Shown piece by piece: positions 1 to 64,000 of a stretch of DNA of 64,000 nucleotides. The stretch's first letter is position 1. Every line of letters starts with the position of its first letter. The position numbers and the translations under genes were made by a program. Source of the DNA: a virus; IMG/VR virus record IMGVR_UViG_3300009104_001476. One strand, written 5' to 3'. The notes beneath the pieces were generated by a model, which worked only from the letters and a program-made list of their open reading frames with translations, did not search any database and was not told where the DNA came from.

Positions 1-5
1 TGAAT

Positions 6-185
6 ATGGGTTCTGAAGCGGCTAGGGAAATTTTAGCTATTGATTTGGCTAGATTTTTTAAGCATGAGGTTGCAGAGCTTAAATCCGAAGTGGAATTAAA
101 TAAGAGAATAATGAATAATTTCCACATGGTCGCAAATAAATACCCAGAAATAAAACAAATAATTAGTGGCGAGCTAGTTAAATGA
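6..185 (+). CDS. small hypothetical protein, possibly 5'-truncated
   Basis: Open frame MGSEAAREIL...GELVK; its TGA overlaps the next ATG (ATGA). Confidence 0.5.
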   Translation: MGSEAAREILAIDLARFFKHEVAELKSEVELNKRIMNNFHMVANKYPEIKQIISGELVK

Positions 186-1048
186 AAGTGACAATCTTCA
201 GTCTTTGGAGGGACTCTCAACCCTATATTGATAGAGCTTTATCACAGCTTGAAGCTCTTGAAATAAATAATAAAGACGTTAAGTTCGAGTATTATTTTTA
301 TGAAAATGACTCACAAGATGATACCAAATGTATTTTAGAAAACTTTCTTGAGAATAGAGAGGGCAAGCTCGTCTCTGAAAATTTAAACGCCACCAAATTC
401 GGCTCTACAATCGAAGGAGAAAGAATGAGAGCTATGGCGAAATATAGAAATAACATTCTTTATGCTGCGAAGCCTATGGATTCTGATTATTGTCTACTCT
501 GGGACAGTGATGTAGAATTTGAGTCAGATATTTTAAATAAATTTTTAAAATATAAAGATGAAGGGGGGATGTTGTGTCCCAACATAAGACAAAACGTGCC
601 TTGCGTTATGGGTAGTGGCGACGATACTACTTATTATGATAGTTTGTCTTTGATTGACAAGTGGGGCGTTGGTTGTATGACTTGGGCAAGTAACCCCTTC
701 TATGATGAGGAAGATAGAGCCAAATATGAACAGGGATTACCTATCGAGGTAACGGCGGCTTTTGGGGGTTGCGTTCTTATTAAGACTGATTTATTAAATA
801 ATAAAAAAGTTGAATGGCATTCCGATGGAAAGTTAGAGCATTGGGGTTTATGTGCTAGAATTTTAAAATACACTAAAGAAAAAATTATTTTTTTACCTAA
901 TGTTGAAGTAAGGGTTCAAATATCCGAAAAAACTATAAATGAAATAAAGCATCATCGCCCTCTATACGCAGCGCATCAACAAGAAAGTATGGAAATGACC
1001 TCTTGGGAAAGACAATTAAAACAAAACGTGCCTAGAGAAGATGTGTAA
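182..1048 (+). CDS. GT-A fold glycosyltransferase-like protein
   Basis: N-terminal strand followed by YENDSQDDT, DxD motif (WDSDVE), AAFGGCVL and EHWGLC motifs typical of GT2/Anp1-like enzymes. Confidence 0.65.
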   Translation: MKVTIFSLWRDSQPYIDRALSQLEALEINNKDVKFEYYFYENDSQDDTKCILENFLENREGKLVSENLNATKFGSTIEGERMRAMAKYRNNILYAAKPMDSDYCLLWDSDVEFESDILNKFLKYKDEGGMLCPNIRQNVPCVMGSGDDTTYYDSLSLIDKWGVGCMTWASNPFYDEEDRAKYEQGLPIEVTAAFGGCVLIKTDLLNNKKVEWHSDGKLEHWGLCARILKYTKEKIIFLPNVEVRVQISEKTINEIKHHRPLYAAHQQESMEMTSWERQLKQNVPREDV

Positions 1049-1056
1049 ATAAATGT

Positions 1057-1416
1057 GTGTTTGTAGTAGAAGTCATCATGCCCCAAAGCCTTTCTTCTTG
1101 GCAAGAAAGAGGCTATATTGCTTCAGCAGATGAGATAGCTTGTGATAAGTGCAAATTAGGATACTCTAAAGACCACTATCAAATTCTTTTTAAAAGTAAG
1201 AAACTTGGATACTTCCTTTACCCTCACCCAGAAGATGCCCCCGCGATAGATTTACTTTGTCACGATTGTCTTTTTAAAAATTTAAAAAAATATGCAGCGG
1301 GAGAAGTCGTAGACTTACTCATACTAGACGAAGAAAGAGAGTATAATTGTAAGTTTTATCCAGAAGATGTAGACCCCGAATGGGATGACGATAGTGACGA
1401 TTTTCCATTTAAGTAA
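1057..1416 (+). CDS. hypothetical protein (CxxC pairs, acidic tail)
   Basis: ORF with CDKC and CHDC motifs. Confidence 0.6.
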   Translation: MFVVEVIMPQSLSSWQERGYIASADEIACDKCKLGYSKDHYQILFKSKKLGYFLYPHPEDAPAIDLLCHDCLFKNLKKYAAGEVVDLLILDEEREYNCKFYPEDVDPEWDDDSDDFPFK

Positions 1417-1425
1417 AAAAAAGTC

Positions 1426-1453
1426 TTGACTGCATCCTAACCGTCTCTATAAT
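1426..1453 (+). promoter_or_regulatory. class B promoter (TTGnnn-16 nt spacer with AAC-TATAAT)
   Basis: TTGACT 1426-1431, TATAAT 1448-1453, ATG at 1462. The same layout recurs at about 14 sites (see findings). Confidence 0.8.
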
Positions 1454-1461
1454 GAGACTCC

Positions 1462-2211
1462 ATGCAGATCAAACAGTTAGATTTCATCGGTTCTCCAAAG
1501 ATTGAAAGACAGGAGGAGCAATTCAACTTATGGGACGAAAAAGGAAAGCCCAACAAAATCCGTAATGACGTTGACTTTGCGAAGATTGACAAATTATTCA
1601 ACTCTTTCGACAGAGAAGAAGTAGAACGGTATAAATCTTACTGGGAAAGTATCAAGCCCCAAAATGATACAGAACTTTTTCAGCGTTGGCTTTTCGCCTT
1701 CATGTCCGTACATACCAGTTGGGAATCTAACGTGCGTGGATATGAAGCGGTGAAAGATTGGATTTCTTGGGTAAATCGTGATGATGAACTTGAACGTAGA
1801 CTTGTCGAAAGCCGAGTCGGTCTGCATAAAAATCGTACAAGATTTATCTCGCAATTTGCCCAAAATTTTTGGAGTGATCCAGAATGGTACAAGCACCAAG
1901 AAGGAAACTGGCAGACGTTTCGTGATAGACTTGTCAAAAAGATTCTTGGATTGGGCATCGCAAAAGTGTCGTTTGCTTTGGAAATGGTTTACCCTAACGA
2001 AGCTGAAGTGACCTGTATGGATACTCACTTATTCCAAGCGTATGGCCTTGACCAAACAAAGGACGCTAGACGATATACCGAAATTGAGAATTATTGGCTA
2101 GATATGTGTCGTATGTGGAATGTACCCTCGACTATCGCAAGAGCAATCTTGTGGGACAGAAAGCAAAACCAAACTGATAGCCGTTACTGGAGTTATGTAT
2201 TGGAGGATTAA
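1462..2211 (+). CDS. HhH DNA glycosylase/AP lyase, 8-oxoguanine glycosylase (OGG2)-like
   Basis: HhH motif ILGLGIAKVSFAL with the conserved Lys, and CMDTH with the catalytic Asp, as in archaeal-type Ogg. Confidence 0.7.
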   Translation: MQIKQLDFIGSPKIERQEEQFNLWDEKGKPNKIRNDVDFAKIDKLFNSFDREEVERYKSYWESIKPQNDTELFQRWLFAFMSVHTSWESNVRGYEAVKDWISWVNRDDELERRLVESRVGLHKNRTRFISQFAQNFWSDPEWYKHQEGNWQTFRDRLVKKILGLGIAKVSFALEMVYPNEAEVTCMDTHLFQAYGLDQTKDARRYTEIENYWLDMCRMWNVPSTIARAILWDRKQNQTDSRYWSYVLED

Positions 2212-2212
2212 A

Positions 2213-2395
2213 ATGAGAAACTACGAACTAATTAAAGCAATCTACGATAGATGTCCCGATGCAACCGACCATCCTTATACCATAGACCAATACTTTGACC
2301 GTTGCCAAGACATTATAGACATGATTGAGAGAGAAAGACCAGAGCTTAAAAGTAAGAATCATTACCCACAACAAGAAGCAGGAATTGATTATTAA
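2213..2395 (+). CDS. hypothetical protein
   Basis: ATG after GGAGG; tightly packed in the operon. Confidence 0.6.
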   Translation: MRNYELIKAIYDRCPDATDHPYTIDQYFDRCQDIIDMIERERPELKSKNHYPQQEAGIDY

Positions 2396-2396
2396 A

Positions 2397-2705
2397 ATGA
2401 GATTAACAGAGAAAAATCAAAGAGTATTTTATTGGACAGTCATAGGTATTGTGCTTGCAATGTTTGGAATGTTATACACCCAATATGTAGATTTAGAGGA
2501 GACGCTTCATCGAACGCATAGGGTTAGCAGTAGACAGGCTCAATTAACCACAAAAAGTTGGTACGATAAAGTATTGATTAAAGACAGAAAAATTGAACTG
2601 CTTGAACAGCATATTCTTTTTGCAGAGGAACATCACATAAAAGAAATTGGCGCGTGTGTAGCGTATTACACCAGCGTATTAGAAGAAGTAAAAAACAAGA
2701 GATAA
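2397..2705 (+). CDS. hypothetical single-pass membrane protein
   Basis: Hydrophobic stretch VFYWTVIGIVLAMFGMLY. Confidence 0.6.
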   Translation: MRLTEKNQRVFYWTVIGIVLAMFGMLYTQYVDLEETLHRTHRVSSRQAQLTTKSWYDKVLIKDRKIELLEQHILFAEEHHIKEIGACVAYYTSVLEEVKNKR

Positions 2706-2709
2706 AAAA

Positions 2710-3954
2710 ATGAAATTTAAGACTTTATACAAACGAACTACCGTTGGGAAAATCCAAGAGTGGACTATTGAAGTGGTCGGTGATAAGTACCGTACCATTT
2801 CGGGACAGCAAGACGGTAAGAAGATTACAAACAACTGGACTACTTGTTACCCAAAGAACGTAGGTAAGGCTAACGCTACTACTGGTGAATTACAGGCACA
2901 AAATGAAGCCTCTGCGAAGCACCAGAAAAAGGTTGAGTCAGGTTATCGCCACTCCATAAGCAACATCGACAAGAAGAAATTTTATGTGCCTATGTTGGCG
3001 AAAGATTTTAAAGACAAGAACCGACAGAAAGAAGTGATGGGTGAGATTGATGAATCGGGAGTGGGTGCGCCCGTATTCTCCCAACCCAAGCTGGATGGCA
3101 TACGTTGTATTGCTATGCGTGAGGGATTGTTCACTAGGAGTGGCAAGAAGATTACTGCTTGTCCTCACATTAGCGTTGCACTGGAAGATTTCTTTGAGAA
3201 GTATCCTAATGCTGTTCTTGATGGCGAGTTGTATAATCATAAGTATAAAGATGATTTCAACAAAATCATTCATCTTGTGCGTAAGCAGAATCTTACTGAA
3301 GAACATTTGGCAGAGAGCAAGAGGATGATTCAATATCATATTTATGATGCTCCAGTAATAGGTAAGGACAACCCATTCCGTAAAGGTGGAGCCTACACAG
3401 AGAAGGATTCGTTTTCGGACAGAACTTCCGTACTAGACGCACAGTTCGCTAATCTAGGACTTGATAAGTCTTGTCGTATTTTTCGTAGGAAGTTCAAAAA
3501 TGGAAGGAGTCATCAAGGTTTGACGCTTGAAGATAACCCTCTTGTTATAGTAGAGACTACCGAAATCCACGGCAGAGAGCAACTAGACCGTTGCTATGAA
3601 GATTATGTAGAAGCGGGGTACGAAGGACAGATGATTAGGCTTGACGGGCCTTACGAAAACAAGCGTTCATCAAAACTGCTGAAACGTAAAGAGTTTATTG
3701 ATGAAGAATATACTATTCTTGGGTACGAAGAAGGCGAGGGTAATCGTGAGGGAACGATTAAGCATTTTAAATTTAAGAATAAGGACGGTAGAGATTTTAA
3801 CTCAAACGTCAAAGGTACATTTGAATACCTAACAGGGCTGCTAGAAAAAGCAGACAGTTTAATAGGTAAAGAAGCAACAATCAAATACTTCAACCTTACT
3901 CCCGATGGAGTGCCAAGGTTTCCGTATGTGATTGCAATTAGAGACTACGAATAA
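2710..3954 (+). CDS. lig: ATP-dependent DNA ligase
   Basis: Motif I QPKLDGIRC, motif III DGELY, motif IV EGQMIR, motif V LLKRK, motif VI PRFP. Confidence 0.93.
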   Translation: MKFKTLYKRTTVGKIQEWTIEVVGDKYRTISGQQDGKKITNNWTTCYPKNVGKANATTGELQAQNEASAKHQKKVESGYRHSISNIDKKKFYVPMLAKDFKDKNRQKEVMGEIDESGVGAPVFSQPKLDGIRCIAMREGLFTRSGKKITACPHISVALEDFFEKYPNAVLDGELYNHKYKDDFNKIIHLVRKQNLTEEHLAESKRMIQYHIYDAPVIGKDNPFRKGGAYTEKDSFSDRTSVLDAQFANLGLDKSCRIFRRKFKNGRSHQGLTLEDNPLVIVETTEIHGREQLDRCYEDYVEAGYEGQMIRLDGPYENKRSSKLLKRKEFIDEEYTILGYEEGEGNREGTIKHFKFKNKDGRDFNSNVKGTFEYLTGLLEKADSLIGKEATIKYFNLTPDGVPRFPYVIAIRDYE

Positions 3955-3958
3955 AATT

Positions 3959-4120
3959 ATGGGATACAAAATACTAGACGTTAAAGCAGACATCCACGAA
4001 GATATTGAAAAATACTTTGAGGAAAAATGGCCCCAACTGCGAGAGTTCGGTTGGAAGAATCAACTAGAAGGAGATGTTCTTGACATTGTAGACGAACATT
4101 TTAAAAAGATAGAAAGATAA
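3959..4120 (+). CDS. hypothetical protein
   Basis: Packed ORF with ATTATG start context. Confidence 0.55.
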   Translation: MGYKILDVKADIHEDIEKYFEEKWPQLREFGWKNQLEGDVLDIVDEHFKKIER

Positions 4121-4123
4121 ATT

Positions 4124-4309
4124 ATGCCAATATCAAAACATAGAAAAAAAGGACTAACGCCTCGACAATGGAGAAAGAGGCGTAACAAGAGGAAGTCTCA
4201 AGAAATGTTGGACAGGAAATCTGAAATGCGTCGAGCCATGATGAAGATGATGCAACAGCAAATGCTTGACGAGGCAGAAAAGGAGGGGGAAAAAGAAAAT
4301 GAGAATTAA
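4124..4309 (+). CDS. basic hypothetical protein
   Basis: Packed ORF. Confidence 0.55.
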   Translation: MPISKHRKKGLTPRQWRKRRNKRKSQEMLDRKSEMRRAMMKMMQQQMLDEAEKEGEKENEN

Positions 4310-4490
4310 ACCAGTAGAAGAATGTCATAATATCATTAAATATGAACAGGAACGTAGGCAAATTGGAGAACAGTCTATTGAAGCGATTAAGGATAGTATG
4401 CCTTCAGAGATTCAGACTAAATACAATCAACGAGACATAGAGAAACGTAGGTTAAACACTCAATGGGATAGAGGAGGAATAAACGAATGA
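4299..4490 (+). CDS. hypothetical protein
   Basis: Packed ORF overlapping both neighbours. Confidence 0.55.
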   Translation: MRIKPVEECHNIIKYEQERRQIGEQSIEAIKDSMPSEIQTKYNQRDIEKRRLNTQWDRGGINE

Positions 4491-4819
4491 AGGTAACAAT
4501 TAAAGAAGGAATACAAAATTACCTAGAGGATAATTATCCAGATTTCGTTGATGATATTCTTTTAGCTGATGGTTTTGAAAAAGCGTTTATGGGAGTATCT
4601 GAAGTCTATGGGCAAAAACCAGTAGCTTGTTACGATAGTTCAAAATGTATTGACATACTAATGGAAAGAGACGAAATGGATTGTGACGAGGCCATTGAGT
4701 ATTTTCATTTCAATGTGACGGGAGCATACGCTGGAGAATTTACTCCCGCTTTTATATTTCCATTTGACGAGAAGTACGATTGTATAAGCATACTAGAACA
4801 CGAATTAGAAAATGAATAA
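4487..4819 (+). CDS. phage hypothetical protein
   Basis: ADGFEKAFMG...YDSSKCIDIL...EAIEYFHFNVTGAY pattern, recalled as a common phage unknown. Confidence 0.65.
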   Translation: MKVTIKEGIQNYLEDNYPDFVDDILLADGFEKAFMGVSEVYGQKPVACYDSSKCIDILMERDEMDCDEAIEYFHFNVTGAYAGEFTPAFIFPFDEKYDCISILEHELENE

Positions 4820-4946
4820 ATTAGCATATTATAGAGAAGCCATAGACTGTCCCGAATGTGGACTACCTACGAATTACCTACAAGAAGTAGAAGAAGATGA
4901 GCAAAGAGTATTAAAGTGTGAGGACTGCTTCAAAGAAGAAGAATAA
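4812..4946 (+). CDS. small zinc-ribbon protein
   Basis: Translated by hand: CPEC...CEDC, 44 aa; not in the ORF track. Confidence 0.6.
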   Translation: MNKLAYYREAIDCPECGLPTNYLQEVEEDEQRVLKCEDCFKEEE

Positions 4947-4969
4947 ATTATTTAAAATTTTAAATTATT

Positions 4970-5167
4970 ATGAAGTTTGAAGTAAACAGAAATAGCGCAA
5001 GGCCATCAGATATTCAACTTATCGCCCAAGCACTTGAGAAGGCGAAGCCTTGGGGGTTAGAAGCGGAGTTTATGTGGAGTTTGGCGACCCATTTTAAAAC
5101 TTACCCTTCAGACCCTATGGATATGGCAGTTCAAGTTGCACTGGACGATTGGGATTTAGATGATTGA
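4970..5167 (+). CDS. hypothetical protein
   Basis: ORF with ATTATG start. Confidence 0.6.
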   Translation: MKFEVNRNSARPSDIQLIAQALEKAKPWGLEAEFMWSLATHFKTYPSDPMDMAVQVALDDWDLDD

Positions 5168-5203
5168 CCTTAACCTAACTATTTGTATAATATAGAGACG
5201 GAC

Positions 5204-5398
5204 ATGAAAACAATTAAAAAAGGAAAGATCATTAAACGTGCGTCAGACGAGGACGCAGAACAACAGGTGAAATCGGGCTGGAAATACTGTCCCAAGTCTG
5301 AATGGCGTGAGAAAGTTCGTGACGCTAAACCAGTAGAGGAGAAGAAAGTAGAGGAGAAGAAGAAAGTAACAAAGAAGAAAGCTGTGAAAAAGAAATGA
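5204..5398 (+). CDS. Lys/Glu-rich small protein
   Basis: Follows class B promoter 5164-5191; histone-like KKK tail. Confidence 0.6.
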   Translation: MKTIKKGKIIKRASDEDAEQQVKSGWKYCPKSEWREKVRDAKPVEEKKVEEKKKVTKKKAVKKK

Positions 5399-5571
5399 GC
5401 GGAAAAGAAAAGCAAGAGCAAAAGCAACGCCTAGATAGGATGTTGAGTAACAGTCTCCAAGAGACTCTTGAGCGTAAAGCCCAATACTATAAGAAGTATG
5501 GGATGGAGGTTCAAGCCAAGAAGGTTCGTGCCTTCAAAAAACAAGTACGAGAAATGGTAGGAAGTCTTTAA
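5395..5571 (+). CDS. hypothetical protein
   Basis: ATGA overlap; MSGKEKQEQK...VGSL translated by hand. Confidence 0.55.
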   Translation: MSGKEKQEQKQRLDRMLSNSLQETLERKAQYYKKYGMEVQAKKVRAFKKQVREMVGSL

Positions 5572-5573
5572 AT

Positions 5574-5837
5574 ATGACTGATAAACAAATACTAGATGAA
5601 GCGTACCGTACCCTTCAAGTAGCAAAAAATTGTGGTGAAGGAAAGATGCAAAACGAATTAGTCACGGAGCTTGTGTCTGTAATCGAACAAGAATGGCAGA
5701 AGCGAGACGAAGAAGAAATGGTTAGCCAATACAATAGAAACAGAAGTCCAAAAGATTGGATCGTTGACGTTCGTGAAATGGAGCGGCATCGTGGATTAGA
5801 AATTGGAGAAGATGGAACAGTTACAGATTTAAAATAA
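5574..5837 (+). CDS. hypothetical protein
   Basis: Packed ORF. Confidence 0.6.
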   Translation: MTDKQILDEAYRTLQVAKNCGEGKMQNELVTELVSVIEQEWQKRDEEEMVSQYNRNRSPKDWIVDVREMERHRGLEIGEDGTVTDLK

Positions 5838-5838
5838 C

Positions 5839-6192
5839 ATGAAAATAAAATGGGAAAAAAATAGCAGGGTGCTGGGTTTAGCATCTCAAGGCAAGATTAA
5901 CCAAGAAGATATTGTACCTCGTTCAAGGACGGATGAATTTCTTGATGAAGTTGCTACCGTGAGGATGAGCAGCGTAAGAGAGAAAGACCCTTTCTTGACA
6001 ATCCATATTAGAGGCCCGTTAAGGCATCAGAAAAAACCTTGGGGTACATATAAATATGCGAGCGTGTGTCGTATTAACCTTGGAGGCCCGTACACAAAGA
6101 GTATGTGTTCAAACGGCGACCTTTCAGAAGCATATAGCTGGCAAGACGTTCACAACGTAGTAGAAGAAGTGAAGGAGGTGATGAGTCTATGA
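5839..6192 (+). CDS. hypothetical protein
   Basis: Packed ORF. Confidence 0.6.
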   Translation: MKIKWEKNSRVLGLASQGKINQEDIVPRSRTDEFLDEVATVRMSSVREKDPFLTIHIRGPLRHQKKPWGTYKYASVCRINLGGPYTKSMCSNGDLSEAYSWQDVHNVVEEVKEVMSL

Positions 6193-6362
6193 AGAACTTA
6201 ATCCTTATTCTAGTGCTTCCACTTATCGGGTGTAGCTCGACGAGACAGGAGCCAAATATAGAGTTGCCAGAAGGTATCCATGACCTTCTTCATATAGGGG
6301 ATACTTACGCCTATAAGAGCATTACAATCAAAGATTATTTCCCGCCAGCAGAAGTAAATTAA
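6189..6362 (+). CDS. small lipoprotein
   Basis: MKNLILILVLPLIG-C lipobox; translated by hand. Confidence 0.55.
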   Translation: MKNLILILVLPLIGCSSTRQEPNIELPEGIHDLLHIGDTYAYKSITIKDYFPPAEVN

Positions 6363-6393
6363 ATAACCTCAATCAAGAAAGGGTCAGAGTCTA

Positions 6394-7236
6394 ATGGTTA
6401 TGTCAAAGAATCACCAAGCGTTAAACCCCCACTATGCAAGTTACAATTTTCTTCCTGTTATGAGTCGAGAGGAGGAGCTTGAGGTGGGTGCAAAACTATC
6501 TAGTAAAAACGAAAGAGAGAGGAGAAAAGCTCAAGAAGAATTTGTTAACAGAAATTTAAGGCTGGTAATAAAAATTGCTTCTGGATACTCAAGGTGTGGT
6601 CTTGAGTTAGACGACATGGTTTGCGAGGGAAATATGGGATTAATGGAAGCGGCTAAAAGGTATGACCCATTAGTAGGGACGAAGTTCAGCACTTATGCCG
6701 CTTATTGGATTCGTCAAAAAATAACCAGAGCATTATGTAATCATGGACGTTTAATTAGATTGCCTGTCCAGTTGGTTCAGTTACAACTAAAGGTTATCAA
6801 GTATGTAGACTCTTATTCTCAAGAGAACAATAACGAGGCTACCCCCAAACAAATTGCTGAAGCGTTGGAGGAGCCTGTCCATTTAGTTGAGAAAGTATTA
6901 AATTCAAAATACACTTTTACAAGCGTCGATTCTTTAATGTGCGCTGACGATGCTGCCTCAAGTTTTGGTAGCGTATTTGCTGATGAGAAAACTGATTCTC
7001 CATTAGACTCTCTTGTTAAGAATAATGACAAAGAAGTAATAAATAAATTCTTGAATAAACTTAAAGACAGAGAAAAGTATATCATTGAGCATAGGTTCGG
7101 TCTTAATAATAAAGATATAAAAACTTTAGAAAAAATAGGTGAAGAATTTAATGTCACTAGGGAGAGGATCAGACAGGTTGAGTTTGAGGCCATGAAGAAG
7201 TTACGTTTTGCAATACAGAAAGCGTATAAGGACTAA
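6394..7236 (+). CDS. RNA polymerase sigma70-family factor (RpoD/RpoS-like)
   Basis: Region 2 NLRLVIKIA, GNMGLMEAAKRYDP and KFSTYAAYWIRQ; region 4 TLEKIGEEFNVTRERIRQVE. Confidence 0.93.
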   Translation: MVMSKNHQALNPHYASYNFLPVMSREEELEVGAKLSSKNERERRKAQEEFVNRNLRLVIKIASGYSRCGLELDDMVCEGNMGLMEAAKRYDPLVGTKFSTYAAYWIRQKITRALCNHGRLIRLPVQLVQLQLKVIKYVDSYSQENNNEATPKQIAEALEEPVHLVEKVLNSKYTFTSVDSLMCADDAASSFGSVFADEKTDSPLDSLVKNNDKEVINKFLNKLKDREKYIIEHRFGLNNKDIKTLEKIGEEFNVTRERIRQVEFEAMKKLRFAIQKAYKD

Positions 7237-7245
7237 TTCCTTCTT

Positions 7246-7333
7246 GGGGAAGTGGTGGAATTGGCAGACACAACAGACTTAAAATCTGTCGAACATTGAG
7301 TTCGTGCGGGTTCAAGTCCCGCCTTCCCTACCA
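7246..7333 (+). tRNA. trnL: tRNA-Leu (anticodon UAA)
   Basis: Acceptor stem GGGGAAG/CTTCCCT, D-loop GG, anticodon arm ACAGA-CTTAAAA-TCTGT, long variable arm, GGTTCAAGTCC T-arm, encoded CCA. Confidence 0.96.
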
Positions 7334-7352
7334 ATCTTTTTTTAATATAAAA

Positions 7353-7967
7353 ATGTTTGATGAATTTAAAACAATTTTTTCCAAACTCAAAGGTAGAGTT
7401 AATGAAAAGAGAAAGAAACTTGATAAGATTAAATTTAATAAGGTCGGAACTGGTGGAGCTAAAGAATATGGGATAAATGATGAAGAAGTTCAGAACTTAA
7501 AAGAGGTACGAAAGTTAAGACGTAAACCGCGACTGTACGGTAGACGTAAAAATTTCCGTCAGATTGCTGACGAGATGAACAAACAAGGACGTAAGAATCG
7601 TCAGGGTAATCCTTGGACAGAGCAAGCTATTAGAGTTATGTTTATTGATCGAACCGATAGAACTAAAGCTAATAAAAGACGTAAAAATCAGATTAAAAGT
7701 CTTGAAGCGGAGGTGGAATTTGATTTAACCCTTGAATACCTAGCTGAACTTTGGGAACAACAAAAGGGTTTGTGTGCTATCACTGGATTAAAAATGATTA
7801 AACCGGATCAGCCTAGATCACCTTTAAATGGTTCACCAGATAGAGTAGATTCCAGTAAAGGCTACGTTAAAGGTAACGTCCAGTGGTTATGCACGTTTGT
7901 TAATTATGCTAAAAATGATTTCAATAATAGGGAAATTAAGGAGATATTTCAAGCTATTAAGATTTGA
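7353..7967 (+). CDS. HNH-like endonuclease with N-terminal recombinase-type DNA-binding segment
   Basis: C-terminal CAITG...SPDRVDSSKGYVKGNVQWLCTFVNYAK. N-terminal RQIADEMNKQG...GNPW resembles the serine-recombinase accessory domain. Confidence 0.65.
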   Translation: MFDEFKTIFSKLKGRVNEKRKKLDKIKFNKVGTGGAKEYGINDEEVQNLKEVRKLRRKPRLYGRRKNFRQIADEMNKQGRKNRQGNPWTEQAIRVMFIDRTDRTKANKRRKNQIKSLEAEVEFDLTLEYLAELWEQQKGLCAITGLKMIKPDQPRSPLNGSPDRVDSSKGYVKGNVQWLCTFVNYAKNDFNNREIKEIFQAIKI

Positions 7968-8067
7968 ATTATTTTAAAATTTTAAAAAAAGTACCGAAAC
8001 GGTAGCTTGATTTATTTTTTTCAAAAAAGATTTGACTCAACTCTAACCATCGCTATAATTAGCATCA

Positions 8068-10305
8068 ATGAAACCATTAGAGAAAAGACAAACCCTTAAA
8101 ACCAGCGGCATCCAAAAGTCTGTTAGCTTTGGAATCAAGCAGTCTGGCATCCACCACGTTCTAGGCATCTTGCGTGACCAACTTTATTCAGACAAGGTTC
8201 TTGCAATTATTCGTGAGTATTCTACCAATGCGGTTGACGCTCATATTGAAGCGGGAAATGCGGATCGTCCTATCGAAGTAACTTTCCCAACTAAATTAAA
8301 GCCAGTATTCAAGGTTCGTGACTTTGGTGATGGTCTTACAGAGCAAGAGATTCAAGACGTTTACGCTTTTTACGGTGAATCCACCAAACGTAATAGTAAC
8401 GACTGTACGGGTATGCTAGGTATCGGCTCAAAGTCTGCTTTCTCATACGGAGACAATTTCGTTATTAATTCTTTCGTAAAAGGTAAGAAGATTACTTACA
8501 ACGCCTTTATTGATCCGTCTCAAGTCGGCCAGATTTCCAAGCTGTCTGAAGAAGATACTGATGAAGAAGATGGTATTGAAATTTCTGTACCTGTTCGTGA
8601 GGATGATTGTCAGGAGTTCCTAGACAAAGGCAAGACTCTGTTTGAGTGGTTCTCCGTCCGTCCTAATGTGAAAGGTTGTAATCCTTTCGAGTATAAGGAC
8701 TCAAAAGTTTTATTTTCTGGTGATAATTGGGAGTGGAGAGATGTAGTGAGTGACAGGTATCACAGTTATCGTAGTCGTCATGGCGAGTTGACTGTTGTTA
8801 TGGGCAACATTGGATACCCTGTTGATTCCTCCGACTTGAATTTATCTTATGATGATAAAATTTCTCATCTTGTGTCGGAGAATTTGGTTTTGCGTGTGCC
8901 TATTGGAGATGTAGAGATTTCTGCTTCACGGGAAAAGTTACAGTTTACTGATTATACTCGTAAAAAGTTGAAGATGCACCTTCAAACGGTTCGTGAAGAA
9001 CTTTCTAGTACGATTAGCAAGCAGTTCAAAGTGTGTAACACCTTGTTTGAAGCGAAATGTTTATATGGCAGTACGTTCCGTACAGATTCGCCTTTGTATG
9101 CTTTAAGGGATGTTATTAAAGATCATCTTGTATGGAATGGTAAAACGGTAGATGGAGACTCCTACAACACTTACGGTACAGGTGGAGCAACTACGGTAAG
9201 GTTTAAGAAAAGTTATCGTGGTGAGCGTTACAAAAGTGACGAATGTGGCTCGTTCTCTTGCGATAAGAATTTGGTTCTTATCGAAAATGATATAGGGCAT
9301 CGTCGTGGAATGATGGGTAGGATTTTACCTATCATCCACAATCAGAAGAAAACTCCTGTCATGCTTGAGTTCCAATCTTTTTCTGACGGTGATAAAATCA
9401 TCAAAGCTGATAAGGTTCGTGCTAATTGGATTAAAAAGGAAAAATTCGATGGCACTCTTGTGAAGTTGTCGGAGTTGCCAAAGCATAAGATGAGTGAGTT
9501 CGTTGGTTATCAACGGAGTGCTTCCACTACCTCTGGAGGGGTTAAGAATGGTAAACATTCTGCAAAGTTATTTGAGCTTGATATAGTTACCGAAAGAAGG
9601 GGTTGGCATAGTCCAAAATCTGACTTTTGGAACATTGCGGAAGTAGACATGGATAACGGTGGAGTATTTGTAATTATTGACAAATTCAATGCTTTGAGAG
9701 GGTTGTCCGATGAGTGTGCTAGTCAACTTATCAATAAAGTTAAAGACTTAAAAGCTATTGGAGTTAAGGTTCCTAAAGTCTACGCAGTTAAGATTAAACA
9801 ACGTAGTCAGTTAGAGGGTAAAAAAGGTTGGCAGAATTTTTATGATTTTGCCAAGGAAAAAACCCTAGAGAAGTTAAACGAAGGTTCTTTAACTCAATCT
9901 TACGTCGATTACAAGTCTGCTACGGACTTTACTGGAAATCGTGAAGATGCTTGGGGTTCATATAAATCTGAAGCGTTGGAAATGTTACTGAAAGGATTGC
10001 CTCAACTAGCAGACAAAGAAGGAACGATAGCCACTTTCTTAACTAATTACCAGTTGATGAAATCGGCCAATGGTAAAGCCAAACAGTTGCAGAAATTGGT
10101 GGAGGTAGCGAACGAATATACTGACATTAAAAAGTTAAAGATTAAACCTACTTACGATCTAAAACAAGAGTTTAAGACCGTGATTGAAAAGTATTCGATG
10201 CTGAAGCACCTTGATTCTCATGGTTGGAGATGGAATAATACCAAGGAAATTCAAAGCGATGTCATTAATTACATTAACGTCATTGACCTTTGCAACAAGA
10301 GTTAG
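8068..10305 (+). CDS. rIIA: rIIA-like protein (GHKL/HSP90-type ATPase N-domain)
   Basis: IREYSTNAVDAH, VRDFGDGL and GESTKRNSN-x4-MLGIGSKS motifs; 745 aa; rIIB lies downstream. Confidence 0.85.
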   Translation: MKPLEKRQTLKTSGIQKSVSFGIKQSGIHHVLGILRDQLYSDKVLAIIREYSTNAVDAHIEAGNADRPIEVTFPTKLKPVFKVRDFGDGLTEQEIQDVYAFYGESTKRNSNDCTGMLGIGSKSAFSYGDNFVINSFVKGKKITYNAFIDPSQVGQISKLSEEDTDEEDGIEISVPVREDDCQEFLDKGKTLFEWFSVRPNVKGCNPFEYKDSKVLFSGDNWEWRDVVSDRYHSYRSRHGELTVVMGNIGYPVDSSDLNLSYDDKISHLVSENLVLRVPIGDVEISASREKLQFTDYTRKKLKMHLQTVREELSSTISKQFKVCNTLFEAKCLYGSTFRTDSPLYALRDVIKDHLVWNGKTVDGDSYNTYGTGGATTVRFKKSYRGERYKSDECGSFSCDKNLVLIENDIGHRRGMMGRILPIIHNQKKTPVMLEFQSFSDGDKIIKADKVRANWIKKEKFDGTLVKLSELPKHKMSEFVGYQRSASTTSGGVKNGKHSAKLFELDIVTERRGWHSPKSDFWNIAEVDMDNGGVFVIIDKFNALRGLSDECASQLINKVKDLKAIGVKVPKVYAVKIKQRSQLEGKKGWQNFYDFAKEKTLEKLNEGSLTQSYVDYKSATDFTGNREDAWGSYKSEALEMLLKGLPQLADKEGTIATFLTNYQLMKSANGKAKQLQKLVEVANEYTDIKKLKIKPTYDLKQEFKTVIEKYSMLKHLDSHGWRWNNTKEIQSDVINYINVIDLCNKS

Positions 10306-10346
10306 ATTCGGTAGGTATTTGAGTGGTTTCGACTACTGAATCATTT

Positions 10347-10380
10347 AGAGGCGGCTTTTCTTTCGGGAGGAGTCGCCTCT
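10347..10380 (+). terminator. 15 bp UUCG hairpin after rIIA
   Basis: AGAGGCGGCTTTTCT-TTCG-GGAGGAGTCGCCTCT; the U-tract is weak. Confidence 0.55.
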
Positions 10381-10427
10381 CTACTGTAAATTAATTTAAA
10401 ATTTTTTAAAAATTAGAGAAGATTATT

Positions 10428-10595
10428 ATGAGTAAACAAGAAAACATAGACGGGGTACAGCTTGAGAAACTTCTTGCAAAGTACGAAAAAGAGTACGAGA
10501 GTATTATAGTGATGGATGATTATGATGGAGGCCGAAAAGAAGCCTTGAGAGTAGTCATAGAAGATTTGCATAAAAAAATGTGGTGGACAATTTAG
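10428..10595 (+). CDS. hypothetical protein
   Basis: 55 aa ORF translated by hand; ATTATG start. Confidence 0.5.
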   Translation: MSKQENIDGVQLEKLLAKYEKEYESIIVMDDYDGGRKEALRVVIEDLHKKMWWTI

Positions 10596-10665
10596 AAAAT
10601 TTATTATTCCTTCTCTTGCGAGAAGAAAACTATTAAATTAATAATTATTAGGATTTGAAAAAATT

Positions 10666-11016
10666 ATGGAAAAACCAAAATTATCTTACTCAAGGCTGGA
10701 AGAAAAGCCATTACTATTTAATCAAGCAGCAATCGAAGCGGCAGTAGAGCATCTGAATAAACATGATGCTTATTACTATCAAGGTCTGCCAGAATTTGAA
10801 GCTGATGATAAATTTAAAGATTATTATATTCAAGAACACAATAGAGAACCAGAACAAGAAGATATTCAAAAGTATGTGGTAGATTTAATTATGGAGTGCG
10901 TAGAAGAAAACAAGAAAGAGCAGGAGAGAGTAGAGAAAAGTAAAGAGTCTTGTTCAAGGGTTAATATCTCACAAGGCCAAGAATATAATTCTAAAAAAAG
11001 AAAGAAAAAGGGTTGA
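10666..11016 (+). CDS. hypothetical protein
   Basis: ORF with ATTATG start. Confidence 0.55.
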   Translation: MEKPKLSYSRLEEKPLLFNQAAIEAAVEHLNKHDAYYYQGLPEFEADDKFKDYYIQEHNREPEQEDIQKYVVDLIMECVEENKKEQERVEKSKESCSRVNISQGQEYNSKKRKKKG

Positions 11017-11075
11017 CCCCGCTTTAACCATCTGTATAATAGAGAGAGTAAGCAGTTAAAGAAGGAAAAAATTAT

Positions 11076-11897
11076 ATGATACCATATATCTTAACCGAAA
11101 AGAGTCTAACGGTTGTAATCGAAGGCAAGGCTCATACTATGAACAACGATCACCCATCGTTTGAACGTGCTAAAGAAGCGTTAAAGGACGAGGAGTGGGA
11201 GCGTTTAGAAAACCTATTTGATGTATCGAAGGCAGTCGAAGACTATCTTGATTCAGATGCAGAAATCGAGGTAAAGGATGGAGCAGTATTCTACCAAGGT
11301 GAATCAGTTCACAACTTGGTCGTGGATAAGATTTTGAACTTCATGCGTAACAATGAGCCATATCAACCCTTGATTAAATTCCTTGGGAATATGATGGATA
11401 ACCCATCTCATCGTGCTATTGATGAGCTATACTCTTTCTTGGAGCATAAGGCGATGCCTATTACTCCTGACGGCAATTTCCTTGCCTACAAGGGTGTAAC
11501 CGATGATTTCAAGGACTTCCATACTCGTACCTTCTCCAATAAGGTTGGAGATGTGCTTGAAATGCGTAGGAATGGTGTGTGTGACGATGCTAACCTTGGT
11601 TGTTCGTCAGGATTCCATGCTGGTAGCTATGACTACGCTAAAGGGTATGCGAGTAACGGAGGCAATCTTATGATTGTTGAAATTAATCCAGCAGACGTTG
11701 TAAGCGTCCCTTATGATTGCAGTTGTCAGAAGTTGCGTACATCCAAGTATAAGGTTGTGGGTCATTACGAAACAGTTGATGCCCCGCCCTTAAATGAAGG
11801 TCTGAATACCGATTTTGGTGATTGGGATGAAGATTATAGTAGTGATTGGAATGAGGGTTACGAACAGGCCAAGAAGGACTTTGGGCTTGACGATTAG
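11076..11897 (+). CDS. rIIB: rIIB-like protein
   Basis: FLAYKGV, CSSGFHAGSYDYA, VEINPADVVSVP and KLRTSKYKVV motifs. Confidence 0.85.
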   Translation: MIPYILTEKSLTVVIEGKAHTMNNDHPSFERAKEALKDEEWERLENLFDVSKAVEDYLDSDAEIEVKDGAVFYQGESVHNLVVDKILNFMRNNEPYQPLIKFLGNMMDNPSHRAIDELYSFLEHKAMPITPDGNFLAYKGVTDDFKDFHTRTFSNKVGDVLEMRRNGVCDDANLGCSSGFHAGSYDYAKGYASNGGNLMIVEINPADVVSVPYDCSCQKLRTSKYKVVGHYETVDAPPLNEGLNTDFGDWDEDYSSDWNEGYEQAKKDFGLDD

Positions 11898-11937
11898 GAG
11901 AAAGTAATCTGCGTGTTGCTATACACGGGGGGAACAA

Positions 11938-11986
11938 AAACGAGGTCGTTGAGCTTGCCTTCAGCTTGATGGCCTCGTTTTATTTT
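11938..11986 (+). terminator. long intrinsic terminator after rIIB
   Basis: AAACGAGGTCGTTGAGCT...AGCTTGATGGCCTCGTTT followed by a T-rich run. Confidence 0.7.
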
Positions 11987-12020
11987 AAAATTATTTTAAA
12001 TTTAATATAATTCGAGAAAG

Positions 12021-12317
12021 ATGTTTAAAGCAAAACCATACGTTAAAGTAGGAACAGGGGAGTGGATTGCAATTATCCCCCGTCCTCCAAAATATGCCAC
12101 ACACGCCGTTCTAACGATGCACAACGATTTGAAGGAGAATGGTAAGCCCAAGACGGCAACTCTCCCCATACAGGATTTTGGGTGCTTTAAAGGGGTATCT
12201 GGGAGCTTTCACTATATCCGTATGGACAACAGGCGTAAGGTGCATGAGGAGTATAAAGAAAGTTGGAAATGGAACGGTAGAGAGGTCGAAGGCATAGAGC
12301 AACTATTAGAACAATAG
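12021..12317 (+). CDS. hypothetical protein
   Basis: ORF followed by hairpin AACGGGGC-ATTT-GCTCCGTT and a T-run. Confidence 0.6.
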   Translation: MFKAKPYVKVGTGEWIAIIPRPPKYATHAVLTMHNDLKENGKPKTATLPIQDFGCFKGVSGSFHYIRMDNRRKVHEEYKESWKWNGREVEGIEQLLEQ

Positions 12318-12768
12318 AATTATTTAAAATTTTAATTAATTTGAACGGGGCATTTGCTCCGTTATTTTTTTCATTTATTCCTTGCTTATACCCATGCTTA
12401 AACTATGTTGAAAGGTAGTTTGAGTGTCTTATTACATATACAAGAGACTCTTTTTAATATATGAATTAATAGGTATAAAAAATGGATGTAATTATTGTTA
12501 TTGGGGGAGCGTTACTGTTAATGTATATGTCTACCCCAAAGAGAGAAAGCGGAGAGGGAGGGACTAATGTGTCCATAAACGACTCAAAAGGTGATGATAA
12601 TAGCCTATTTAGTTGGTTCTTCTAGGTTGTCTGATATAGGAGGAAATATAGAGTAGAATAATAGGAGTAATCACTTATTATTATTATTGTGTGTATAAAC
12701 ATGGGTATGTGTAAAATTTATATTTAATTTAATATAATTATTTAAAACTTATTTATTTATTTTTAATT

Positions 12769-12975
12769 ATGAAGATAGAAGCTAACAAGAAAAAAGATTT
12801 ATTTAAAATTTATGTCAATGCTGCTTTAAGCAATGTACGGGCATGGAATAAGAAAGTAAAGGGAACAAAATATGCTATCAATAAAAAAGATAGTTATTCA
12901 GATAAATTATTAAAAATTTATAGATATGCTAATGAGCATGAAGAATCTGACTATAACAGCGGCCCCCAATTATAA
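12769..12975 (+). CDS. hypothetical protein
   Basis: ORF in a very AT-rich region. Confidence 0.45.
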   Translation: MKIEANKKKDLFKIYVNAALSNVRAWNKKVKGTKYAINKKDSYSDKLLKIYRYANEHEESDYNSGPQL

Positions 12976-13193
12976 ATAATATATTATAATTTAATTTAAT
13001 TATATTTAATTTTTGTAGGTTGTCTGATTTTCTCGAAATAAAGCACTTGACCCTCCTATAACTATATGTTATAATATATATGTTGATGGGGTAGGTCTCA
13101 TAGCATAGTGTGTGTTGTTCATAAGCGAAGTCCTCTGTCCTGCGAGTGTAGGATGGAGGATTTTCGTGTAAATATAGGTGATGAAACAACACT

Positions 13194-13427
13194 ATGTATT
13201 TCTACGCTTGTCCATACTGCGCTCCGTGCGCCCAAGCTCATCTCTTTCTGTCGAAAGAGAAAGCGGTACAGTGTGGTTGTAAGCAGGGGTTCTTCAACAA
13301 AGATAAAGAATGTAAGAAACAAAAATATAAATGTAAAGAGGTTTGGAAATGCAGAAAATGTAAAGAGGTTTGGGTTGAGTCAGAAGAATTTTTAAAAGAG
13401 CAAAAAAGAAAAATAAAAGATGGATAA
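13194..13427 (+). CDS. Cys-rich putative zinc-binding protein
   Basis: CPYC-x2-C, CGC and CRKC motifs; internal 18 bp duplication AAATGTAAAGAGGTTTGG. Confidence 0.45.
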   Translation: MYFYACPYCAPCAQAHLFLSKEKAVQCGCKQGFFNKDKECKKQKYKCKEVWKCRKCKEVWVESEEFLKEQKRKIKDG

Positions 13428-13684
13428 TATAATAATAATTATTACATTGATAGTAGCTCCTTATTTATTTTGGAAAATATGGAATCGCTCCAAATGGTAG
13501 GTTGTAGGATTCGCTCGAAATAACCGTAGGTTGTAGGATTTTTGACTAAATAAATACAGGGGGTAGATTCTAGGTGATTTTAGGTGATTATTTACAATTA
13601 GATTGTTATAGGCAAAATTTTAAATAATTTTAAATAATTTTAGGCTTGTTTCAAATCTAACTATATATACTATAAAAGGACAAT

Positions 13685-13969
13685 ATGACTACTTCAAAAT
13701 CTCAAAGATCAAAAAAGAAAATAAATAAACGACCTAATGACAATAATCTTGTATTAAGATATGAAGATGCTTGGAATTATATCGTTAGCCATATGCCTTT
13801 ATGGAAGCAGGACATTGTAATAAACATGACTCCAGAAGAAGCTAAAGAAAAAGAAGTGCATGAACGTGCGAGTCAGATATTTGATGAGATGGCTAAAGAA
13901 GTGAGGAAGTTAGCTGAGTCAAATAGGAAGATTCCACCGCCTAAAGAGAACTGGTCAAAGCCCGAATGA
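13685..13969 (+). CDS. hypothetical protein
   Basis: Class B promoter 13646-13673, AAGGA ribosome-binding site, and a terminator at about 13983-14010. Confidence 0.65.
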   Translation: MTTSKSQRSKKKINKRPNDNNLVLRYEDAWNYIVSHMPLWKQDIVINMTPEEAKEKEVHERASQIFDEMAKEVRKLAESNRKIPPPKENWSKPE

Positions 13970-14055
13970 TTGTTACAATTAAACCCGCCGCTCTGGCGGG
14001 TATTTTTTTTAAAAAATTATCTTGTTTTATTTTTAACTTTAATTAAAATGGATGT

Positions 14056-14385
14056 ATGCCAGTTAAGAAGAAAACGAAAAACAAAGACGGCTCCATACGA
14101 AAGAAAGGTTCGGGTCGTACAAAAGGTTCGGTTAGTTTTGTAGAGGTTAGTCTAGGAGACTTAAAACAATCTCTTGAGCCTTTGGGAGACAACGCCACTA
14201 TCCTTGTAGGACGTAAGTGGGTGGAAGGTCTTGAAATGGTGGGCATACGTTTATCTGCAAAGAAGTTAGACTCTTGCCAAGCTACCAGTAAAGGCAACAT
14301 CGAAGCAGCAACTACTTCAGTAGACATGAAGGTAGAGGACTTTGATAGTGATGATGAAGTAGGGATAGATGAAGTAGAATTTTAA
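14056..14385 (+). CDS. hypothetical protein (basic N-terminus, acidic C-terminus)
   Basis: ORF; KKGSGRTKGS resembles an AT-hook. Confidence 0.6.
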   Translation: MPVKKKTKNKDGSIRKKGSGRTKGSVSFVEVSLGDLKQSLEPLGDNATILVGRKWVEGLEMVGIRLSAKKLDSCQATSKGNIEAATTSVDMKVEDFDSDDEVGIDEVEF

Positions 14386-14438
14386 ATAATTTTATTTTAT
14401 TCTTGTGTCTGTTTTAACTATGTGCATAATTGATAAAG

Positions 14439-15386
14439 ATGAGCGACAAAACCACTAAACTATTTCCTGACATTGTTGGTCAGGACAAAGCAAAGAAGAA
14501 ACTTATGTTCTTCCATCGAGGCTATAAAGCCTCTGGGATCATTCCACACCTTATGTTTATCGCACCCAAGGGATGCGGTAAGACCACTCTTGCCAAAGCT
14601 ATTGGTAAGAACCTTGAGGGTGAGAAGGGCAAGCCAAAGCGTTTCCTTGAGATCAACTGTTCTACTATCAAGAACGTGAAGCAGTTCTTCAATCAAGTAA
14701 TCGTACCTCACGTTGCGAATAAAGAATGTACCGTTCTTTTTGACGAAGCCAGCGAGCTTCCCAAGGATGTGACAATGATGTTACTGACCTGTCTGAACCC
14801 GAACGAGAACAATCGTAACGAGTTTGCGTATGAAGATTATGTTGTTGATTTCGATTTTCGTATCCACTCGTTTCTGTTCGCCACTACCGAAGCTCATAAG
14901 ATTTTCCATGCGTTGATGGATCGTTGCGAGCGTATTGATCTGGAGGAATACTCCTATAATCAGTTAGGCACGATCATCTCTCGTCAGATGAAAGGTATTA
15001 AGTTTGAGAAGGGCGTTCTTGAGGATGTCGCCACTATCCTGCGAGGCAACGCCCGTGCTGCTCAAAAGATGGCAAACAACATGAAATCCTACTTAAAGGT
15101 TAAGGGTTCTGATAAGTTTATGAACAAAGATTGGGAGATCATGCGTGACGAATTGGGCATCCTACCTTTAGGCGTGAATCGTATTGAGCTTATCGTGTTG
15201 AAGGCACTGAAGGAGAAAAAAGAATGTTCACTGACTCACCTTGCTGCCAAGACGGGGTTGACTCCTCAATGTCTGCGTCAAGATTTTGAGATGTACCTTC
15301 AGAAGATGAATCTGATGGAGATTACAACCAGTGGTCGTGCGCTTACCAAAACAGGGCATGAATACTTGGAGCGGGAGGATGTTTAA
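14439..15386 (+). CDS. ruvB: RuvB-like Holliday-junction AAA+ ATPase
   Basis: DIVGQ, Walker A APKGCGKT, Walker B FDEA, ATT sensor, RGNAR, and C-terminal winged helix EMYLQKMNLMEITTSGRALT. Confidence 0.85.
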   Translation: MSDKTTKLFPDIVGQDKAKKKLMFFHRGYKASGIIPHLMFIAPKGCGKTTLAKAIGKNLEGEKGKPKRFLEINCSTIKNVKQFFNQVIVPHVANKECTVLFDEASELPKDVTMMLLTCLNPNENNRNEFAYEDYVVDFDFRIHSFLFATTEAHKIFHALMDRCERIDLEEYSYNQLGTIISRQMKGIKFEKGVLEDVATILRGNARAAQKMANNMKSYLKVKGSDKFMNKDWEIMRDELGILPLGVNRIELIVLKALKEKKECSLTHLAAKTGLTPQCLRQDFEMYLQKMNLMEITTSGRALTKTGHEYLEREDV

Positions 15387-15699
15387 AGTGATAGATCAAA
15401 CCTCATATAGTATTTATAAAGATATGGAGTTAGATACTGTAACCCGTTGGAGTGAAAATAATTGGAAATGTATAACTACAAATGGATTCTATTTAAATAT
15501 AAAAATTAAAGGCGGCACACTATATGCTGATTTAGCTGAAACAGAAAATGAGTTAGGATATAATGCAATGCCATTAATTAAATATGATAATAAAACTTTA
15601 AAGGAATGGGTTCTAAATAATAAAAAGGAAACATCATTTGAACAAATAAAAGAATTTATGAATTGGACTTGCGCTTCTGACAAAATATGGGATATTTAA
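15379..15699 (+). CDS. hypothetical protein
   Basis: GGAGG ribosome-binding site; overlaps the end of ruvB. Confidence 0.55.
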   Translation: MFKVIDQTSYSIYKDMELDTVTRWSENNWKCITTNGFYLNIKIKGGTLYADLAETENELGYNAMPLIKYDNKTLKEWVLNNKKETSFEQIKEFMNWTCASDKIWDI

Positions 15700-16102
15700 C
15701 ACGATGAAAAATAAGAATAAAACATACTTGATTCAAGTAACTACCAAAGGAAATAAAGCTGAAGTCACTCAAGCAATGGAGGTGACAAGTAACGGATACG
15801 TTCCGACTGACAAACGTCAGGTTACTCGACAAGTGCTAAATAAGGCTTCTACATTCGTTACCAAGTAGCGAAATAAAGTAGAACAGGCCGCCTACCCTTT
15901 CTGTCGTTCATCTGGGGGTGGGCGGTTTTTTGTTAAATAGTCAAATAAAGGAGTGTAAATAAAGACAGTAAGATAATTTGCGGCAAGGCTAGGACGCTTG
16001 TTCCGAAATTATATTTTAGGCTGGATAAAGAATCTTATTATTATTAATTAGGTCATATTATAGCTTGCTTTCCATTCAACTATCTCTATAATAGGAGGAC
16101 AT

Positions 16103-16402
16103 ATGAAACAATTCAACACACCAACTATATTATTTATTATTGTATTTAGTATTTATTTTTTATGTGGATGTTCTTCTCCTAATACAGTGGAGTATCTTTC
16201 TCCGTCTATGAGAGGAGCTTTCGGCCCACCAGCTAAAAAGGTTGAAGATAAGTCGCCTTGGGGTGACTTGAATAAACAGTATATCAGACAGATGTGGGGT
16301 AGATTCCCGAACGGAAGGCCTTGGAAGGGATCTTATGCTAGGCCAAATCCGTGGAAACACTCATACAGAGACGATGTTTATTGGAGTTGGAATTTCAAAT
16401 AA
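16103..16402 (+). CDS. putative lipoprotein
   Basis: Hydrophobic N-terminus with LCG-C lipobox, class B promoter 16065-16092, AGGAGG ribosome-binding site. Confidence 0.6.
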   Translation: MKQFNTPTILFIIVFSIYFLCGCSSPNTVEYLSPSMRGAFGPPAKKVEDKSPWGDLNKQYIRQMWGRFPNGRPWKGSYARPNPWKHSYRDDVYWSWNFK

Positions 16403-16440
16403 AAAACTTGCGTTTAGATTAACTACCCGTATAATGGGTA

Positions 16441-16920
16441 TAGTTCTTTGAGAGATTGACAATTTAAGTTGCGGAAACGCGACAACAATTTAAGCTGACG
16501 ACGGTTGGCTTAAGGGAATGGCTGAACAACCCTCCATCATAAGGGGTAAGGCATAGGGATACGTGTTAGAGTATAATCGTATGAGACACGTGTTTCTAGT
16601 AGACTGGTAAACTTGAACTGTATTGTGCACTGGTCTTGATGGTAATGCAGCAATCCATCTTCCCATTAATTTTGTGCGTGGTGCTGGGTTACAGGCCACG
16701 TAACAGGAAGAAACACAGGTTACCTCAACCGGAAGCGCGTAAGTATTCCTCGCGTCTGCAAAGGGAGAAGCAGCGGGTAACCAACGTGAGATCCCAAAAT
16801 TTCCGTAGTCCAAAATCAAAGGGCTACGGTTTCAACAAGGTCGGGAAAAACAAACGCAGTTGATGCGCCCGTTAAAGATGAGTTCACACCGAACGTGACC
16901 ATCGCCTTGTTATTTTTTTT
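16441..16920 (+). ncRNA. large structured non-coding RNA of unassigned family
   Basis: Own promoter (TTGCGT 16408, TATAAT 16430), many G-U-containing helices, ends in CCTTGTT plus T8, no credible ORF. Confidence 0.7.
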
Positions 16921-17279
16921 GCCCTAATAGCACTTGGCACGAATCGTGCTGCCCGATTTCAACCAAGTGTCAAGCGTAAAGTTATTCACACCTCAAAAAA
17001 TTTCTTAAAATCAACGAATTTCACACCGGAGAAAGTGGGGGTAAACAAGAAATTTTCAGGCATGATACCTCACAAAAGCAGGGCTTTCTTTCAAAACAAT
17101 TACCCCCTTTGTCGCTCATTAATTGCCATAATTGATTGACAAACTATTTTGCCGCTCATTTGTGATCGACAAAAAAATGCATCTAATGTGCATTTAATGC
17201 TTGTCACAGGCTTAACTATGCTTATAATGGTTATAACAGTTTGAGACATTAACACTAGAAAAAAGGAACTATATATATT

Positions 17280-18182
17280 ATGCCTATAGAAGCAAAACAA
17301 CAGATTGATGAGGGCTACGACTTCACCGCCAAACAGGTTGAAGTACCCCATCCAATCACCGGAAAAAAATCCGGTTATTACATGAACATCCGTGAAGACA
17401 CGGGCGACATCATGGGGTGGACTACTGACCGTTACGGTCTGGTTAATCACCGTGACATAGTAGGGTTTGCAGACAATGCGTTTGCTGACCGTGGTATCGA
17501 GGTTAATCGTAAAGTTTACGTGACCGAAAACGGTGCGAAGTGCCGTGCGGTTTATGACCTTATCGGTTCGGAATATCAAGCGGAAGTTCCCCAAGTCGGT
17601 GACATTATGGGCTATCGTTTGACTGCTCAAAACTCGCTTGACCGTAGTCTTCGGATGGCTTATTCGTTAGGCTTAAAGCGTCTGGCTTGTTTGAATGGCA
17701 TGACCACAACCGAGTCGGAAGTGGAAATGACAAAGAAACATTCTTTGAATGTTAACTTGAACGAGGTGCTTTCTCCAAAAGCCTTGGATACTGCTCTTGC
17801 CAAGATGAAGCAGAGCCTGACTGTTTACGGTCGGTTGTCGCAGTCGGAAGTTTCTCAAGAGCAAGGAATCATTATCCTTCAGAACCTAGCAAATGCCAAG
17901 GTGTTTTCTGAAAAGGTGCGTGAGTCTATCGCTCAAGTTTGGAACGGCCAACCAGAGGGACTTGGCAGAGGTGGAGATGCCGATAAGAGTCGGAACCTTT
18001 ACAACCTTAACAATGCCGTCACGGAGCATTTGACCTATGAGGTTGCGGATACTCGTTTCGAGTATGCAAATCGTGTGACCTCTCAAGTCTTAAAGAGGTT
18101 CGACAAGGCGACTCGGAACCAAAAAGTTTTGGAGAAACTTTGGACTCCCGCCAAAAATGATCAAATAGTGATTACTGAGTAG
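17280..18182 (+). CDS. DUF932/DUF945-like phage protein
   Basis: REDTGDIMG-x3-DRYGLVNH and NSLDRS...LACLNGM patterns. Confidence 0.7.
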   Translation: MPIEAKQQIDEGYDFTAKQVEVPHPITGKKSGYYMNIREDTGDIMGWTTDRYGLVNHRDIVGFADNAFADRGIEVNRKVYVTENGAKCRAVYDLIGSEYQAEVPQVGDIMGYRLTAQNSLDRSLRMAYSLGLKRLACLNGMTTTESEVEMTKKHSLNVNLNEVLSPKALDTALAKMKQSLTVYGRLSQSEVSQEQGIIILQNLANAKVFSEKVRESIAQVWNGQPEGLGRGGDADKSRNLYNLNNAVTEHLTYEVADTRFEYANRVTSQVLKRFDKATRNQKVLEKLWTPAKNDQIVITE

Positions 18183-18194
18183 GCTACCCAACCG

Positions 18195-18234
18195 ATCCCC
18201 TCGCTGCGTTAATCGTGGCGGGGGGATTTTTTTT
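18195..18234 (+). terminator. intrinsic terminator
   Basis: ATCCCCTCGCTGCG-TTAAT-CGTGGCGGGGGAT followed by a T-run. Confidence 0.75.
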
Positions 18235-18407
18235 GCCCGTTTAAATAATAACTATTAAATAACGATTATTAAATAGACCCGAAAAAATAATAACACCAAA
18301 TAAGCACTTGGCACGGATCTTGCAGCCTGATTTTTAACTAGTGGTCAAGCGAAAAAAAAAGAAAAAAAATGCTTGCATGAGTCTTAACCATCCCTATAAT
18401 TAAGAAC

Positions 18408-18587
18408 ATGAGCAAAACATACGGAACCTATCAAGCAAGAAACGCTGTCAAAGCAGCACAAGTCACCAACCATATCAAAGCACAGAAAAAGATTGGCGTA
18501 ACTCACGAGGAAGCTAAGGCTGAAGCCTATCGGATCTTCAACATCAAGGCAGCATTACCAATCTTAACCCGTCACTTCTTACTTTAG
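18408..18587 (+). CDS. hypothetical protein (near-leaderless)
   Basis: Class B promoter 18373-18400; ATG follows after 7 nt. Confidence 0.6.
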   Translation: MSKTYGTYQARNAVKAAQVTNHIKAQKKIGVTHEEAKAEAYRIFNIKAALPILTRHFLL

Positions 18588-18626
18588 GGGTTGACACGAG
18601 GCTAACTTTCGCTATAATTAAGGAAG

Positions 18627-18818
18627 ATGAAAATTAAAGGAATCAGAAACGGTTCGTTATATTATAACGAAGGAACCCAACGAGTAGAACGTGTTCGTAG
18701 TAAAGCGAATAGTCAATCAGTTTTCACCACTGTCCATAACAAAGCGTTGGCTGTGGTTCCGGCTAAATCTTTGAATTTGGCTAGTGGAGAACAGATTGCA
18801 AGCTACTTGCAATCATAA
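18627..18818 (+). CDS. hypothetical protein
   Basis: Class B promoter 18591-18618. Confidence 0.6.
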   Translation: MKIKGIRNGSLYYNEGTQRVERVRSKANSQSVFTTVHNKALAVVPAKSLNLASGEQIASYLQS

Positions 18819-18901
18819 ACATAACCCTCTCGCCCTTTCTTTACTTTTGGGTGAGAGGGTTTTTACTTGTTAAGAATATAACTATCATTATAATTGGAAC
18901 T

Positions 18902-19474
18902 ATGAAAGAAACACTTAAAGATTTAGGGAATACCGCTTTGGATATTCTGTTAACCCTTATTTTAACTTTGCTTGCCTTGCATATGCTTTTGTTTGCTGCT
19001 GTGTCAGTAGCATCAGCGCAAGAGCTAACGCCCGACCAAACAGTTGTCGCAAAGACTATTCTTGGCGAAGCGCGTGGAGAAGGTAAGGCGGGTATGTATG
19101 CCGTTGCTTGTGTCATAGCGCAACGAGCAATTCTGCGGAACAAAACTCCAAAAGAAGTTTGCAAACAGCCTTCGCAATTTTCTTTTTGGGTTAAAGATAA
19201 AAAAACTACCCTTGACGACAGGAATAGAGCAACGGTTGAGCGGCTTATGAAGCACGATATCGAATCAGTGCGTTACGCTAAAGCTTTGGCTATTCATGTA
19301 ATGAAAGTAGATCGTTCTTATACTGACCACGCAGACCACTATTGCGCGACAAGAGTTAGTCCTTACTGGGTAAGAGGGAGGACACCTGTAAGAATCATAG
19401 GCAATCATAAATTCTTTAGAATTAACTCCAGAGTTTTTGGAATAACAAAATCTTCTGTCTTGACTCAACCTTAA
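18902..19474 (+). CDS. cell wall hydrolase, SleB/Hydrolase_2 family, with N-terminal signal or anchor
   Basis: AKTILGEARGE (catalytic Glu), AVACVIAQR, VCKQPSQFSFW, PYW and IGNHKFF motifs. Confidence 0.85.
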   Translation: MKETLKDLGNTALDILLTLILTLLALHMLLFAAVSVASAQELTPDQTVVAKTILGEARGEGKAGMYAVACVIAQRAILRNKTPKEVCKQPSQFSFWVKDKKTTLDDRNRATVERLMKHDIESVRYAKALAIHVMKVDRSYTDHADHYCATRVSPYWVRGRTPVRIIGNHKFFRINSRVFGITKSSVLTQP

Positions 19475-19496
19475 CCATCATTATAATTAAGAAACA

Positions 19497-19826
19497 ATGA
19501 AGGCAATCATAGAAATCGAATTAGGCAACTCATCATTTGGCAACAACGATGCTGAAAGACTATTTGAGATGCGAAACGTCATTGAAAGACTAATGGACAA
19601 CGCTGACCGTATTATGGCAGCAGACGTTGGAGACTTCACAACCGCGCAAGACGCTAACGGTAACACGGTCGCTAGAATGGACATCGTAGAAGGTGGCAGG
19701 ACACCAAAGATGTACGGTCTGGAAAATCAAGCACCTGATCAGCAACTGAACGTAGACCCCGCAGACAAGTATCAAGAGATGCGGAATGAAAACTGGGCAG
19801 ACTCAAACGTCAGCGACCCATACTAA
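19497..19826 (+). CDS. hypothetical protein
   Basis: Class B promoter 19460-19487. Confidence 0.6.
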   Translation: MKAIIEIELGNSSFGNNDAERLFEMRNVIERLMDNADRIMAADVGDFTTAQDANGNTVARMDIVEGGRTPKMYGLENQAPDQQLNVDPADKYQEMRNENWADSNVSDPY

Positions 19827-19830
19827 AATT

Positions 19831-20043
19831 ATGAGCGACTATTGGACCGGACTTGTTAACTATAAACCAAAAAAGAAAATGACTGATAAAGAATCAAAGC
19901 AATTAGATATCTGTCTTGCGTTGTTGGCAATGGCATCCGCAAAGGGAGCGCACCCCACGGATATGCTTAACGCATTCACCTTTGATATGAATCTAATAAG
20001 GAACGGGGAAGATCCTACTGAAACTCAAAAACTAATTGAGTAA
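19831..20043 (+). CDS. hypothetical protein
   Basis: ATTATG start. Confidence 0.55.
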   Translation: MSDYWTGLVNYKPKKKMTDKESKQLDICLALLAMASAKGAHPTDMLNAFTFDMNLIRNGEDPTETQKLIE

Positions 20044-20123
20044 TTTCTGATATAAAAACTTGCACTTTATGTAAATCGGGCCGCACGATTCGTGCCAAGT
20101 GCAAGTAAAGTTTTCGAAAAAAG

Positions 20124-20166
20124 TTATTCACAATGCCTTGACAGGAGGGCGTTTCTGTGTTATATT
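20124..20166 (+). promoter_or_regulatory. DnaA-type box plus class A sigma70 promoter
   Basis: TTATTCACA 20124-20132; TTGACA 20138, 17 nt, TATATT 20161. Confidence 0.75.
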
Positions 20167-20173
20167 TATTTCA

Positions 20174-20320
20174 ATGAAAGTGAGAAGGAAAAGAAAACGC
20201 AGAGCAAGAGCGAGAGTGAACCGCGAAGGCTTTATGAATAGCGCAACCCGTGAACATCGCGTGAAGAAGGGTAAAGGCTCTTTTAGGCGTAGAAAAAAAC
20301 ATCAAAAAAAATTCGATTAG
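20174..20320 (+). CDS. ArfA-like (alternative ribosome-rescue factor A) small basic protein
   Basis: HRVKKGKGSFRRRKKH matches the ArfA signature KKGKGS(Y/F)xRxxKH. Confidence 0.6.
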   Translation: MKVRRKRKRRARARVNREGFMNSATREHRVKKGKGSFRRRKKHQKKFD

Positions 20321-20375
20321 GGCTTGCATTGTCCTGCTCGACCTGTCATAATCCTATCCAGAAAGTAAATCAATT

Positions 20376-20816
20376 ATGTATAACAACCACACAAACACAA
20401 AACTAGAGTATCAAGACTTCAGCACTAAAATCATCGTTGCCATCACTGGCGCACCTGAAGATGTGGAAGCTGATTTCTGGGGATTCTTCAACACCAACGC
20501 CACCGATGCGGGATTGCATCATTTTGGCGAGGCGCGTATTCATTGGCTAACACCTACCACCGCGCAATTTTACACAACCCGTGAGCGTTTGCTTGCTGGT
20601 ATGGAATTGCGAGCTTTGAACAAACTTCTAAACGAGTCTGCCGATGGTTACAAAGGCACAAAAGGCGGTGCGTTGGCAGATGCTAAACAAATGGCGCAAG
20701 AGTGGTTTGACTCGATGGAACGTGTCACGGACATCATCAAAAAGAATGTGCGAGAGACTACTTACGGCATGGGAACCATCTCGGCCGAAAAGCCTGACAG
20801 CGATTATAGTGCTTGA
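20376..20816 (+). CDS. hypothetical protein
   Basis: Promoter-like TTGCAT-17-CATAAT lies upstream. Confidence 0.6.
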   Translation: MYNNHTNTKLEYQDFSTKIIVAITGAPEDVEADFWGFFNTNATDAGLHHFGEARIHWLTPTTAQFYTTRERLLAGMELRALNKLLNESADGYKGTKGGALADAKQMAQEWFDSMERVTDIIKKNVRETTYGMGTISAEKPDSDYSA

Positions 20817-20848
20817 ATCAATCTTAACTATCTGTATAATTAACAAAG

Positions 20849-21592
20849 ATGAACGACCTATTAAAATTTGGAGATCCGAACTCCAAGCTAAAGAAAATGA
20901 TTCGGAAGCTTGGGCTTAAACTAAAAACCTTCACGCTTCCCGCTGGACACACTTGCCCCGGAGCAAAAGACTGTTTATCAAAAGCAGATCCTGAAACCGG
21001 AAAGATTCAAGACGGGCCAGATACGGAGTGGCGATGCTTTGCCGCTAGTGCAGAGGCAACGTATCCGTCATTGCGTAAAATGGTTTGGCATAACTTCGAC
21101 TTGCTAAAGCAAGCTTTGAAATTAGACCAAGAGGCAGGATTTGAGAACTGCCCACACACTACCGATTTAATCAATCGGAGCTTGCCCAAAAAGTTTGACA
21201 TCATGCGTGTCCACGTTGGCGGGGATTTCTTTTCAAAGCGTTACTTGCAAGCGTGGGTTGACGTTGCAAGGCAAAACCCTGACAAGGTTTTTTATGCCTA
21301 CTCGAAAAGTCTTAATTTCTTTTTGGAATGGGCGTTGCCTTCTAACCTTGTCTTGACTGCCTCGCGTGGTGGCAAGCATGATGAATTGATTGACGTTGCC
21401 GGTTGGAAAGAAGCTGTTGTTGTTTACAGTGAGCAAGAAGCAATCGACAAAGGTTTAGAAATCGACCACGACGACACACACGCAGCGTTTGGAAAAGAAA
21501 ACTTTGCGTTGTTAATTCACGGGACACAGCCAGCAGGGAGTATGGCAAGTAAGGCGTTGCAACTTCTTAAACGGGGAAAGGTTGCCGCGTGA
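20849..21592 (+). CDS. Gp88-like phage protein
   Basis: FTLPAGHTCPGA-x2-C, CFA, RVHVGGDF and FYAYSK motifs. Confidence 0.7.
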   Translation: MNDLLKFGDPNSKLKKMIRKLGLKLKTFTLPAGHTCPGAKDCLSKADPETGKIQDGPDTEWRCFAASAEATYPSLRKMVWHNFDLLKQALKLDQEAGFENCPHTTDLINRSLPKKFDIMRVHVGGDFFSKRYLQAWVDVARQNPDKVFYAYSKSLNFFLEWALPSNLVLTASRGGKHDELIDVAGWKEAVVVYSEQEAIDKGLEIDHDDTHAAFGKENFALLIHGTQPAGSMASKALQLLKRGKVAA

Positions 21593-21890
21593 GCTTAGAA
21601 GTAATATTTATAATTGCCTTTTTAATATTTCTTTTCCAGCTACAAAAATGAAAATCCGAATAACAAACAAAGGCCCGCCCTAAAATTTTTCTTAAAAAAA
21701 GCTTGACCACTCGCCAAAAATCGGGCAGCACGATTCGTGCCAAGTGCTCAAAGCTAGGTGGGACATTGGCTGTCCACCCACTTAAATTATTTTTCAGACC
21801 GCTATTTGAGCCCACAAAAACAGGGTTATTCTGCACCATTTTTTTTTGCGTATCACTTGCATTATTCGTAAAAGTGGAGTATATTAAGGT

Positions 21891-22169
21891 ATGTTAAACA
21901 AAGAACTAACAGTAGAACAAGAAGCTCAACTCCTACTCAACCAAGAGATTGAGGTAACAAGCTCACGCATCATGCAGCTTTGGGGTAAGCGTGGAATCGT
22001 TGAGGCTGTCATGGCAGATGGTCGTACGTTAGACATTAAGCTAGCTGATGGCAAGAGCGTTTTCCTAGATGTCACCTTTGTGGGTGAAGTGCGGGAAGGC
22101 ATAGCGTTTGCCAAGCAAGAACAGTCTCTTGGCCCAATCGCTAACAGCGTAGTGAAAAGCACTCTTTAG
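21891..22169 (+). CDS. hypothetical protein (leaderless)
   Basis: TTGCAT 21857, 17 nt, TATATT 21880; ATG follows after 5 nt. Confidence 0.6.
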   Translation: MLNKELTVEQEAQLLLNQEIEVTSSRIMQLWGKRGIVEAVMADGRTLDIKLADGKSVFLDVTFVGEVREGIAFAKQEQSLGPIANSVVKSTL

Positions 22170-22206
22170 GCTTTACAGGCATTTAACTATCCCTATAATT
22201 ATAACA

Positions 22207-22467
22207 ATGATGAACGAACTAGACCAATTCAAAGAAGATACCGCGATGCGCCTGTTTGGGCGTAGTCGTCGCCTTGCCATCGCTGGCAACCAATGCGTTA
22301 AGTGTGGCGCACACGATCTTGAGTTCCGTGACGAACTCAGCAGCAAGGAGCATGGCATCTCCGGTTTCTGCCAGTCCTGTCAGGACGACATCTTTGGCCC
22401 CAGCGATGAGGAGAAAGAGGAGGTTCTTGGAATCACTCACCAAATGTTTGGAGGTGAAGAATGTTAG
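22207..22467 (+). CDS. small zinc-finger protein
   Basis: CVKC...CQSCQD; class B promoter 22172-22199. Confidence 0.65.
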   Translation: MMNELDQFKEDTAMRLFGRSRRLAIAGNQCVKCGAHDLEFRDELSSKEHGISGFCQSCQDDIFGPSDEEKEEVLGITHQMFGGEEC

Positions 22468-23018
22468 ACATCACTGACAAAAAAGCTGTAAGAAAAACTT
22501 TCCGCCGTGATGTTTACCGCAATCTTCATTTCAGAGATGAGGTTGTCTATTCTGTGCGTAAAGATGGTCTGGTTGAGGGTCACGCCCTTTGTTATGTAAT
22601 GGATGGCGTTACCTTTCACGTTGGGCCTAAAGGCAACCAGCGTGTGCGTGATGAGGAGCGTAAAAACGTTCACGCTGTTATTCGCGGGCACGTTATCAAT
22701 GCCGTTTGGTATGATGAGGATGAGATGGAATGGGCCAAGAGTGCTGCCCAACAATTGGCTGAGATAGAAATGTGTGGTGTGCCTGTGAGTCGTAACACGA
22801 ATGTAAGTGACTTGGATGATCCGCGCGCGTGGGAGCCTATGTATAAATGGGTAGAGGTTAAGTATAACCCTTATAAGTTCAAGAGCTTTGTCAGCCCTGT
22901 TTATTTGCCATTTGGTTCCGAGGAGCCAGAATTCAGACCCATCTTTGAGGCTCGTAAGGTTGTTATTTACAGCGAGGACAACAAGAGCAAAGTCATGGCA
23001 ATGGTTCCAATTATTTAA
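22461..23018 (+). CDS. phage hypothetical protein
   Basis: VYRNLH...RKNVHA...YNPYK pattern, recalled from many phage unknowns. Confidence 0.65.
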   Translation: MLDITDKKAVRKTFRRDVYRNLHFRDEVVYSVRKDGLVEGHALCYVMDGVTFHVGPKGNQRVRDEERKNVHAVIRGHVINAVWYDEDEMEWAKSAAQQLAEIEMCGVPVSRNTNVSDLDDPRAWEPMYKWVEVKYNPYKFKSFVSPVYLPFGSEEPEFRPIFEARKVVIYSEDNKSKVMAMVPII

Positions 23019-23059
23019 CTTGCCCTTCTTAACTAATTCAACGAAACCTTATTCTGTAT

Positions 23060-23308
23060 ATGAAAAATTCAAAGAAAACTGATAAAATCCTGAACGAACT
23101 CCGTCGTCAGGGATGCACGATTAAAGAGAAGAAAAACAATGTGATGATTATTCCTCCTGATTCGAATGTGGAAGCTTACACTGTCCATAGAAGTGACAGA
23201 CACGTTGGAGCATTGATTGACCATTGCTTGAAAAGATATAGCCACCTTTTGAATTTCAAGAAGCTGGCAAAGTATCACAAGAGATTTCAAAACGGAGCGA
23301 AGGACTAA
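23060..23308 (+). CDS. hypothetical protein, possibly HicA-like fold
   Basis: ILNELRRQGCTI...YTVH spacing loosely resembles HicA; a terminator follows. Confidence 0.45.
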   Translation: MKNSKKTDKILNELRRQGCTIKEKKNNVMIIPPDSNVEAYTVHRSDRHVGALIDHCLKRYSHLLNFKKLAKYHKRFQNGAKD

Positions 23309-23388
23309 ACACGAGCGGCGCGAGCCGCTTTTTATTTTTTACTTGCACTTGGCACGAATCCGGCAGCACGATTCATGCCAAGTGCTAT

Positions 23389-23453
23389 TGTGAATAACTT
23401 TCTGAAAAAAATGCCTTCCAGCCCTTGACAAACGGTCGTTTGTGTGTTATATT
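23389..23453 (+). promoter_or_regulatory. DnaA-type box plus class A promoter
   Basis: TGTGAATAA 23389-23397; TTGACA 23425; TG-TATATT 23448. Confidence 0.75.
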
Positions 23454-23461
23454 TATACAAG

Positions 23462-23902
23462 ATGAACGAAGAAAGACTAAAACCACTTTTTGATTTAGAC
23501 GGAACCCTAATCCGTGAGGATCGTGACAGCGATCGCCTTTTTGATTTCTTTCGCCCTCACGCTATCCTCGCACTAACAGAAGATGATTTAACTCCTCTCG
23601 GCGTACTCGTTAGAGACTCTGGAAAAGAATTTGATATCCTTACAGCGAGAGGCCATAAAAACGCAGAATTTGTTCGCATCGCTCTTACTGCTCTCGGATT
23701 CAATGTAAACAAGATCGTCACCGTTGGAGTAGACATTAACTCTCCAGAAGACATGGATAACGTCAGCAGCAAAAGAGTAGCGGAAAGGAAAATCAGAATC
23801 GCCAAATTTGTTCAAAGAAAATTAGTTGACAATGACGAACGGAATCTGGTAGGATTGGGCGAGTTAGGAGAATTAGTAAGCCAAGATCAAAAGGAATTTT
23901 AA
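23462..23902 (+). CDS. HAD-superfamily phosphatase-like protein
   Basis: Motif I FDLDGTL, motif II LTARG, motif IV LVDND. Confidence 0.75.
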   Translation: MNEERLKPLFDLDGTLIREDRDSDRLFDFFRPHAILALTEDDLTPLGVLVRDSGKEFDILTARGHKNAEFVRIALTALGFNVNKIVTVGVDINSPEDMDNVSSKRVAERKIRIAKFVQRKLVDNDERNLVGLGELGELVSQDQKEF

Positions 23903-23904
23903 TT

Positions 23905-24138
23905 ATGATAAAGAACGGAAAAGAACAAAACGTAGTACCCACCACACGCAAACAAAACCTTGCTGCTGCCAAGGCTTGTGACGACCACTATGAGGCTTGC
24001 AGCTTGTTTCGGGCGTTGCAGTACGCCAACAACATGGGAACAGGTGAGGATGACTTTGACGAATTGGCAGAGCATTTCATCAACAAGCAAGGGCTTACGG
24101 ACTACTGCGAAAACGGATTTAAGAAAGTTAATCGGTAG
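23905..24138 (+). CDS. hypothetical protein
   Basis: Packed ORF. Confidence 0.55.
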   Translation: MIKNGKEQNVVPTTRKQNLAAAKACDDHYEACSLFRALQYANNMGTGEDDFDELAEHFINKQGLTDYCENGFKKVNR

Positions 24139-24170
24139 GACTACGGATGTCCTACCCCCTGTGGTATACT
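24134..24170 (+). promoter_or_regulatory. class C promoter: palindrome GGTAGGAC-N7-GTCCTACC upstream of TATACT
   Basis: Perfect 8 bp inverted repeat. Copies at 26185-26207 (minus), 26424-26446 (minus) and 26778-26800, with a degenerate one at 21757-21779. Confidence 0.8.
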
Positions 24171-24176
24171 ATACGT

Positions 24177-24347
24177 ATGAAAATGATTATGAAAGACATA
24201 GAACTAAACGAAAACGGAAACGCCGTGGTAGACGGCACAGAGTATGAAGTGCGTGGATTTGACCACGAAGGACAAGAGGCGATCGTGATTCACGAATTGG
24301 ATTTGATTTCTTACGACGAAGGCGATAACTGGGAGGAAATGGAATAG
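24177..24347 (+). CDS. hypothetical protein (leaderless)
   Basis: ATG 6 nt after TATACT; the N-terminus resembles that of 25922-26164. Confidence 0.6.
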   Translation: MKMIMKDIELNENGNAVVDGTEYEVRGFDHEGQEAIVIHELDLISYDEGDNWEEME

Positions 24348-24350
24348 ATT

Positions 24351-24614
24351 ATGACATTTAACGATTTGAAATTTAGCGACATATCTGAAACGCATGGAGA
24401 AGATGCAATTCAGGCGTATGTGGAATTGCCGAATGGTTATGATGTTTCCGTGGTGAAGCATCGGTTTTCATACGGTGGCGAAAAAGGTATGTATGAGATT
24501 GGTTGCTTCTTTAACAATCACATGGTTGATCCTGCTGACTGGGGTGATACCGTCAAGGGTTGGTTGAATGAAAGTGATGTAGAAGATTGGATAAATGTGA
24601 TTAAAAAATTATGA
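24351..24614 (+). CDS. phage hypothetical protein
   Basis: NGYDVSVV-x4-SYGGEKGMYEIG pattern. Confidence 0.65.
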   Translation: MTFNDLKFSDISETHGEDAIQAYVELPNGYDVSVVKHRFSYGGEKGMYEIGCFFNNHMVDPADWGDTVKGWLNESDVEDWINVIKKL

Positions 24615-24981
24615 GAGAATTAGATTCCATTATGTTTATTGTTTTCTTTTTAATGCTTTGCGCTATTGGCGTTTTTGTTATAGGCGTAGCGCATGACGCT
24701 TACATTGTTTGGTATATAAACAATTAAAATGAATATTTCAACAAACAAAAAAACAGGCACGACTACAATCGTAATTTCTTCTAAATTAAAAGAGAAATTT
24801 TATAGTATTCTTATAGCTTTTGCTTTGGGGTTAATTATCGGTTGGATATTTTAGGCTTGCACTTGGCACGAATCCGGCTGCCCGATTTATGCCAAGTGGT
24901 CAAGAACTTCTTAACAGGGAGAGAATAACTTTCTTTATTTAAAGGGTTGACAAATGGGCGTTTGCGTGTTATATTTATACC

Positions 24982-25293
24982 ATGAAGATGATACTGAAAG
25001 CTGCCCGCAACGCAAGCCGCCGCACTCGTAACCGTGTCCGTGAGCACGGGCCCGTGTTCGAGGACGTTACCCGTCAACATACTGGGCGTAACTTGGGCAG
25101 GGGAGTGGTGGATGGTATGGACTGTGTATTGGTGCGTGCTGGTAGCTGGTTTGGCTGGCTACCCATAGATGAGATTGAGCGCACCACTGAGGGTGGGGTT
25201 AAGTTCTGCTGGCCATTAGATGAGGATGGTGACTTAGGTAGCGCAGGGTGGCTATGCTTAAACCATCAGGCATGGCTTAAAGAGCGTGAATAA
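24982..25293 (+). CDS. hypothetical protein (leaderless)
   Basis: TTGACA 24947, 17 nt, TATATT 24970. Confidence 0.6.
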   Translation: MKMILKAARNASRRTRNRVREHGPVFEDVTRQHTGRNLGRGVVDGMDCVLVRAGSWFGWLPIDEIERTTEGGVKFCWPLDEDGDLGSAGWLCLNHQAWLKERE

Positions 25294-25336
25294 CTTACCC
25301 CTTGACAAGCACCCCTATGTGTGTTATATTCTTACC

Positions 25337-25579
25337 ATGATGAATGACATGAGCAACACCACCAACCACGACGCGCGTATCTCCTGCGAGGAGGCCTTCA
25401 CTGAGGACATGGGCCCTGCCCATTGGGCTAATGAACCTGAGCAGCCCACCCACAAGGAGGTAGCTGGTGTGTGTGAGGATGCCCCTTGCTGTGGGTGCTG
25501 TGGTGACAGCATGGACGATGGCTATGGCACGTATGCTGATGATGCGTGGCATGATGCCAACGAGTACCCTGACTGGTAG
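25337..25579 (+). CDS. acidic Cys-containing hypothetical protein (CEDAPCCGCC)
   Basis: TTGACA 25302, 17 nt, TATATT 25325. Confidence 0.6.
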   Translation: MMNDMSNTTNHDARISCEEAFTEDMGPAHWANEPEQPTHKEVAGVCEDAPCCGCCGDSMDDGYGTYADDAWHDANEYPDW

Positions 25580-25638
25580 GGTAGCACTTGGCACGAATCG
25601 TGCAGCCAGATCGGGGCCAAGTGGTCAAGAACTTTCTT

Positions 25639-25914
25639 TTATTCTTTCTCGTCTTCCCAGTAGTAGCCTTCCGGTGGCATGATCTCGTTAAGGGTTGTAC
25701 CTGTTGCCTTGCTCACTATGTATGGCTTAAGCTCTGCCATGTCTACCATACCCCATTCTTTAGCGAAGCCCATTACATAGCCGAAGCTCAAGCCGTAGCT
25801 GTCTTCTTCTTCTAGGTAATACTCCCAACCATTACGCAGGATGATGTGTTGAGCCACAGCGAAAGGCTCTTTCGTGTCTTCATTGTTCGAGTTGATGATA
25901 TTTCTTGTTTTCAT
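25639..25914 (-). CDS. hypothetical protein (DUF2958-like motif)
   Basis: GWEYY...FGYVMGFAKEWGMVDMAEL. Confidence 0.55.
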   Translation of the reverse strand: MKTRNIINSNNEDTKEPFAVAQHIILRNGWEYYLEEEDSYGLSFGYVMGFAKEWGMVDMAELKPYIVSKATGTTLNEIMPPEGYYWEDEKE

Positions 25915-25921
25915 AATTCAA

Positions 25922-26164
25922 TTACCTTTCAACACCAAGCTCTTTGTGGAGCTTGTTAATCTTATTAGTAGTGTGATTCCAAATCACTTTCATATCATTG
26001 GTGCGGTAAATCGCAGCACTACCAACACCGCCAAAGTGTTTACCATGAATTCTGACTTCAACGTCATTAACTTCAATTTGTGTCACAACGTCAAAGCGCG
26101 TGATGTTCTCAGCAATAAATTCTTGCTCTTCTTTATTTAGTTCTATGTTTTTCATATTCTTCAT
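25922..26164 (-). CDS. hypothetical protein (leaderless)
   Basis: Class C promoter on the minus strand. Confidence 0.6.
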   Translation of the reverse strand: MKNMKNIELNKEEQEFIAENITRFDVVTQIEVNDVEVRIHGKHFGGVGSAAIYRTNDMKVIWNHTTNKINKLHKELGVER

Positions 26165-26202
26165 GCGTCTAGTATACCATACAGGGTGGGACATCCGTAG
26201 TC

Positions 26203-26403
26203 CTACCAGTTAATTTCTTTCACTCGAATGCTGCCGAGTCGGGCAACATCAGGAAACATCTTTGCGGCTACTCTGTGAGCGTGTGCCATATCAAATGCTT
26301 GAATAGTTTCTGTTTGCTCGCAAGCGGGACGGCTAGGGTCAACTTGCGTTACTAGGGTTAGTTGGAATAGTTTGTCTTTTATCATGTCTGTTTCAATCAT
26401 CAT
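26203..26403 (-). CDS. hypothetical protein (leaderless)
   Basis: Class C promoter on the minus strand at 26424-26446. Confidence 0.55.
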   Translation of the reverse strand: MMIETDMIKDKLFQLTLVTQVDPSRPACEQTETIQAFDMAHAHRVAAKMFPDVARLGSIRVKEINW

Positions 26404-26605
26404 GCGTATAGTATAGCACATGAGGTGGGACATCCGTAGTCCTACCAAAAAGAAAGTTAGATTTTTTTTACTTGAGCACTTGGCACGAATCGTGCCGCAC
26501 GATCTATGCCAAGTGCAATTGTGAATAACTTTATGCAGAAACACCCTTGACAAAGGGCGATTTATGTGGTATACTATATGTATTGAGAGTGAGAGATTAA
26601 AGATT

Positions 26606-26776
26606 ATGAAAACAGAAAGTATATTCACAGTAACCTTCACCGATGGTGGAGAGGTATTCATTAAAGCAATGGACGAGGCTCACGCCCGCCGTATCATAGC
26701 GAACAACGGCCTTTGGCGTAGGAATACAGAGGATGAGCCATTCGAGCGTACCATAAAAAAAGTTGAGAAAAATTAA
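26606..26776 (+). CDS. hypothetical protein
   Basis: DnaA-type box 26520-26528; TTGACA 26547, 17 nt, TATACT 26570. Confidence 0.55.
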   Translation: MKTESIFTVTFTDGGEVFIKAMDEAHARRIIANNGLWRRNTEDEPFERTIKKVEKN

Positions 26777-26820
26777 TGGTGGGACAGCGGATGTCTCACC
26801 CCCTGTGCTATACTATACGT

Positions 26821-27165
26821 ATGAAAATGATTATGAAAGAACAAACAAACAAAGCAAACAACCTCATCCTCGGTGCGGTTTACATCAACGCAAACACGGG
26901 CGCACCTTGCCGCCTCGTTAACATCGTATCCTGCCAAGGTGTTTGGCTAGAGACTTATGATGGTCAAGGCTATGGTGATCTAGTTAAGTTTAAGGATTGC
27001 CATTATGCTGACATCGATGAGGTGAATGATTATCTTGAAGATCACCGTGTTTACAACGCGAGCAAGAAAGCTCCTACTCATAAGCCTGTTAACTATGACA
27101 CGTATTGGAACGTGCAAGGTTATTACGAAGATAGCTATGGCAACGACATTCGTTGCAGAGACTAA
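26821..27165 (+). CDS. hypothetical protein (leaderless)
   Basis: Class C promoter 26778-26814. Confidence 0.6.
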   Translation: MKMIMKEQTNKANNLILGAVYINANTGAPCRLVNIVSCQGVWLETYDGQGYGDLVKFKDCHYADIDEVNDYLEDHRVYNASKKAPTHKPVNYDTYWNVQGYYEDSYGNDIRCRD

Positions 27166-27196
27166 CCTTATTACATTAACTAAACCTTTTTATATT

Positions 27197-27382
27197 ATGA
27201 AGAAAAACAAACTACCCTACATCGGAAAAATCCAAGACCTCAACGATGAATTCAACAACGCATTCCGTGATGAAGTGTTTATGCCTATGGTCACATTCGC
27301 GGGAACGCTTATCCTGTTTACCATACTACTTGACTATTCGTTCCAACTCGTGGAAGCACTCGACATCATCCTAGCCAATTAA
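27197..27382 (+). CDS. small membrane protein
   Basis: Hydrophobic C-terminal helix. Confidence 0.55.
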   Translation: MKKNKLPYIGKIQDLNDEFNNAFRDEVFMPMVTFAGTLILFTILLDYSFQLVEALDIILAN

Positions 27383-27386
27383 GATT

Positions 27387-27698
27387 ATGAGAATTATAGA
27401 ATTAGAAGAAGCAAGAGAGATTGCAAAGAGTAGTGAAGCAACTCATGTTCGGTTCACTTACGCGAACCATTCTTATCACGAGTACCCCATCGAAAAGCTA
27501 GGGGAAGCAATCGAGTCACACAAGTGGAGTCGTTTGGGTTTGCATTACGGAGTGAAGTTAAACGACGAGTGCGAGATTAAAAACGAGGGTATGGCTACTG
27601 GTTGGCGTATCGATGACTTCATTCAAATTGGTGAGGTTGACTATTCTTGGAACAACGAGCAAACGGGTTCACCCGCGTGGGAATACCACAGACGTTAA
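27387..27698 (+). CDS. hypothetical protein
   Basis: Packed ORF. Confidence 0.55.
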   Translation: MRIIELEEAREIAKSSEATHVRFTYANHSYHEYPIEKLGEAIESHKWSRLGLHYGVKLNDECEIKNEGMATGWRIDDFIQIGEVDYSWNNEQTGSPAWEYHRR

Positions 27699-27871
27699 AG
27701 TTGTTATTGAATTAATGAAAAATTATAGCACTCGCGGCCTGAGATATGGTCGGCGGGGGGTAATTTCAATCTTTCCGGCCGTTTCAAATCTTTGCATATA
27801 TAGGAAGGTCAAAAAATCCCGAACAGCTATATTAATTTAGGTCTTTCTCTATATAGAAACTATAATTATCG

Positions 27872-28594
27872 ATGCTTGTGCGAGAAAAAGATATAGATAA
27901 GGTTTTATTAGTTAATTTAGATAGCTCTACAAAAAGATATGCAGAATTTTCAGGTATAGAAGGCATAGAAAGGTTTCCCGCTATAGACTCTAGGGAAAAT
28001 TGGTTTGTATATAAGGACTACGATTTAAAACTAAAGCCTTTTTGGAATTGGGAAACATATTTCGCCCAAGGCAAGGGCGCGGTTGGTTGTTATTTGAGTC
28101 ATTATTTAATTTGGCAAAAAATAATAAAAGAAGACATAGATTTATGCTTGGTGCTTGAAGACGATGCTAATGCTGAAGATGTAAAAAACTTTTTAACTAC
28201 AACTCAAAAAAAATACTACGCCCACTCTAATAGCATAATCAATTTAAATAAGCGTAAACAGTTCAGAAATTACATGGTGGGGACAGAGTCATACCTTCTT
28301 GATAAAAAAGGCGCACAGAGCCTTGTGGAGGCAGTAAACGGTATAATTGAAGAACCTGTAGATAGATTTATGGGAAGGGCACATTATAGAAAAAGAATAA
28401 TAAAATTAATTTATGATCCATGTATAAATTTAAATTATGAAGTAGGAGGGTCTTGGGAGAGTAGTGAGGTCATGACAGACTACGCACCTTGGTCATTAAA
28501 AGACGAACAAGGGTGGACGCTGTCTTTAAAAGAGCAACATAAAATAATTAAAACCGAACATGGAGAAAAATGGTGGTGGGAAAAAGATGATTGA
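27872..28594 (+). CDS. glycosyltransferase family 25
   Basis: VNLDSSTKR, FPAID, GAVGCYLSH, LVLEDDA and YLLDKKGA motifs. Confidence 0.85.
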   Translation: MLVREKDIDKVLLVNLDSSTKRYAEFSGIEGIERFPAIDSRENWFVYKDYDLKLKPFWNWETYFAQGKGAVGCYLSHYLIWQKIIKEDIDLCLVLEDDANAEDVKNFLTTTQKKYYAHSNSIINLNKRKQFRNYMVGTESYLLDKKGAQSLVEAVNGIIEEPVDRFMGRAHYRKRIIKLIYDPCINLNYEVGGSWESSEVMTDYAPWSLKDEQGWTLSLKEQHKIIKTEHGEKWWWEKDD

Positions 28595-29228
28595 TCATAA
28601 AAACAGATATATATACGTAAGGACACCGAAAGCTGCCTCTACAAGCATTCTCGGAGCGTTATTCCAACAACAAACGACCCATTTCTTCACTAACGTCAAT
28701 AAAGAGTTCCGAAGAAGGCTAATAAATGTCGAAACCTATTGGGAGGGTGATCGAAACCATTATCCTTTAAGCGTCATGAAGAAAATAGTCCATCCTCAAA
28801 TTATAAAAAATTATTTTAAATTTTCATTCGTTCGTAACCCGTGGGCTAGAGTTTTTTCTGCTTATAATTATGAAAAAGCGTGGCATGATGCGAATGGTCA
28901 CGAATTAGTTCATCACATAAAGGGTGATTTCAATGAATATGTTGAAAATTACGATAATTGGTACAAAACACATAAAACTACCTATTTTGAGTACACTGAA
29001 GGTTGTGACTTCATTGGCAAAATGGAAAATTTACAAAATGATTTTGATGAAATGTGCTCTTTAGGTAATTTGAAGACAAAAACGCTGAAACATCTTAATG
29101 TCACAGATAAAAAGATAGAAGCTAAAGGTAATTTTTTTAAATATAGAGATCACTATACCTCTAAGACTAAAGATATAATTTATAAAAAATTTAAAAAAGA
29201 TATAGAATTCTTCGAATATGAATATTAG
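28587..29228 (+). CDS. sulfotransferase (Sulfotransfer_2-like)
   Basis: 5'-PSB motif RTPKAASTSI; 3'-PB motif FVRNPWARVFSAY. Confidence 0.85.
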   Translation: MIDHKNRYIYVRTPKAASTSILGALFQQQTTHFFTNVNKEFRRRLINVETYWEGDRNHYPLSVMKKIVHPQIIKNYFKFSFVRNPWARVFSAYNYEKAWHDANGHELVHHIKGDFNEYVENYDNWYKTHKTTYFEYTEGCDFIGKMENLQNDFDEMCSLGNLKTKTLKHLNVTDKKIEAKGNFFKYRDHYTSKTKDIIYKKFKKDIEFFEYEY

Positions 29229-29796
29229 TAAGATCTTTGAGATTGGCGTGATGAAAACGGGCACGACAAGCCTTGGGGCAGCTTTTAGACAGTTAGGCTA
29301 CAAGGACATGAAGTGGCATCCTGTAGCTTATAATAAATTTATTGAATCGCGGCATACTGATTATAAATCTCTATTTGATATTATTGATCAATACGAAGCA
29401 TTTCAAGATGGGCCGTGGCATGATTGTGATTTTAGAAAACTAGATGAGCATTACCCTAATAGTAAGTTCATTATATTAGAAAGAGATGATGAAAGTTGGA
29501 TTCGCAGTATGGAGTTACATAACTCACCAATCTATAATATAAATAAAATTCCTGATGAATATCTTCATGATGAATGGGTGCATGACAGATCTAATACTAT
29601 TGATAGAAAATTGAAATGGAAAAAAGAAAAATACAATAGAATAAAAAACTATTTTAAAGATAGGCCTAATGATCTATTAATTATGAATATTTGTGGCGGC
29701 GAAGGTTGGGAAAAGATTTGTCCCTTTTTGAATAAAGAAAAGCCTTCGTGGCCTTTCCCGATAAGGAACGTTTCTCCTACTCAAGAAAAAAATTAG
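29218..29796 (+). CDS. sulfotransferase-family P-loop protein
   Basis: IGVMKTGTTSL, DGPW, KFIILER-x4-WIRS and GEGWEKICPFL motifs. Confidence 0.8.
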   Translation: MNISKIFEIGVMKTGTTSLGAAFRQLGYKDMKWHPVAYNKFIESRHTDYKSLFDIIDQYEAFQDGPWHDCDFRKLDEHYPNSKFIILERDDESWIRSMELHNSPIYNINKIPDEYLHDEWVHDRSNTIDRKLKWKKEKYNRIKNYFKDRPNDLLIMNICGGEGWEKICPFLNKEKPSWPFPIRNVSPTQEKN

Positions 29797-29859
29797 ATAT
29801 TCTATTTCAATATGAATGGGGCTTTCTGATAGATTGTCAAAAATAGTGTAACTATTATT

Positions 29860-30651
29860 ATGCCAGAAAAGAAAACTTCTTCTTCAGGGCCGAACAAACT
29901 TAAAATTCGTGGAGCAACGGAACTTGCAGAACAACTTACTGAAACAAATGAAAATCATGTGAAACAACATCAAGCAGCGAACCCGATAAAAACAAACATC
30001 AAGTTAAGACAATTCCCTTGGACAGAAAAACAAAAAGAATTTTTTAAAATTGCCCTGCACCCTTCTACTAATATAATCATCGTTAAAGGACCGGCAGGTA
30101 CTTCTAAAACATTATTAGCTACTTATTGTGCTCTTCAGTTATTAAACATGAAGGTAATAGATAATATCATGTACCTAAGGTCTGCTGTCGAGTCGTCTGA
30201 CAAAAGTTTAGGTTTTCTGCCGGGTACGGCTGAAGAAAAATTAAGATTTTTTAATTTACCTTTTTTAGATAAATTAGATGAACTTTTAGCTTCTATTAAA
30301 GCGGAAAAATTGGAAACCGAGAATCGCGTTTCCATGTTTCCTGTTGCATTTGCTAGAGGAATGAATTGGACAGACAAATGCGTTATCCTAGATGAAGCAC
30401 AGAATTCGACAATAAAAGAAATAACTACGGTTTTGACCCGATTAGGGAAAAACAGTAGATGCTTCATTTTAGCAGATCCAGCCCAAACGGACCTTCATGA
30501 GAATAAACAAGGAGGGATAGAGAAAATTAACGAAAAATTTTCTGACGAAGAAAGCCTACAAATGGGAATTTATACGTTTGAATTTACCGAAGAAGATATA
30601 ATGAGGTCAGAATTAGTAAAATTTATTGTGTCAAAACTTAATCAACTGTAA
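29860..30651 (+). CDS. phoH: PhoH-family ATPase
   Basis: GPAGTSKT, LGFLPG, AFARG, ILDEAQN and RSELVK motifs. Confidence 0.92.
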   Translation: MPEKKTSSSGPNKLKIRGATELAEQLTETNENHVKQHQAANPIKTNIKLRQFPWTEKQKEFFKIALHPSTNIIIVKGPAGTSKTLLATYCALQLLNMKVIDNIMYLRSAVESSDKSLGFLPGTAEEKLRFFNLPFLDKLDELLASIKAEKLETENRVSMFPVAFARGMNWTDKCVILDEAQNSTIKEITTVLTRLGKNSRCFILADPAQTDLHENKQGGIEKINEKFSDEESLQMGIYTFEFTEEDIMRSELVKFIVSKLNQL

Positions 30652-30672
30652 TATAATATAGGAGTAAATCAT

Positions 30673-31494
30673 ATGCCTAAGAAAAAAACAAAAAACGATG
30701 CCGAAGAAGTATCTAACAAAGAAGAACCAATCCCTGTCGAGCTCGTAGAAGAGAGCGAAACAGACAAGCAAGTAAAACTTCAAAGCATCATCCAGTCTCA
30801 AGCGGAAGTTAAAAAAGTTGAAGCAGAGACGAGAAGGTCAGAAGCTGAAGCCTTAAAGGCTGAGGTGGAAGCTAAAAAAGTTTTTTACGCTTACGAAAAA
30901 GAACTACAGTCTGACGAAGAAAACTGCCTTTATCGCTTTTCGAGAGATGTCAACGAAAGCTCTGTATCTGGGTGTATGAAGAAGCTTACACAGTGGCACC
31001 GTAAAGCCCCAGAATGCCCCATAGAGGTCGTTTTCTCTTCTCCGGGGGGTAGTATCATAGATGGATTCGAATTATTCGATTTCCTGCAAGATTTGAGGAA
31101 TAAGGGGCACCACATTACGACAGGCTCATTAGGGATGGCTGCTTCGATGGCTGGCATTCTTTTACAAGCTGGAGACAAGAGGTGGATTGGTCACCAATCA
31201 TGGATGATGATTCATAGGGCCGCTTTTGGAGCGATTGGCAAAACTTACGAAATCGAAGACGAAGTTATGCTTGTAAAAAGGATAGAAGACAGAATCCTAG
31301 ACATATTTACTTCTAGGTCTAAATTATCTCAAGCTCAATTGAGAAAAAATTGGGATAGAAAAGACTGGTGGATTGACGCAGACGAATGTAAGAAATTAGG
31401 GCTAGTTGATGAAATTAGAGCAATGATGCCTGAGCACCTTAATGCTCCTAAAAGGAAGAGGAAGCCTAGGAAAAAGAGCATTAGAAAGAAATAA
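30673..31494 (+). CDS. clpP: ClpP-like protease with N-terminal coiled-coil extension
   Basis: FSSPGGS, GMAASMA (catalytic Ser) and MMIH (catalytic His) motifs. Confidence 0.85.
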   Translation: MPKKKTKNDAEEVSNKEEPIPVELVEESETDKQVKLQSIIQSQAEVKKVEAETRRSEAEALKAEVEAKKVFYAYEKELQSDEENCLYRFSRDVNESSVSGCMKKLTQWHRKAPECPIEVVFSSPGGSIIDGFELFDFLQDLRNKGHHITTGSLGMAASMAGILLQAGDKRWIGHQSWMMIHRAAFGAIGKTYEIEDEVMLVKRIEDRILDIFTSRSKLSQAQLRKNWDRKDWWIDADECKKLGLVDEIRAMMPEHLNAPKRKRKPRKKSIRKK

Positions 31495-31526
31495 GGGTCT
31501 TAATAGAGTGTAAAGAGAAAATAGCT

Positions 31527-31679
31527 ATGAAAAAATTAATTGTATTTTGTGCGGCACTTTTTGTAATCGGCTGCAACTGGGGAAATTCCGGATGTCCGGA
31601 CTGTTCCTGCGAAGCGGGCTGTTGTTCATCCGACAGTTGCTCAGTTGCCGATTGCAATTGTGCGTGCGAGAAAGAGTAA
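31527..31679 (+). CDS. metallothionein-like lipopeptide (50 aa)
   Basis: Translated by hand: MKKLIVFCAALFVIG-CNWGNSGCPDCSCEAGCCSSDSCSVADCNCACEKE; not in the ORF track. Confidence 0.7.
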   Translation: MKKLIVFCAALFVIGCNWGNSGCPDCSCEAGCCSSDSCSVADCNCACEKE

Positions 31680-31685
31680 AAGTTT

Positions 31686-31901
31686 ATGGGAACTTGGAGT
31701 TCACGCATAGGCAAATTCAAAAAGAAAGACCCTAACCACGGATGGCTTTGGAAAAAAATTCAAGGTCAATTCCGTAAGGTTCGACACTGGTGCTGTAAGG
31801 CCGCTTTATGTAACTTCGACACATGTAAATGTGACTGCCACGAAAGAGATATACCTAACGACTGTAAGAATCCAAAATGCGGTTGTAAGAAAAAGCGATA
31901 A
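31686..31901 (+). CDS. basic Cys-rich peptide
   Basis: 9 Cys in the C-terminal 37 aa, with CC and CxC motifs. Confidence 0.6.
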   Translation: MGTWSSRIGKFKKKDPNHGWLWKKIQGQFRKVRHWCCKAALCNFDTCKCDCHERDIPNDCKNPKCGCKKKR

Positions 31902-31912
31902 AAAAGCGTTGG

Positions 31913-32104
31913 TTAAAGCTTAGGTAGGTGGGCTAAATCTTTGTGTATTTCTTGACCTAGCTTGTTAATGGCTACTGCTCTTTCCCAGAGATCATCCTTC
32001 GAGAACTTCTCTTGGTCTTTTATTATGATTAAAGATAGCTCTCCTATTTCTTCAAGCTTTTCTTGTATATGCTCAATCTTACTTTTTGGTAACAAATAAT
32101 CCAT
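31913..32104 (-). CDS. hypothetical protein
   Basis: GTGTAA motif upstream on the minus strand. Confidence 0.6.
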   Translation of the reverse strand: MDYLLPKSKIEHIQEKLEEIGELSLIIIKDQEKFSKDDLWERAVAINKLGQEIHKDLAHLPKL

Positions 32105-32121
32105 ATTCTGGATTACACCTC

Positions 32122-32469
32122 TTACTTACCTCTATATTGAGCTTTACGGCTTCTTTCAGTTTTCCTCCACCCACATTCATGATATAAAAATCTACTTATA
32201 GTATTAGCAAATTTATATATTTCTTTTTCTGGCTTGTCCCAAAAGAAAGCATGAGCAAATTCATGGATGCACGTATTAAGTTCTGTTTGCTTGGTATTGT
32301 AAGGATTTATACAGATTTTAGGATGTTTCTCGGTAGGATCTTCGCAAATCCCATCACATTTTTCCCCATAAAGCCTTTTATCTGGTTTTCTAAAAACAAC
32401 CTCGTATTCCACCCCTTTACAGTTCCTAAACACGAAATTGCCATTTCTCGCCTTAGTCCGTCTGCGCAT
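32122..32469 (-). CDS. zincin-like metallopeptidase-motif protein
   Basis: HExxH (IHEFAH). Confidence 0.6.
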   Translation of the reverse strand: MRRRTKARNGNFVFRNCKGVEYEVVFRKPDKRLYGEKCDGICEDPTEKHPKICINPYNTKQTELNTCIHEFAHAFFWDKPEKEIYKFANTISRFLYHECGWRKTERSRKAQYRGK

Positions 32470-32545
32470 ATCTAAATTTACACTCTATAAGAATACCGTC
32501 TAATTTATATTAGATTTTAAATTTTTTTTTAATATTATAAGATAA

Positions 32546-32929
32546 ATGAAGACTTATTGTACAAATTGTGGTTGTAAGGTAGAGCACCTAGCTCAACAAA
32601 AACCCAACTTTTGCCCAAAGTGTGGATACTCTTTTACTGGGGTATCATCCTCTCAACAAAATGCTCAAATTAATGAAGAAAATGAAGAGGATGAAGAGGC
32701 TTTAGGTTTAAATGTCGATAGCGATTTCGAGCTAGAATTCGAATTAGACGAAAAACCAAAACGCTCTAATAAACTGTCCGATCTAATGGGAACATCTGGA
32801 GGAGCCCCCAACGATAGCGAGCAAAAGAAAAGGGGAAGAGGCAGGCCTAAAAAAATAAATAAGGAAAAAGTCTGGGAAGACTTCAAAAAGGAAGCAGGTG
32901 GAAATCCTCATAAAGAAGCGAACGAATAA
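32546..32929 (+). CDS. zinc-ribbon protein
   Basis: CTNCG...CPKCG. Confidence 0.7.
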   Translation: MKTYCTNCGCKVEHLAQQKPNFCPKCGYSFTGVSSSQQNAQINEENEEDEEALGLNVDSDFELEFELDEKPKRSNKLSDLMGTSGGAPNDSEQKKRGRGRPKKINKEKVWEDFKKEAGGNPHKEANE

Positions 32930-32931
32930 AT

Positions 32932-33714
32932 ATGCCTCGCAAGAATGCAAAAGTTCAAAAAAATCCACCAAAAAAAAGAGCAGCTAATAAAAAGATAGCG
33001 AAAAAAAAACGCGTGTCTACTCCAAAAAAGCGCGTAAAGAAGTTGAAGTTCGAAGACTGCATCCAAGAAATCGATGTAGAGATTTGCAAGAGAAAAAATA
33101 AATGGAATTTAACCGCCTTAGCTTGGATGGATTTTGATGACGTATCCCAAATTTTAAGAATCCATATATTTAAAAAATGGCACCTGTTTGACCAAACAAA
33201 AAAACTAGTCCCTTGGATTAATAGAATAATATCCAACCAAATAAAAAACTTAATAAGAAATCATTATGGTAACTACGTAAGGCCTTGCGTCAAATGCGCT
33301 GCGGCAGAAGGAGAAGATTTATGCGTCATATATGGTAAACAGTGCGCTGATTGTCCCTTGTTTAAAAATTGGTATAAAAACAAAAAAAGCGCATATGATA
33401 CTAAACTACCCATAGCTTTAGAAAACCACTCTCAAGAAGTGTTTTCTGTACAGAACCAAGACTCTTTAGATATGGACGTAGCGTCTCAAAAGCTACATGA
33501 CAGAATGCAAAAAATGTTGAAAGTTAATGAATGGTTAGTTTATAAATATTTATATATAGACCACATGTCAGAAGAACAAGCAGCCAAAAAAATGGGATAT
33601 AAAACTACGGAAAAAAATAGAAGCCCCGGCTACAAACAAATAAAAAATTTAAAAAAATCTATAATAGCTAAAGTTAAAAAATGCTTATTGAATGACGAAA
33701 TAGATATATTTTAA
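32932..33714 (+). CDS. ECF-like sigma factor with Cys4 insertion (candidate late sigma)
   Basis: Region 2-like DFDDVSQ...FDQTKKLVPWINRIISNQIKNLIR, CVKC...CADC insertion, region 4-like HTH MSEEQAAKKMG. Confidence 0.65.
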   Translation: MPRKNAKVQKNPPKKRAANKKIAKKKRVSTPKKRVKKLKFEDCIQEIDVEICKRKNKWNLTALAWMDFDDVSQILRIHIFKKWHLFDQTKKLVPWINRIISNQIKNLIRNHYGNYVRPCVKCAAAEGEDLCVIYGKQCADCPLFKNWYKNKKSAYDTKLPIALENHSQEVFSVQNQDSLDMDVASQKLHDRMQKMLKVNEWLVYKYLYIDHMSEEQAAKKMGYKTTEKNRSPGYKQIKNLKKSIIAKVKKCLLNDEIDIF

Positions 33715-33716
33715 TT

Positions 33717-34802
33717 ATGGAAGAAATTTTCTTATCAGAAGAACAAAAAGAAAAGGTTTTGAGCGAATGGAACTCAAAGCCTAACGACCCCCCATCACTT
33801 TTAGAGCTTATCAAGGCAGCGGGGTTTGAAGATAAAGATGGCCGAAGTAAAGAAGGTCGAGCGGTAAAACAATTTTTAGCTTCAAGGCAAATTAAAGCCC
33901 AAGGAGCCCAAAACTATCAACCTAAAAAAAGGGTCAATCTAACGGATGAAGACGTAGAGTTTATTATTAATAACATGGGGATGATGAAATCGATGGAGAT
34001 GGCTCGGGTGATATTTAAAGATGAGACTTTGACCAATCTAAACCAAGAAACTCGAGCGGTCCTTGAGGTCGTACGTTCTCACGAAGAACAAGTGCAGCCT
34101 TATGAAAATACTGATGAAGCCTCTATAGACCAATACAAGCCCCCAAAAACTTTTGATCAGTCCTTGGCAAGAATTAATAAATATATGCATAATGGCATTA
34201 ATAAAACGAAACTTAACATCAAGCAAAAGAAAGACATCCAAGCCCTAATAGGTTTCCTGCATACTTATAGATTTACGCATCAAATTAACAGTTATAATAC
34301 TACAACAGAAAGAGATTTATTTGAAAGTAGTTTTGTCAGATATGCATTTGATAAAAACGATCTGACAGAAGAAGAAGTAGATCAATACATAGTGTTATCT
34401 ACAGAGGTAGTTATAGCTTCAAACATCCAACACCGAGTAGAACACTTGCAGATGCTAATGGATGGGGTGGCAAACGACACAGAAGGCCGAAGAATTTCCA
34501 TGTCTTTAGTGGAAGCTATTAGTACGGCTCAAACAGAGTATAACCAATGTGTTAACAGACAGCATAAACTTTTAGAGAGTCTAAAAGAAAAAAGAAGTGA
34601 CAAACTCAAGAAACAACTACATGAAAATGCTAGCATACTAAATCTAGTGGAGATGTGGAAAGAGGAAGAGAGCAGGAAGCAACTTATTGAGCTGACTGAG
34701 CTTCGCAAGAAGACCTTAAAGAGTGAAATAGATAAGCTTTCCGGGATGGACGAGGTAAGGGCTAGAATCATGGGCATAACAGATGACGAAGCCTTAAATT
34801 AG
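33717..34802 (+). CDS. hypothetical protein (helical, packaging cluster)
   Basis: ORF upstream of terminase; could be a small terminase subunit, but unproven. Confidence 0.55.
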   Translation: MEEIFLSEEQKEKVLSEWNSKPNDPPSLLELIKAAGFEDKDGRSKEGRAVKQFLASRQIKAQGAQNYQPKKRVNLTDEDVEFIINNMGMMKSMEMARVIFKDETLTNLNQETRAVLEVVRSHEEQVQPYENTDEASIDQYKPPKTFDQSLARINKYMHNGINKTKLNIKQKKDIQALIGFLHTYRFTHQINSYNTTTERDLFESSFVRYAFDKNDLTEEEVDQYIVLSTEVVIASNIQHRVEHLQMLMDGVANDTEGRRISMSLVEAISTAQTEYNQCVNRQHKLLESLKEKRSDKLKKQLHENASILNLVEMWKEEESRKQLIELTELRKKTLKSEIDKLSGMDEVRARIMGITDDEALN

Positions 34803-34807
34803 TTATA

Positions 34808-35740
34808 ATGATCTGTAAAGTCTGTAATAAAGAATTCGAAACAGAACGCCAACTTCATGCTCACTTAAAAGCTCATAAGTTGACGATGATAGAATATTAT
34901 CAACAATACTACCCCCGTTACGATCTATACGATAAAAAAATAATAAAATTTAAAAATAAAACTCAATACTTAAATACTGATTTTAACTCTAGGACTAATC
35001 TACGCATGTGGATGAAAGATAAGCCAGAAAATGAAGCTAAAGAATATTGCGCTTCTCTAATGAAAAAAAGAATAGAAAAAAAGGGCATAGAGTACGCTCC
35101 AACTCAAGTAGAGCTAAGAACTATTTTAAGTCCCCCTATTCAGTATCATGATAAGCTATTCGGATCTTACAACCAGTTCTGTGAGGGTTTAGGCCTAAAG
35201 ACTAAATTTGTATCTCCGGGAGAAATAGTCGAAGGCTCAAAATGGAAAGACGCTAAATACAAAATCTACGTAGATACGAGAGAGCAAAGACCTTTAAAAT
35301 TTAAAAATCGTCAAATAGAAATCAAAACTCTAAAGTTTGGAGATTACGCTTTTAGTAACAAGGAGGCGACCTGTAACTGTTATATAGAAAGAAAAAACTT
35401 GTCGGATTTCATAGGCACGATAAGTGGCGGCTACGAACGTTTTATAAATGAAATAGAAAGAGCCAAGGAAGCGGACGCTTATTTAGTTGTCCTAGTAGAA
35501 GACACCTTAACGAACTCGTTAAGCTTCCCATTCTTAAGGCATATATCTAAAAAAATTAAAGCTACTCCTGAATTTATTTTTAATAGAGTCAGAAGTCTTA
35601 CTCAGACTTATCCGCATATCCAATTTTTATTTGTTAAAGGCCGGGTAGAGTCCTCGAGGGTTATAGAAAAAATATTTACTAGCGGGTGCGTTCATGAAAA
35701 GATCGATCTCCAACTAGCATACGATACTAAGAAGTTATAA
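34808..35740 (+). CDS. C2H2 zinc finger plus ERCC4/XPF-family nuclease
   Basis: CKVC-x12-H-x3-H; VDTREQ, GDY and IERK motifs. Confidence 0.8.
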   Translation: MICKVCNKEFETERQLHAHLKAHKLTMIEYYQQYYPRYDLYDKKIIKFKNKTQYLNTDFNSRTNLRMWMKDKPENEAKEYCASLMKKRIEKKGIEYAPTQVELRTILSPPIQYHDKLFGSYNQFCEGLGLKTKFVSPGEIVEGSKWKDAKYKIYVDTREQRPLKFKNRQIEIKTLKFGDYAFSNKEATCNCYIERKNLSDFIGTISGGYERFINEIERAKEADAYLVVLVEDTLTNSLSFPFLRHISKKIKATPEFIFNRVRSLTQTYPHIQFLFVKGRVESSRVIEKIFTSGCVHEKIDLQLAYDTKKL

Positions 35741-37569
35741 TGTGGTACGCTCCAGAAAAATACAAAAAAGATATACTTGATGTAAATCAAGAGCTTCTTA
35801 AGTTGAAAGGTGATCTAGGAGAAAAAGAGGCCAAGATTACTCTTGTAAAGTTTCTAAAAGCTAACATAGGTTTTACCACGGAGCTTTTATCAGGAATTAA
35901 ATTAGCGCCCTATCAAGAGGTTACTCTTAAAGGATTATTTAATAGGAACTTTAGCATGTGTGTCTGGGGCCGTGGTTGTGGCAAATCTTTTATAGCTGCT
36001 GTTTACTGTTTTTTGCAATGTATTTTTGAGCCGGGAACGAAAATAATGATCGCTGGACCAACCTTTAGGACAGCTAGGAACATATTTACCAATTTAGAAA
36101 AGATGGTAGATTCGAAAGGCGCTGAATTGTTACGGCAAGCGTTTCATATACAACCCTCTAAAAGAAACGACCAATATGAATGGCAAATTAATGGAGGAAC
36201 GATAACAGCAATTCCGTTAAGCGGAGAAAAAATTCGTGGTTTTCGTGCAAACGTTTTGCTTTTAGACGAGTTCTTACTTCTTAGTGAAGACATAGTCAAA
36301 ACTGTTCTTATGCCATTCTTGGTAGCTCCACAGAACATGAAGGAAAGAATTGAAATCAGAGAAATAGAAGACAGACTAATTAAAGAAGGAGCGATGAAAG
36401 AAGAAGACCGAATGGTGTTCGAGAACGATTCTAAAATGATAGCTCTGTCTTCCGCTAGTTACACCTTCGAAAATTTATATAAAACCTACAAAGAGTGGGT
36501 GGAAAAAATTTACTCTAAAGAAGAGTTGGATGCGAGCTATTTTATATCTCAAATGGGATACGAAGCTTTACCGGAAGAGATGATAGACACAACCATTATC
36601 GAAGAAGCTCAAAACGGAGGACAAAGTCATTCAAGTTTTCAACGAGAATATTGTGCTCAGTTCACAGATGGCAGCGATTCTTACTTTAGTGCTAAAAAAA
36701 TGTTTGAGTGCACGGTCCCTGACGGAGATAAGCCAACCACTTTACTTAAAGGTAAACGAGATAAAAAATATATATTAGGAATTGATCCATCTTTTTCTAA
36801 TAGTCCCAGTTCTGATTATTTTGCGATGTCTATTCTAGAACTTGATGATGAAAGAAAAGACGGAACCTTGGTACACAGTTATGCCGTAGCTGGTGGAGAC
36901 TTAAAAGATCATATAAGATATCTTTATTATGTTATTAAAAACTTCGATATAGAAATGATTTGTATTGATAATGCCGGTTATCAATTTATCGACTCCGCTA
37001 ACGAATCTGAGTTATTTTTAAAAGACAACATAGACCTTAAATTCTTCGACTTTAATAGTGAAAAAGATGGCGATAATTATGCTATGGAATTAAAAAGAGC
37101 TAGAAGGGCTTACAATAAACAAAATGGAGCCATATGCTTTAAACAGGTATTCACTTCTGAGTTTATTCGAAAAGCCAACGAACACTTACAAGCGTGTATA
37201 GACCATAAAAAAATATGGTTCGCTTCCAAAACCTCTGCTCATGGCGACGTCTTTACAGGAGCGACAAAACAAAAGGTGGACGTTAGGCTAGTTTCGGAAG
37301 AGAACGTGGGCACATTTATAGAAACTCAAGACGACTTAATCTATCAGACAAAAAGGCAATGTGCTCTCGTAGAGGTTAAAACTACCGCAAGAGGTACGCA
37401 AACTTTCGATTTACCTCATCATCTGAAGCGTAGCACTTCTGCCTCAAGAGCTAGAAAAGATAATTATACCACATTAATGCTTGCAAATTGGGCTTTAAAG
37501 TCTTATTATGATATGATGGAAATAAATTTAGAAGACCAAGACGCTACTTTCGTCCCGAGGATGATATAA
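35740..37569 (+). CDS. terL: terminase large subunit
   Basis: Walker A GRGCGKS, Walker B RGFRANVLLLDE, ALSSA coupling motif, RNase H-like GIDPS...SDY. Confidence 0.88.
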   Translation: MWYAPEKYKKDILDVNQELLKLKGDLGEKEAKITLVKFLKANIGFTTELLSGIKLAPYQEVTLKGLFNRNFSMCVWGRGCGKSFIAAVYCFLQCIFEPGTKIMIAGPTFRTARNIFTNLEKMVDSKGAELLRQAFHIQPSKRNDQYEWQINGGTITAIPLSGEKIRGFRANVLLLDEFLLLSEDIVKTVLMPFLVAPQNMKERIEIREIEDRLIKEGAMKEEDRMVFENDSKMIALSSASYTFENLYKTYKEWVEKIYSKEELDASYFISQMGYEALPEEMIDTTIIEEAQNGGQSHSSFQREYCAQFTDGSDSYFSAKKMFECTVPDGDKPTTLLKGKRDKKYILGIDPSFSNSPSSDYFAMSILELDDERKDGTLVHSYAVAGGDLKDHIRYLYYVIKNFDIEMICIDNAGYQFIDSANESELFLKDNIDLKFFDFNSEKDGDNYAMELKRARRAYNKQNGAICFKQVFTSEFIRKANEHLQACIDHKKIWFASKTSAHGDVFTGATKQKVDVRLVSEENVGTFIETQDDLIYQTKRQCALVEVKTTARGTQTFDLPHHLKRSTSASRARKDNYTTLMLANWALKSYYDMMEINLEDQDATFVPRMI

Positions 37570-37648
37570 ATTCTCATTTAAGGTTATTTTAGCTCATTTT
37601 TTTAAATTTTAGTTTTTTTTTATTCGTCAGTGTAATATTATCTAAGTT

Positions 37649-39592
37649 ATGCCAGCTAAAAAGACCCAAACTACGAACGCGAAACAAGGGAAACCTTCTA
37701 TAGAAAAAAAGGCTTCTAGGAGGAAAAAGACCTCAAACGAAAGTACCCCCTTGATGACATCCTCTGCTTCTGCTAGGCAAGACACTGGGGTAAGAAGAAA
37801 CAAATCTGGCTCTATAGTCCGAACGGACCGGTTTAGGAACATTGACGAAGGAATGGTTCCCTTTAACTATTCTCTGGGCCCGTATGGAAAATCAGCAACA
37901 AATTTAGACGTAAGAGATACAGTCATCTTATGCCAAAAAGCTTATTATAATTTTGCTGTATTTAGAAACACTATCGATCTTATGACAGAGCTTTCTGTAA
38001 GCGAAGTTTATCTTACGGGTGGAAGTAAGAAGTCTAGGGAATTTTTTAACGCTTTTTTCAAGAAAGTTAATTTGAAAAGTCTACTTGATCGATTTTTCAG
38101 AGAGTATTATAGGTCAGGGAACGTTTTTTTATATAAGTTCGAAAAAGATATTACTAAAGCGGATGCGAAAAGACTGACTCAGACTTACGCTAACACTCTA
38201 GGCAAAATTTCAATTCCTGTTAGGTATACCTTGTTGAATCCCGCAGATATACAAGTAAGCGGTAATATCTCTTTCGCTACTGGAAAATTTTATAAAGTAT
38301 TAAACTCTTATGAAATGATGAGGTTAAAGAACCCTCAGACAGAAGAAGACTACGAGGTTTTAGAAAGTCTTCCTAAAGAAACTAAAGAGCAATTAAATAA
38401 TCAGTCCAAGCAATCCAACTCTATTCTAACCTTACCTTTGGACCCGAATAAAGTTTCAGCAGTTTTTTATAAGAAGCAAGATTATGAGCCTTTCGGAGTT
38501 CCGATGGGTTACCCAGTTTTAGAAGACATAAACTGGAAAGCTGAATTAAAAAAAATGGACATGGCTCTGACTCGGACTATGCAACAAATGATTTTACTTG
38601 TCACCATGGGTACCGAGCCCGACAAAGGAGGAGTGAACCAAAAGAATTTAGCGGCCATGCAGAGCCTTTTCGAAAATGAATCAATAGGCCGGGTTCTGAT
38701 TGCAGATTATACGACAAAAGCAGAATTCGTTATCCCTAAGATTGCAGACTTACTAGACCCTAAAAAATATGAAGTGGTAGATAGAGATATACAAATGGGT
38801 TTAAATAATGTTTTAGTAGGGGGAGAAAAATTCGCTAACCAAAGCGCAAGAATCGATGTGTTTATAGCTAGACTAACCCAAGCGAGAGAAACTTTTATTA
38901 ACGACTTCTTAATGCCTGAAATTAAATCTATAGCTAAAAAATTAGGCTTAAGAAATTATCCTACTCCAATTTTTGAAGACATTAAATTGAAAGACCCTTA
39001 TAACAACAATAGAATCTATAGTCGTTTAATTGAGTTAGGTATTTTAACACCAGAAGAAGGTTTAGAGGCTTTGCAGAGCGGTAGATTACCGACTAAAGAA
39101 GAATCTCTTGAGTCTCAAAAAGAATATGTAGACTACAAAGAGGAAGGCTTGTTCGCGCCTATAGCACCAAATCAAGACGCTGAAGAAGGCTCTAGTCAAA
39201 CAGGCAGTGGTAGACCCAACGGGACGACCAGCCCTCAAAACACAAAAACTATCAAACCGATAGGTGAAGGAGTGGGAAAGGAAATTTTTTCTCTTGAGAA
39301 GGTTAAAGATAACATGATTTTAGCCCAAAAATTAAATAATAAAATTGAGACAGAGCTTAAGAAAAAACACGAGCTTAAAGAATTGTCTCGAGAGCAATTA
39401 AATATAGCTTCTCAAATAGCAGACATAATCATAGTGAACGAAGAGCCTAAGTCTTGGATAAGAAAAGCTAAGAGCTATTTAAATAAGCCCGTAGATAAAA
39501 ATTTAGATAAGGTCAAAGAGGTTCAAAAGCTTGCTGCTGACCATCAGGTTGATGAATATTTAGCGGGTATATTATATGTTAGTAAAAAGTAA
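37649..39592 (+). CDS. portal protein (probable)
   Basis: 647 aa directly after terL; AVFRNTID, REYYRSGNVF and PFGVP patterns. Confidence 0.72.
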   Translation: MPAKKTQTTNAKQGKPSIEKKASRRKKTSNESTPLMTSSASARQDTGVRRNKSGSIVRTDRFRNIDEGMVPFNYSLGPYGKSATNLDVRDTVILCQKAYYNFAVFRNTIDLMTELSVSEVYLTGGSKKSREFFNAFFKKVNLKSLLDRFFREYYRSGNVFLYKFEKDITKADAKRLTQTYANTLGKISIPVRYTLLNPADIQVSGNISFATGKFYKVLNSYEMMRLKNPQTEEDYEVLESLPKETKEQLNNQSKQSNSILTLPLDPNKVSAVFYKKQDYEPFGVPMGYPVLEDINWKAELKKMDMALTRTMQQMILLVTMGTEPDKGGVNQKNLAAMQSLFENESIGRVLIADYTTKAEFVIPKIADLLDPKKYEVVDRDIQMGLNNVLVGGEKFANQSARIDVFIARLTQARETFINDFLMPEIKSIAKKLGLRNYPTPIFEDIKLKDPYNNNRIYSRLIELGILTPEEGLEALQSGRLPTKEESLESQKEYVDYKEEGLFAPIAPNQDAEEGSSQTGSGRPNGTTSPQNTKTIKPIGEGVGKEIFSLEKVKDNMILAQKLNNKIETELKKKHELKELSREQLNIASQIADIIIVNEEPKSWIRKAKSYLNKPVDKNLDKVKEVQKLAADHQVDEYLAGILYVSKK

Positions 39593-39594
39593 TT

Positions 39595-40692
39595 ATGTTG
39601 CGAAACCGAATCATTCACCAGAATGAGCTTCTGTATGTTGGACACGCTTTAGAATCCGGTCAAACATATTCTGCCCCTATCGTTACTAATCTAGATAAAG
39701 TCCAGTCTATCTCTTACGAATTCGCTTATGGTAGGTCTGAAGTTTCTGTAGTTGGAGAATCTAGCCCCGTTGATAGGCCCGTTAATTCTAGCCCTATAAC
39801 AAATTTAAATATCGATTATTTAATTGGCTCTTTCCATAATGAAAAACACTTAGGAATGAAAATTACGCCTCAAGGTTTTAGTTCTAGTTTTGCTTTATTA
39901 AGCGGTTTAGCAGACGAAACAGATAGAAGTAACGATAGGAGAAATCTATATTTAGTTACAAGCGAACAGGGCGTAGATGTGATGGAGGGGCAAACCGGGA
40001 ACATAAGCGGGGTGCTATGTTTTCACGATTGTCAAATAAATAGTTACAATGCTAGTTTTACAGTAGGCGACTTACCTAGGGCTTCAATATCTTTGCAAGG
40101 GGTAAACGCAAGTTACTTTAGTTCGGGCTCAGGTTTAGATGTAAAAGTCTTGGATAGAAAAACTGCGGACACGGCAGATACTATAGATGTTTCCATACCC
40201 ATGTCAGGGAACCAGATTTCTTTTTCAGAGACTTTTATTCCCGGAGAGATTAATGTAGAATTCTATAACTCTGACGGTAGCCCTATAGCGACCACTGGAT
40301 TTACTCCGATCACAAACCAAAAAGTCCAATCTTTTGATTTAAGTTTTTCCATTAATAGAAATGAAATTAATTTAGTTGATCATAAGATTAATTATGACAG
40401 ATTGTTGTCTACCCCAATTATAGGAACAAGCTCTATGTCAATTATAGATCACGGAACTCAATCTGGAGACTTATCCGACGTTCTTAATAACTCTGAAGAG
40501 TATAAGATAATAACTAAAATAATGCATAACTCTGCTCATAAAATGAGCTTTACTCTCAATAAAGTAAAAATAGATAAAATAAGTTACTCTCACTCTATAG
40601 GCGACAAGAAAATGATTAACCTTGCCCTCTCTTTCCCTATTGACCCGTTCAATGAAAACAAAAGCCTTAATTTCAGTGGTGCTTATTATTAG
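39595..40692 (+). CDS. structural protein, possibly tail-tube-like with two repeated beta domains
   Basis: Two related segments, VQSISYE...R and VQSFDLS...R. Confidence 0.45.
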   Translation: MLRNRIIHQNELLYVGHALESGQTYSAPIVTNLDKVQSISYEFAYGRSEVSVVGESSPVDRPVNSSPITNLNIDYLIGSFHNEKHLGMKITPQGFSSSFALLSGLADETDRSNDRRNLYLVTSEQGVDVMEGQTGNISGVLCFHDCQINSYNASFTVGDLPRASISLQGVNASYFSSGSGLDVKVLDRKTADTADTIDVSIPMSGNQISFSETFIPGEINVEFYNSDGSPIATTGFTPITNQKVQSFDLSFSINRNEINLVDHKINYDRLLSTPIIGTSSMSIIDHGTQSGDLSDVLNNSEEYKIITKIMHNSAHKMSFTLNKVKIDKISYSHSIGDKKMINLALSFPIDPFNENKSLNFSGAYY

Positions 40693-40703
40693 TGTAAAGA
40701 CTA

Positions 40704-41867
40704 ATGGTAATCACCATGAATGAAGAAAGCCAAAATAAAACAACACCTTTAAACGAATATCAATACGGCTCCCCGGACTTAATTGTGCCTGATATTCCTA
40801 TGCCTGCTCCTCCGGAACCTAAGAAAGAAGTCGTAGATAAAGTCGATGGAGCTTTTCGGTTTGCTTTTGTCGGAGCGGGACAAGGCGGCTCTAGGATTGC
40901 AGAGATTTTTCACAAACTAGGCTATCGAAAAATAGCCGTCATGAATACCGCTCAGCAAGATTTAAATTTAATAAAAGTAGAACATAAACTATGCATAGGT
41001 GACGGTGGTGCGGGCAAAGAGCCTTCTGTAGCAAGAAAAAAGTTTGATGAAAGAAAAGAAGACGTTTTTGATTTTCTGAGAGATTCTTTAGGAGAAGGCG
41101 TTGATAGATATTTTATTTGTGCGGGCGCTGGAGGGGGAACGGGCGCGGGGACGGTGATGCCTTTAATTGAAACTGCTTCAGAATTGCAAAAATCTCAAGG
41201 GTCTTCAACCGATAAAGTAGGAGTAATTTTAGCTTTACCAAAAGTCTCAGAAGGGACAAAAGTTAATGCTAATGCTTATCAGGTTTTAGAAGAAGTATAC
41301 AGCGCTGTAGAAAGCGGCTTAGTCTCTCCTTTGGTTGTTGTCGACAACGAAAAAATAAATAAACTTTACCCCGGTCTTGGCGTGGCTCCGTTTTGGCAAA
41401 CAGCTAATATGAGTATAGCTGGACTATTCCATTTGTTCAATAATACTGCTACTAAAGACAGTTCTTTTTCTACTTTTGACACAAACGACTACAAACAGGT
41501 TCTCGATTCAGGCATGATAGTTTTCGGAGCTACCCAAATAATGCAATGGGAAAATCCAAGCGATATAGCTCAAGCAGTTAGAGACAACTTAAAAACTAAT
41601 GTCCTTTCGGGAGGTGTAGACTTATCTACTGGCACTAGCGCAGGAGTAATCATGATAGGGGGGAACGAGGTCTTAAATAACGTTCCTCAGGATCACCTAG
41701 ATAAAGCATTTGAACAATTTACTAGAATACTAGCAAATGGTAGCGTGGTGCATAGAGGTATCTATAGCGGTAACAAAGATAATCTAACAGCTTATACCAT
41801 GATTGGGGGCTTAGGTAAACCTCATGAGAAGCTGGAAGAACTTAAAAAACATGGAGGGCTTTTATAA
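40704..41867 (+). CDS. tubulin/FtsZ-family GTPase
   Basis: GAGQGGSRIA, GDGGAG, signature GAGGGTGAGT, DNE, and T7-like loop FDTND. Confidence 0.9.
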   Translation: MVITMNEESQNKTTPLNEYQYGSPDLIVPDIPMPAPPEPKKEVVDKVDGAFRFAFVGAGQGGSRIAEIFHKLGYRKIAVMNTAQQDLNLIKVEHKLCIGDGGAGKEPSVARKKFDERKEDVFDFLRDSLGEGVDRYFICAGAGGGTGAGTVMPLIETASELQKSQGSSTDKVGVILALPKVSEGTKVNANAYQVLEEVYSAVESGLVSPLVVVDNEKINKLYPGLGVAPFWQTANMSIAGLFHLFNNTATKDSSFSTFDTNDYKQVLDSGMIVFGATQIMQWENPSDIAQAVRDNLKTNVLSGGVDLSTGTSAGVIMIGGNEVLNNVPQDHLDKAFEQFTRILANGSVVHRGIYSGNKDNLTAYTMIGGLGKPHEKLEELKKHGGLL

Positions 41868-41868
41868 T

Positions 41869-42300
41869 ATGTCAATCGAATTGATAACAATGGCTGCTGG
41901 AGGAATAACCGGCTTTATCTTCAGATACTTAGCTGAACGAGCAAAAGAGAGAGCAGAGATTTATAAAATGGCCTTAGGCATTAAAAAAGCCCAAGACGAT
42001 TCTGCTGATAGAGCGGCTAAGAGGGTTCCAATAGATGCTGGTAAGTGGGTTAGAAGAGCTATAGTTTGCGCTATACTATTTGCAGTTGTTTTAGCTCCAT
42101 TCATTTTATCTTTATTAGGTCATTCTACAATCGTGCAGATAGAGACAGAAGCTCCAACTTGGTTCTTCGGTCTATTTGGGGGAGGCACGGAAGTTTTATT
42201 TGTAGAGATGAAAGGTTACTTAATGGTCCCAGAAGTGAGGCAAGCTTTGACAGCGATCATAGGATTTTATTTTGGGAACGCAGCAGCTAAAACGAGGTGA
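41869..42300 (+). CDS. membrane protein (holin-like)
   Basis: 2-3 hydrophobic helices ending AIIGFYFG. Confidence 0.55.
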   Translation: MSIELITMAAGGITGFIFRYLAERAKERAEIYKMALGIKKAQDDSADRAAKRVPIDAGKWVRRAIVCAILFAVVLAPFILSLLGHSTIVQIETEAPTWFFGLFGGGTEVLFVEMKGYLMVPEVRQALTAIIGFYFGNAAAKTR

Positions 42301-42328
42301 AATTAAACTGTTATTCGGGCTTTCTATT

Positions 42329-43024
42329 ATGAAGCTATTTATTCTATCTTTACTTGTGCTCATCGGTTGTTTGTCGGGTTGTAAAACAGGAGGATCTTGG
42401 GTTAAGTCCGCCTCTCCAAATATTAAGGTTATCTCGCCAAGCGATTTAATAAAGAACCCGAACGGAACTTTCCGTTTGAAAGATGGCAATACCCTTCCCG
42501 AAAAAGAAAAAGTTACTTCGAAAGAAATACCTCCGCCTAAAAAAGTCAACAAGCCTCAGGTAATTAACGAGCCTCAAAAAACAGAAAATAAAATTGTTAG
42601 CGAAAAAGTTAAGCTTCAGGGCGCGAAATCTAAACCTACCGCTCCAGCTAACTCTAGCGTAAAACCCCAACCTTTTCCTTCTGACCAAGTCAAAGCCTCC
42701 GGAAGCGAGACTGCTTTTGAGCCAACCGTAACTGACATAAGGATGAATATTGTGCCTAAAAATACAGAGCCTAAAGGAAAAGTTGACAAATCAATCGATA
42801 CCGTTATTATAGAGGAAGAAAAAATGAAAATAGATTGGGCAGGATTATTTATGTTTTATTTCATGGCAATTATGATATTGATCATGAGTTGGATGGTTTA
42901 CGACTTAATAAAAGACTTTTTGTACAATAAGAAAAGGAATAAAGAAATAAACCCTTTTAAAAAAGAAGAAGCTAAAAAGCCCCTCTATGGCGCAAAAGGT
43001 CGCAAAAGACGTCGAAAAGAATAA
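42329..43024 (+). CDS. lipoprotein with Pro/Lys linker and C-terminal TM helix
   Basis: LSG-C lipobox plus a C-terminal TM segment, a topology reminiscent of unimolecular spanins. Confidence 0.5.
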   Translation: MKLFILSLLVLIGCLSGCKTGGSWVKSASPNIKVISPSDLIKNPNGTFRLKDGNTLPEKEKVTSKEIPPPKKVNKPQVINEPQKTENKIVSEKVKLQGAKSKPTAPANSSVKPQPFPSDQVKASGSETAFEPTVTDIRMNIVPKNTEPKGKVDKSIDTVIIEEEKMKIDWAGLFMFYFMAIMILIMSWMVYDLIKDFLYNKKRNKEINPFKKEEAKKPLYGAKGRKRRRKE

Positions 43025-43111
43025 AAATCATTTCTTATCGTTTCCGAGAGTCGTAGTTTTATTTTACGGCTCTTTTTTTTATGGTGTAATAAAAAAATAG
43101 GATTATTTGTT

Positions 43112-43495
43112 ATGAAATATTTAAAAGAAGCGCCAAGCCACATCTGGACGTTCATACATAAACATACTAACGTAGTTGTCACCGTTTTAATTTGTTTGTG
43201 TTTTTTCTTCTTCTATAAAATATCTAACGACACGAAGCATTACGAAAAATTACATAATCTTCAAATGGAAAACGTAATGCTGTCCAATGAGTTAGGACAA
43301 GCGATTGACATGATCACTGAACAAGGAAGACATGTAAATAAAATAGAAGAGAGTCTAGAGCTGAGAACGCAGCAATTAAATGAAGCTGCAGCGTTTGTAA
43401 ATTTTCTAATCGAGAAGTTAAAGAGTTTAGGAGAATGGCCCCCTAAAGAGGACCCATCCCCAAAACCCGGTAATCCTACCAGAAGCGAAGCTTAA
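43112..43495 (+). CDS. membrane-anchored coiled-coil protein
   Basis: TM helix followed by a heptad-rich region. Confidence 0.6.
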   Translation: MKYLKEAPSHIWTFIHKHTNVVVTVLICLCFFFFYKISNDTKHYEKLHNLQMENVMLSNELGQAIDMITEQGRHVNKIEESLELRTQQLNEAAAFVNFLIEKLKSLGEWPPKEDPSPKPGNPTRSEA

Positions 43496-43507
43496 GGAAG
43501 GATAACC

Positions 43508-43777
43508 ATGAAAGAAAATGTACGCTTGTATACCAAGCAAAATAGGCATTGGTGGTCTCATGAGAAAAATACCAAATGGGCCATACAAGATAAAGAAGGG
43601 TATTGGTGGCTTGTCGGTGGTTCTGAATTTCCAGAAAAGAAAATAGAAGAAAAAGAAATGAAATGCGGACTTCCTCCAACCTTCGATTTAAAGACTCTTG
43701 TTTGGAGAATATTTCTAGGGGCGCTTATCGGAACTTTCATCGGTATAGTCATAGGTTTAATTATCCTTTCATTATGA
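43508..43777 (+). CDS. membrane protein
   Basis: C-terminal TM helix. Confidence 0.6.
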   Translation: MKENVRLYTKQNRHWWSHEKNTKWAIQDKEGYWWLVGGSEFPEKKIEEKEMKCGLPPTFDLKTLVWRIFLGALIGTFIGIVIGLIILSL

Positions 43778-44295
43778 GTAAATACATAATATACTTCATA
43801 ATAATTTCTTATTTATCTTTATTTAATATAGGATGTTCTCTTTTTCGTCCAGACTCTTTAAGTAGAGAAGATGGCTACTACACTCAACATCTCCAATCTT
43901 GTGGCCCTAGGGCTGCTCAAAAAGCTATTCAGAATTTAAAGAAGCACGGAGTTTGGGATGAGAGATATATAACCGTTTTAGAGGTAGGCAAAAAAATACA
44001 AAATAATGGAGGTAACGCTTCTAGGCTCTTTTTATCTTTGTTCAACCATAGAACCATGCAAATAACCTTTCCTTACGAGATGGAAAGATTTTTTGAGAAG
44101 GAAGGGTTTAAAGTGTCTCGGGTTAAGTCTTTAAAAGGGTTAGACCCAGAAACAGATACAGCCTTAGTCCTAGTAAGGGGTTCTGTCCTCTCAAAATATT
44201 GGCATTGGGTGTGTTTCCCTACGGATCATTTTATTGAGGACTATTTCGGGAAAGAGACTAAAATCCATATAATTCTGCTGGTTGAAAAAAAGTAA
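43774..44295 (+). CDS. peptidase C39-like lipoprotein
   Basis: QSCGPRA (Q-x-C) and HWV motifs. Confidence 0.6.
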   Translation: MSKYIIYFIIISYLSLFNIGCSLFRPDSLSREDGYYTQHLQSCGPRAAQKAIQNLKKHGVWDERYITVLEVGKKIQNNGGNASRLFLSLFNHRTMQITFPYEMERFFEKEGFKVSRVKSLKGLDPETDTALVLVRGSVLSKYWHWVCFPTDHFIEDYFGKETKIHIILLVEKK

Positions 44296-44341
44296 AATTT
44301 TTCTTGTCATTTTTTCATTGGGAGCTATAATGTTCCTGAAT

Positions 44342-44554
44342 ATGAAAAGAATATATATATTAATTGCTGTGTTGTCTATCTTTACGCTAGGCACGGGCTG
44401 TAGTACAACTTGCAAGCTTCCTTCTGTAACTTTAGGAGGAGCAGCAAACCAAAAAGCGCTTATTGGCGCTTCTGCGGGAAAAAAGGGCTTAAATTTAACT
44501 GCACCGTTAGTTAATGTTGACGTCCCTTTCCCTTCTGCTTCTGTTGACAAATAA
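44342..44554 (+). CDS. small lipoprotein
   Basis: LGTG-C lipobox; terminator at about 44582-44620. Confidence 0.6.
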   Translation: MKRIYILIAVLSIFTLGTGCSTTCKLPSVTLGGAANQKALIGASAGKKGLNLTAPLVNVDVPFPSASVDK

Positions 44555-44669
44555 TCCAAAAGACTAGAAGCTCTATTATATAACCTCGCACCTGAGACAT
44601 GGTGTGAGGTTTTTTTTATTTTTTTTATAATTTTAAATATCTTACCGTATAATTGTCGTGTATTTATAG

Positions 44670-45215
44670 GTGGGGGAAACCCTAGTCTTTATGGATTGCT
44701 TAATATTTGAAAACTCAGGTTTAAATGATAATCATGAGTCTCCCGAGGCAGACGGCCGAGCTCGTCAGCAGGAGGCTATTGATTTTTCTAATTTATTGAT
44801 TGGCCTTTTTGAGGACGTTTGCGAGGACGTCGAAGAGGTCTCTATAGAAGATTTAAAAAAGGTCTATGTCAAAGCTGCTCATAACTGCGAGACTGACAAA
44901 TGCTCGAACATTAACCTTTGGGCTTTAGCTAGAATCAATATGTTTATTAGAATGAAATCTCAGAAAGAAATCAAGCAAACTTCTGAGTCTTCTTTGAAGC
45001 AACCTATATCTAAGATTACCGAGATTCAATTAGAGTCTCCTTTTTTTTATGAAGATTTACAGTCTATCGATATCACAGCAAAATGGGAGCCTTCTCCTGA
45101 AGACTTTTCTTTAGCAGAGCAGTTCATAAATAAGTATGATTTAAAGTTTACCTTCTCAAGTGTTGATGATCTGTATATCGAAGAATACAAACCTTTGGAG
45201 CTAGAGCTCGAGTAA
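44670..45215 (+). CDS. hypothetical protein
   Basis: ORF; the start codon is uncertain. Confidence 0.55.
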   Translation: MGETLVFMDCLIFENSGLNDNHESPEADGRARQQEAIDFSNLLIGLFEDVCEDVEEVSIEDLKKVYVKAAHNCETDKCSNINLWALARINMFIRMKSQKEIKQTSESSLKQPISKITEIQLESPFFYEDLQSIDITAKWEPSPEDFSLAEQFINKYDLKFTFSSVDDLYIEEYKPLELELE

Positions 45216-45239
45216 AAGCGGTGTAATTATTATTACGTT

Positions 45240-46757
45240 ATGAAAGATTTTAAATTTAAGACAATTTTTAGTTCTGAGGTCAAGCCTTTGGTCTCTGAGG
45301 AGAAAGATGCTTATTTGGCTTTAGCTGCATTGTCTAACATCGGAGACTTAGTCCCAGACGTAGACACTAATAAAAATATAGATTTACTACCCGTAGCATT
45401 TAACGCTTTTGTAGCTAACAGAGTTAATAAAAATCATGACGTTATCAACACTGAGGCTGCTTTATCCATAGCTCATCATTTCGTAAATAAACCTATTAAT
45501 ATTGAACACAGTAGAGAGAAGGTTATTGGTACTATCCTAACAGCAGGTTATAGTGAGTTCGGAACAGACAAGCCTCTTACCGAAGAAGAGGTCAAAGATA
45601 TGAAGGGCCCCTTCAACGTAACCTTGGGTGGGGTTATTTGGAAAACTGTTAATGAGGAGGTTGCGGCTTTGATTGAAGATTCTAGTGATCCTACTAGCGA
45701 AAATTATCTTAAGGTGTCGGCTAGTTGGGAGCTAGGTTTTTCTGATTACCAATTAGTAATGATGAGCTCCGAAGATAAGAATATAGAGAATGGCGAATTT
45801 ATAACGAATCCAAATATTATCGAAGAGTTGGAAAAAAATTTAAAGAGTTTTGGTGGCGACGGTCTGACCGAAGATGGGAAATTCATATATAGACATGTAA
45901 TTGGCGAGATTGTTCCGCTAGGTATTGGTCTAACTGAAAGCCCAGCTGCTGAAGTAAAGGGCATTGTCACCAAAAGGGCAGAAGCCAAAAATGTTGTGGA
46001 AGAGGAAAAGTCTCCCGTGGAGATCGGATCCGAAAGTATTTCACATGAAAAAGAAAAAAATGTAAAAAATAAATACATATCGAGAGATAAAATCATGAAA
46101 ATTAATAGCATTAATGACATCACGGAAGATTCCATGAAAGAAATGTCTGCTTCTGCTATATCGGATTTCATCCGAAAAGAGCTCGAGGACGCCTCCGAGA
46201 AATTTTCTGCTGAGAAGCAGGGAGTGGAAACTGCTCTTAAGGACGCCGAGGAGAAGCACGAGACTCTTTCAAAGGATCACGAAGAACTAAAAAATAATAT
46301 GAAAACTATCCAAGACGAACTAGAAGTTCTTAAAGCTGAAAAGCTTGAGAAAGAACGTCAGGAAGCTTTCAATACCCGCATGGCCTCTTTAGACGAAGAG
46401 TACGAACTTAGCGATGAAGATCGTGAAGTGATCGCTTCGGACATTAAGGACATGAATGAAGAGACTTTTGAGGCTTATTCTAACAAGATGGCCGTTTTAC
46501 TTTCTGCAAAGAATCGTAAGGCTATTGCTGAAGAAGCTTCTCAGAAAGCTGAAGAAGAAGCGAAAGCTTCCGAAGCAGAAGAAAAAAATCTAGCTGAGGC
46601 TGAAACCGCTACCGAAGAGGTAGTCGAAGAAGTTTTAGAAGAAACTGAGCTTAAAACTGAGGTGCCCGTTAGCACTGCTGCCAACGAGCCGACCGTATAC
46701 GAAAAGTATAAGGCCGCGTTCGATATGGACGGTTTTGAGTTTAAATCACATCGTTAA
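45240..46757 (+). CDS. prohead protease fused to coiled-coil scaffold (probable)
   Basis: NKPINIEH (His) and VSASWEL (Ser); acidic coiled-coil C-half; lies upstream of the capsid genes. Confidence 0.75.
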   Translation: MKDFKFKTIFSSEVKPLVSEEKDAYLALAALSNIGDLVPDVDTNKNIDLLPVAFNAFVANRVNKNHDVINTEAALSIAHHFVNKPINIEHSREKVIGTILTAGYSEFGTDKPLTEEEVKDMKGPFNVTLGGVIWKTVNEEVAALIEDSSDPTSENYLKVSASWELGFSDYQLVMMSSEDKNIENGEFITNPNIIEELEKNLKSFGGDGLTEDGKFIYRHVIGEIVPLGIGLTESPAAEVKGIVTKRAEAKNVVEEEKSPVEIGSESISHEKEKNVKNKYISRDKIMKINSINDITEDSMKEMSASAISDFIRKELEDASEKFSAEKQGVETALKDAEEKHETLSKDHEELKNNMKTIQDELEVLKAEKLEKERQEAFNTRMASLDEEYELSDEDREVIASDIKDMNEETFEAYSNKMAVLLSAKNRKAIAEEASQKAEEEAKASEAEEKNLAEAETATEEVVEEVLEETELKTEVPVSTAANEPTVYEKYKAAFDMDGFEFKSHR

Positions 46758-46799
46758 AATTTTATGTTTAACTAAAATTATTAAAGGAAAAAAAATATT

Positions 46800-47363
46800 A
46801 TGGCACAATTATTACCATTTAGAGACTACGACGAGCACGACGTTATCAACCTTTTTGCGTTCGATTACGCCGGGACAACTGTCACTAAGGGCGCTCTTGT
46901 GAAGATTAAATCTAGTGCTGGGTGGAATGTCGCTCAGGAACTTGATCAGTCTAATAGCATGGTTGGCTTTAGCTTAAACAATGTAGTGAGCGATCGCTAT
47001 GCTGTGCAAGCTAGAGTGGATCTTGCTGGTTCAGGCGATAATCCTCTCGGGATGATGCTCTATGATGTAGCAGAAACTGATGAAAATGGCGAAAAGCTTA
47101 TTTATAACCCACGTAAAGCTGCCGAGATGCAGACTACCGTTAGCGGTCAAGCAGTACCAATTCTTACCAAGGGCATCGTCCTTGTTAATGGAGTTGACGG
47201 AACTGTTGCCGAAGGCGGATTAGCCTACTGCGGAACCGGTTCAGCAGACGGTGGAATCACTGCCACCGCTGGTGGAACTAAAAAGAAGATCGGTCGGTTC
47301 TTAGGAACTACCGGAGCGAATGGTGAGGTTCTGCTTCACTTAGACGTCAATATCGATCTCTAA
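46800..47363 (+). CDS. head decoration/cement protein (probable)
   Basis: Position before the capsid gene; Gly-rich beta pattern. Confidence 0.6.
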   Translation: MAQLLPFRDYDEHDVINLFAFDYAGTTVTKGALVKIKSSAGWNVAQELDQSNSMVGFSLNNVVSDRYAVQARVDLAGSGDNPLGMMLYDVAETDENGEKLIYNPRKAAEMQTTVSGQAVPILTKGIVLVNGVDGTVAEGGLAYCGTGSADGGITATAGGTKKKIGRFLGTTGANGEVLLHLDVNIDL

Positions 47364-47390
47364 TATCATTATTATAAAGGAATTAATCTA

Positions 47391-48524
47391 ATGAAATTAA
47401 AATTAAAAAACACACCTGAACAGGTTGAATTAGTTAAGGCTCTTGGTTCTAAGGATGCGGCTGTGGCAAGGGAAGCTCAAGAAGCTTTCGCTGCCTTTAT
47501 CGGTCCTGTTATCCAAAAGGTTATCAAGCAGTCTGCTACCGCTGGTTTAGTCTACACAGATGTCTCTTATGATGAAGACGATAGTCCAAGCTACCCGTTA
47601 GACTTGTACTATGATCAATCCGCTGGTCATGTGACTGTATGGTCACAAAGCATGGCTGGAGGTTTACCGACCTCGCTGACTGAGGGCGTTAAAGAGCTTA
47701 AAATCTCTACTTACAGACTTGACGCAGCTATTTCTTGGCTTAAGAAGTATGCTCGCAGAGCTCGTTTGGACGTAGTTAGTAAAGCTCTTGAGCGTATGTC
47801 TCAGGAAGTTTTGTTGAAGCAAGAGCGTAACGCTTGGGCTGTCATTTTGAAAGCTCTAGGCAACTCTAGTTCAACTAACTCTGTTGCAGCTAACAATGGT
47901 CACATTCTAGCTACCAATCAAGAAAGCAAGTTCTCTGTTGCTGACATCAGTCGCCTGATGACTCACATGAAGAGAATTAGCGCTTCTTTTGCTAATGGTA
48001 CTGCTGATCCTTCTGACTCTTTTGGTCTTACTGACCTATATGTGAGTCCTGAGGTTCTTGAGCAGATCCGTGGCTTCGCTTACAATCCGCTGAACACTGA
48101 AGGTTCTTCCGTTGGTGTTATGGGTCTTCCCGATGGCGTACGTGAAGGAGTATGGCGTGGTGCAGGAATGAGCGAGATCTATGGCGTGGCTATTCATGAT
48201 CTAGTGGAGCTTGGCTCGAGCAAGAAGTATAATACCTTGTTCAGCACCTTCGCTCAGAACGGAATCGCCCACACGTCTGGTACCGCAATTGGTGCTCAAA
48301 GCACTAACTTTGCTGACGCCGCTGACGAGATCTTGATCGGTATCGACGCATCTAAGGAAGCCTTCATTCGCCCTGTGGCAATGAATGCCGACAATGGTGC
48401 AACCTTTACCGCACTTCCCGACGACCAATTCGCCCAAAGAGCCGACAAGGTTGGCTTCTATGGCGCTATGGAAGAGGGTCGTGTTTGCATCGATGCGAGA
48501 GCTTGTGCAGGCTTGGTCATGTAA
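47391..48524 (+). CDS. major capsid protein (probable)
   Basis: 377 aa, third gene of the protease-decoration-capsid order, followed by a strong terminator. Confidence 0.78.
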   Translation: MKLKLKNTPEQVELVKALGSKDAAVAREAQEAFAAFIGPVIQKVIKQSATAGLVYTDVSYDEDDSPSYPLDLYYDQSAGHVTVWSQSMAGGLPTSLTEGVKELKISTYRLDAAISWLKKYARRARLDVVSKALERMSQEVLLKQERNAWAVILKALGNSSSTNSVAANNGHILATNQESKFSVADISRLMTHMKRISASFANGTADPSDSFGLTDLYVSPEVLEQIRGFAYNPLNTEGSSVGVMGLPDGVREGVWRGAGMSEIYGVAIHDLVELGSSKKYNTLFSTFAQNGIAHTSGTAIGAQSTNFADAADEILIGIDASKEAFIRPVAMNADNGATFTALPDDQFAQRADKVGFYGAMEEGRVCIDARACAGLVM

Positions 48525-48545
48525 GTTGACAACATTCTCAAACAC

Positions 48546-48578
48546 ACTCGGGGCTTCGGCCCCGAGTTTTTTTTTATT
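48546..48578 (+). terminator. intrinsic terminator
   Basis: ACTCGGGC-TTCG-GCCCGAGT followed by a long T-run. Confidence 0.9.
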
Positions 48579-48633
48579 TTAGGGCTTGGCCCTGTATTAT
48601 GTGTAAAATATTGAGTAAGGTATAAGGTTTTTA

Positions 48634-50076
48634 ATGATGAAATATAGCGTTCCCAGTCATGACGAAGAATATCCAAAACGGCAAGAATCTAGGCAAATAG
48701 GTGTCCCCGGACAAGAGAAAGTAGAGGTTCTTGCTGATGGAACGATAAAGGCTAAAGCTTTTGTAGATAAAGACCATCAAGATCTAGACTATAATTTTGA
48801 CGAAGAAAAACAAGCTCCCTTTTTTCAAAAAAATATAAACGACTCCTTAAAAATCAAATTTGTTCCAAAATCATTTAACGTCTATTATAAGGCTACATGT
48901 AAAAAGATTTTTTCTATAATTAATAGTTTCGGAAAATTCATTAACAGGGTTAAAGAAATTCCTCTCGCTGGGATGGGGCGATACAAACACGCTCATCGTC
49001 TAATACGTAGGGGCATTAAAAAACTTCTTAAAGACAATAAAAGATATATTTTTACAAAAAACGATGTGGGGCGTGGCCCAACAGCAATCCCTTACGTAGA
49101 AAGTAAAACTTTTGGACCTTACAATTATCCAGTTAAATTAAAAGCTAGCTCTGATATAGATTTTATAAGAGACATCATATTAATTAAGACTGGAGGTTTT
49201 ACCGATAGCTCTTCTCCCAACTATGACTCCACGCAAACAGAGGTCGTTTACGTTAGCCCTCATATAGAAAAAAGTTTTTCCGGAGTTTTCCATACCAGTA
49301 CTGGTATCAATTTAAATGGAGACAATAGCATCCAAACTGGACTCGGTTTGGATGATGGCATATCTAGTGGAGTGAGCATTAATCTTTTGTCTTCCGAAGA
49401 TTTTTCAATCCCTAGCGGCTCTTATTTAAGCGGTAGTGGAGCTTACAATCATTATATTTCTAGCGATGCAAATTCTGCTCCTTCTCTACATGTAGAAACA
49501 AACGCTCCATCAAACACCTTATTTAAAGAGTATAACCTAAGTAAGAGAAATTTAAGATTTTCTTCTGATCATTGGGATGGAGTAATTCCAAGCGGAGCTT
49601 GGTTCTCTATAGAGTCTTGGTGTTATAACGATAAATACGTAGGGTTTGATGGTCAAATCGATATAGAACCCGTAGATCAATCCTTAGGGGTTACAATGAA
49701 CGAAACCGTGATAGGTAAAGCAGAAGATTCTCGAGGTTACGCAGAAGCTTATTCAACAGCTGAAAAAAAAGCAGAAAAAGTTTTCTATAAAAAGTTAAAT
49801 AAAAAACTTATGGATAACGGTTTAAAAAACAAAAAGTCAAGATACAAAAAATACGAATACATGATTTACAAAAGCGCTCAAGGTTACTTCGATAAAGAGG
49901 ACCATCAACAGACAAAAGATTACGATTTAAAAAAATCAGCAAACCCGACAGGAGAGAGCTTTGTTTACGTAACGCAAGATCAAAAAACCTCCAGTCACAC
50001 GAATACGAACCGACCAGCTGGCGGTAGCTCTAGTGGTAGCTCCAGTAGTAACTCTGGCGGCAACTCAGGTTATTAA
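48634..50076 (+). CDS. hypothetical virion-associated protein
   Basis: Long ORF in the structural block. Confidence 0.6.
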   Translation: MMKYSVPSHDEEYPKRQESRQIGVPGQEKVEVLADGTIKAKAFVDKDHQDLDYNFDEEKQAPFFQKNINDSLKIKFVPKSFNVYYKATCKKIFSIINSFGKFINRVKEIPLAGMGRYKHAHRLIRRGIKKLLKDNKRYIFTKNDVGRGPTAIPYVESKTFGPYNYPVKLKASSDIDFIRDIILIKTGGFTDSSSPNYDSTQTEVVYVSPHIEKSFSGVFHTSTGINLNGDNSIQTGLGLDDGISSGVSINLLSSEDFSIPSGSYLSGSGAYNHYISSDANSAPSLHVETNAPSNTLFKEYNLSKRNLRFSSDHWDGVIPSGAWFSIESWCYNDKYVGFDGQIDIEPVDQSLGVTMNETVIGKAEDSRGYAEAYSTAEKKAEKVFYKKLNKKLMDNGLKNKKSRYKKYEYMIYKSAQGYFDKEDHQQTKDYDLKKSANPTGESFVYVTQDQKTSSHTNTNRPAGGSSSGSSSSNSGGNSGY

Positions 50077-50087
50077 GAGGACTTTAG

Positions 50088-51719
50088 ATGAAGTATTATA
50101 ATAAAATCAATAGAAATTTAAAAGTGAGAGCTAGACTCTATTTTAATCAATTGTCTCACAATAGAGTTTTAGATACTACCCCAAGATATTTCGTAAAGAT
50201 AGACTCTTTAAAATCTTTAGAAAGAATCGGGTTCACTCAAAAATCTGAGAATAATCAATACGTTAGGTACGCTTCGAATTTTTATGGAGCTAAGAAAGAA
50301 GAATATTTAAGCCAAAAACAGGTTGAGAACATTTTATTAGATTTAAACTCGAAAGCTCCTTACGGTTATAATACTGGAATATCTGGAAGCTTACAAGCCT
50401 ATAATGATGAAGTAAAATTTAATTCATCTTACCAATCATTTTATAATAATTTTTGGAACGATAATTTAAGTAGGGTTACAGCAGACGCTTCTGAGCAATA
50501 TCCATATATGGAAGTAGAATTAAACGAAGTGATTAAAAGTAAATTTTTAGTAAAAGAGCCCGCTTCCTATGCTGATTATTCACCGCCAGTATCAGAAGAT
50601 GACGCTTCGTATTATAATCCTAACCTTTCAATAGGGACATATTCTTGTGACGAAAATACCAATATAGTAGTTACGACAGGGGTAAGCCCTTTCAGTTTTT
50701 ATGGTTTTGTCGTAGACGGAATACACAGAACTTCTTTAAATTTAGGAAGAAATAAACAATATACATTTACTAATACTAATTTATTTCATCAAGAATCATG
50801 TCAAACTGGAGTTTTGCCTTTTAGGATCTCAGAGGGGTCTTCTGACGGGGTTTTAAACGGCGGGAGTACTTATACCTCTGGAGTAAACGTTAGTGGCGCG
50901 GGTACCTTAACAGGGGCAGAAGTGCTGGTCCTTACTACTGATGAAAATACTCCAAATTCATTAGGTTATCATTCTCCTTTATATCCTGATATGGGAGCAA
51001 ATATAGCTATCTTAGATGGTTGTAGTGGGGTTGCAGGAAGCGTTACTCATCCTTCTTTCACTCCTTACGCAATTTGGAATAGCGGGACGGTGCCCTCAAC
51101 GGATTCTTCTAAAAGGACTGTAGCTTCAACCGGTAATCCAAATCATTGTACGCACAATAGTTCTAGAGGGTGGACTGGTTATCCAAACATGGATTCTACT
51201 CATGGGATATCAGGACAATCCTATGAATGGGAAATACCTTTAAACCCAGTCCTTCCAGCGAGCGGTCAAAATTCAAGAGTTCCGCTAGGCGCTATAGGAG
51301 TTGCGCTCAACGGCTTACCGTTACATAACGCTTACGATCTTTCTGGGAACGATTTAGTTAATTCAGAATTTAAGGATAATTGTAATGGTTTTGTTAGTTT
51401 CGGTAAGTATATGTATCGTCAAGATCCCATATGTACATATGTTGATGTTTCCGGAGAGCATTCTCCTATAGTTGGTTATGCTTTTGATGGTTATCCTATT
51501 TACGGATCGAGAGACGAAAGCGGAATACATATCGATGAAGACGATTTAGACATGTTCCATGGTCATAATCAAGAAGGTAGGGGTTACCATTATCATGTAA
51601 CAACGGGAGCTCCTTATGTTTTAGGCGCATATTATAAAGGGGTTCCAACTTCTGGTAATTTTGAGGATACGAATTCTCCTGCTATTACTGGATATCCTAT
51701 TAAATATAGAAGCCTTTAA
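50088..51719 (+). CDS. YHYH-domain protein with cupredoxin-like module
   Basis: GAIGVALNG, DNCNG, HSPIVGYAFDGYPIYG and YHYH motifs. Confidence 0.8.
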   Translation: MKYYNKINRNLKVRARLYFNQLSHNRVLDTTPRYFVKIDSLKSLERIGFTQKSENNQYVRYASNFYGAKKEEYLSQKQVENILLDLNSKAPYGYNTGISGSLQAYNDEVKFNSSYQSFYNNFWNDNLSRVTADASEQYPYMEVELNEVIKSKFLVKEPASYADYSPPVSEDDASYYNPNLSIGTYSCDENTNIVVTTGVSPFSFYGFVVDGIHRTSLNLGRNKQYTFTNTNLFHQESCQTGVLPFRISEGSSDGVLNGGSTYTSGVNVSGAGTLTGAEVLVLTTDENTPNSLGYHSPLYPDMGANIAILDGCSGVAGSVTHPSFTPYAIWNSGTVPSTDSSKRTVASTGNPNHCTHNSSRGWTGYPNMDSTHGISGQSYEWEIPLNPVLPASGQNSRVPLGAIGVALNGLPLHNAYDLSGNDLVNSEFKDNCNGFVSFGKYMYRQDPICTYVDVSGEHSPIVGYAFDGYPIYGSRDESGIHIDEDDLDMFHGHNQEGRGYHYHVTTGAPYVLGAYYKGVPTSGNFEDTNSPAITGYPIKYRSL

Positions 51720-51724
51720 CATAA

Positions 51725-54700
51725 ATGATTAGTAATGTAAACATTCAAAGTGAATCGATTACAGACATTCTTAGCGCTCCTCTGGGTGTTCATTATGTTA
51801 TATACTGTGTTTATTTTTGCAATAAATCAGACACCAAAGAAGAAACGGTTACGATCCATTTAGCTGACGGATCGACAAGCTCTTTTAATTCAGAGACAAC
51901 TATACTTAAGGAAGTAATTATCCCCCCGGGGGAGACTTTCGTTTTAGGATCTTCTAAGAAGCTTTCTAACGTTGTTCATTACATGAAAAAAAGAGGAATT
52001 GAAGAAAACAAAATATATTTAAACCCGGGTGAGACTTTGGCCGCCTCCTCTTCTGGCCTTAACGTTGTAGCTTCTCCTATTTATTATAAGTTTGGTGAGG
52101 AAGAAAGGGATAATCCGATAGAAAGCCCTACTCCCACGCCTTCTGTGACCCCTAGCTCTGGAGTAATAAGCGAGTTTTGTCCTTGTAATCGTAATCCAAA
52201 TGATCAATATCAATATTCTGATTATGCTCATGTGAATACAGGAAATAATTTTTTCCTAGTCCCTTATAATGATACTATTTCTCCTCATGCAACCTCAGGT
52301 AAAACTATATTTAAAGCAGGGGATTGTATTTGGTATAAAACCCGTCCTTTTGGAACAATTGAACATCAAACACCTACATGGATCAATAAAGTTGGAAGAG
52401 TTGAAGGCCCTGTGTATCATGGAAACGATCCTTATTATAAAATAATTTTATATGAAAGACTTCCAGAGAGATTAGTAGTCGGAACTCAAATTTATAGATG
52501 TGACTCTTCGGTTCACGGGCTTACCCCAACCCCGACAAGCTCTATTACTCCCACGCCTTCTGTAACGCCCTCAAAAGTAACCCCGAGTGCAACCCCTACA
52601 AATAGTACGACCCCGAGCGCGACTCCGAGCGTGACTCCAAGCAATACTCCTACTAATAGTAGAACCCCAACTACAACACCAACTCCTACAGCATCTGAAC
52701 CGGTTCTCGGATGCGAAATTGAAGTAAGCGGTGCTCCTATCTCAATTATTAATGGGCTATACGAGCCAGCTGGTACACATAACGTATGGGGGTCAACTAG
52801 AACCTATTATCGCCAAGTTTGGCCCGAGAACACCCCCTCCAAGGCTGGAGCGCACGAATCTCGTTACTTTAAAATGTGGCACGATTCCGTTCGGTGGATT
52901 GTCGGTCGATTTCTGGGTACACCGGGGTTGGGAAACGAATGGATCCAATCCCAAGATACGCAAGCTGTACATCCTTGGAGCGCGCCTTGGGGGCATTCAT
53001 ACCCTCTGCCTTCTTGGGGCACCTCTGTATCGCAAGTTATCTGTCCAACCCCGAGCGTGACCCCAAGCGTGACCCCGACCAATACCCCTACGAATAGCGT
53101 TACTCCGAGTAATACTCCGAGCGTTAGCCTAAGCAGTAGCCCGGGTAGTTCCCCAAGTAATACCCCGAGTAATACTCCAAGTAATACTCCAAGTAATACT
53201 CCAAGTAATACTCCAAGCAATACCCCGAGTAATACTCCAAGTAGTACCCCGAGTATAACGCCTACGTCTTCTATGACTCTTTGTTCTTGCACTACTGCTG
53301 CATGGCACCCTGACTCGTCTATAGCAGATCCAGCACCTCATGATTTGTACGAAGCCGCCTCTGGAAATTCCGGCTCCCATACGATCGAAATGCCGTGGGG
53401 CACGGTAGCAGCACCGGGGCACGTCCATCCAGTTTTAAAAGAAGGGGATTGTGTTTATTTCCGTCAGCCAAGCGGGCCGAACCCTAATGGTAGGTTTGGT
53501 AACGGTCCATTTTATTTTCGTAAAATTATTAGTCGAAGTAATCCTGATCCCCACGGCCAAGGCGGTTATCGGACTTTTACAATAGACGCTCCTCTCCCGT
53601 TTAATCTTTGGAACTCCGGGTGGGGGACTCAAGTCCATTTATGCGGTTCGTCTACACTCGTGCCCACCCCGACGCCTAGCCCGACTCCTCCTCCTACCCC
53701 GAGCACTGTTCCGCCGTCTAATTGTGACCCATTTGCTAGTTATGTTACTATCGCTATCGATAATGATCAACCTTCAACTTGGGGTCCGGGAAAACTTAAT
53801 GATCTTACAGGAAATAATACTGTCTATGATGCAAGCGTCGGTAGATGGTTTCCTGCGGGCGACACTCTGGGTAGCTTCACGCGGAAAGACTTTACTATAG
53901 AAGCGGTGGTTAAAAATCCCGCTTCGGGTAACGGGATTTTAAGTCAATGGTATAGTCGTGAACAAACTGGAAACTGTTTTATAATGTATTTCTATCCTTG
54001 GCCACGCCTATGGGTTGAAACACCTTTTGGTCTTATCCAAGGGAAAACCGACTTTTCCGGAGGGGGGGAATTCCACATAGTCCTGAACAGGTCAGGGCAA
54101 AATATTGATCTCTTTGTCAATGGGGAATTAGATACTCATCTAGAAAGGTCTCGGTCTTATCCATGGCCGGCGTGTGATAGTAATTATAGAGCGAGCATTG
54201 GTGGGTTTGGTCGTAACGAGGAAAATAACACCGTTTGGGGGAACGGTGACCCCGTGACTAAACTAAGGGTGACAAAGGGTGTCGCAAGGTATGATCTTAA
54301 TAACATCAAAGCTGGATCTTTAGAATTCTTAACAAGGCCTATATCGGTTAAGTCTTGCGATGGGACGGTAGAGGGAGTGGATTGTGGTGTTTTCGAACAT
54401 ACCGCAACAAAAACATTGTATACGTTGAGTAATAGCAGTTTTAATTATGACACTTTGTCTGAGTATAATTCACGTCGGGATGCTGATGTGCAAAGTGATA
54501 TGCCAGCGGGGTGGGAGCCTGCAGATTGGTCAGATTTTGCGAGTTTTACTAAACAAGATTTTATAAATTTGATAAACGTTATAGGCCCCTGTCATTCAAA
54601 CGACCCCATGGATTATGAAGCCGCTGTTAATACGGTCGGTAGTGACTACGAATGGAATTTGGGGTGGGTAGGAAAATGTTCTACAGCTAATAGCCAGTTC

Positions 54701-57340
54701 CCATTCTTTTTAACATTTGCTAATGGAGTTAAGCCTAGGTGGTACTCTCGGCATTGCAACTACTTAAACGACTTTATGATTACGGGAGCTTGGTACTCTA
54801 ACATGCAGCACGTAATAAAGAAGAAGGATGAGAGTACCCCTTTACCAAGCTTAACTCCCACTCCTAGCGCTTCGGAAAAAGTAAAAACTGAAATAGAATA
54901 CTGTAAGCCTCTTTTTGCTTCTTTATATAATATAATAGCTTTTTCTCCACACGCCTTACAAGCTAATGGAGTTTATTCTTTCGAAGATGGTAGTGTCTCG
55001 ACATTGCCTAACGTGAGGAATTTTGCCATCTCTCAAAACTCTAATCATAGTTGGATAAATGCATTATTTCAGCTTGAAATGATTAGCAGAAATGAACAAA
55101 CAAACTTAGAAACTTGGAGGTTAACTTTAACGAATTGGCCAAAACTAGACGGAACACTATACCCAATCGTTGCGGGCACGGATAGCGCTTATTACATTAG
55201 TGAAGAAGTTAAAGCTAAAAGTGGCAATTTATTAGACTTTAGATTTAAAGGCAACGGTTCTGTTCTGGTAGATTTCGATGAAGACCTAAAAAATACTTGC
55301 GAGGATAAACCTATTAATCTTTGCAGTAATGTTACCAAACCAGATTATTGGTACATGCATAATAACCATATTGCAGGAATTACTCATCATAGAATGAACC
55401 TTTTTAATTCTGAAACTCTCGTTGCGGATCGGGCTGGCTGGGGACAATGGATTGGTTTCAATGCAGGGGACTTTCGACCTTATTTTAACCATCTGACGCT
55501 TTTAACGCTGAAGTATACCGCTGCCGAAACAGCTAAACATAAGATGGCCAATTTAAAGACCTTCGTAGGAGGGAATAATCCTTTCCAGCTCAATAAATAT
55601 GATTTCCAAGGACCTTGGGTAAAAAATATAAGCGATACGCGACACATAAAACTAACTGTTCATATTAATGATGTTTTCCGACATAGTATAGTAATTCCTA
55701 ATGTTAAATATTCAACCAATCACAATATGGATAACGACTTGACTCTCTTACTCTCAGGTAGTTATTATGTAGTTGATCCATTATCATATGAAGTAGAACA
55801 GGGAGATGAAGTTACCATAAGCTTGACAGTTGAGAACTCTCCGGGGCTTCTTGTAAACGGGTCGGAACATTCATTAGTAATATCGAAAGGCTCATCTACT
55901 GGGTTAAGTAAATTGAGCAACGTTGTGACGTATTGGGACTCTAACGATAACCCATTTAAAGACTTTAATACTTTACAAGGGAACAATTTGGTTAAGGCGT
56001 TTTTGCCTATTTATGGTTTATCTTATGATCAGGCAGTTGATGAAGGACTTGTTCACTTGGCGGGCTTAAGCGAGCATATAACTGCGATATCGGATAATAA
56101 TGGCCAATTAGTCAATATCCTGCCGGGGGCCAGCCCCGGGGACGTGAGCGGCGTCTTGGTTATAGATACGTATGAAGACTTGTTCTTTTCCGCGTCAAAT
56201 ATGGAAGTGGGAGATACGGTAAATTTAAACGCGAACGTGTACCCGGGCCTAAAGAGACTATTTAATAACGTGTCAGGATTACAGGGGGTCGTTAAATATA
56301 AATTTGGAATTTTATATGTGATAAGTTGGACCTTGAATACGAACGGCAGTAGAGCTAAGAAAACTCTTTCCGAGATTAGACGTTTTGACAGCGCGAGGGC
56401 TCATTGGAAGTTCTTAAACTATGATAAATGCACAAGCGGTACTAATCCCGGCGTTAGCCCAAGTTTAGGAATTACTCCTACGCCTTCTCCAACACCATCT
56501 CTTAATTTAAATACGAGACCTGATCCATGCAATAATACATATTCAGCAGAAGGCGTTACGTTTACCGCAAACGACACCACCGTTTTACATGGTGGGACCT
56601 TGCCTGTTCGTAGCGGTCAGGCAATTACTGTTAGGTGGCCAGACGGTCAAACAAGTGGAGGTCTTGCCGCGTTGGGAGGTCTTGGGAGGCCAAATATTAA
56701 TCAGTTCCTTCCTAGTTGCAATCCAGACGGAACTTATCATATAAGGTTAGCTGCTAAGCCTACGGAAGTTGAAGACTACCTTAGGGATTGTATGGGACCA
56801 GACTGCACGGGCACCTATGGCACTGCTTGCCCTCATTACGTATGTATAGACGGTAAAACTGTCAGAGAGTATACTTTTTATCACGTGGCTGGTAAATCCT
56901 CATATGAATTTTGGTGTTCAATTGGGCCTGACAAAAAACTCTTTAGTAAAGCCACGCTTAACGTGGCCGAATCTTCGTCAGCAGGGTGCGAAGCAAATGA
57001 CCCTGCGACAATGACTGCAAGGCTGGCAGGACCTTGGATGGGAGATAGACCTCCGTATAAATGTCAGGGGGGCGGAGTCTACGCTGACGGTCCTTTCTCA
57101 TGGGCCGATACTGCAGCACAGGGGAGTTTCCCGAAGTGGGTTGGACCTCTATGCGAGTTGGAATGTTTATCCGGAAGGTTTTCTTCTATACAAGTTTGGC
57201 AATTAACCGTATCAGGATGGTCGTATTGTAAAGGGCCCGAATATGTCGCCATAGCTGAAAAGGCCCCAGATGAGGATTCGATAACTTTTAATATAGGATC
57301 AGGAACTATTGAGATAGGATTTCATAAAGTCTGCCCTTAA
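51725..57340 (+). CDS. 1871 aa multidomain virion/adhesin protein with Pro/Thr/Ser linkers and a LamG-like domain
   Basis: PTPTPS linkers between Cys-bracketed domains; DFTIEAVVK...FHIVLNRSG...LFVNG. Confidence 0.75.
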   Translation: MISNVNIQSESITDILSAPLGVHYVIYCVYFCNKSDTKEETVTIHLADGSTSSFNSETTILKEVIIPPGETFVLGSSKKLSNVVHYMKKRGIEENKIYLNPGETLAASSSGLNVVASPIYYKFGEEERDNPIESPTPTPSVTPSSGVISEFCPCNRNPNDQYQYSDYAHVNTGNNFFLVPYNDTISPHATSGKTIFKAGDCIWYKTRPFGTIEHQTPTWINKVGRVEGPVYHGNDPYYKIILYERLPERLVVGTQIYRCDSSVHGLTPTPTSSITPTPSVTPSKVTPSATPTNSTTPSATPSVTPSNTPTNSRTPTTTPTPTASEPVLGCEIEVSGAPISIINGLYEPAGTHNVWGSTRTYYRQVWPENTPSKAGAHESRYFKMWHDSVRWIVGRFLGTPGLGNEWIQSQDTQAVHPWSAPWGHSYPLPSWGTSVSQVICPTPSVTPSVTPTNTPTNSVTPSNTPSVSLSSSPGSSPSNTPSNTPSNTPSNTPSNTPSNTPSNTPSSTPSITPTSSMTLCSCTTAAWHPDSSIADPAPHDLYEAASGNSGSHTIEMPWGTVAAPGHVHPVLKEGDCVYFRQPSGPNPNGRFGNGPFYFRKIISRSNPDPHGQGGYRTFTIDAPLPFNLWNSGWGTQVHLCGSSTLVPTPTPSPTPPPTPSTVPPSNCDPFASYVTIAIDNDQPSTWGPGKLNDLTGNNTVYDASVGRWFPAGDTLGSFTRKDFTIEAVVKNPASGNGILSQWYSREQTGNCFIMYFYPWPRLWVETPFGLIQGKTDFSGGGEFHIVLNRSGQNIDLFVNGELDTHLERSRSYPWPACDSNYRASIGGFGRNEENNTVWGNGDPVTKLRVTKGVARYDLNNIKAGSLEFLTRPISVKSCDGTVEGVDCGVFEHTATKTLYTLSNSSFNYDTLSEYNSRRDADVQSDMPAGWEPADWSDFASFTKQDFINLINVIGPCHSNDPMDYEAAVNTVGSDYEWNLGWVGKCSTANSQFPFFLTFANGVKPRWYSRHCNYLNDFMITGAWYSNMQHVIKKKDESTPLPSLTPTPSASEKVKTEIEYCKPLFASLYNIIAFSPHALQANGVYSFEDGSVSTLPNVRNFAISQNSNHSWINALFQLEMISRNEQTNLETWRLTLTNWPKLDGTLYPIVAGTDSAYYISEEVKAKSGNLLDFRFKGNGSVLVDFDEDLKNTCEDKPINLCSNVTKPDYWYMHNNHIAGITHHRMNLFNSETLVADRAGWGQWIGFNAGDFRPYFNHLTLLTLKYTAAETAKHKMANLKTFVGGNNPFQLNKYDFQGPWVKNISDTRHIKLTVHINDVFRHSIVIPNVKYSTNHNMDNDLTLLLSGSYYVVDPLSYEVEQGDEVTISLTVENSPGLLVNGSEHSLVISKGSSTGLSKLSNVVTYWDSNDNPFKDFNTLQGNNLVKAFLPIYGLSYDQAVDEGLVHLAGLSEHITAISDNNGQLVNILPGASPGDVSGVLVIDTYEDLFFSASNMEVGDTVNLNANVYPGLKRLFNNVSGLQGVVKYKFGILYVISWTLNTNGSRAKKTLSEIRRFDSARAHWKFLNYDKCTSGTNPGVSPSLGITPTPSPTPSLNLNTRPDPCNNTYSAEGVTFTANDTTVLHGGTLPVRSGQAITVRWPDGQTSGGLAALGGLGRPNINQFLPSCNPDGTYHIRLAAKPTEVEDYLRDCMGPDCTGTYGTACPHYVCIDGKTVREYTFYHVAGKSSYEFWCSIGPDKKLFSKATLNVAESSSAGCEANDPATMTARLAGPWMGDRPPYKCQGGGVYADGPFSWADTAAQGSFPKWVGPLCELECLSGRFSSIQVWQLTVSGWSYCKGPEYVAIAEKAPDEDSITFNIGSGTIEIGFHKVCP
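53156..53251 (+). repeat. 12 bp coding tandem repeat (SNTP x7 plus SSTP)
   Basis: AGTAATACTCCA / AGTAATACCCCG units. Confidence 0.92.
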
Positions 57341-57379
57341 TTTTAGACTTTTAGATATTGAAGTGTATAATATTTTATA

Positions 57380-57598
57380 GGTTGGCCACATTGGGTGAAT
57401 TCGGTGGAACTCTCTTTTTAGAGACAATACCGAGCCAAGCCAGAGGGGGTATTGATACTCTGGAAGGTGTAGAGACTAGGCGGTGAGACCCGACAATAAC
57501 CCGCCCACGAGCGCCCAACGCTATCTAGTGAAGATATAGTCCGAACTATACGGTGACGTATAGAAGCTGCAATTAAAAAACCAGCGATAACATAAATG
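57380..57598 (+). ncRNA. group I intron/ribozyme core (IA-like, ORF-less), permuted relative to its 5' splice site
   Basis: P3 TTGGGTG/CGCCCAA; P4 TTCGGT/ACCGAG; P6; P7 GACTA/TAGTC; J8/7 AAGATA; P7.1 GGCGG/CCGCC; P8; P9 CTATAC/GTATAG; omega-G at 57598. Confidence 0.9.
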
Positions 57599-57674
57599 GA
57601 CCGTGGAGTTGAGCCAGTGTACAAATCTGTGCTAATGGCCCGTGCAGAGGTGTAACTCAAACTTCATGTCGGCT
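57599..57674 (+). ncRNA. 76 nt structured exon, predicted circular RNA product
   Basis: Lies between omega-G 57598 and the U.G wobble U57674; folds by hand into a rod. Confidence 0.7.
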
Positions 57675-57685
57675 GACAATTAACG

Positions 57686-57724
57686 GTCGTTAAGGCTTGA
57701 AAGAGCTTTAACGGCTTATTTTTT
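57686..57724 (+). terminator. 13 bp GAAA hairpin plus U-tract closing the ribozyme transcript
   Basis: GTCGTTAAGGCTT-GAAA-GAGCTTTAACGGC-TTATTTTTT. Confidence 0.8.
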
Positions 57725-57756
57725 GGAAAAACATAAAATTAAAAATATAATATAAT

Positions 57757-58134
57757 ATGAAGAAAAAGAGCGCAAAAAAGTCTAAAAAAAACACCAAGCT
57801 AAAGTCTTTATCTCAGACTCACGGTAAACAAGAGACAGATTTTCAACCAACCACTTTGGACCAAATTTGGGGAGATGATGGGGTGGCTAAATATGGGACT
57901 TTAAACGAAGAAGAGTATAATAGGCAAATCCAAAACATGCATTTTTCGGACCTAAGAACTCATGCAGCAGATATTGGCTTAATTCCTGTGGATGATAGAG
58001 AGCTGCTTACTAAAAGAGTTTTATCTGAATTTAGAAGGCATCGTAATAATTATACGGTTCCGGCCGATGACGTCAATGGGCCAGAGCCAGAGATTAGCGA
58101 AAAAGCTAGAAAGATATTAGAAGAAGGTAAATAA
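57757..58134 (+). CDS. hypothetical protein
   Basis: ORF in the structural block. Confidence 0.65.
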   Translation: MKKKSAKKSKKNTKLKSLSQTHGKQETDFQPTTLDQIWGDDGVAKYGTLNEEEYNRQIQNMHFSDLRTHAADIGLIPVDDRELLTKRVLSEFRRHRNNYTVPADDVNGPEPEISEKARKILEEGK

Positions 58135-58196
58135 TTTTTTTAAGTTAACATAGGCTAAGAAGAGTGTAATATTTAATGTTATACTCTTTTTTTATT

Positions 58197-58529
58197 ATGC
58201 CTAGTACTATAGATTTACAAATAACCCAAGGTAATGATTTTAATGCTACTTTAGTTGTCTTCAACGACTTTGGAGAAGTTGTTGATTTAACTGATTATGT
58301 TGTTAGGGGGCTAGTAAAAAATAGATATGGAGACTCTGAGGCTCTGTTCGATTTAGCTCCTACTATCATTGATGCTGCTAAGGGCGAAGTGGCCGTCTCT
58401 TTGTCTCCTAGCGTTACGAAAGATTTTCCAGTAGGCCAGTTTCATTTTGGGATCGAAGTACAAAAAGGAGATATAGCTTTTAAACCTTCAACTGGGAATA
58501 TACTAGTAATACCAGAGGTGAACTCATAA
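58197..58529 (+). CDS. BppU N-terminal-like/baseplate adaptor domain protein
   Basis: DLQITQGNDF...VDLTDY...GEVAVSLSPSVT pattern. Confidence 0.55.
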   Translation: MPSTIDLQITQGNDFNATLVVFNDFGEVVDLTDYVVRGLVKNRYGDSEALFDLAPTIIDAAKGEVAVSLSPSVTKDFPVGQFHFGIEVQKGDIAFKPSTGNILVIPEVNS

Positions 58530-58538
58530 GGATATAAA

Positions 58539-61500
58539 ATGTCATCAGCATCATGGTTTACAAATAGATCTGGAAACGTAGCTGGGGGATCCTCTAACGA
58601 GGCGGTTGGACCTACCGGGCCTACAGGAGCTACTGGAGCTACTGGAGCTACAGGGGCCACGGGCGCGACCGGGGCTACGGGGACGGATGGGCTCGCAGGC
58701 GCAGGAGTAACTTGGAAAGGAACTTGGTCTGACGCTACATCTTATGTGGCTAATGATGTAGTTTATTATAACGGCACTGCTTACATTTCTATACTTGCTG
58801 GAACTAACAAGCAACCAAATACGGAAACGACTTATTGGGATGCTTATACCGCTGGTATAACTGGCCCAGCCGGAGCGACAGGAGCCGCTGGACCCACAGG
58901 GGCGGCTAGTACTGCTCTCGGTCCTACAGGAAGTATCGGTGCAACAGGAGCAACAGGCTCTATTGGTCGATTTGGGGGCAATAGTCAAAGATTTAAATTT
59001 AGCGACAGCATTTTAGATAGCGACCCCGGAAACGGCACATTAAGATTAAATCATGCGACTATACCTAACGTAACAAAAATTTTCTTAGACGATGCTGATG
59101 CTTCTGGGGTGGGCGTAGAAAACTGGATAGGAACCTTAGACGATAATTCAACAAATTCTAAAAGAGGAAGCTTAACTTTATTTGACGAAGTCGATCCGAA
59201 TAATTATGTAATATTCTATATTAACGGAGAAAACGAAACAGAAACAGGCTATAAGAAAATCAATGTTTCTCACGTAGCTAATTACGGATCGTTCACGAAT
59301 GATAACGTCCTCGTTTTAAGTTTCGTGGCTTTTGGAGAAAAAGGCGACGTAGGTTCCGCGGGAGACGCAGGCGTAACCGGAGCAACTGGTCCTACCGGAG
59401 CAACAGGCGGATTAGGCGCAACTGGCTCTACCGGTGAAAAGGGAGCCACGGGGGCGGCTAGTACTGTAATCGGACCAAAGGGTCCAGCAGGTCCTACTGG
59501 GGCAATTGGGCCCACAGGCTCTGTGGGAGCTACGGGAGAAGGAGATAAATATGCTACAACCTCGAGTTCTTCTTTATCTATAACTACTGGCTCAATCAGT
59601 TTAACAGTCGGAACAAGTCTTTCTTACTCTGTCGGTCAATCCGCTATCATTGCCTATAACTCCAGCAATCAAATGTCTGGAGCGGTCACTTCTTACGATT
59701 CTTCAACTGGAGTCTTAGTGGTCAATGTAACTTCTCTTACTGGGTCCGGCTCTTATGGCGTTTGGTCGGTTAACCTTAGTGGCGCAGCGGGACCCGCAGG
59801 GCCACAAGGGGAAGACGGCATTGCTGGTCCAAGCGGCCCAATAGGGCCCACTGGATTATTAGGTGGACTTACTTATCTAATAACGGTTCAATCTAAAAGC
59901 TCTGCTCACCCTCATTATGGGGAGGGTTATTCTTCGGGTTTTGTAGTAAACGGAACAGAAGGTAAACCTTTGAATTTAATAAGGGGATATACTTACTATT
60001 TTGACTTATCTCATTCCTCTAATACTAGTAGGCTATATATTTCGACAAGTTCTGAAGGTGGGGGGCTTAATCAGCCGGGCGAGGTGACTTCAGGAGTCAC
60101 GACTTCTGGAACAGCTGGAACAGATTATATTCTAACTTATACTGTCCCTATTGATGCTCCCGACACTTTATATTACTGGAGCGCTGCGGCGTCATACATG
60201 GGTGGAGCGATTTCTGTAGGAGACTTTGGGCCAACTGGGCCTACTGGCGAGGCAGGGCCTACTGGCGGGATAGGCGTTACGGGACCAACGGGTCCCGCAA
60301 GTACTGCTCTCGGTCCTACTGGAATAGCTGGGCCAATTGGTAACACCGGAGCAACAGGACCCACGGGCCCAACTGGAGCGGTTGGTGGTGCCGGAGCTAC
60401 GGGAGCCGATGGGGATGCAGGACCTACAGGAGCTACAGGAGCTACAGGAGCAGTGGGTCCCGAGGGGGATGCTGGCCCGACAGGACCAATAGGAAATACT
60501 GGTGCTGTTGGCCCTGAGGGTGCCGTCGGAGAAGCTGGCCCTACGGGTGCAGCGGGTGACGAGCCAGTAGTGGTTAACTATTCTGTTAAAATCGTAGACA
60601 GCAAGTACCTCATAACTCAAGAGGGCGAGGGTTGGACCTCTAATTCTATACTTAAAATATATAAAGGCTTCACTTATGAATTTGATTTGTCTGACAGTTC
60701 TAACTCGGGCAAAACGTTTAAGCTTTCCGCGGATCCAGATGGAACGCACTCTTCGGGTATGGAATGGACTACCGGCGTAACAGTTACGGGAACGTCAGGG
60801 TCCTCAGGAGCTAAACTAAGATTTAAAGTCCCTCACGTAGTTCCAAATATTTTATATTATTACTCTAAAGAGCTACCCGCCGCTGGAGGAACTGGATATA
60901 TAAACGTTTCTGTAATTTCTACAGGAGCTACAGGCGCAACTGGAGCTACAGGGAGCACGGGAGCTGCAGGCGCAACTGGAGCTACGGGGAGCACAGGAGC
61001 TACAGGCGCAACTGGAGCTACGGGGAGCACAGGAGCTACAGGCGCAACTGGGGCTACAGGAGCCACAGGAGTGGACGGCCTTCAGGGGGTAGCGGGAGCA
61101 GTCGAGCATGTAATTACCGTAGACAGCTCAGCCATGGTTGTAAATGGAATAATAAGAGATACATTACATTTATTAAAAGGTTATACTTATTATTTTAAAG
61201 AGACACACTCTTCTACGGCTGGGCATCAAATTTATATAGCTACCTCTCCCGGAGGAGAAGGAGCAAACCCATACAATTATGGACATAGTTATTCTGGAAC
61301 AGCTGGAACAGACGGAAACCTTACCTTCACTGTTCCTCATGATGCTCCTGCAATTTTATATTATGAATGTCTTCATCACCCCAACATGGGTGGAACTTTA
61401 ACTATATCTGACGAAGGTCCGACAGGCCCCACGGGAACGAAAGGAGAAACAGGGGCGACAGGGACAAAAGGAGAAGATGGGAAAGTGGGAAATACTGGCC

Positions 61501-62147
61501 CTGCAGGCGCAGCTAGCACTGAACCCGGTCCTACTGGGTCTACAGGACCTACAGGCGCGGTGGGCATGGGCGGATCAGGGGGGACGACCCCAACTATTTC
61601 AACAAAAGGTATAGAGGCGTATGTCGGGAATAGCCTATGTTTTAACCCGTTCGAGTCTTCCGAACAATTTCATGTTAATAACTCTCTGGGGGAAACATTA
61701 AATTCTCTTCAAATTATAAATCACGGAGGTTTTATACCAGAGCCTTGCGAAATCGGATCGTACAAAGCTTATATAGTCAGTAGTGATTTAGATAGTTCTA
61801 GCGCTTGCTCTATTACAATTTATAAAAATGGGGTTTCTACAGGTATTACGAGTGTAGTAAACGGTTCCTCATACGCAGGCCAAACAGTTCATTTAATTAA
61901 CGAAACGAGTGGCCAACCAAACAGTTTGAATTTATCGGCTGGAGATAAAATAACGGCCGTTTGTGTTTGTAGTGGAGTAGAGAACAGTAGAGGGGTTATC
62001 TTTAAACTTTCCGGAGTAACTTCAGTAGGCGTAGGTCCAACAGGCCCAGCCGGAGACGCAGGCGCAGGTGGAAATACTGGTCCCACAGGGGCTACTGGGA
62101 GTGTAAATACCAGTGATATTATAAAATATACCTTAATTTTTGGATAA
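58539..62147 (+). CDS. collagen-like fibre protein with repeated globular modules
   Basis: Extensive G-X-Y (GAT/GPT) tracts, an N-terminal [17 protein letters not shown] module, and three related beta modules. Confidence 0.85.
60921..61070 (+). repeat. 9/27 bp tandem repeats encoding GAT/GST collagen triplets
   Basis: GGAGCTACAGGCGCAACTGGAGCTAC repeated. Confidence 0.85.
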
Positions 62148-62151
62148 TTAT

Positions 62152-62475
62152 ATGATTGCTAATACTATAATTAATAATACAGCTACAGATATTCTAGAGA
62201 CCCCTGTAGATTCAGCTATAACTGCGTATGCGGGGGTTGGGATGTTTTTCTGTAATGCCGGCGCAACTAATGAAAGTATTAATATTTATGCGGTCCCTAG
62301 TGGTCAAGTAGCTTCGGAAAATAACATGGTTATTAAAGACTTAACCGTGGTCACTGGAGACACATATGAATTTAGTGCTGAAAAATTTTTATTAAATAAG
62401 GGAGAAAGTCTTGTGGCCAGTGGCCAAAATGGGGGTTTAATATCAGCAACAATTACTTATACGGATATAACATAA
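62152..62475 (+). CDS. small virion structural protein
   Basis: FCNAG...INIYAVPSG...IKDLTV...FLLNKGESL pattern; similar to the N-terminus of 51725. Confidence 0.6.
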
Positions 62476-62476
62476 A

Positions 62477-62731
62477 ATGTCTAGCTTTATAAATAAACAA
62501 GGAAGCGACTTAACAGGTCCAGTAGGATCTGCAGGACCCACCGGACCTACTGGCGCTGATGGTCAGTCGGGTAACACAGGAGCTGCTGGCTCCACAGGCG
62601 CTACGGGAGCTACGGGTGCTGATGGTGCGCAAGGCAATACAGGGGCTACTGGCGCTGATGGTGCGCAAGGAGAGACTGGTCCGGCTGGAGTAGCTGCTAT
62701 CAGCGTATTAGAATTACAAATTTTTAGTTAA
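62477..62731 (+). CDS. short collagen-like protein
   Basis: G-X-Y repeats. Confidence 0.75.
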
Positions 62732-62745
62732 AAGGAATTTAAACA

Positions 62746-63102
62746 ATGGCAACATTCACAAAACATAAATTAAGTGGATCTACAGATGGTAAAGGGGTCA
62801 AGGTGACATCTAATCTCGCAGGCTCGGGAGTAACGGTACACACTGCCGTCACAGGGACTACAGATTTCGATGAAGTATGGTTGTATGCATATAATTCAGA
62901 CTCTGCAAGCGTTAACGTAACTGTAGAGTTTGGAGGAACAACTTCTCCTGATAATACTATCACTCAGTCTGTTCCTGCTCAATCAGGACTATATTTATTG
63001 ATACCGGGTTTTCCCTTGCAAAACTCAGCTGTAATTTCAGCTTATGCTAGCAAGCAAAACGTGGTTTCTTTATATGGTTTTGTTAATAGGATTGATCAGT
63101 AA
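62746..63102 (+). CDS. virion structural protein
   Basis: LSGSTDGKG, DEVWLYAYN and GFVNRI pattern. Confidence 0.65.
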   Translation: MATFTKHKLSGSTDGKGVKVTSNLAGSGVTVHTAVTGTTDFDEVWLYAYNSDSASVNVTVEFGGTTSPDNTITQSVPAQSGLYLLIPGFPLQNSAVISAYASKQNVVSLYGFVNRIDQ

Positions 63103-63121
63103 TAGAGAGTAAACTCTTAAA

Positions 63122-64000
63122 ATGAGAAATGCAAGATCAAAGTCTACTTTTAGGCCTAGGTGGAGGCGAAGGATTGCAGGAAAAGCAGGAGGTCAGGCTT
63201 ATCCGATTTTAAAATCCGTCACGTCTTCGACCGGAGATTTCATTTATGATCCTGAGGTCTCTGCTTGGGCAAAAAGAGTTAATTCTGCAGGAGGATCCGT
63301 ATCTAATAGTTGCCTAGAGGCTTCTAGCGCTTTCATTAGGACGATCAAAAATCAGCCGGGCTTAAGACAAAAAATCAAAAGGTTAAATCTCTTTTGTGGC
63401 TCAAATCTAGACTCCTCTTTAATGCCTCTGATCATTGACGAAGGGCCTACTCAGGACATTAACCATAATTTTGCATCAACAGAATACTCAGAAAAGTCTG
63501 GGATTAAAAATTCAACAGCTTCTGGAAATAAATATTTAGATACAGGTCTCGATCTTTCGTGGTCCGCTGTTGGCCTAACTTTTAATGATGCTCATATAGC
63601 AATTAGCACCTTGGGAGCGAATACTTCTTCTTCTTACAAAGAATGGATAGGTAGGGATCACTTCTCCCTAGGATCTAACAAAGAAAACAGAAAACTTCAA
63701 TTTAGGGTGGGAGAACATACAATTTATGCTGATAATCCAAACCCTCAACAAGGAGCTTGTATGGGGTTTTATCTAGGTAATTGCTGGTGGGGGGACGTAA
63801 GTCTTCGTTTAAATAATAGATCATTAGAAAATATAAACGTCTCTAATAATTCCCCCAGCAACGCTGATTTGTCTCAAAATTTTCATATATTTAAAAGGAA
63901 TACAGCTTATTCAGCCCCTGATGATTTCGATCAAACAGTAAACTTTTATTCAATAGGCTTAGGTTTAAGCGATTCTGAAGCAACAGTTTTATACGATGCT
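63122..64000 (+). CDS. virion protein, 3'-truncated by the window
   Basis: Frame from ATG 63122 (MRNARSKSTF...DPEVSAWAKRV); only the first ~100 codons were checked by hand. Confidence 0.55.
   Translation, partial: MRNARSKSTFRPRWRRRIAGKAGGQAYPILKSVTSSTGDFIYDPEVSAWAKRVNSAGGSVSNSCLEASSAFIRTIKNQPGLRQKIKRLNLFCGSNLDSSLMPLIIDEGPTQDINHNFASTEYSEKSGIKNSTASGNKYLDTGLDLSWSAVGLTFNDAHIAISTLGANTSSSYKEWIGRDHFSLGSNKENRKLQFRVGEHTIYADNPNPQQGACMGFYLGNCWWGDVSLRLNNRSLENINVSNNSPSNADLSQNFHIFKRNTAYSAPDDFDQTVNFYSIGLGLSDSEATVLYDA

Follow-up and report, generated by a model that had tools for sequence, protein, structure and literature searches.

The manA motif (RF01745) was classed as probably cis-regulatory by Rfam and by Weinberg et al. 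2010 (PMC2864571), and it has been catalogued from 2010 onward as a probable riboswitch without a known ligand. In 2026, manA RNAs of less than 200 nt were reported to form closed 8-, 10-, and 60-mer assemblies in vitro through kissing loops, the 60-subunit assemblies being cages in the test tube (preprint 10.64898/2026.07.01.735769). This preprint is silent on genomic context and in vivo role, and it still terms manA putatively cis-regulatory. Leaders carrying a boxA element are typical of stable RNA operons (PMC5725501). The RNA unit described here resembles GOLLD and ROOL in its association with phages, its lack of encoded protein, and its length of several hundred nucleotides, and its core family is reported to be self-assembling; it differs from them in that small, exchangeable modules are strung together in place of a single large conserved fold.

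The window (the whole 64-kb stretch of DNA analyzed here) came from a 142-kb IMG/VR virus record obtained from marine metagenomes. The genes of the phage included rIIA/rIIB and those encoding a clamp loader, a terminase, and a sigma-70-family factor of its own. The nearest cultured matches shared 27–30% identity in rIIA and no more than 27% in the terminase, and these relatives were so distant that the phage was regarded as an uncultured lineage and not as a known cyanophage. The RNA stretch was located between a 99-aa ORF (ending at 16402) and a DUF932 gene (starting at 17280). Two overlapping ORFs, 16636–16863 on the plus strand and 16490–16819 on the minus strand, had no match in Pfam or PHROG, and indels broke both of them in the relatives, in agreement with an earlier note on this DNA that had taken them to be spurious. 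The stretch is without coding capacity. BLASTn analysis of 16300–17300 returned no match among the genomes of cultured phages. When relatives were sought through the upstream 99-aa ORF, none was found, and the DUF932 gene led to one locus, which had manA elsewhere in it.

The region from about 16442 to 16920 is probably a self-standing, protein-free RNA gene with a manA core, which would act in trans and not as a switch of the next gene. Comparison with relatives showed structure-preserving change in the helices and loops of manA and in the four modules behind it (H1 to H4), which supports the predicted RNA gene. The earlier note was right in describing a non-coding, densely folded RNA unit, with a promoter of its own and a T run at its end, that is not a tmRNA, RNase P RNA, SRP RNA, or intron.

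Its description of the RNA as unassigned was wrong. The cmscan search against Rfam that it had proposed gave manA (RF01745) above the cut-off: 16491–16669 on the plus strand matched model positions 1–192 of 192 with 71.9 bits (E = 4e-18), the curated gathering score being 55.2 bits. The central 179 nt are therefore a clear member of the manA family. With this match, the suggestion of a new class falls; a match to GOLLD or ROOL was likewise not obtained and the core is a known one, while the comparison with those RNAs was apt in one point, the self-assembly reported for manA RNAs. The Rfam scan of 16300–17300 at E ≤ 10 with permissive filters gave only manA and three chance-level hits. The manA domains of the relatives scored 59.7–77.9 bits.

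Alignment to the manA model placed the P1 hairpin, with a GACG-type loop, at 16491–16513 and the enclosing helix GGGAR...YUCCC at 16514–18/16660–64. These elements and the conserved junction sequences are shared with the described motif (RF01745; PMC2864571). The enclosing helix was the long-range pair GGGAA 16514/TTCCC 16660, which had been suggested before and proved to be real. The other suggested long-range pair, GGGAT 16556/ATCCC 16791, was unsupported, since one relative (L063) lacked the ATCCC segment and a metagenome variant had it changed; GGGAT pairs locally within manA. P1 co-varied among metagenome variants (loose ends at 16512). The central multi-stem region of the model (about positions 70–122) showed a gapped alignment with low posterior probability, and this part was replaced here by one long hairpin at 16554–16597, in which 16566/16586 and 16567/16585 changed together in metagenome variants.

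Two hairpin loops of the manA domain were complementary to each other (CUGU at 16618–21 and GCAG at 16647–50). In L063 the same loops were CUUU and AAAG, a compensatory change. Complementary, co-varying loops of this type may form a contact of the kissing-loop kind reported for the cage-forming manA RNAs. Both belong to the same RNA family; the cage-forming constructs were made without the extensions present in the window, and their assembly was observed in vitro for other sequences. The copy in the window is marine and phage-borne, like most known manA members. It differs from them in that it is not placed in a 5' UTR and lies within a terminated non-coding unit with modules on both sides, and its carrier is not a T4-like cyanophage.

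The borders of the manA domain were determined from the relatives, in which a block corresponding to 16484–16673 (plus strand) was conserved with sharp edges. The identity of this block was 88–89% in L004 and L005 (whose clamp loader was 66–67% identical to that of the window), 76% in L002, and 71% in L010; the manA copies of L002 and L010 were at other places in their genomes. In L004 and L005 the similarity began abruptly at 16484 and ended at 16673, and the flanks were different. The sharp edges place a 5' hairpin (16468–16483) and the whole 3' half of the unit outside manA. For both of these parts, no match was obtained in 14 loci of the nearest relatives. The 3' half was missing from L004 and L005, and it was present as a single copy in the genome of the phage itself.

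Upstream of manA, a sigma-70-type promoter was read from the sequence at 16408–16435 (plus strand), with the -35 box TTGCGT (16408–13), a 16-nt spacer, and the -10 box TATAAT (16430–35); the predicted transcription start was at about 16442. This promoter and the T8 run at 16913–20 were both at the positions given previously. The promoter was below the threshold of a simple scan because its -35 box matches the consensus in only three of six positions. The -10 box followed by the same leader was also present at the homologous units of L098, L099, L004, and L108, which had a better -35 box. In the window the -10 box lies in a palindrome of 5 + 5 nt, which might alternatively belong to the end of the transcript of the upstream gene.

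The promoter was followed by a boxA-like leader (16443–16466, plus strand), composed of GTTCTTTGAGA (16443–53), which starts 7 nt downstream of the -10 box, and ACAATTT (16459–65). GTTCTTTGAGA matched the boxA consensus GYTCTTTAANA (PMC5725501) in 10 of 11 positions, with G in place of A at position 8; this consensus is gamma-proteobacterial and may differ from that of the host, and the element is a putative boxA. With R allowed at position 8, the motif was unique on both strands of the 64-kb window; since 1.3 matches are expected by chance in 64 kb, the single match is not significant by itself. More telling is its recurrence: nine of ten related lineages carry the motif after the promoter and ahead of their first module, in some of them behind a small hairpin. 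As in the boxA leaders of rRNA operons and the lambda nut sites, the boxA-like 11-mer heads a predicted untranslated, structured transcript.

The 5' hairpin at 16468–16483 (plus strand) consisted of 6 bp and a GAAA tetraloop, and was flanked by two exact copies of ACAATTTAAG (16459–68 and 16485–94). In phage nut sites boxA is followed by boxB. The GAAA-loop hairpin, lying 14 nt after the boxA-like motif, recalls this order. The hairpin was lineage-specific, being missing in L004 and L005. The ACAATTT spacers were also considered as an enriched motif, and this was rejected: they were no commoner in the window than expected by chance, and the copy at 7370 falls within an ORF.

Behind manA, the H1 module (16675–16702, plus strand) consisted of a 7-bp stem and a conserved 14-nt loop (16682–95). 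The loop was found again in L109 and L108 and, in two copies, in L094/L098. Its stem varied, the fourth pair being G-C, G-U, or A-U; the loop occurred once in the genome of the phage itself. A further locus retrieved with the H1 loop pattern (L110) was a chance match in coding sequence.

The H2 module (16718–16782, plus strand) was a three-way junction with an outer helix (16718–24/16776–82), an arm A (16735–39/16751–55) carrying a conserved 11-nt loop, and an arm B (16756–59/16770–73) carrying a purine-rich loop. Homologues of H2 were found at L109:62-144 and L108:5045-5127(-). The L109 sequence begins in the 3' end of manA and continues with H1 and H2 in the same order as in the window. Over the three phages, 9 of the 16 pairs of H2 were compensatory and 1 was one-sided, and 1 of 48 cells was broken (counted by script on a hand-anchored alignment; MAFFT mis-registered the outer helix). 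All three helices co-varied, while the junction strand and the 11-nt loop were conserved. In two metagenome variants the change T16755C converted a G-U pair of H2 into G-C. H2 had also been considered as a variant of a smaller element, module B, of L004, L096, L100, and L101; this was dropped, the true homologues of H2 having been found. By this comparison, H1 and H2 are candidates for two small RNA motifs without an Rfam match, and they have good comparative support. In the searchable literature, the H1 and H2 motifs were not found, nor was manA as a module of a stand-alone, boxA-led unit.

The unit ended with the H3 hairpin (16803–16829, plus strand; 9 bp and a 9-nt loop) and the H4 three-way junction (16835–16920, plus strand), which was composed of a closing helix (16835–41/16905–11), two arms, a single A, and T8 (16913–20). 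H4 and T8 presumably represent the intrinsic terminator and the 3' end. The stem before T8 was the AU-rich 8-bp closing helix of the junction and not a classic GC hairpin, and a simple terminator scan was silent. A metagenome pattern scan with a 19-mer gave 75 loci, of which L063 alone was homologous; it kept H3, H4, T8, the palindrome behind, and the DUF932 promoter. The sequences of the window and L063 folded independently to the same hairpin and three-way junction. Of the 33 pairs in H3 and H4, 27 were unchanged, 5 differed on one side, 1 was compensatory (G-C to A-U), and none was broken, while the loops and an inner hairpin were rewritten. The H3 stem was kept in L063, where a single C-to-U substitution leaves the pair intact; a metagenome variant had its H3 changes within the loop. 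L063 also conserved T8 and the next 20 nt. Directly behind T8, at 16921–16970, there was a palindrome of about 41 bp containing TGGCAC-type boxes. The window has eight such palindromes, several of them immediately behind T-runs; the copy after T8 and the preceding 20 nt were nearly identical in L063.

Exact-pattern scans of IMG/VR found neither the 25-mer of H2 nor the end of H4 with T8, and the only find of the exact H3 pattern (L018) was an unrelated terminator. A covariance model of H3–H4 retrieved only its own two source sequences, and a kinship of H4 with the "TTAAAG" terminal modules of L096, L100, L101, and L109 is accordingly a judgment by eye.

Folded as RNA, the whole 486 nt was more stable than 100 of 100 shuffled sequences (z = -3.0). 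The folding of the 3' half alone (256 nt) was marginal (z = -1.9), with 8 of 200 shuffles folding equally well; its reality thus rests on the comparison with relatives and not on the folding energy. All helices listed in the earlier note were found where it had placed them, including 16468–83, 16490–513, the stems within 16554–16669, H1 (16675–16702), the junctions at 16718/16776 and 16835/16905, and 16803–29. A single integrated, ornate fold of 480 nt is probably not formed: among the relatives, modules are retained, lost, or rearranged independently of one another.

Contigs covering 16200–17300 were collected from four public runs, and stretches left uncovered in this sample carry no meaning. 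A 432-nt contig from another study spanned 16489–16919 as one block with about 95% identity. A more divergent contig covered 16725–16930, most of its changes falling in hairpin loops and one converting G-U to G-C. A 185-nt metatranscriptome contig matched 16593–16770 with about 95% identity and bridged manA, H1, and H2; it may be a weak hint of co-transcription, or could represent DNA carry-over.

The organization of the unit was compared with 11 loci, representing ten lineages of related uncultured marine phages. All 11 loci had manA above the Rfam cut-off, and all had, between manA and the next credible ORF, a T-run with a preceding helix, 26–271 nt past manA. From manA to the T-run, the sequence was unrelated between lineages; the distance from promoter to manA was 31–300 nt, and the modules differed in kind and order. 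The layout of a promoter, a boxA-like leader, shuffled modules including manA, and a terminator was found in nine of the ten lineages. In L102, manA directly followed an ORF and was at once followed by a simple terminator. A unit of about 480 nt at L108:5410-4890(-) contained a promoter, a boxA-like leader, H1, a tRNA-like module, H2, and a terminator, with no manA detected by Rfam, showing that the module chain exists without manA.

The tRNA-like module (conserved, about 110–150 nt) was found at L004:10775-10927, L010:10790-10885, and L108:5255-5130(-), and in L096 at about 200–30 nt upstream of manA. It contained a T arm with a TTCGA-type loop and a co-varying stem, and an acceptor-like helix; it was called by neither ARAGORN nor Rfam. 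Module B, a conserved element of about 45 nt, was found at L004:11112-11156, L096:1256-1301, L100:5389-5437, and L101:2458-2504(-). Its outer helix co-varied, its inner hairpin carried an AGAGG-type loop, and its fold support was weak; it was placed after manA in L004/L005 and before manA in L096, L100, and L101.

Downstream of the unit, the DUF932 gene (17280–18182) had its own promoter at 17201–28, which matched 11 of 12 consensus positions. The manA domain is followed by 244 nt of other modules, T8, 290 nt to this separate promoter, and the ORF at 17280. The DUF932 promoter and its leader were nearly identical in L063, and the same layout was present in L096. The leader after the promoter held a shortened boxA-like motif, TTTGAGAC.

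It is quite unlikely that the unit is a cis-acting leader, in which manA as a riboswitch-type sensor would set read-through at T8 into DUF932 and the early genes behind it. Such a role would agree with the classification of manA by Rfam and Weinberg et al. 2010 (PMC2864571), and in every lineage a terminator and a same-strand ORF came, in this order, after manA. The layout of L102 and L106, in which the ORF begins 25–45 nt past the T-run, is that of a classic riboswitch and speaks against a stand-alone gene. In the window, by contrast, 360 nt separate the unit from the next gene, which has a strong, conserved promoter of its own, and among the relatives the downstream genes vary between lineages. 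The terminator is 26–271 nt from manA, behind unrelated modules that fold independently, and a non-systematic look revealed no apparent common alternative pairing that would involve the 3' strand of manA. In L108, a unit built in the same way lacks manA, and a boxA leader is a typical feature of stable RNA operons. The recurrent context, a stand-alone unit with its own terminator, argues for a free RNA over a gene switch. The reading that only manA is functional, with the 250 nt behind it being filler or decayed DNA whose folding is accidental, is very improbable. It would account for the folding of the 3' half marginally above shuffles (z = -1.9), and for the fact that this half was unmatched in the 14 loci of the nearest relatives and missing in L004/L005 despite their 88–89% identity in manA. 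It is largely refuted by the pair counts of H3/H4 and H2: all 33 pairs of H3/H4 were kept in L063 while the loops changed, and H2 had 9 of 16 compensatory pairs and conserved loops over three phages. The H1 loop, moreover, was present in four other phage lineages.

The transcript could also be a polycistronic precursor of 480 nt, cut, for example, at the ACAAUUU spacers into manA (about 185 nt), H1, H2, and H3–H4, each product having a role of its own, like the small stable RNAs from T4 tRNA clusters. This overlaps with the self-standing RNA gene and differs from it only in the fate of the RNA after transcription; we consider it unlikely. The modules were gained, lost, and reordered independently among the phages, ACAATTT-type spacers were present at module borders (16459 and 16485 in the window; also in L010, L096, and L100), and the tRNA-like module of the relatives, with its T arm and acceptor-like helix, would invite tRNA-processing enzymes. 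On the other hand, the spacer motif occurs at chance frequency in the window and may in part belong to an extended boxA, and the metatranscriptome contig crosses the manA/H1/H2 border.

For the self-standing RNA gene, the following mechanism is proposed. A host-type RNA polymerase would start at the sigma-70-like promoter, and the boxA-like element in the first transcribed bases would probably recruit Nus factors, as in rRNA operons. This recruitment would let the untranslated, highly folded transcript escape Rho termination. The transcript would be a string of independently folding modules (the GNRA hairpin, manA, H1, H2, H3, and the Y-shaped H4), and transcription would end at the U8 tract. 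The manA domain would be the functional core, most likely forming a closed homo-multimer through loop–loop contacts, on the analogy of the cryo-EM work in the preprint. The other modules may ride on the manA multimer or be cut off as separate binding elements. The RNA would act in trans during infection, as an RNA particle or a scaffold.

In this phage and in about ten related ones, manA would appear to be an exchangeable module of a stand-alone RNA gene with transcription in the style of rRNA. A further-reaching possibility, which is put forward only tentatively and is rather doubtful, is that these units are "RNA operons": boxA-driven, terminator-ended cassettes that mix manA, H1, H2, the tRNA-like module, and others in different combinations between lineages, with manA forming a cage in infected cells and the other modules, attached or released, decorating it or recruiting host factors. 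If so, a natural RNA-only compartment would for the first time have a genetic context and a path to function. The units with and without extensions provide natural constructs for manA assembly tests.

Several other features were observed in the window. The sigma-70-family factor (6394–7236; Pfam Sigma70_r2 and Sigma70_r4) was located immediately upstream of a tRNA-Leu(UAA) gene (7246–7333) and may be related to the several promoter classes of the genome. A group I intron (RF00028, 76.5 bits) at 57341–57563 begins at the end of a 1871-aa ORF (51725–57340), which may continue past it, and precedes a 1202-aa ORF with collagen repeats. The rIIB gene (10666–11897) appeared as two ORFs, one of 116 aa and one of 273 aa; the 273-aa ORF, the one of the pair that was scanned, matched the C-terminal quarter of the rIIB profile.

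Follow-up and report, generated by a model that had tools for sequence, protein, structure and literature searches.

A gap between two open reading frames (ORFs) in the window, the 64,000-nt stretch of viral DNA analysed here, probably holds a group I ribozyme gene that stands by itself, is circularly permuted in loop L1 and closes a 76-nt RNA circle. The parts lie in permuted order, with omega-G at 57598, a payload at 57599-57674 and the 5' splice site after 57674, and this order is kept in 29 relatives. Cleavage and ring closure are predicted from established group I chemistry, and the transcript ends, like any function proposed for the ring, are predictions as well. Group I ribozymes in nature are known almost only as self-removing introns, and, if the proposed reading is true, the circle would be the first in phages or bacteria that is formed naturally from an exon by a group I ribozyme.

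The catalytic core and its surroundings

A covariance-model search with group I models, proposed as a check in the preliminary description of this DNA, matched the Rfam group I intron model RF00028 to 57341-57563 on the + strand (76.5 bits, E 1e-17, as compared to a curated threshold of 50). This is the sole match to the model in the whole 142-kb viral record, and the threshold was also exceeded by 11 relatives. The P3 and P7 assignments made earlier were found at the positions given for them and the J8/7 and P9 named earlier are present as well, while the 5' strand of P4, previously placed at 57400-05, proved to be one base off and is corrected to 57401-06. The core is supported by the RF00028 score and covarying helices, and its elements were placed using the sequence together with the Rfam alignment:

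57391..57585 (+): group I catalytic core
57391-97/57512-18 (+): P3
57401-06/57428-33 (+): P4
57411-15/57420-24 (+): P5
57440-45/57458-63 (+): P6
57474-78/57537-41 (+): P7, GACUA with UAGUC
57479-83/57501-05 (+): P7.1-type insert
57519-22/57527-30 (+): P8, short
57531-36 (+): J8/7, AAGAUA
57546-51/57558-63 (+): P9
57566-69/57582-85 (+): P9.1

The core is IA-like, with a P7.1 insert and without P2. A lariat-capping (GIR1) identity was rejected, as the core is of the standard splicing type with an omega-G context and the GIR1 family is absent from the window's Rfam gathering-level matches.

Relatives were retrieved from viral contigs using DNA patterns from the catalytic core that were blind to the leader and to everything past P9. 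Of the 160 contigs obtained, 13 (one a duplicate) are 75-80% identical to the window over approximately 57366-57629, and a search of metagenome contigs with a leader-plus-P3/P4 pattern added further members. The complete relatives comprise 29 distinct sequences from marine and freshwater viral and metagenome contigs. A quick core tree, built on a short alignment without branch supports, places the GGCC-leader forms in one clade. No relatives were found in a protein search with the C-terminus of the upstream 1871-aa ORF, and the phage GenBank collection contained only conventional group I introns and no close relative of the element. The genome collection returned just one chance match (a Planctomycetia gene) and one truncated match (a Pseudomonadales bin), so no host can be assigned.

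In an alignment of 13 sequences, 96.5% of the cells in the core helices are paired and 22 pairs have changed on both sides, as compared to approximately 37% paired in slid controls; none of 500 shuffles was as good, although the relatives share ancestry and shuffle tests on family alignments therefore overstate independence. Among these otherwise freely divergent relatives, every consensus block of the catalytic core (J3/4-P4, P4'-P6, J6/7-P7 and J8/7-P7') is invariant. An inactive intron relic, or a structured RNA that now acts without catalysis, for example as a scaffold or by binding protein, would fit the observation that no interrupted gene depends on splicing, but is very unlikely given this invariance and the retention of the guide, the wobble pair and omega-G.

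The complete core lies in a gap, as had been described: the 1871-aa upstream ORF stops at 57340, the next ORF begins at 57757, and there is no coding continuity across the element. In the relatives, likewise, no gene is interrupted by the ribozyme element, which in neither case splits a gene whose two exons would be joined into a linear RNA. Signals for transcription flank the element on both sides:

57344..57371 (+): predicted sigma-70-like promoter, TAGACT-16 nt-TATAAT, by consensus match
57675..57726 (+): predicted released 3' tail with intrinsic terminator, hairpin stem 57685-57716 and then a T run

Both had been noted before, and both are present. The promoter-like site is a consensus match with a counterpart at the same place in the relatives, and from it a transcript start is predicted near 57378, 2-3 nt ahead of the guide. 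Homology among the relatives begins at the guide (NNNN-GGCC-NYA), which P3 follows directly, and upstream of it only a -35/-10-like pair is common. Upstream sequence is long enough to judge in 28 members, window included, and in 26 of these a large ORF has its stop codon 39-90 nt ahead of the guide; in the relatives, a promoter-like spacer of approximately 45 nt is all that lies between the two. The best promoter score in this spacer averages 9.39 out of 12, versus 7.62 in shuffles, and reaches at least 10 in 15 of 28 relatives. On the downstream side, L175, L185 and L204, the closest relatives of the window, carry a short conserved GGGCGUGGAGAUACACGAAAG-like block between splice site and terminator, in the first ∼45 nt after GGCU, which is missing from the window.

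The same upstream spacer is where a conventional group I intron in the 3' UTR of the 1871-aa gene would have to find its P1 and P2 (57345-57379). Rfam does put model positions 1-50 on 57341-57390, and a pairing of ACUUU 57346-50 with GAAGU 57360-64 is possible there, as is a P2-like UAUAA/UUAUA hairpin. However, this reading is unsupported because the Rfam P1 and P2 (57345-79) lie in an unconserved spacer and their alignment is full of non-pairs. Relatives have only promoter-like hexamers in common upstream of the guide, no omega-G or P10 partner suits that P1, and the best duplex between the upstream sequence and the guide is weak (-6.6 kcal/mol), leaving a conventional intron exceedingly improbable. 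A continuation of the upstream 1871-aa ORF across the element as a tail exon (the frame from 57599 reads DRGVEPVYKSVLMARAEV and then stops) was also rejected, because no P1 is possible at the end of the ORF, because the ORF, in keeping with those of the relatives, stops 39 nt ahead of the guide, and because the region changes by RNA-compensatory substitutions.

Guide, P1 and predicted splice sites

The permuted reading rests on a guide at the 5' end of the RNA and on two splice sites, both of which lie downstream of the core:

57380..57387 (+): internal guide sequence at the RNA 5' end, GGCC invariant in all relatives
57384-87 (+): GGCC, the P1 3' strand with G57384 as the wobble G, P1 pairs 100% kept
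57381-83 (+): P1 extension (alternatively P10, with 57380-83), from pairing in relatives
57388..57390 (+): three-nt joiner between P1 and P3, no P2, variable N-Y-A in relatives
57598 (+): predicted omega-G in a conserved block, last nt of the ribozyme part, with the 3' splice site between 57598 and 57599
57674..57675 (+): predicted 5' splice site after U57674 (U.G wobble with G57384), GGCU↓(A/G)A invariant (arrow, splice site)

The leader GGUUGGCCACAU is located at 57380-91 and the downstream strand that was proposed to pair with it, AUGUCGGCUGAC, at 57666-77. Within them, GGCC (57384-87) pairs with GGCU (57671-74), the U lying opposite the first G and the substrate strand being downstream of the core. 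The relatives found with core-only patterns contain the GGCC guide in 13 of 13 cases and the GGCU island in all 12 with enough sequence. The wobble of G57384 with U57674, which had been recognised as having splice-site geometry, is kept in every relative together with its neighbours; six pairs around it are 100% kept in the 13-sequence alignment, and the core guide/GGCU pairs are conserved without exception, where loss of the leader pairing in homologues would have counted against the original proposal.

That proposal comprised an 11-bp P1 between the leader and 57666-77. When 57378-91 was compared with the 139 nt after P9.1, the best duplex was indeed the one described (-12.8 kcal/mol), an energy also reached by 18% of shuffles. 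As the duplex is not beyond chance in this sequence alone, its reality rests on conservation in the relatives. The four core P1 pairs never vary, and what they provide is therefore conservation and no covariation. Covariation in the leader/3'-strand helix, which had been suggested as a test, was found beside them: the pair just 3' of the splice-site U is U-A in nine, U.G in three and C-G in one of the 13 sequences, and in the subfamily of L129, L134 and L147 the guide is GGUCC, with GGACU↓AAAC just before a start codon, which on its sequence amounts to an inserted compensating pair. From these comparisons the predicted P1 consists of four core pairs plus 2-3 extension pairs. The remainder of the 11-bp helix does not stand. 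Its distal part (AUGU with ACAU, bulged C57670) is better read as exon structure because 57666-70 pair in the rod stems described below, and the proposed partners of leader 57388-90 likewise pair better inside the exon rod. Small bacterial group I introns have a P1 of this size, 4 + 2-3 pairs.

At the other splice site, G57598 precedes GACC as described and lies within a GAUAACA-N(2-5)-UUG↓G block after P9.1 that is kept in all relatives, consistent with its predicted role as omega-G. The 75-79 nt segment that follows is closed by an invariant (U/C)CGGCU and then (A/G)A, and the GGCU↓RA end is also found in more distant members with longer segments. A 4-bp P10 between GGUU and GACC had been put forward as well. 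Its register gives the best pairing among slid registers and two of its pairs are constant (G.U or G-C, then A-U), but positions 3 and 4 are paired in only 16/29 and 20/29 members, respectively, and covariation is weak (permutation p about 0.05). P10 also has to share 57599-601 with the first exon stem, which, like the link of only 3 nt from P1 to P3, speaks against the proposed layout. In several members, only 5 nt separate the end of the -10 hexamer from the four guide nucleotides that precede GGCC, and a start ∼7 nt past that hexamer would leave only two of the four, which would fit the retention of only two P10 pairs.

The origin of the layout is suggested by conventional relatives of the same core class, L125, L132 and L135, whose introns split an ORF of >1000 codons that has a Mu-F domain and weakly matches single-subunit RNA polymerases. 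Their 5' exon ends in AAAGGCU↓ (GAAGGCU↓ in L132), and their guide, GGCCUUU (GGUCUUC in L132), lies 5 nt before P3. With the element in the window they have in common the GG(C/U)C guide, GGCU↓ as the splice-site sequence, the core blocks and the lack of P2. In contrast, their GGCU↓ belongs to a coding exon upstream of the core, and the two exons joined by splicing are those of a gene. As the guide has the same place in both groups and GGCU lies upstream in one and downstream in the other, the intron appears to have been opened in L1, in agreement with the permutation proposed earlier and with the order of guide, omega-G and GGCU kept in the 29 relatives. The L125 intron is on the - strand, with its exon end at reverse-complement position 3571, and L132 and L135 show an apparent second interruption 51 codons upstream.

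In the proposed reaction, transcription would start near 57378 and the RNA would begin with its own internal guide. GGCC (57384-87) and GGCU (57671-74) would form P1 with the U57674.G57384 wobble, and a free guanosine nucleotide would attack after U57674 and become the 5' end of the released tail, which would be a short terminator-bearing RNA in the window and, in about two thirds of the relatives, the message of the gene that follows. The 3'-OH of U57674 would then attack after omega-G57598, closing 57599-57674 into a 76-nt circle with the junction GGCU↓GACC, in which GGCU would become a four-base loop capping the covarying rod, and a linear ribozyme of approximately 221 nt (∼57378-57598) would be set free.

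An RNA that begins with its guide also resembles engineered trans-splicing ribozymes, a comparison made in PMC10457212, and the free guide could in principle cleave or splice other GGCU-bearing RNAs. However, a guide of 4-6 nt is almost unspecific and a perfectly placed cis target is kept in every relative, so that there is very little chance of a trans-acting ribozyme as compared to the self-targeting, permuted one.

The 76-nt exon and the lysine-rich gene

The segment between the predicted splice sites has an architecture of its own, with stems and pseudoknot identified by covariation:

57599..57674 (+): 76-nt exon, predicted circle, with covarying rod and pseudoknot
57599-601/57668-70 (+): exon rod stem 1
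57603-09/57661-67 (+): exon rod stem 2
57610-13/57656-59 (+): exon rod stem 3
57614-16 with 57636-38 (+): bulge-loop pseudoknot, CCA with UGG
57671-74 (+): GGCU at the exon end, the P1 5' strand, invariant in relatives

The exon is a conserved structured RNA. Its sequence evolves fast, yet its length is held to 75-79 nt in the 29 relatives and is mostly 76; besides the rod stems and the pseudoknot it has an apical hairpin. RNAalifold run on 13 exon sequences gave 21 pairs, 19 of them with compensatory changes. Across 30 sequences, the 14 pairs of the rod are 95.8% paired, with 13 changed on both sides, and the three pairs of the pseudoknot are 100% paired and all covary, a level reached by none of 500 shuffles, subject to the same shared ancestry. 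No tRNA-like circle was found when doubled circles were searched with aragorn, and the exon matches no known RNA family in Rfam. An endless reading frame on the circle was rejected because the circle is 76 nt long and holds UGA and UAA triplets.

Immediately downstream lies a gene that accompanies the element:

57757..58134 (+): conserved 125-aa lysine-rich gene, possibly SAP/HeH-like, with homologues downstream in relatives

The element is followed by this gene in the window and by a homologue in every one of the 28 relatives whose downstream ORF is complete; a further contig stops short of it. In members without a terminator, the first reaction step would free the message of the lysine-rich gene with a very short leader, while in the window and the 8 other members whose cleavage site is followed by a terminator, the gene comes with a separate promoter-like site. 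The ribozyme could thus be mainly a 5'-processing device that supplies the downstream mRNA with such a leader, its second step being inefficient or hydrolytic and the 76-nt RNA remaining linear or a by-product. This would suit the approximately 20 of 29 relatives in which the lysine-rich gene's ATG lies 2-39 nt past the cleavage site with no terminator, as well as the weak P10. It is nonetheless unlikely, since an intrinsic terminator stands right after the cleavage site in 9 of 29 members (the window and 8 others), where nothing useful would be freed, and since there is strong selection on the length, rod and pseudoknot of the exon, omega-G and its flank are conserved and a covarying stem holds the exon ends together. 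A unit that ends in a terminator right after the splice site can exist by itself, and this favours a view of the 76-nt RNA as a product in itself.

The 125-aa protein has no sequence match in Pfam or the PDB, and a search with it against viral contigs gave no matches; its family has an invariant LDQIWGDDG motif. The best fold matches of its AlphaFold2 model (mean pLDDT 74) are SAP-type helix-extended-helix domains, with weak E-values of ∼0.6, and they include, also with weak E-values, the RNA stem-loop-binding SAP domain of 3'hExo and the N-terminal RNA-binding domain of Rho. A SAP-like identity is therefore possible for the modelled protein, as a lead and not as a finding. More tentatively, these aquatic phages may devote a gene solely to making a functional non-coding RNA, a 76-nt circle that is closed by the ribozyme, is exonuclease-proof and has a conserved rod-plus-pseudoknot fold, and this RNA might be a ligand of the adjacent lysine-rich SAP-like protein or a host-defence decoy.

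Known systems and further observations

Conventional phage group I introns split terminase genes in Proteus phage 3H10_20 and Klebsiella phage vB_KpnP_ZH4; they have the same core blocks as the permuted element but join two gene exons. The c-di-GMP-controlled group I ribozyme of Clostridioides difficile lies in a non-coding 5' leader and determines by its reaction how the downstream message begins. Its parts are in the normal order, it is controlled by a riboswitch and it makes no exon circle. The order of parts in the window is that of the classic permuted intron-exon (PIE) constructs, which are man-made and carry long payloads. An engineered self-targeting circularising ribozyme, for which P1 alone sufficed in vitro (2023, PMC10457212), also has the same order, namely guide plus ribozyme, omega-G, payload and a target ending in U, and two transesterifications join its payload ends into a circle, as is predicted here. 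Unlike that man-made ribozyme with its long payloads, the phage element is natural, conserved in many uncultured phages and IA-like, with a P7.1 insert, no P2 and a 76-nt non-coding payload.

A natural permuted intron-exon precursor is known from the giant group I intron ND5-717 of mushroom-coral mitochondria, which is back-spliced via a circular exon RNA and, according to its authors, is the first such case to be reported from nature (Chi et al. 2019, PMC6545197); it is also the only natural permuted group I precursor cited by Roth et al. 2021 (PMC8637638). While the permuted order is common to both, the permutation of ND5-717 arises inside a protein-coding gene on a circular mitochondrial genome, where splicing puts the ND5 exons back together, whereas the phage element interrupts no gene and its payload is a small structured RNA. 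Circularly permuted bacterial group II introns are stand-alone, never interrupt an ORF and make small RNA circles (Roth et al. 2021, PMC8637638). The first two traits are shared with the phage element, for which small circles are predicted, but the group II introns belong to another ribozyme class with branching chemistry and have no sequence or structure relation to it. Full-text literature searches turned up no published phage or bacterial case of a permuted group I ribozyme that occurs naturally, in line with the preliminary description, which knew of no phage example; the layout as we read it from sequence was found in print only for the coral mitochondrial intron and laboratory constructs. 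If the permuted reading is true, phages would make small circular RNAs by group I chemistry and, in most relatives, trim the next message too, and nature would have reached the same design as the circular-RNA method of RNA engineers. The element would then offer a small scaffold of natural origin, approximately 220 nt long with a 4-bp P1 and without P2, and its family would form a new class of non-coding RNAs in phages.

Further subfamilies of the ribozyme class found in the window, likewise stand-alone and permuted in appearance, were observed in L129 (3814-4190, +), L134, L147, L163, L186, L189, L173 and L187. Their payloads are ∼95-230 nt long, and the terminal GGCU↓RA or GGACU↓AA is in each case closely followed by a start codon or a terminator. 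Downstream of the payload are unrelated genes in L129, L134, L147, L163, L186 and L189, and the lysine-rich gene in L173 and L187. The viral contig L129, which bears a permuted-type ribozyme, also has a tmRNA gene at 8096-8486 (+; RF00023, 109 bits).

Elsewhere in the window, the large structural-region ORFs tested at 35740-51719 (+) match no PHROG family, the large terminase excepted, and the phage lineage of the window is poorly represented in reference collections. A manA RNA motif (RF01745) is located at 16491-16669 (+), with 71.9 bits as compared to a threshold of 55.2. A tRNA gene with a long variable arm lies at 7246-7330 (+; 58.7 bits), and its anticodon loop, CUUAAAA in the Rfam alignment, suggests Leu(UAA).
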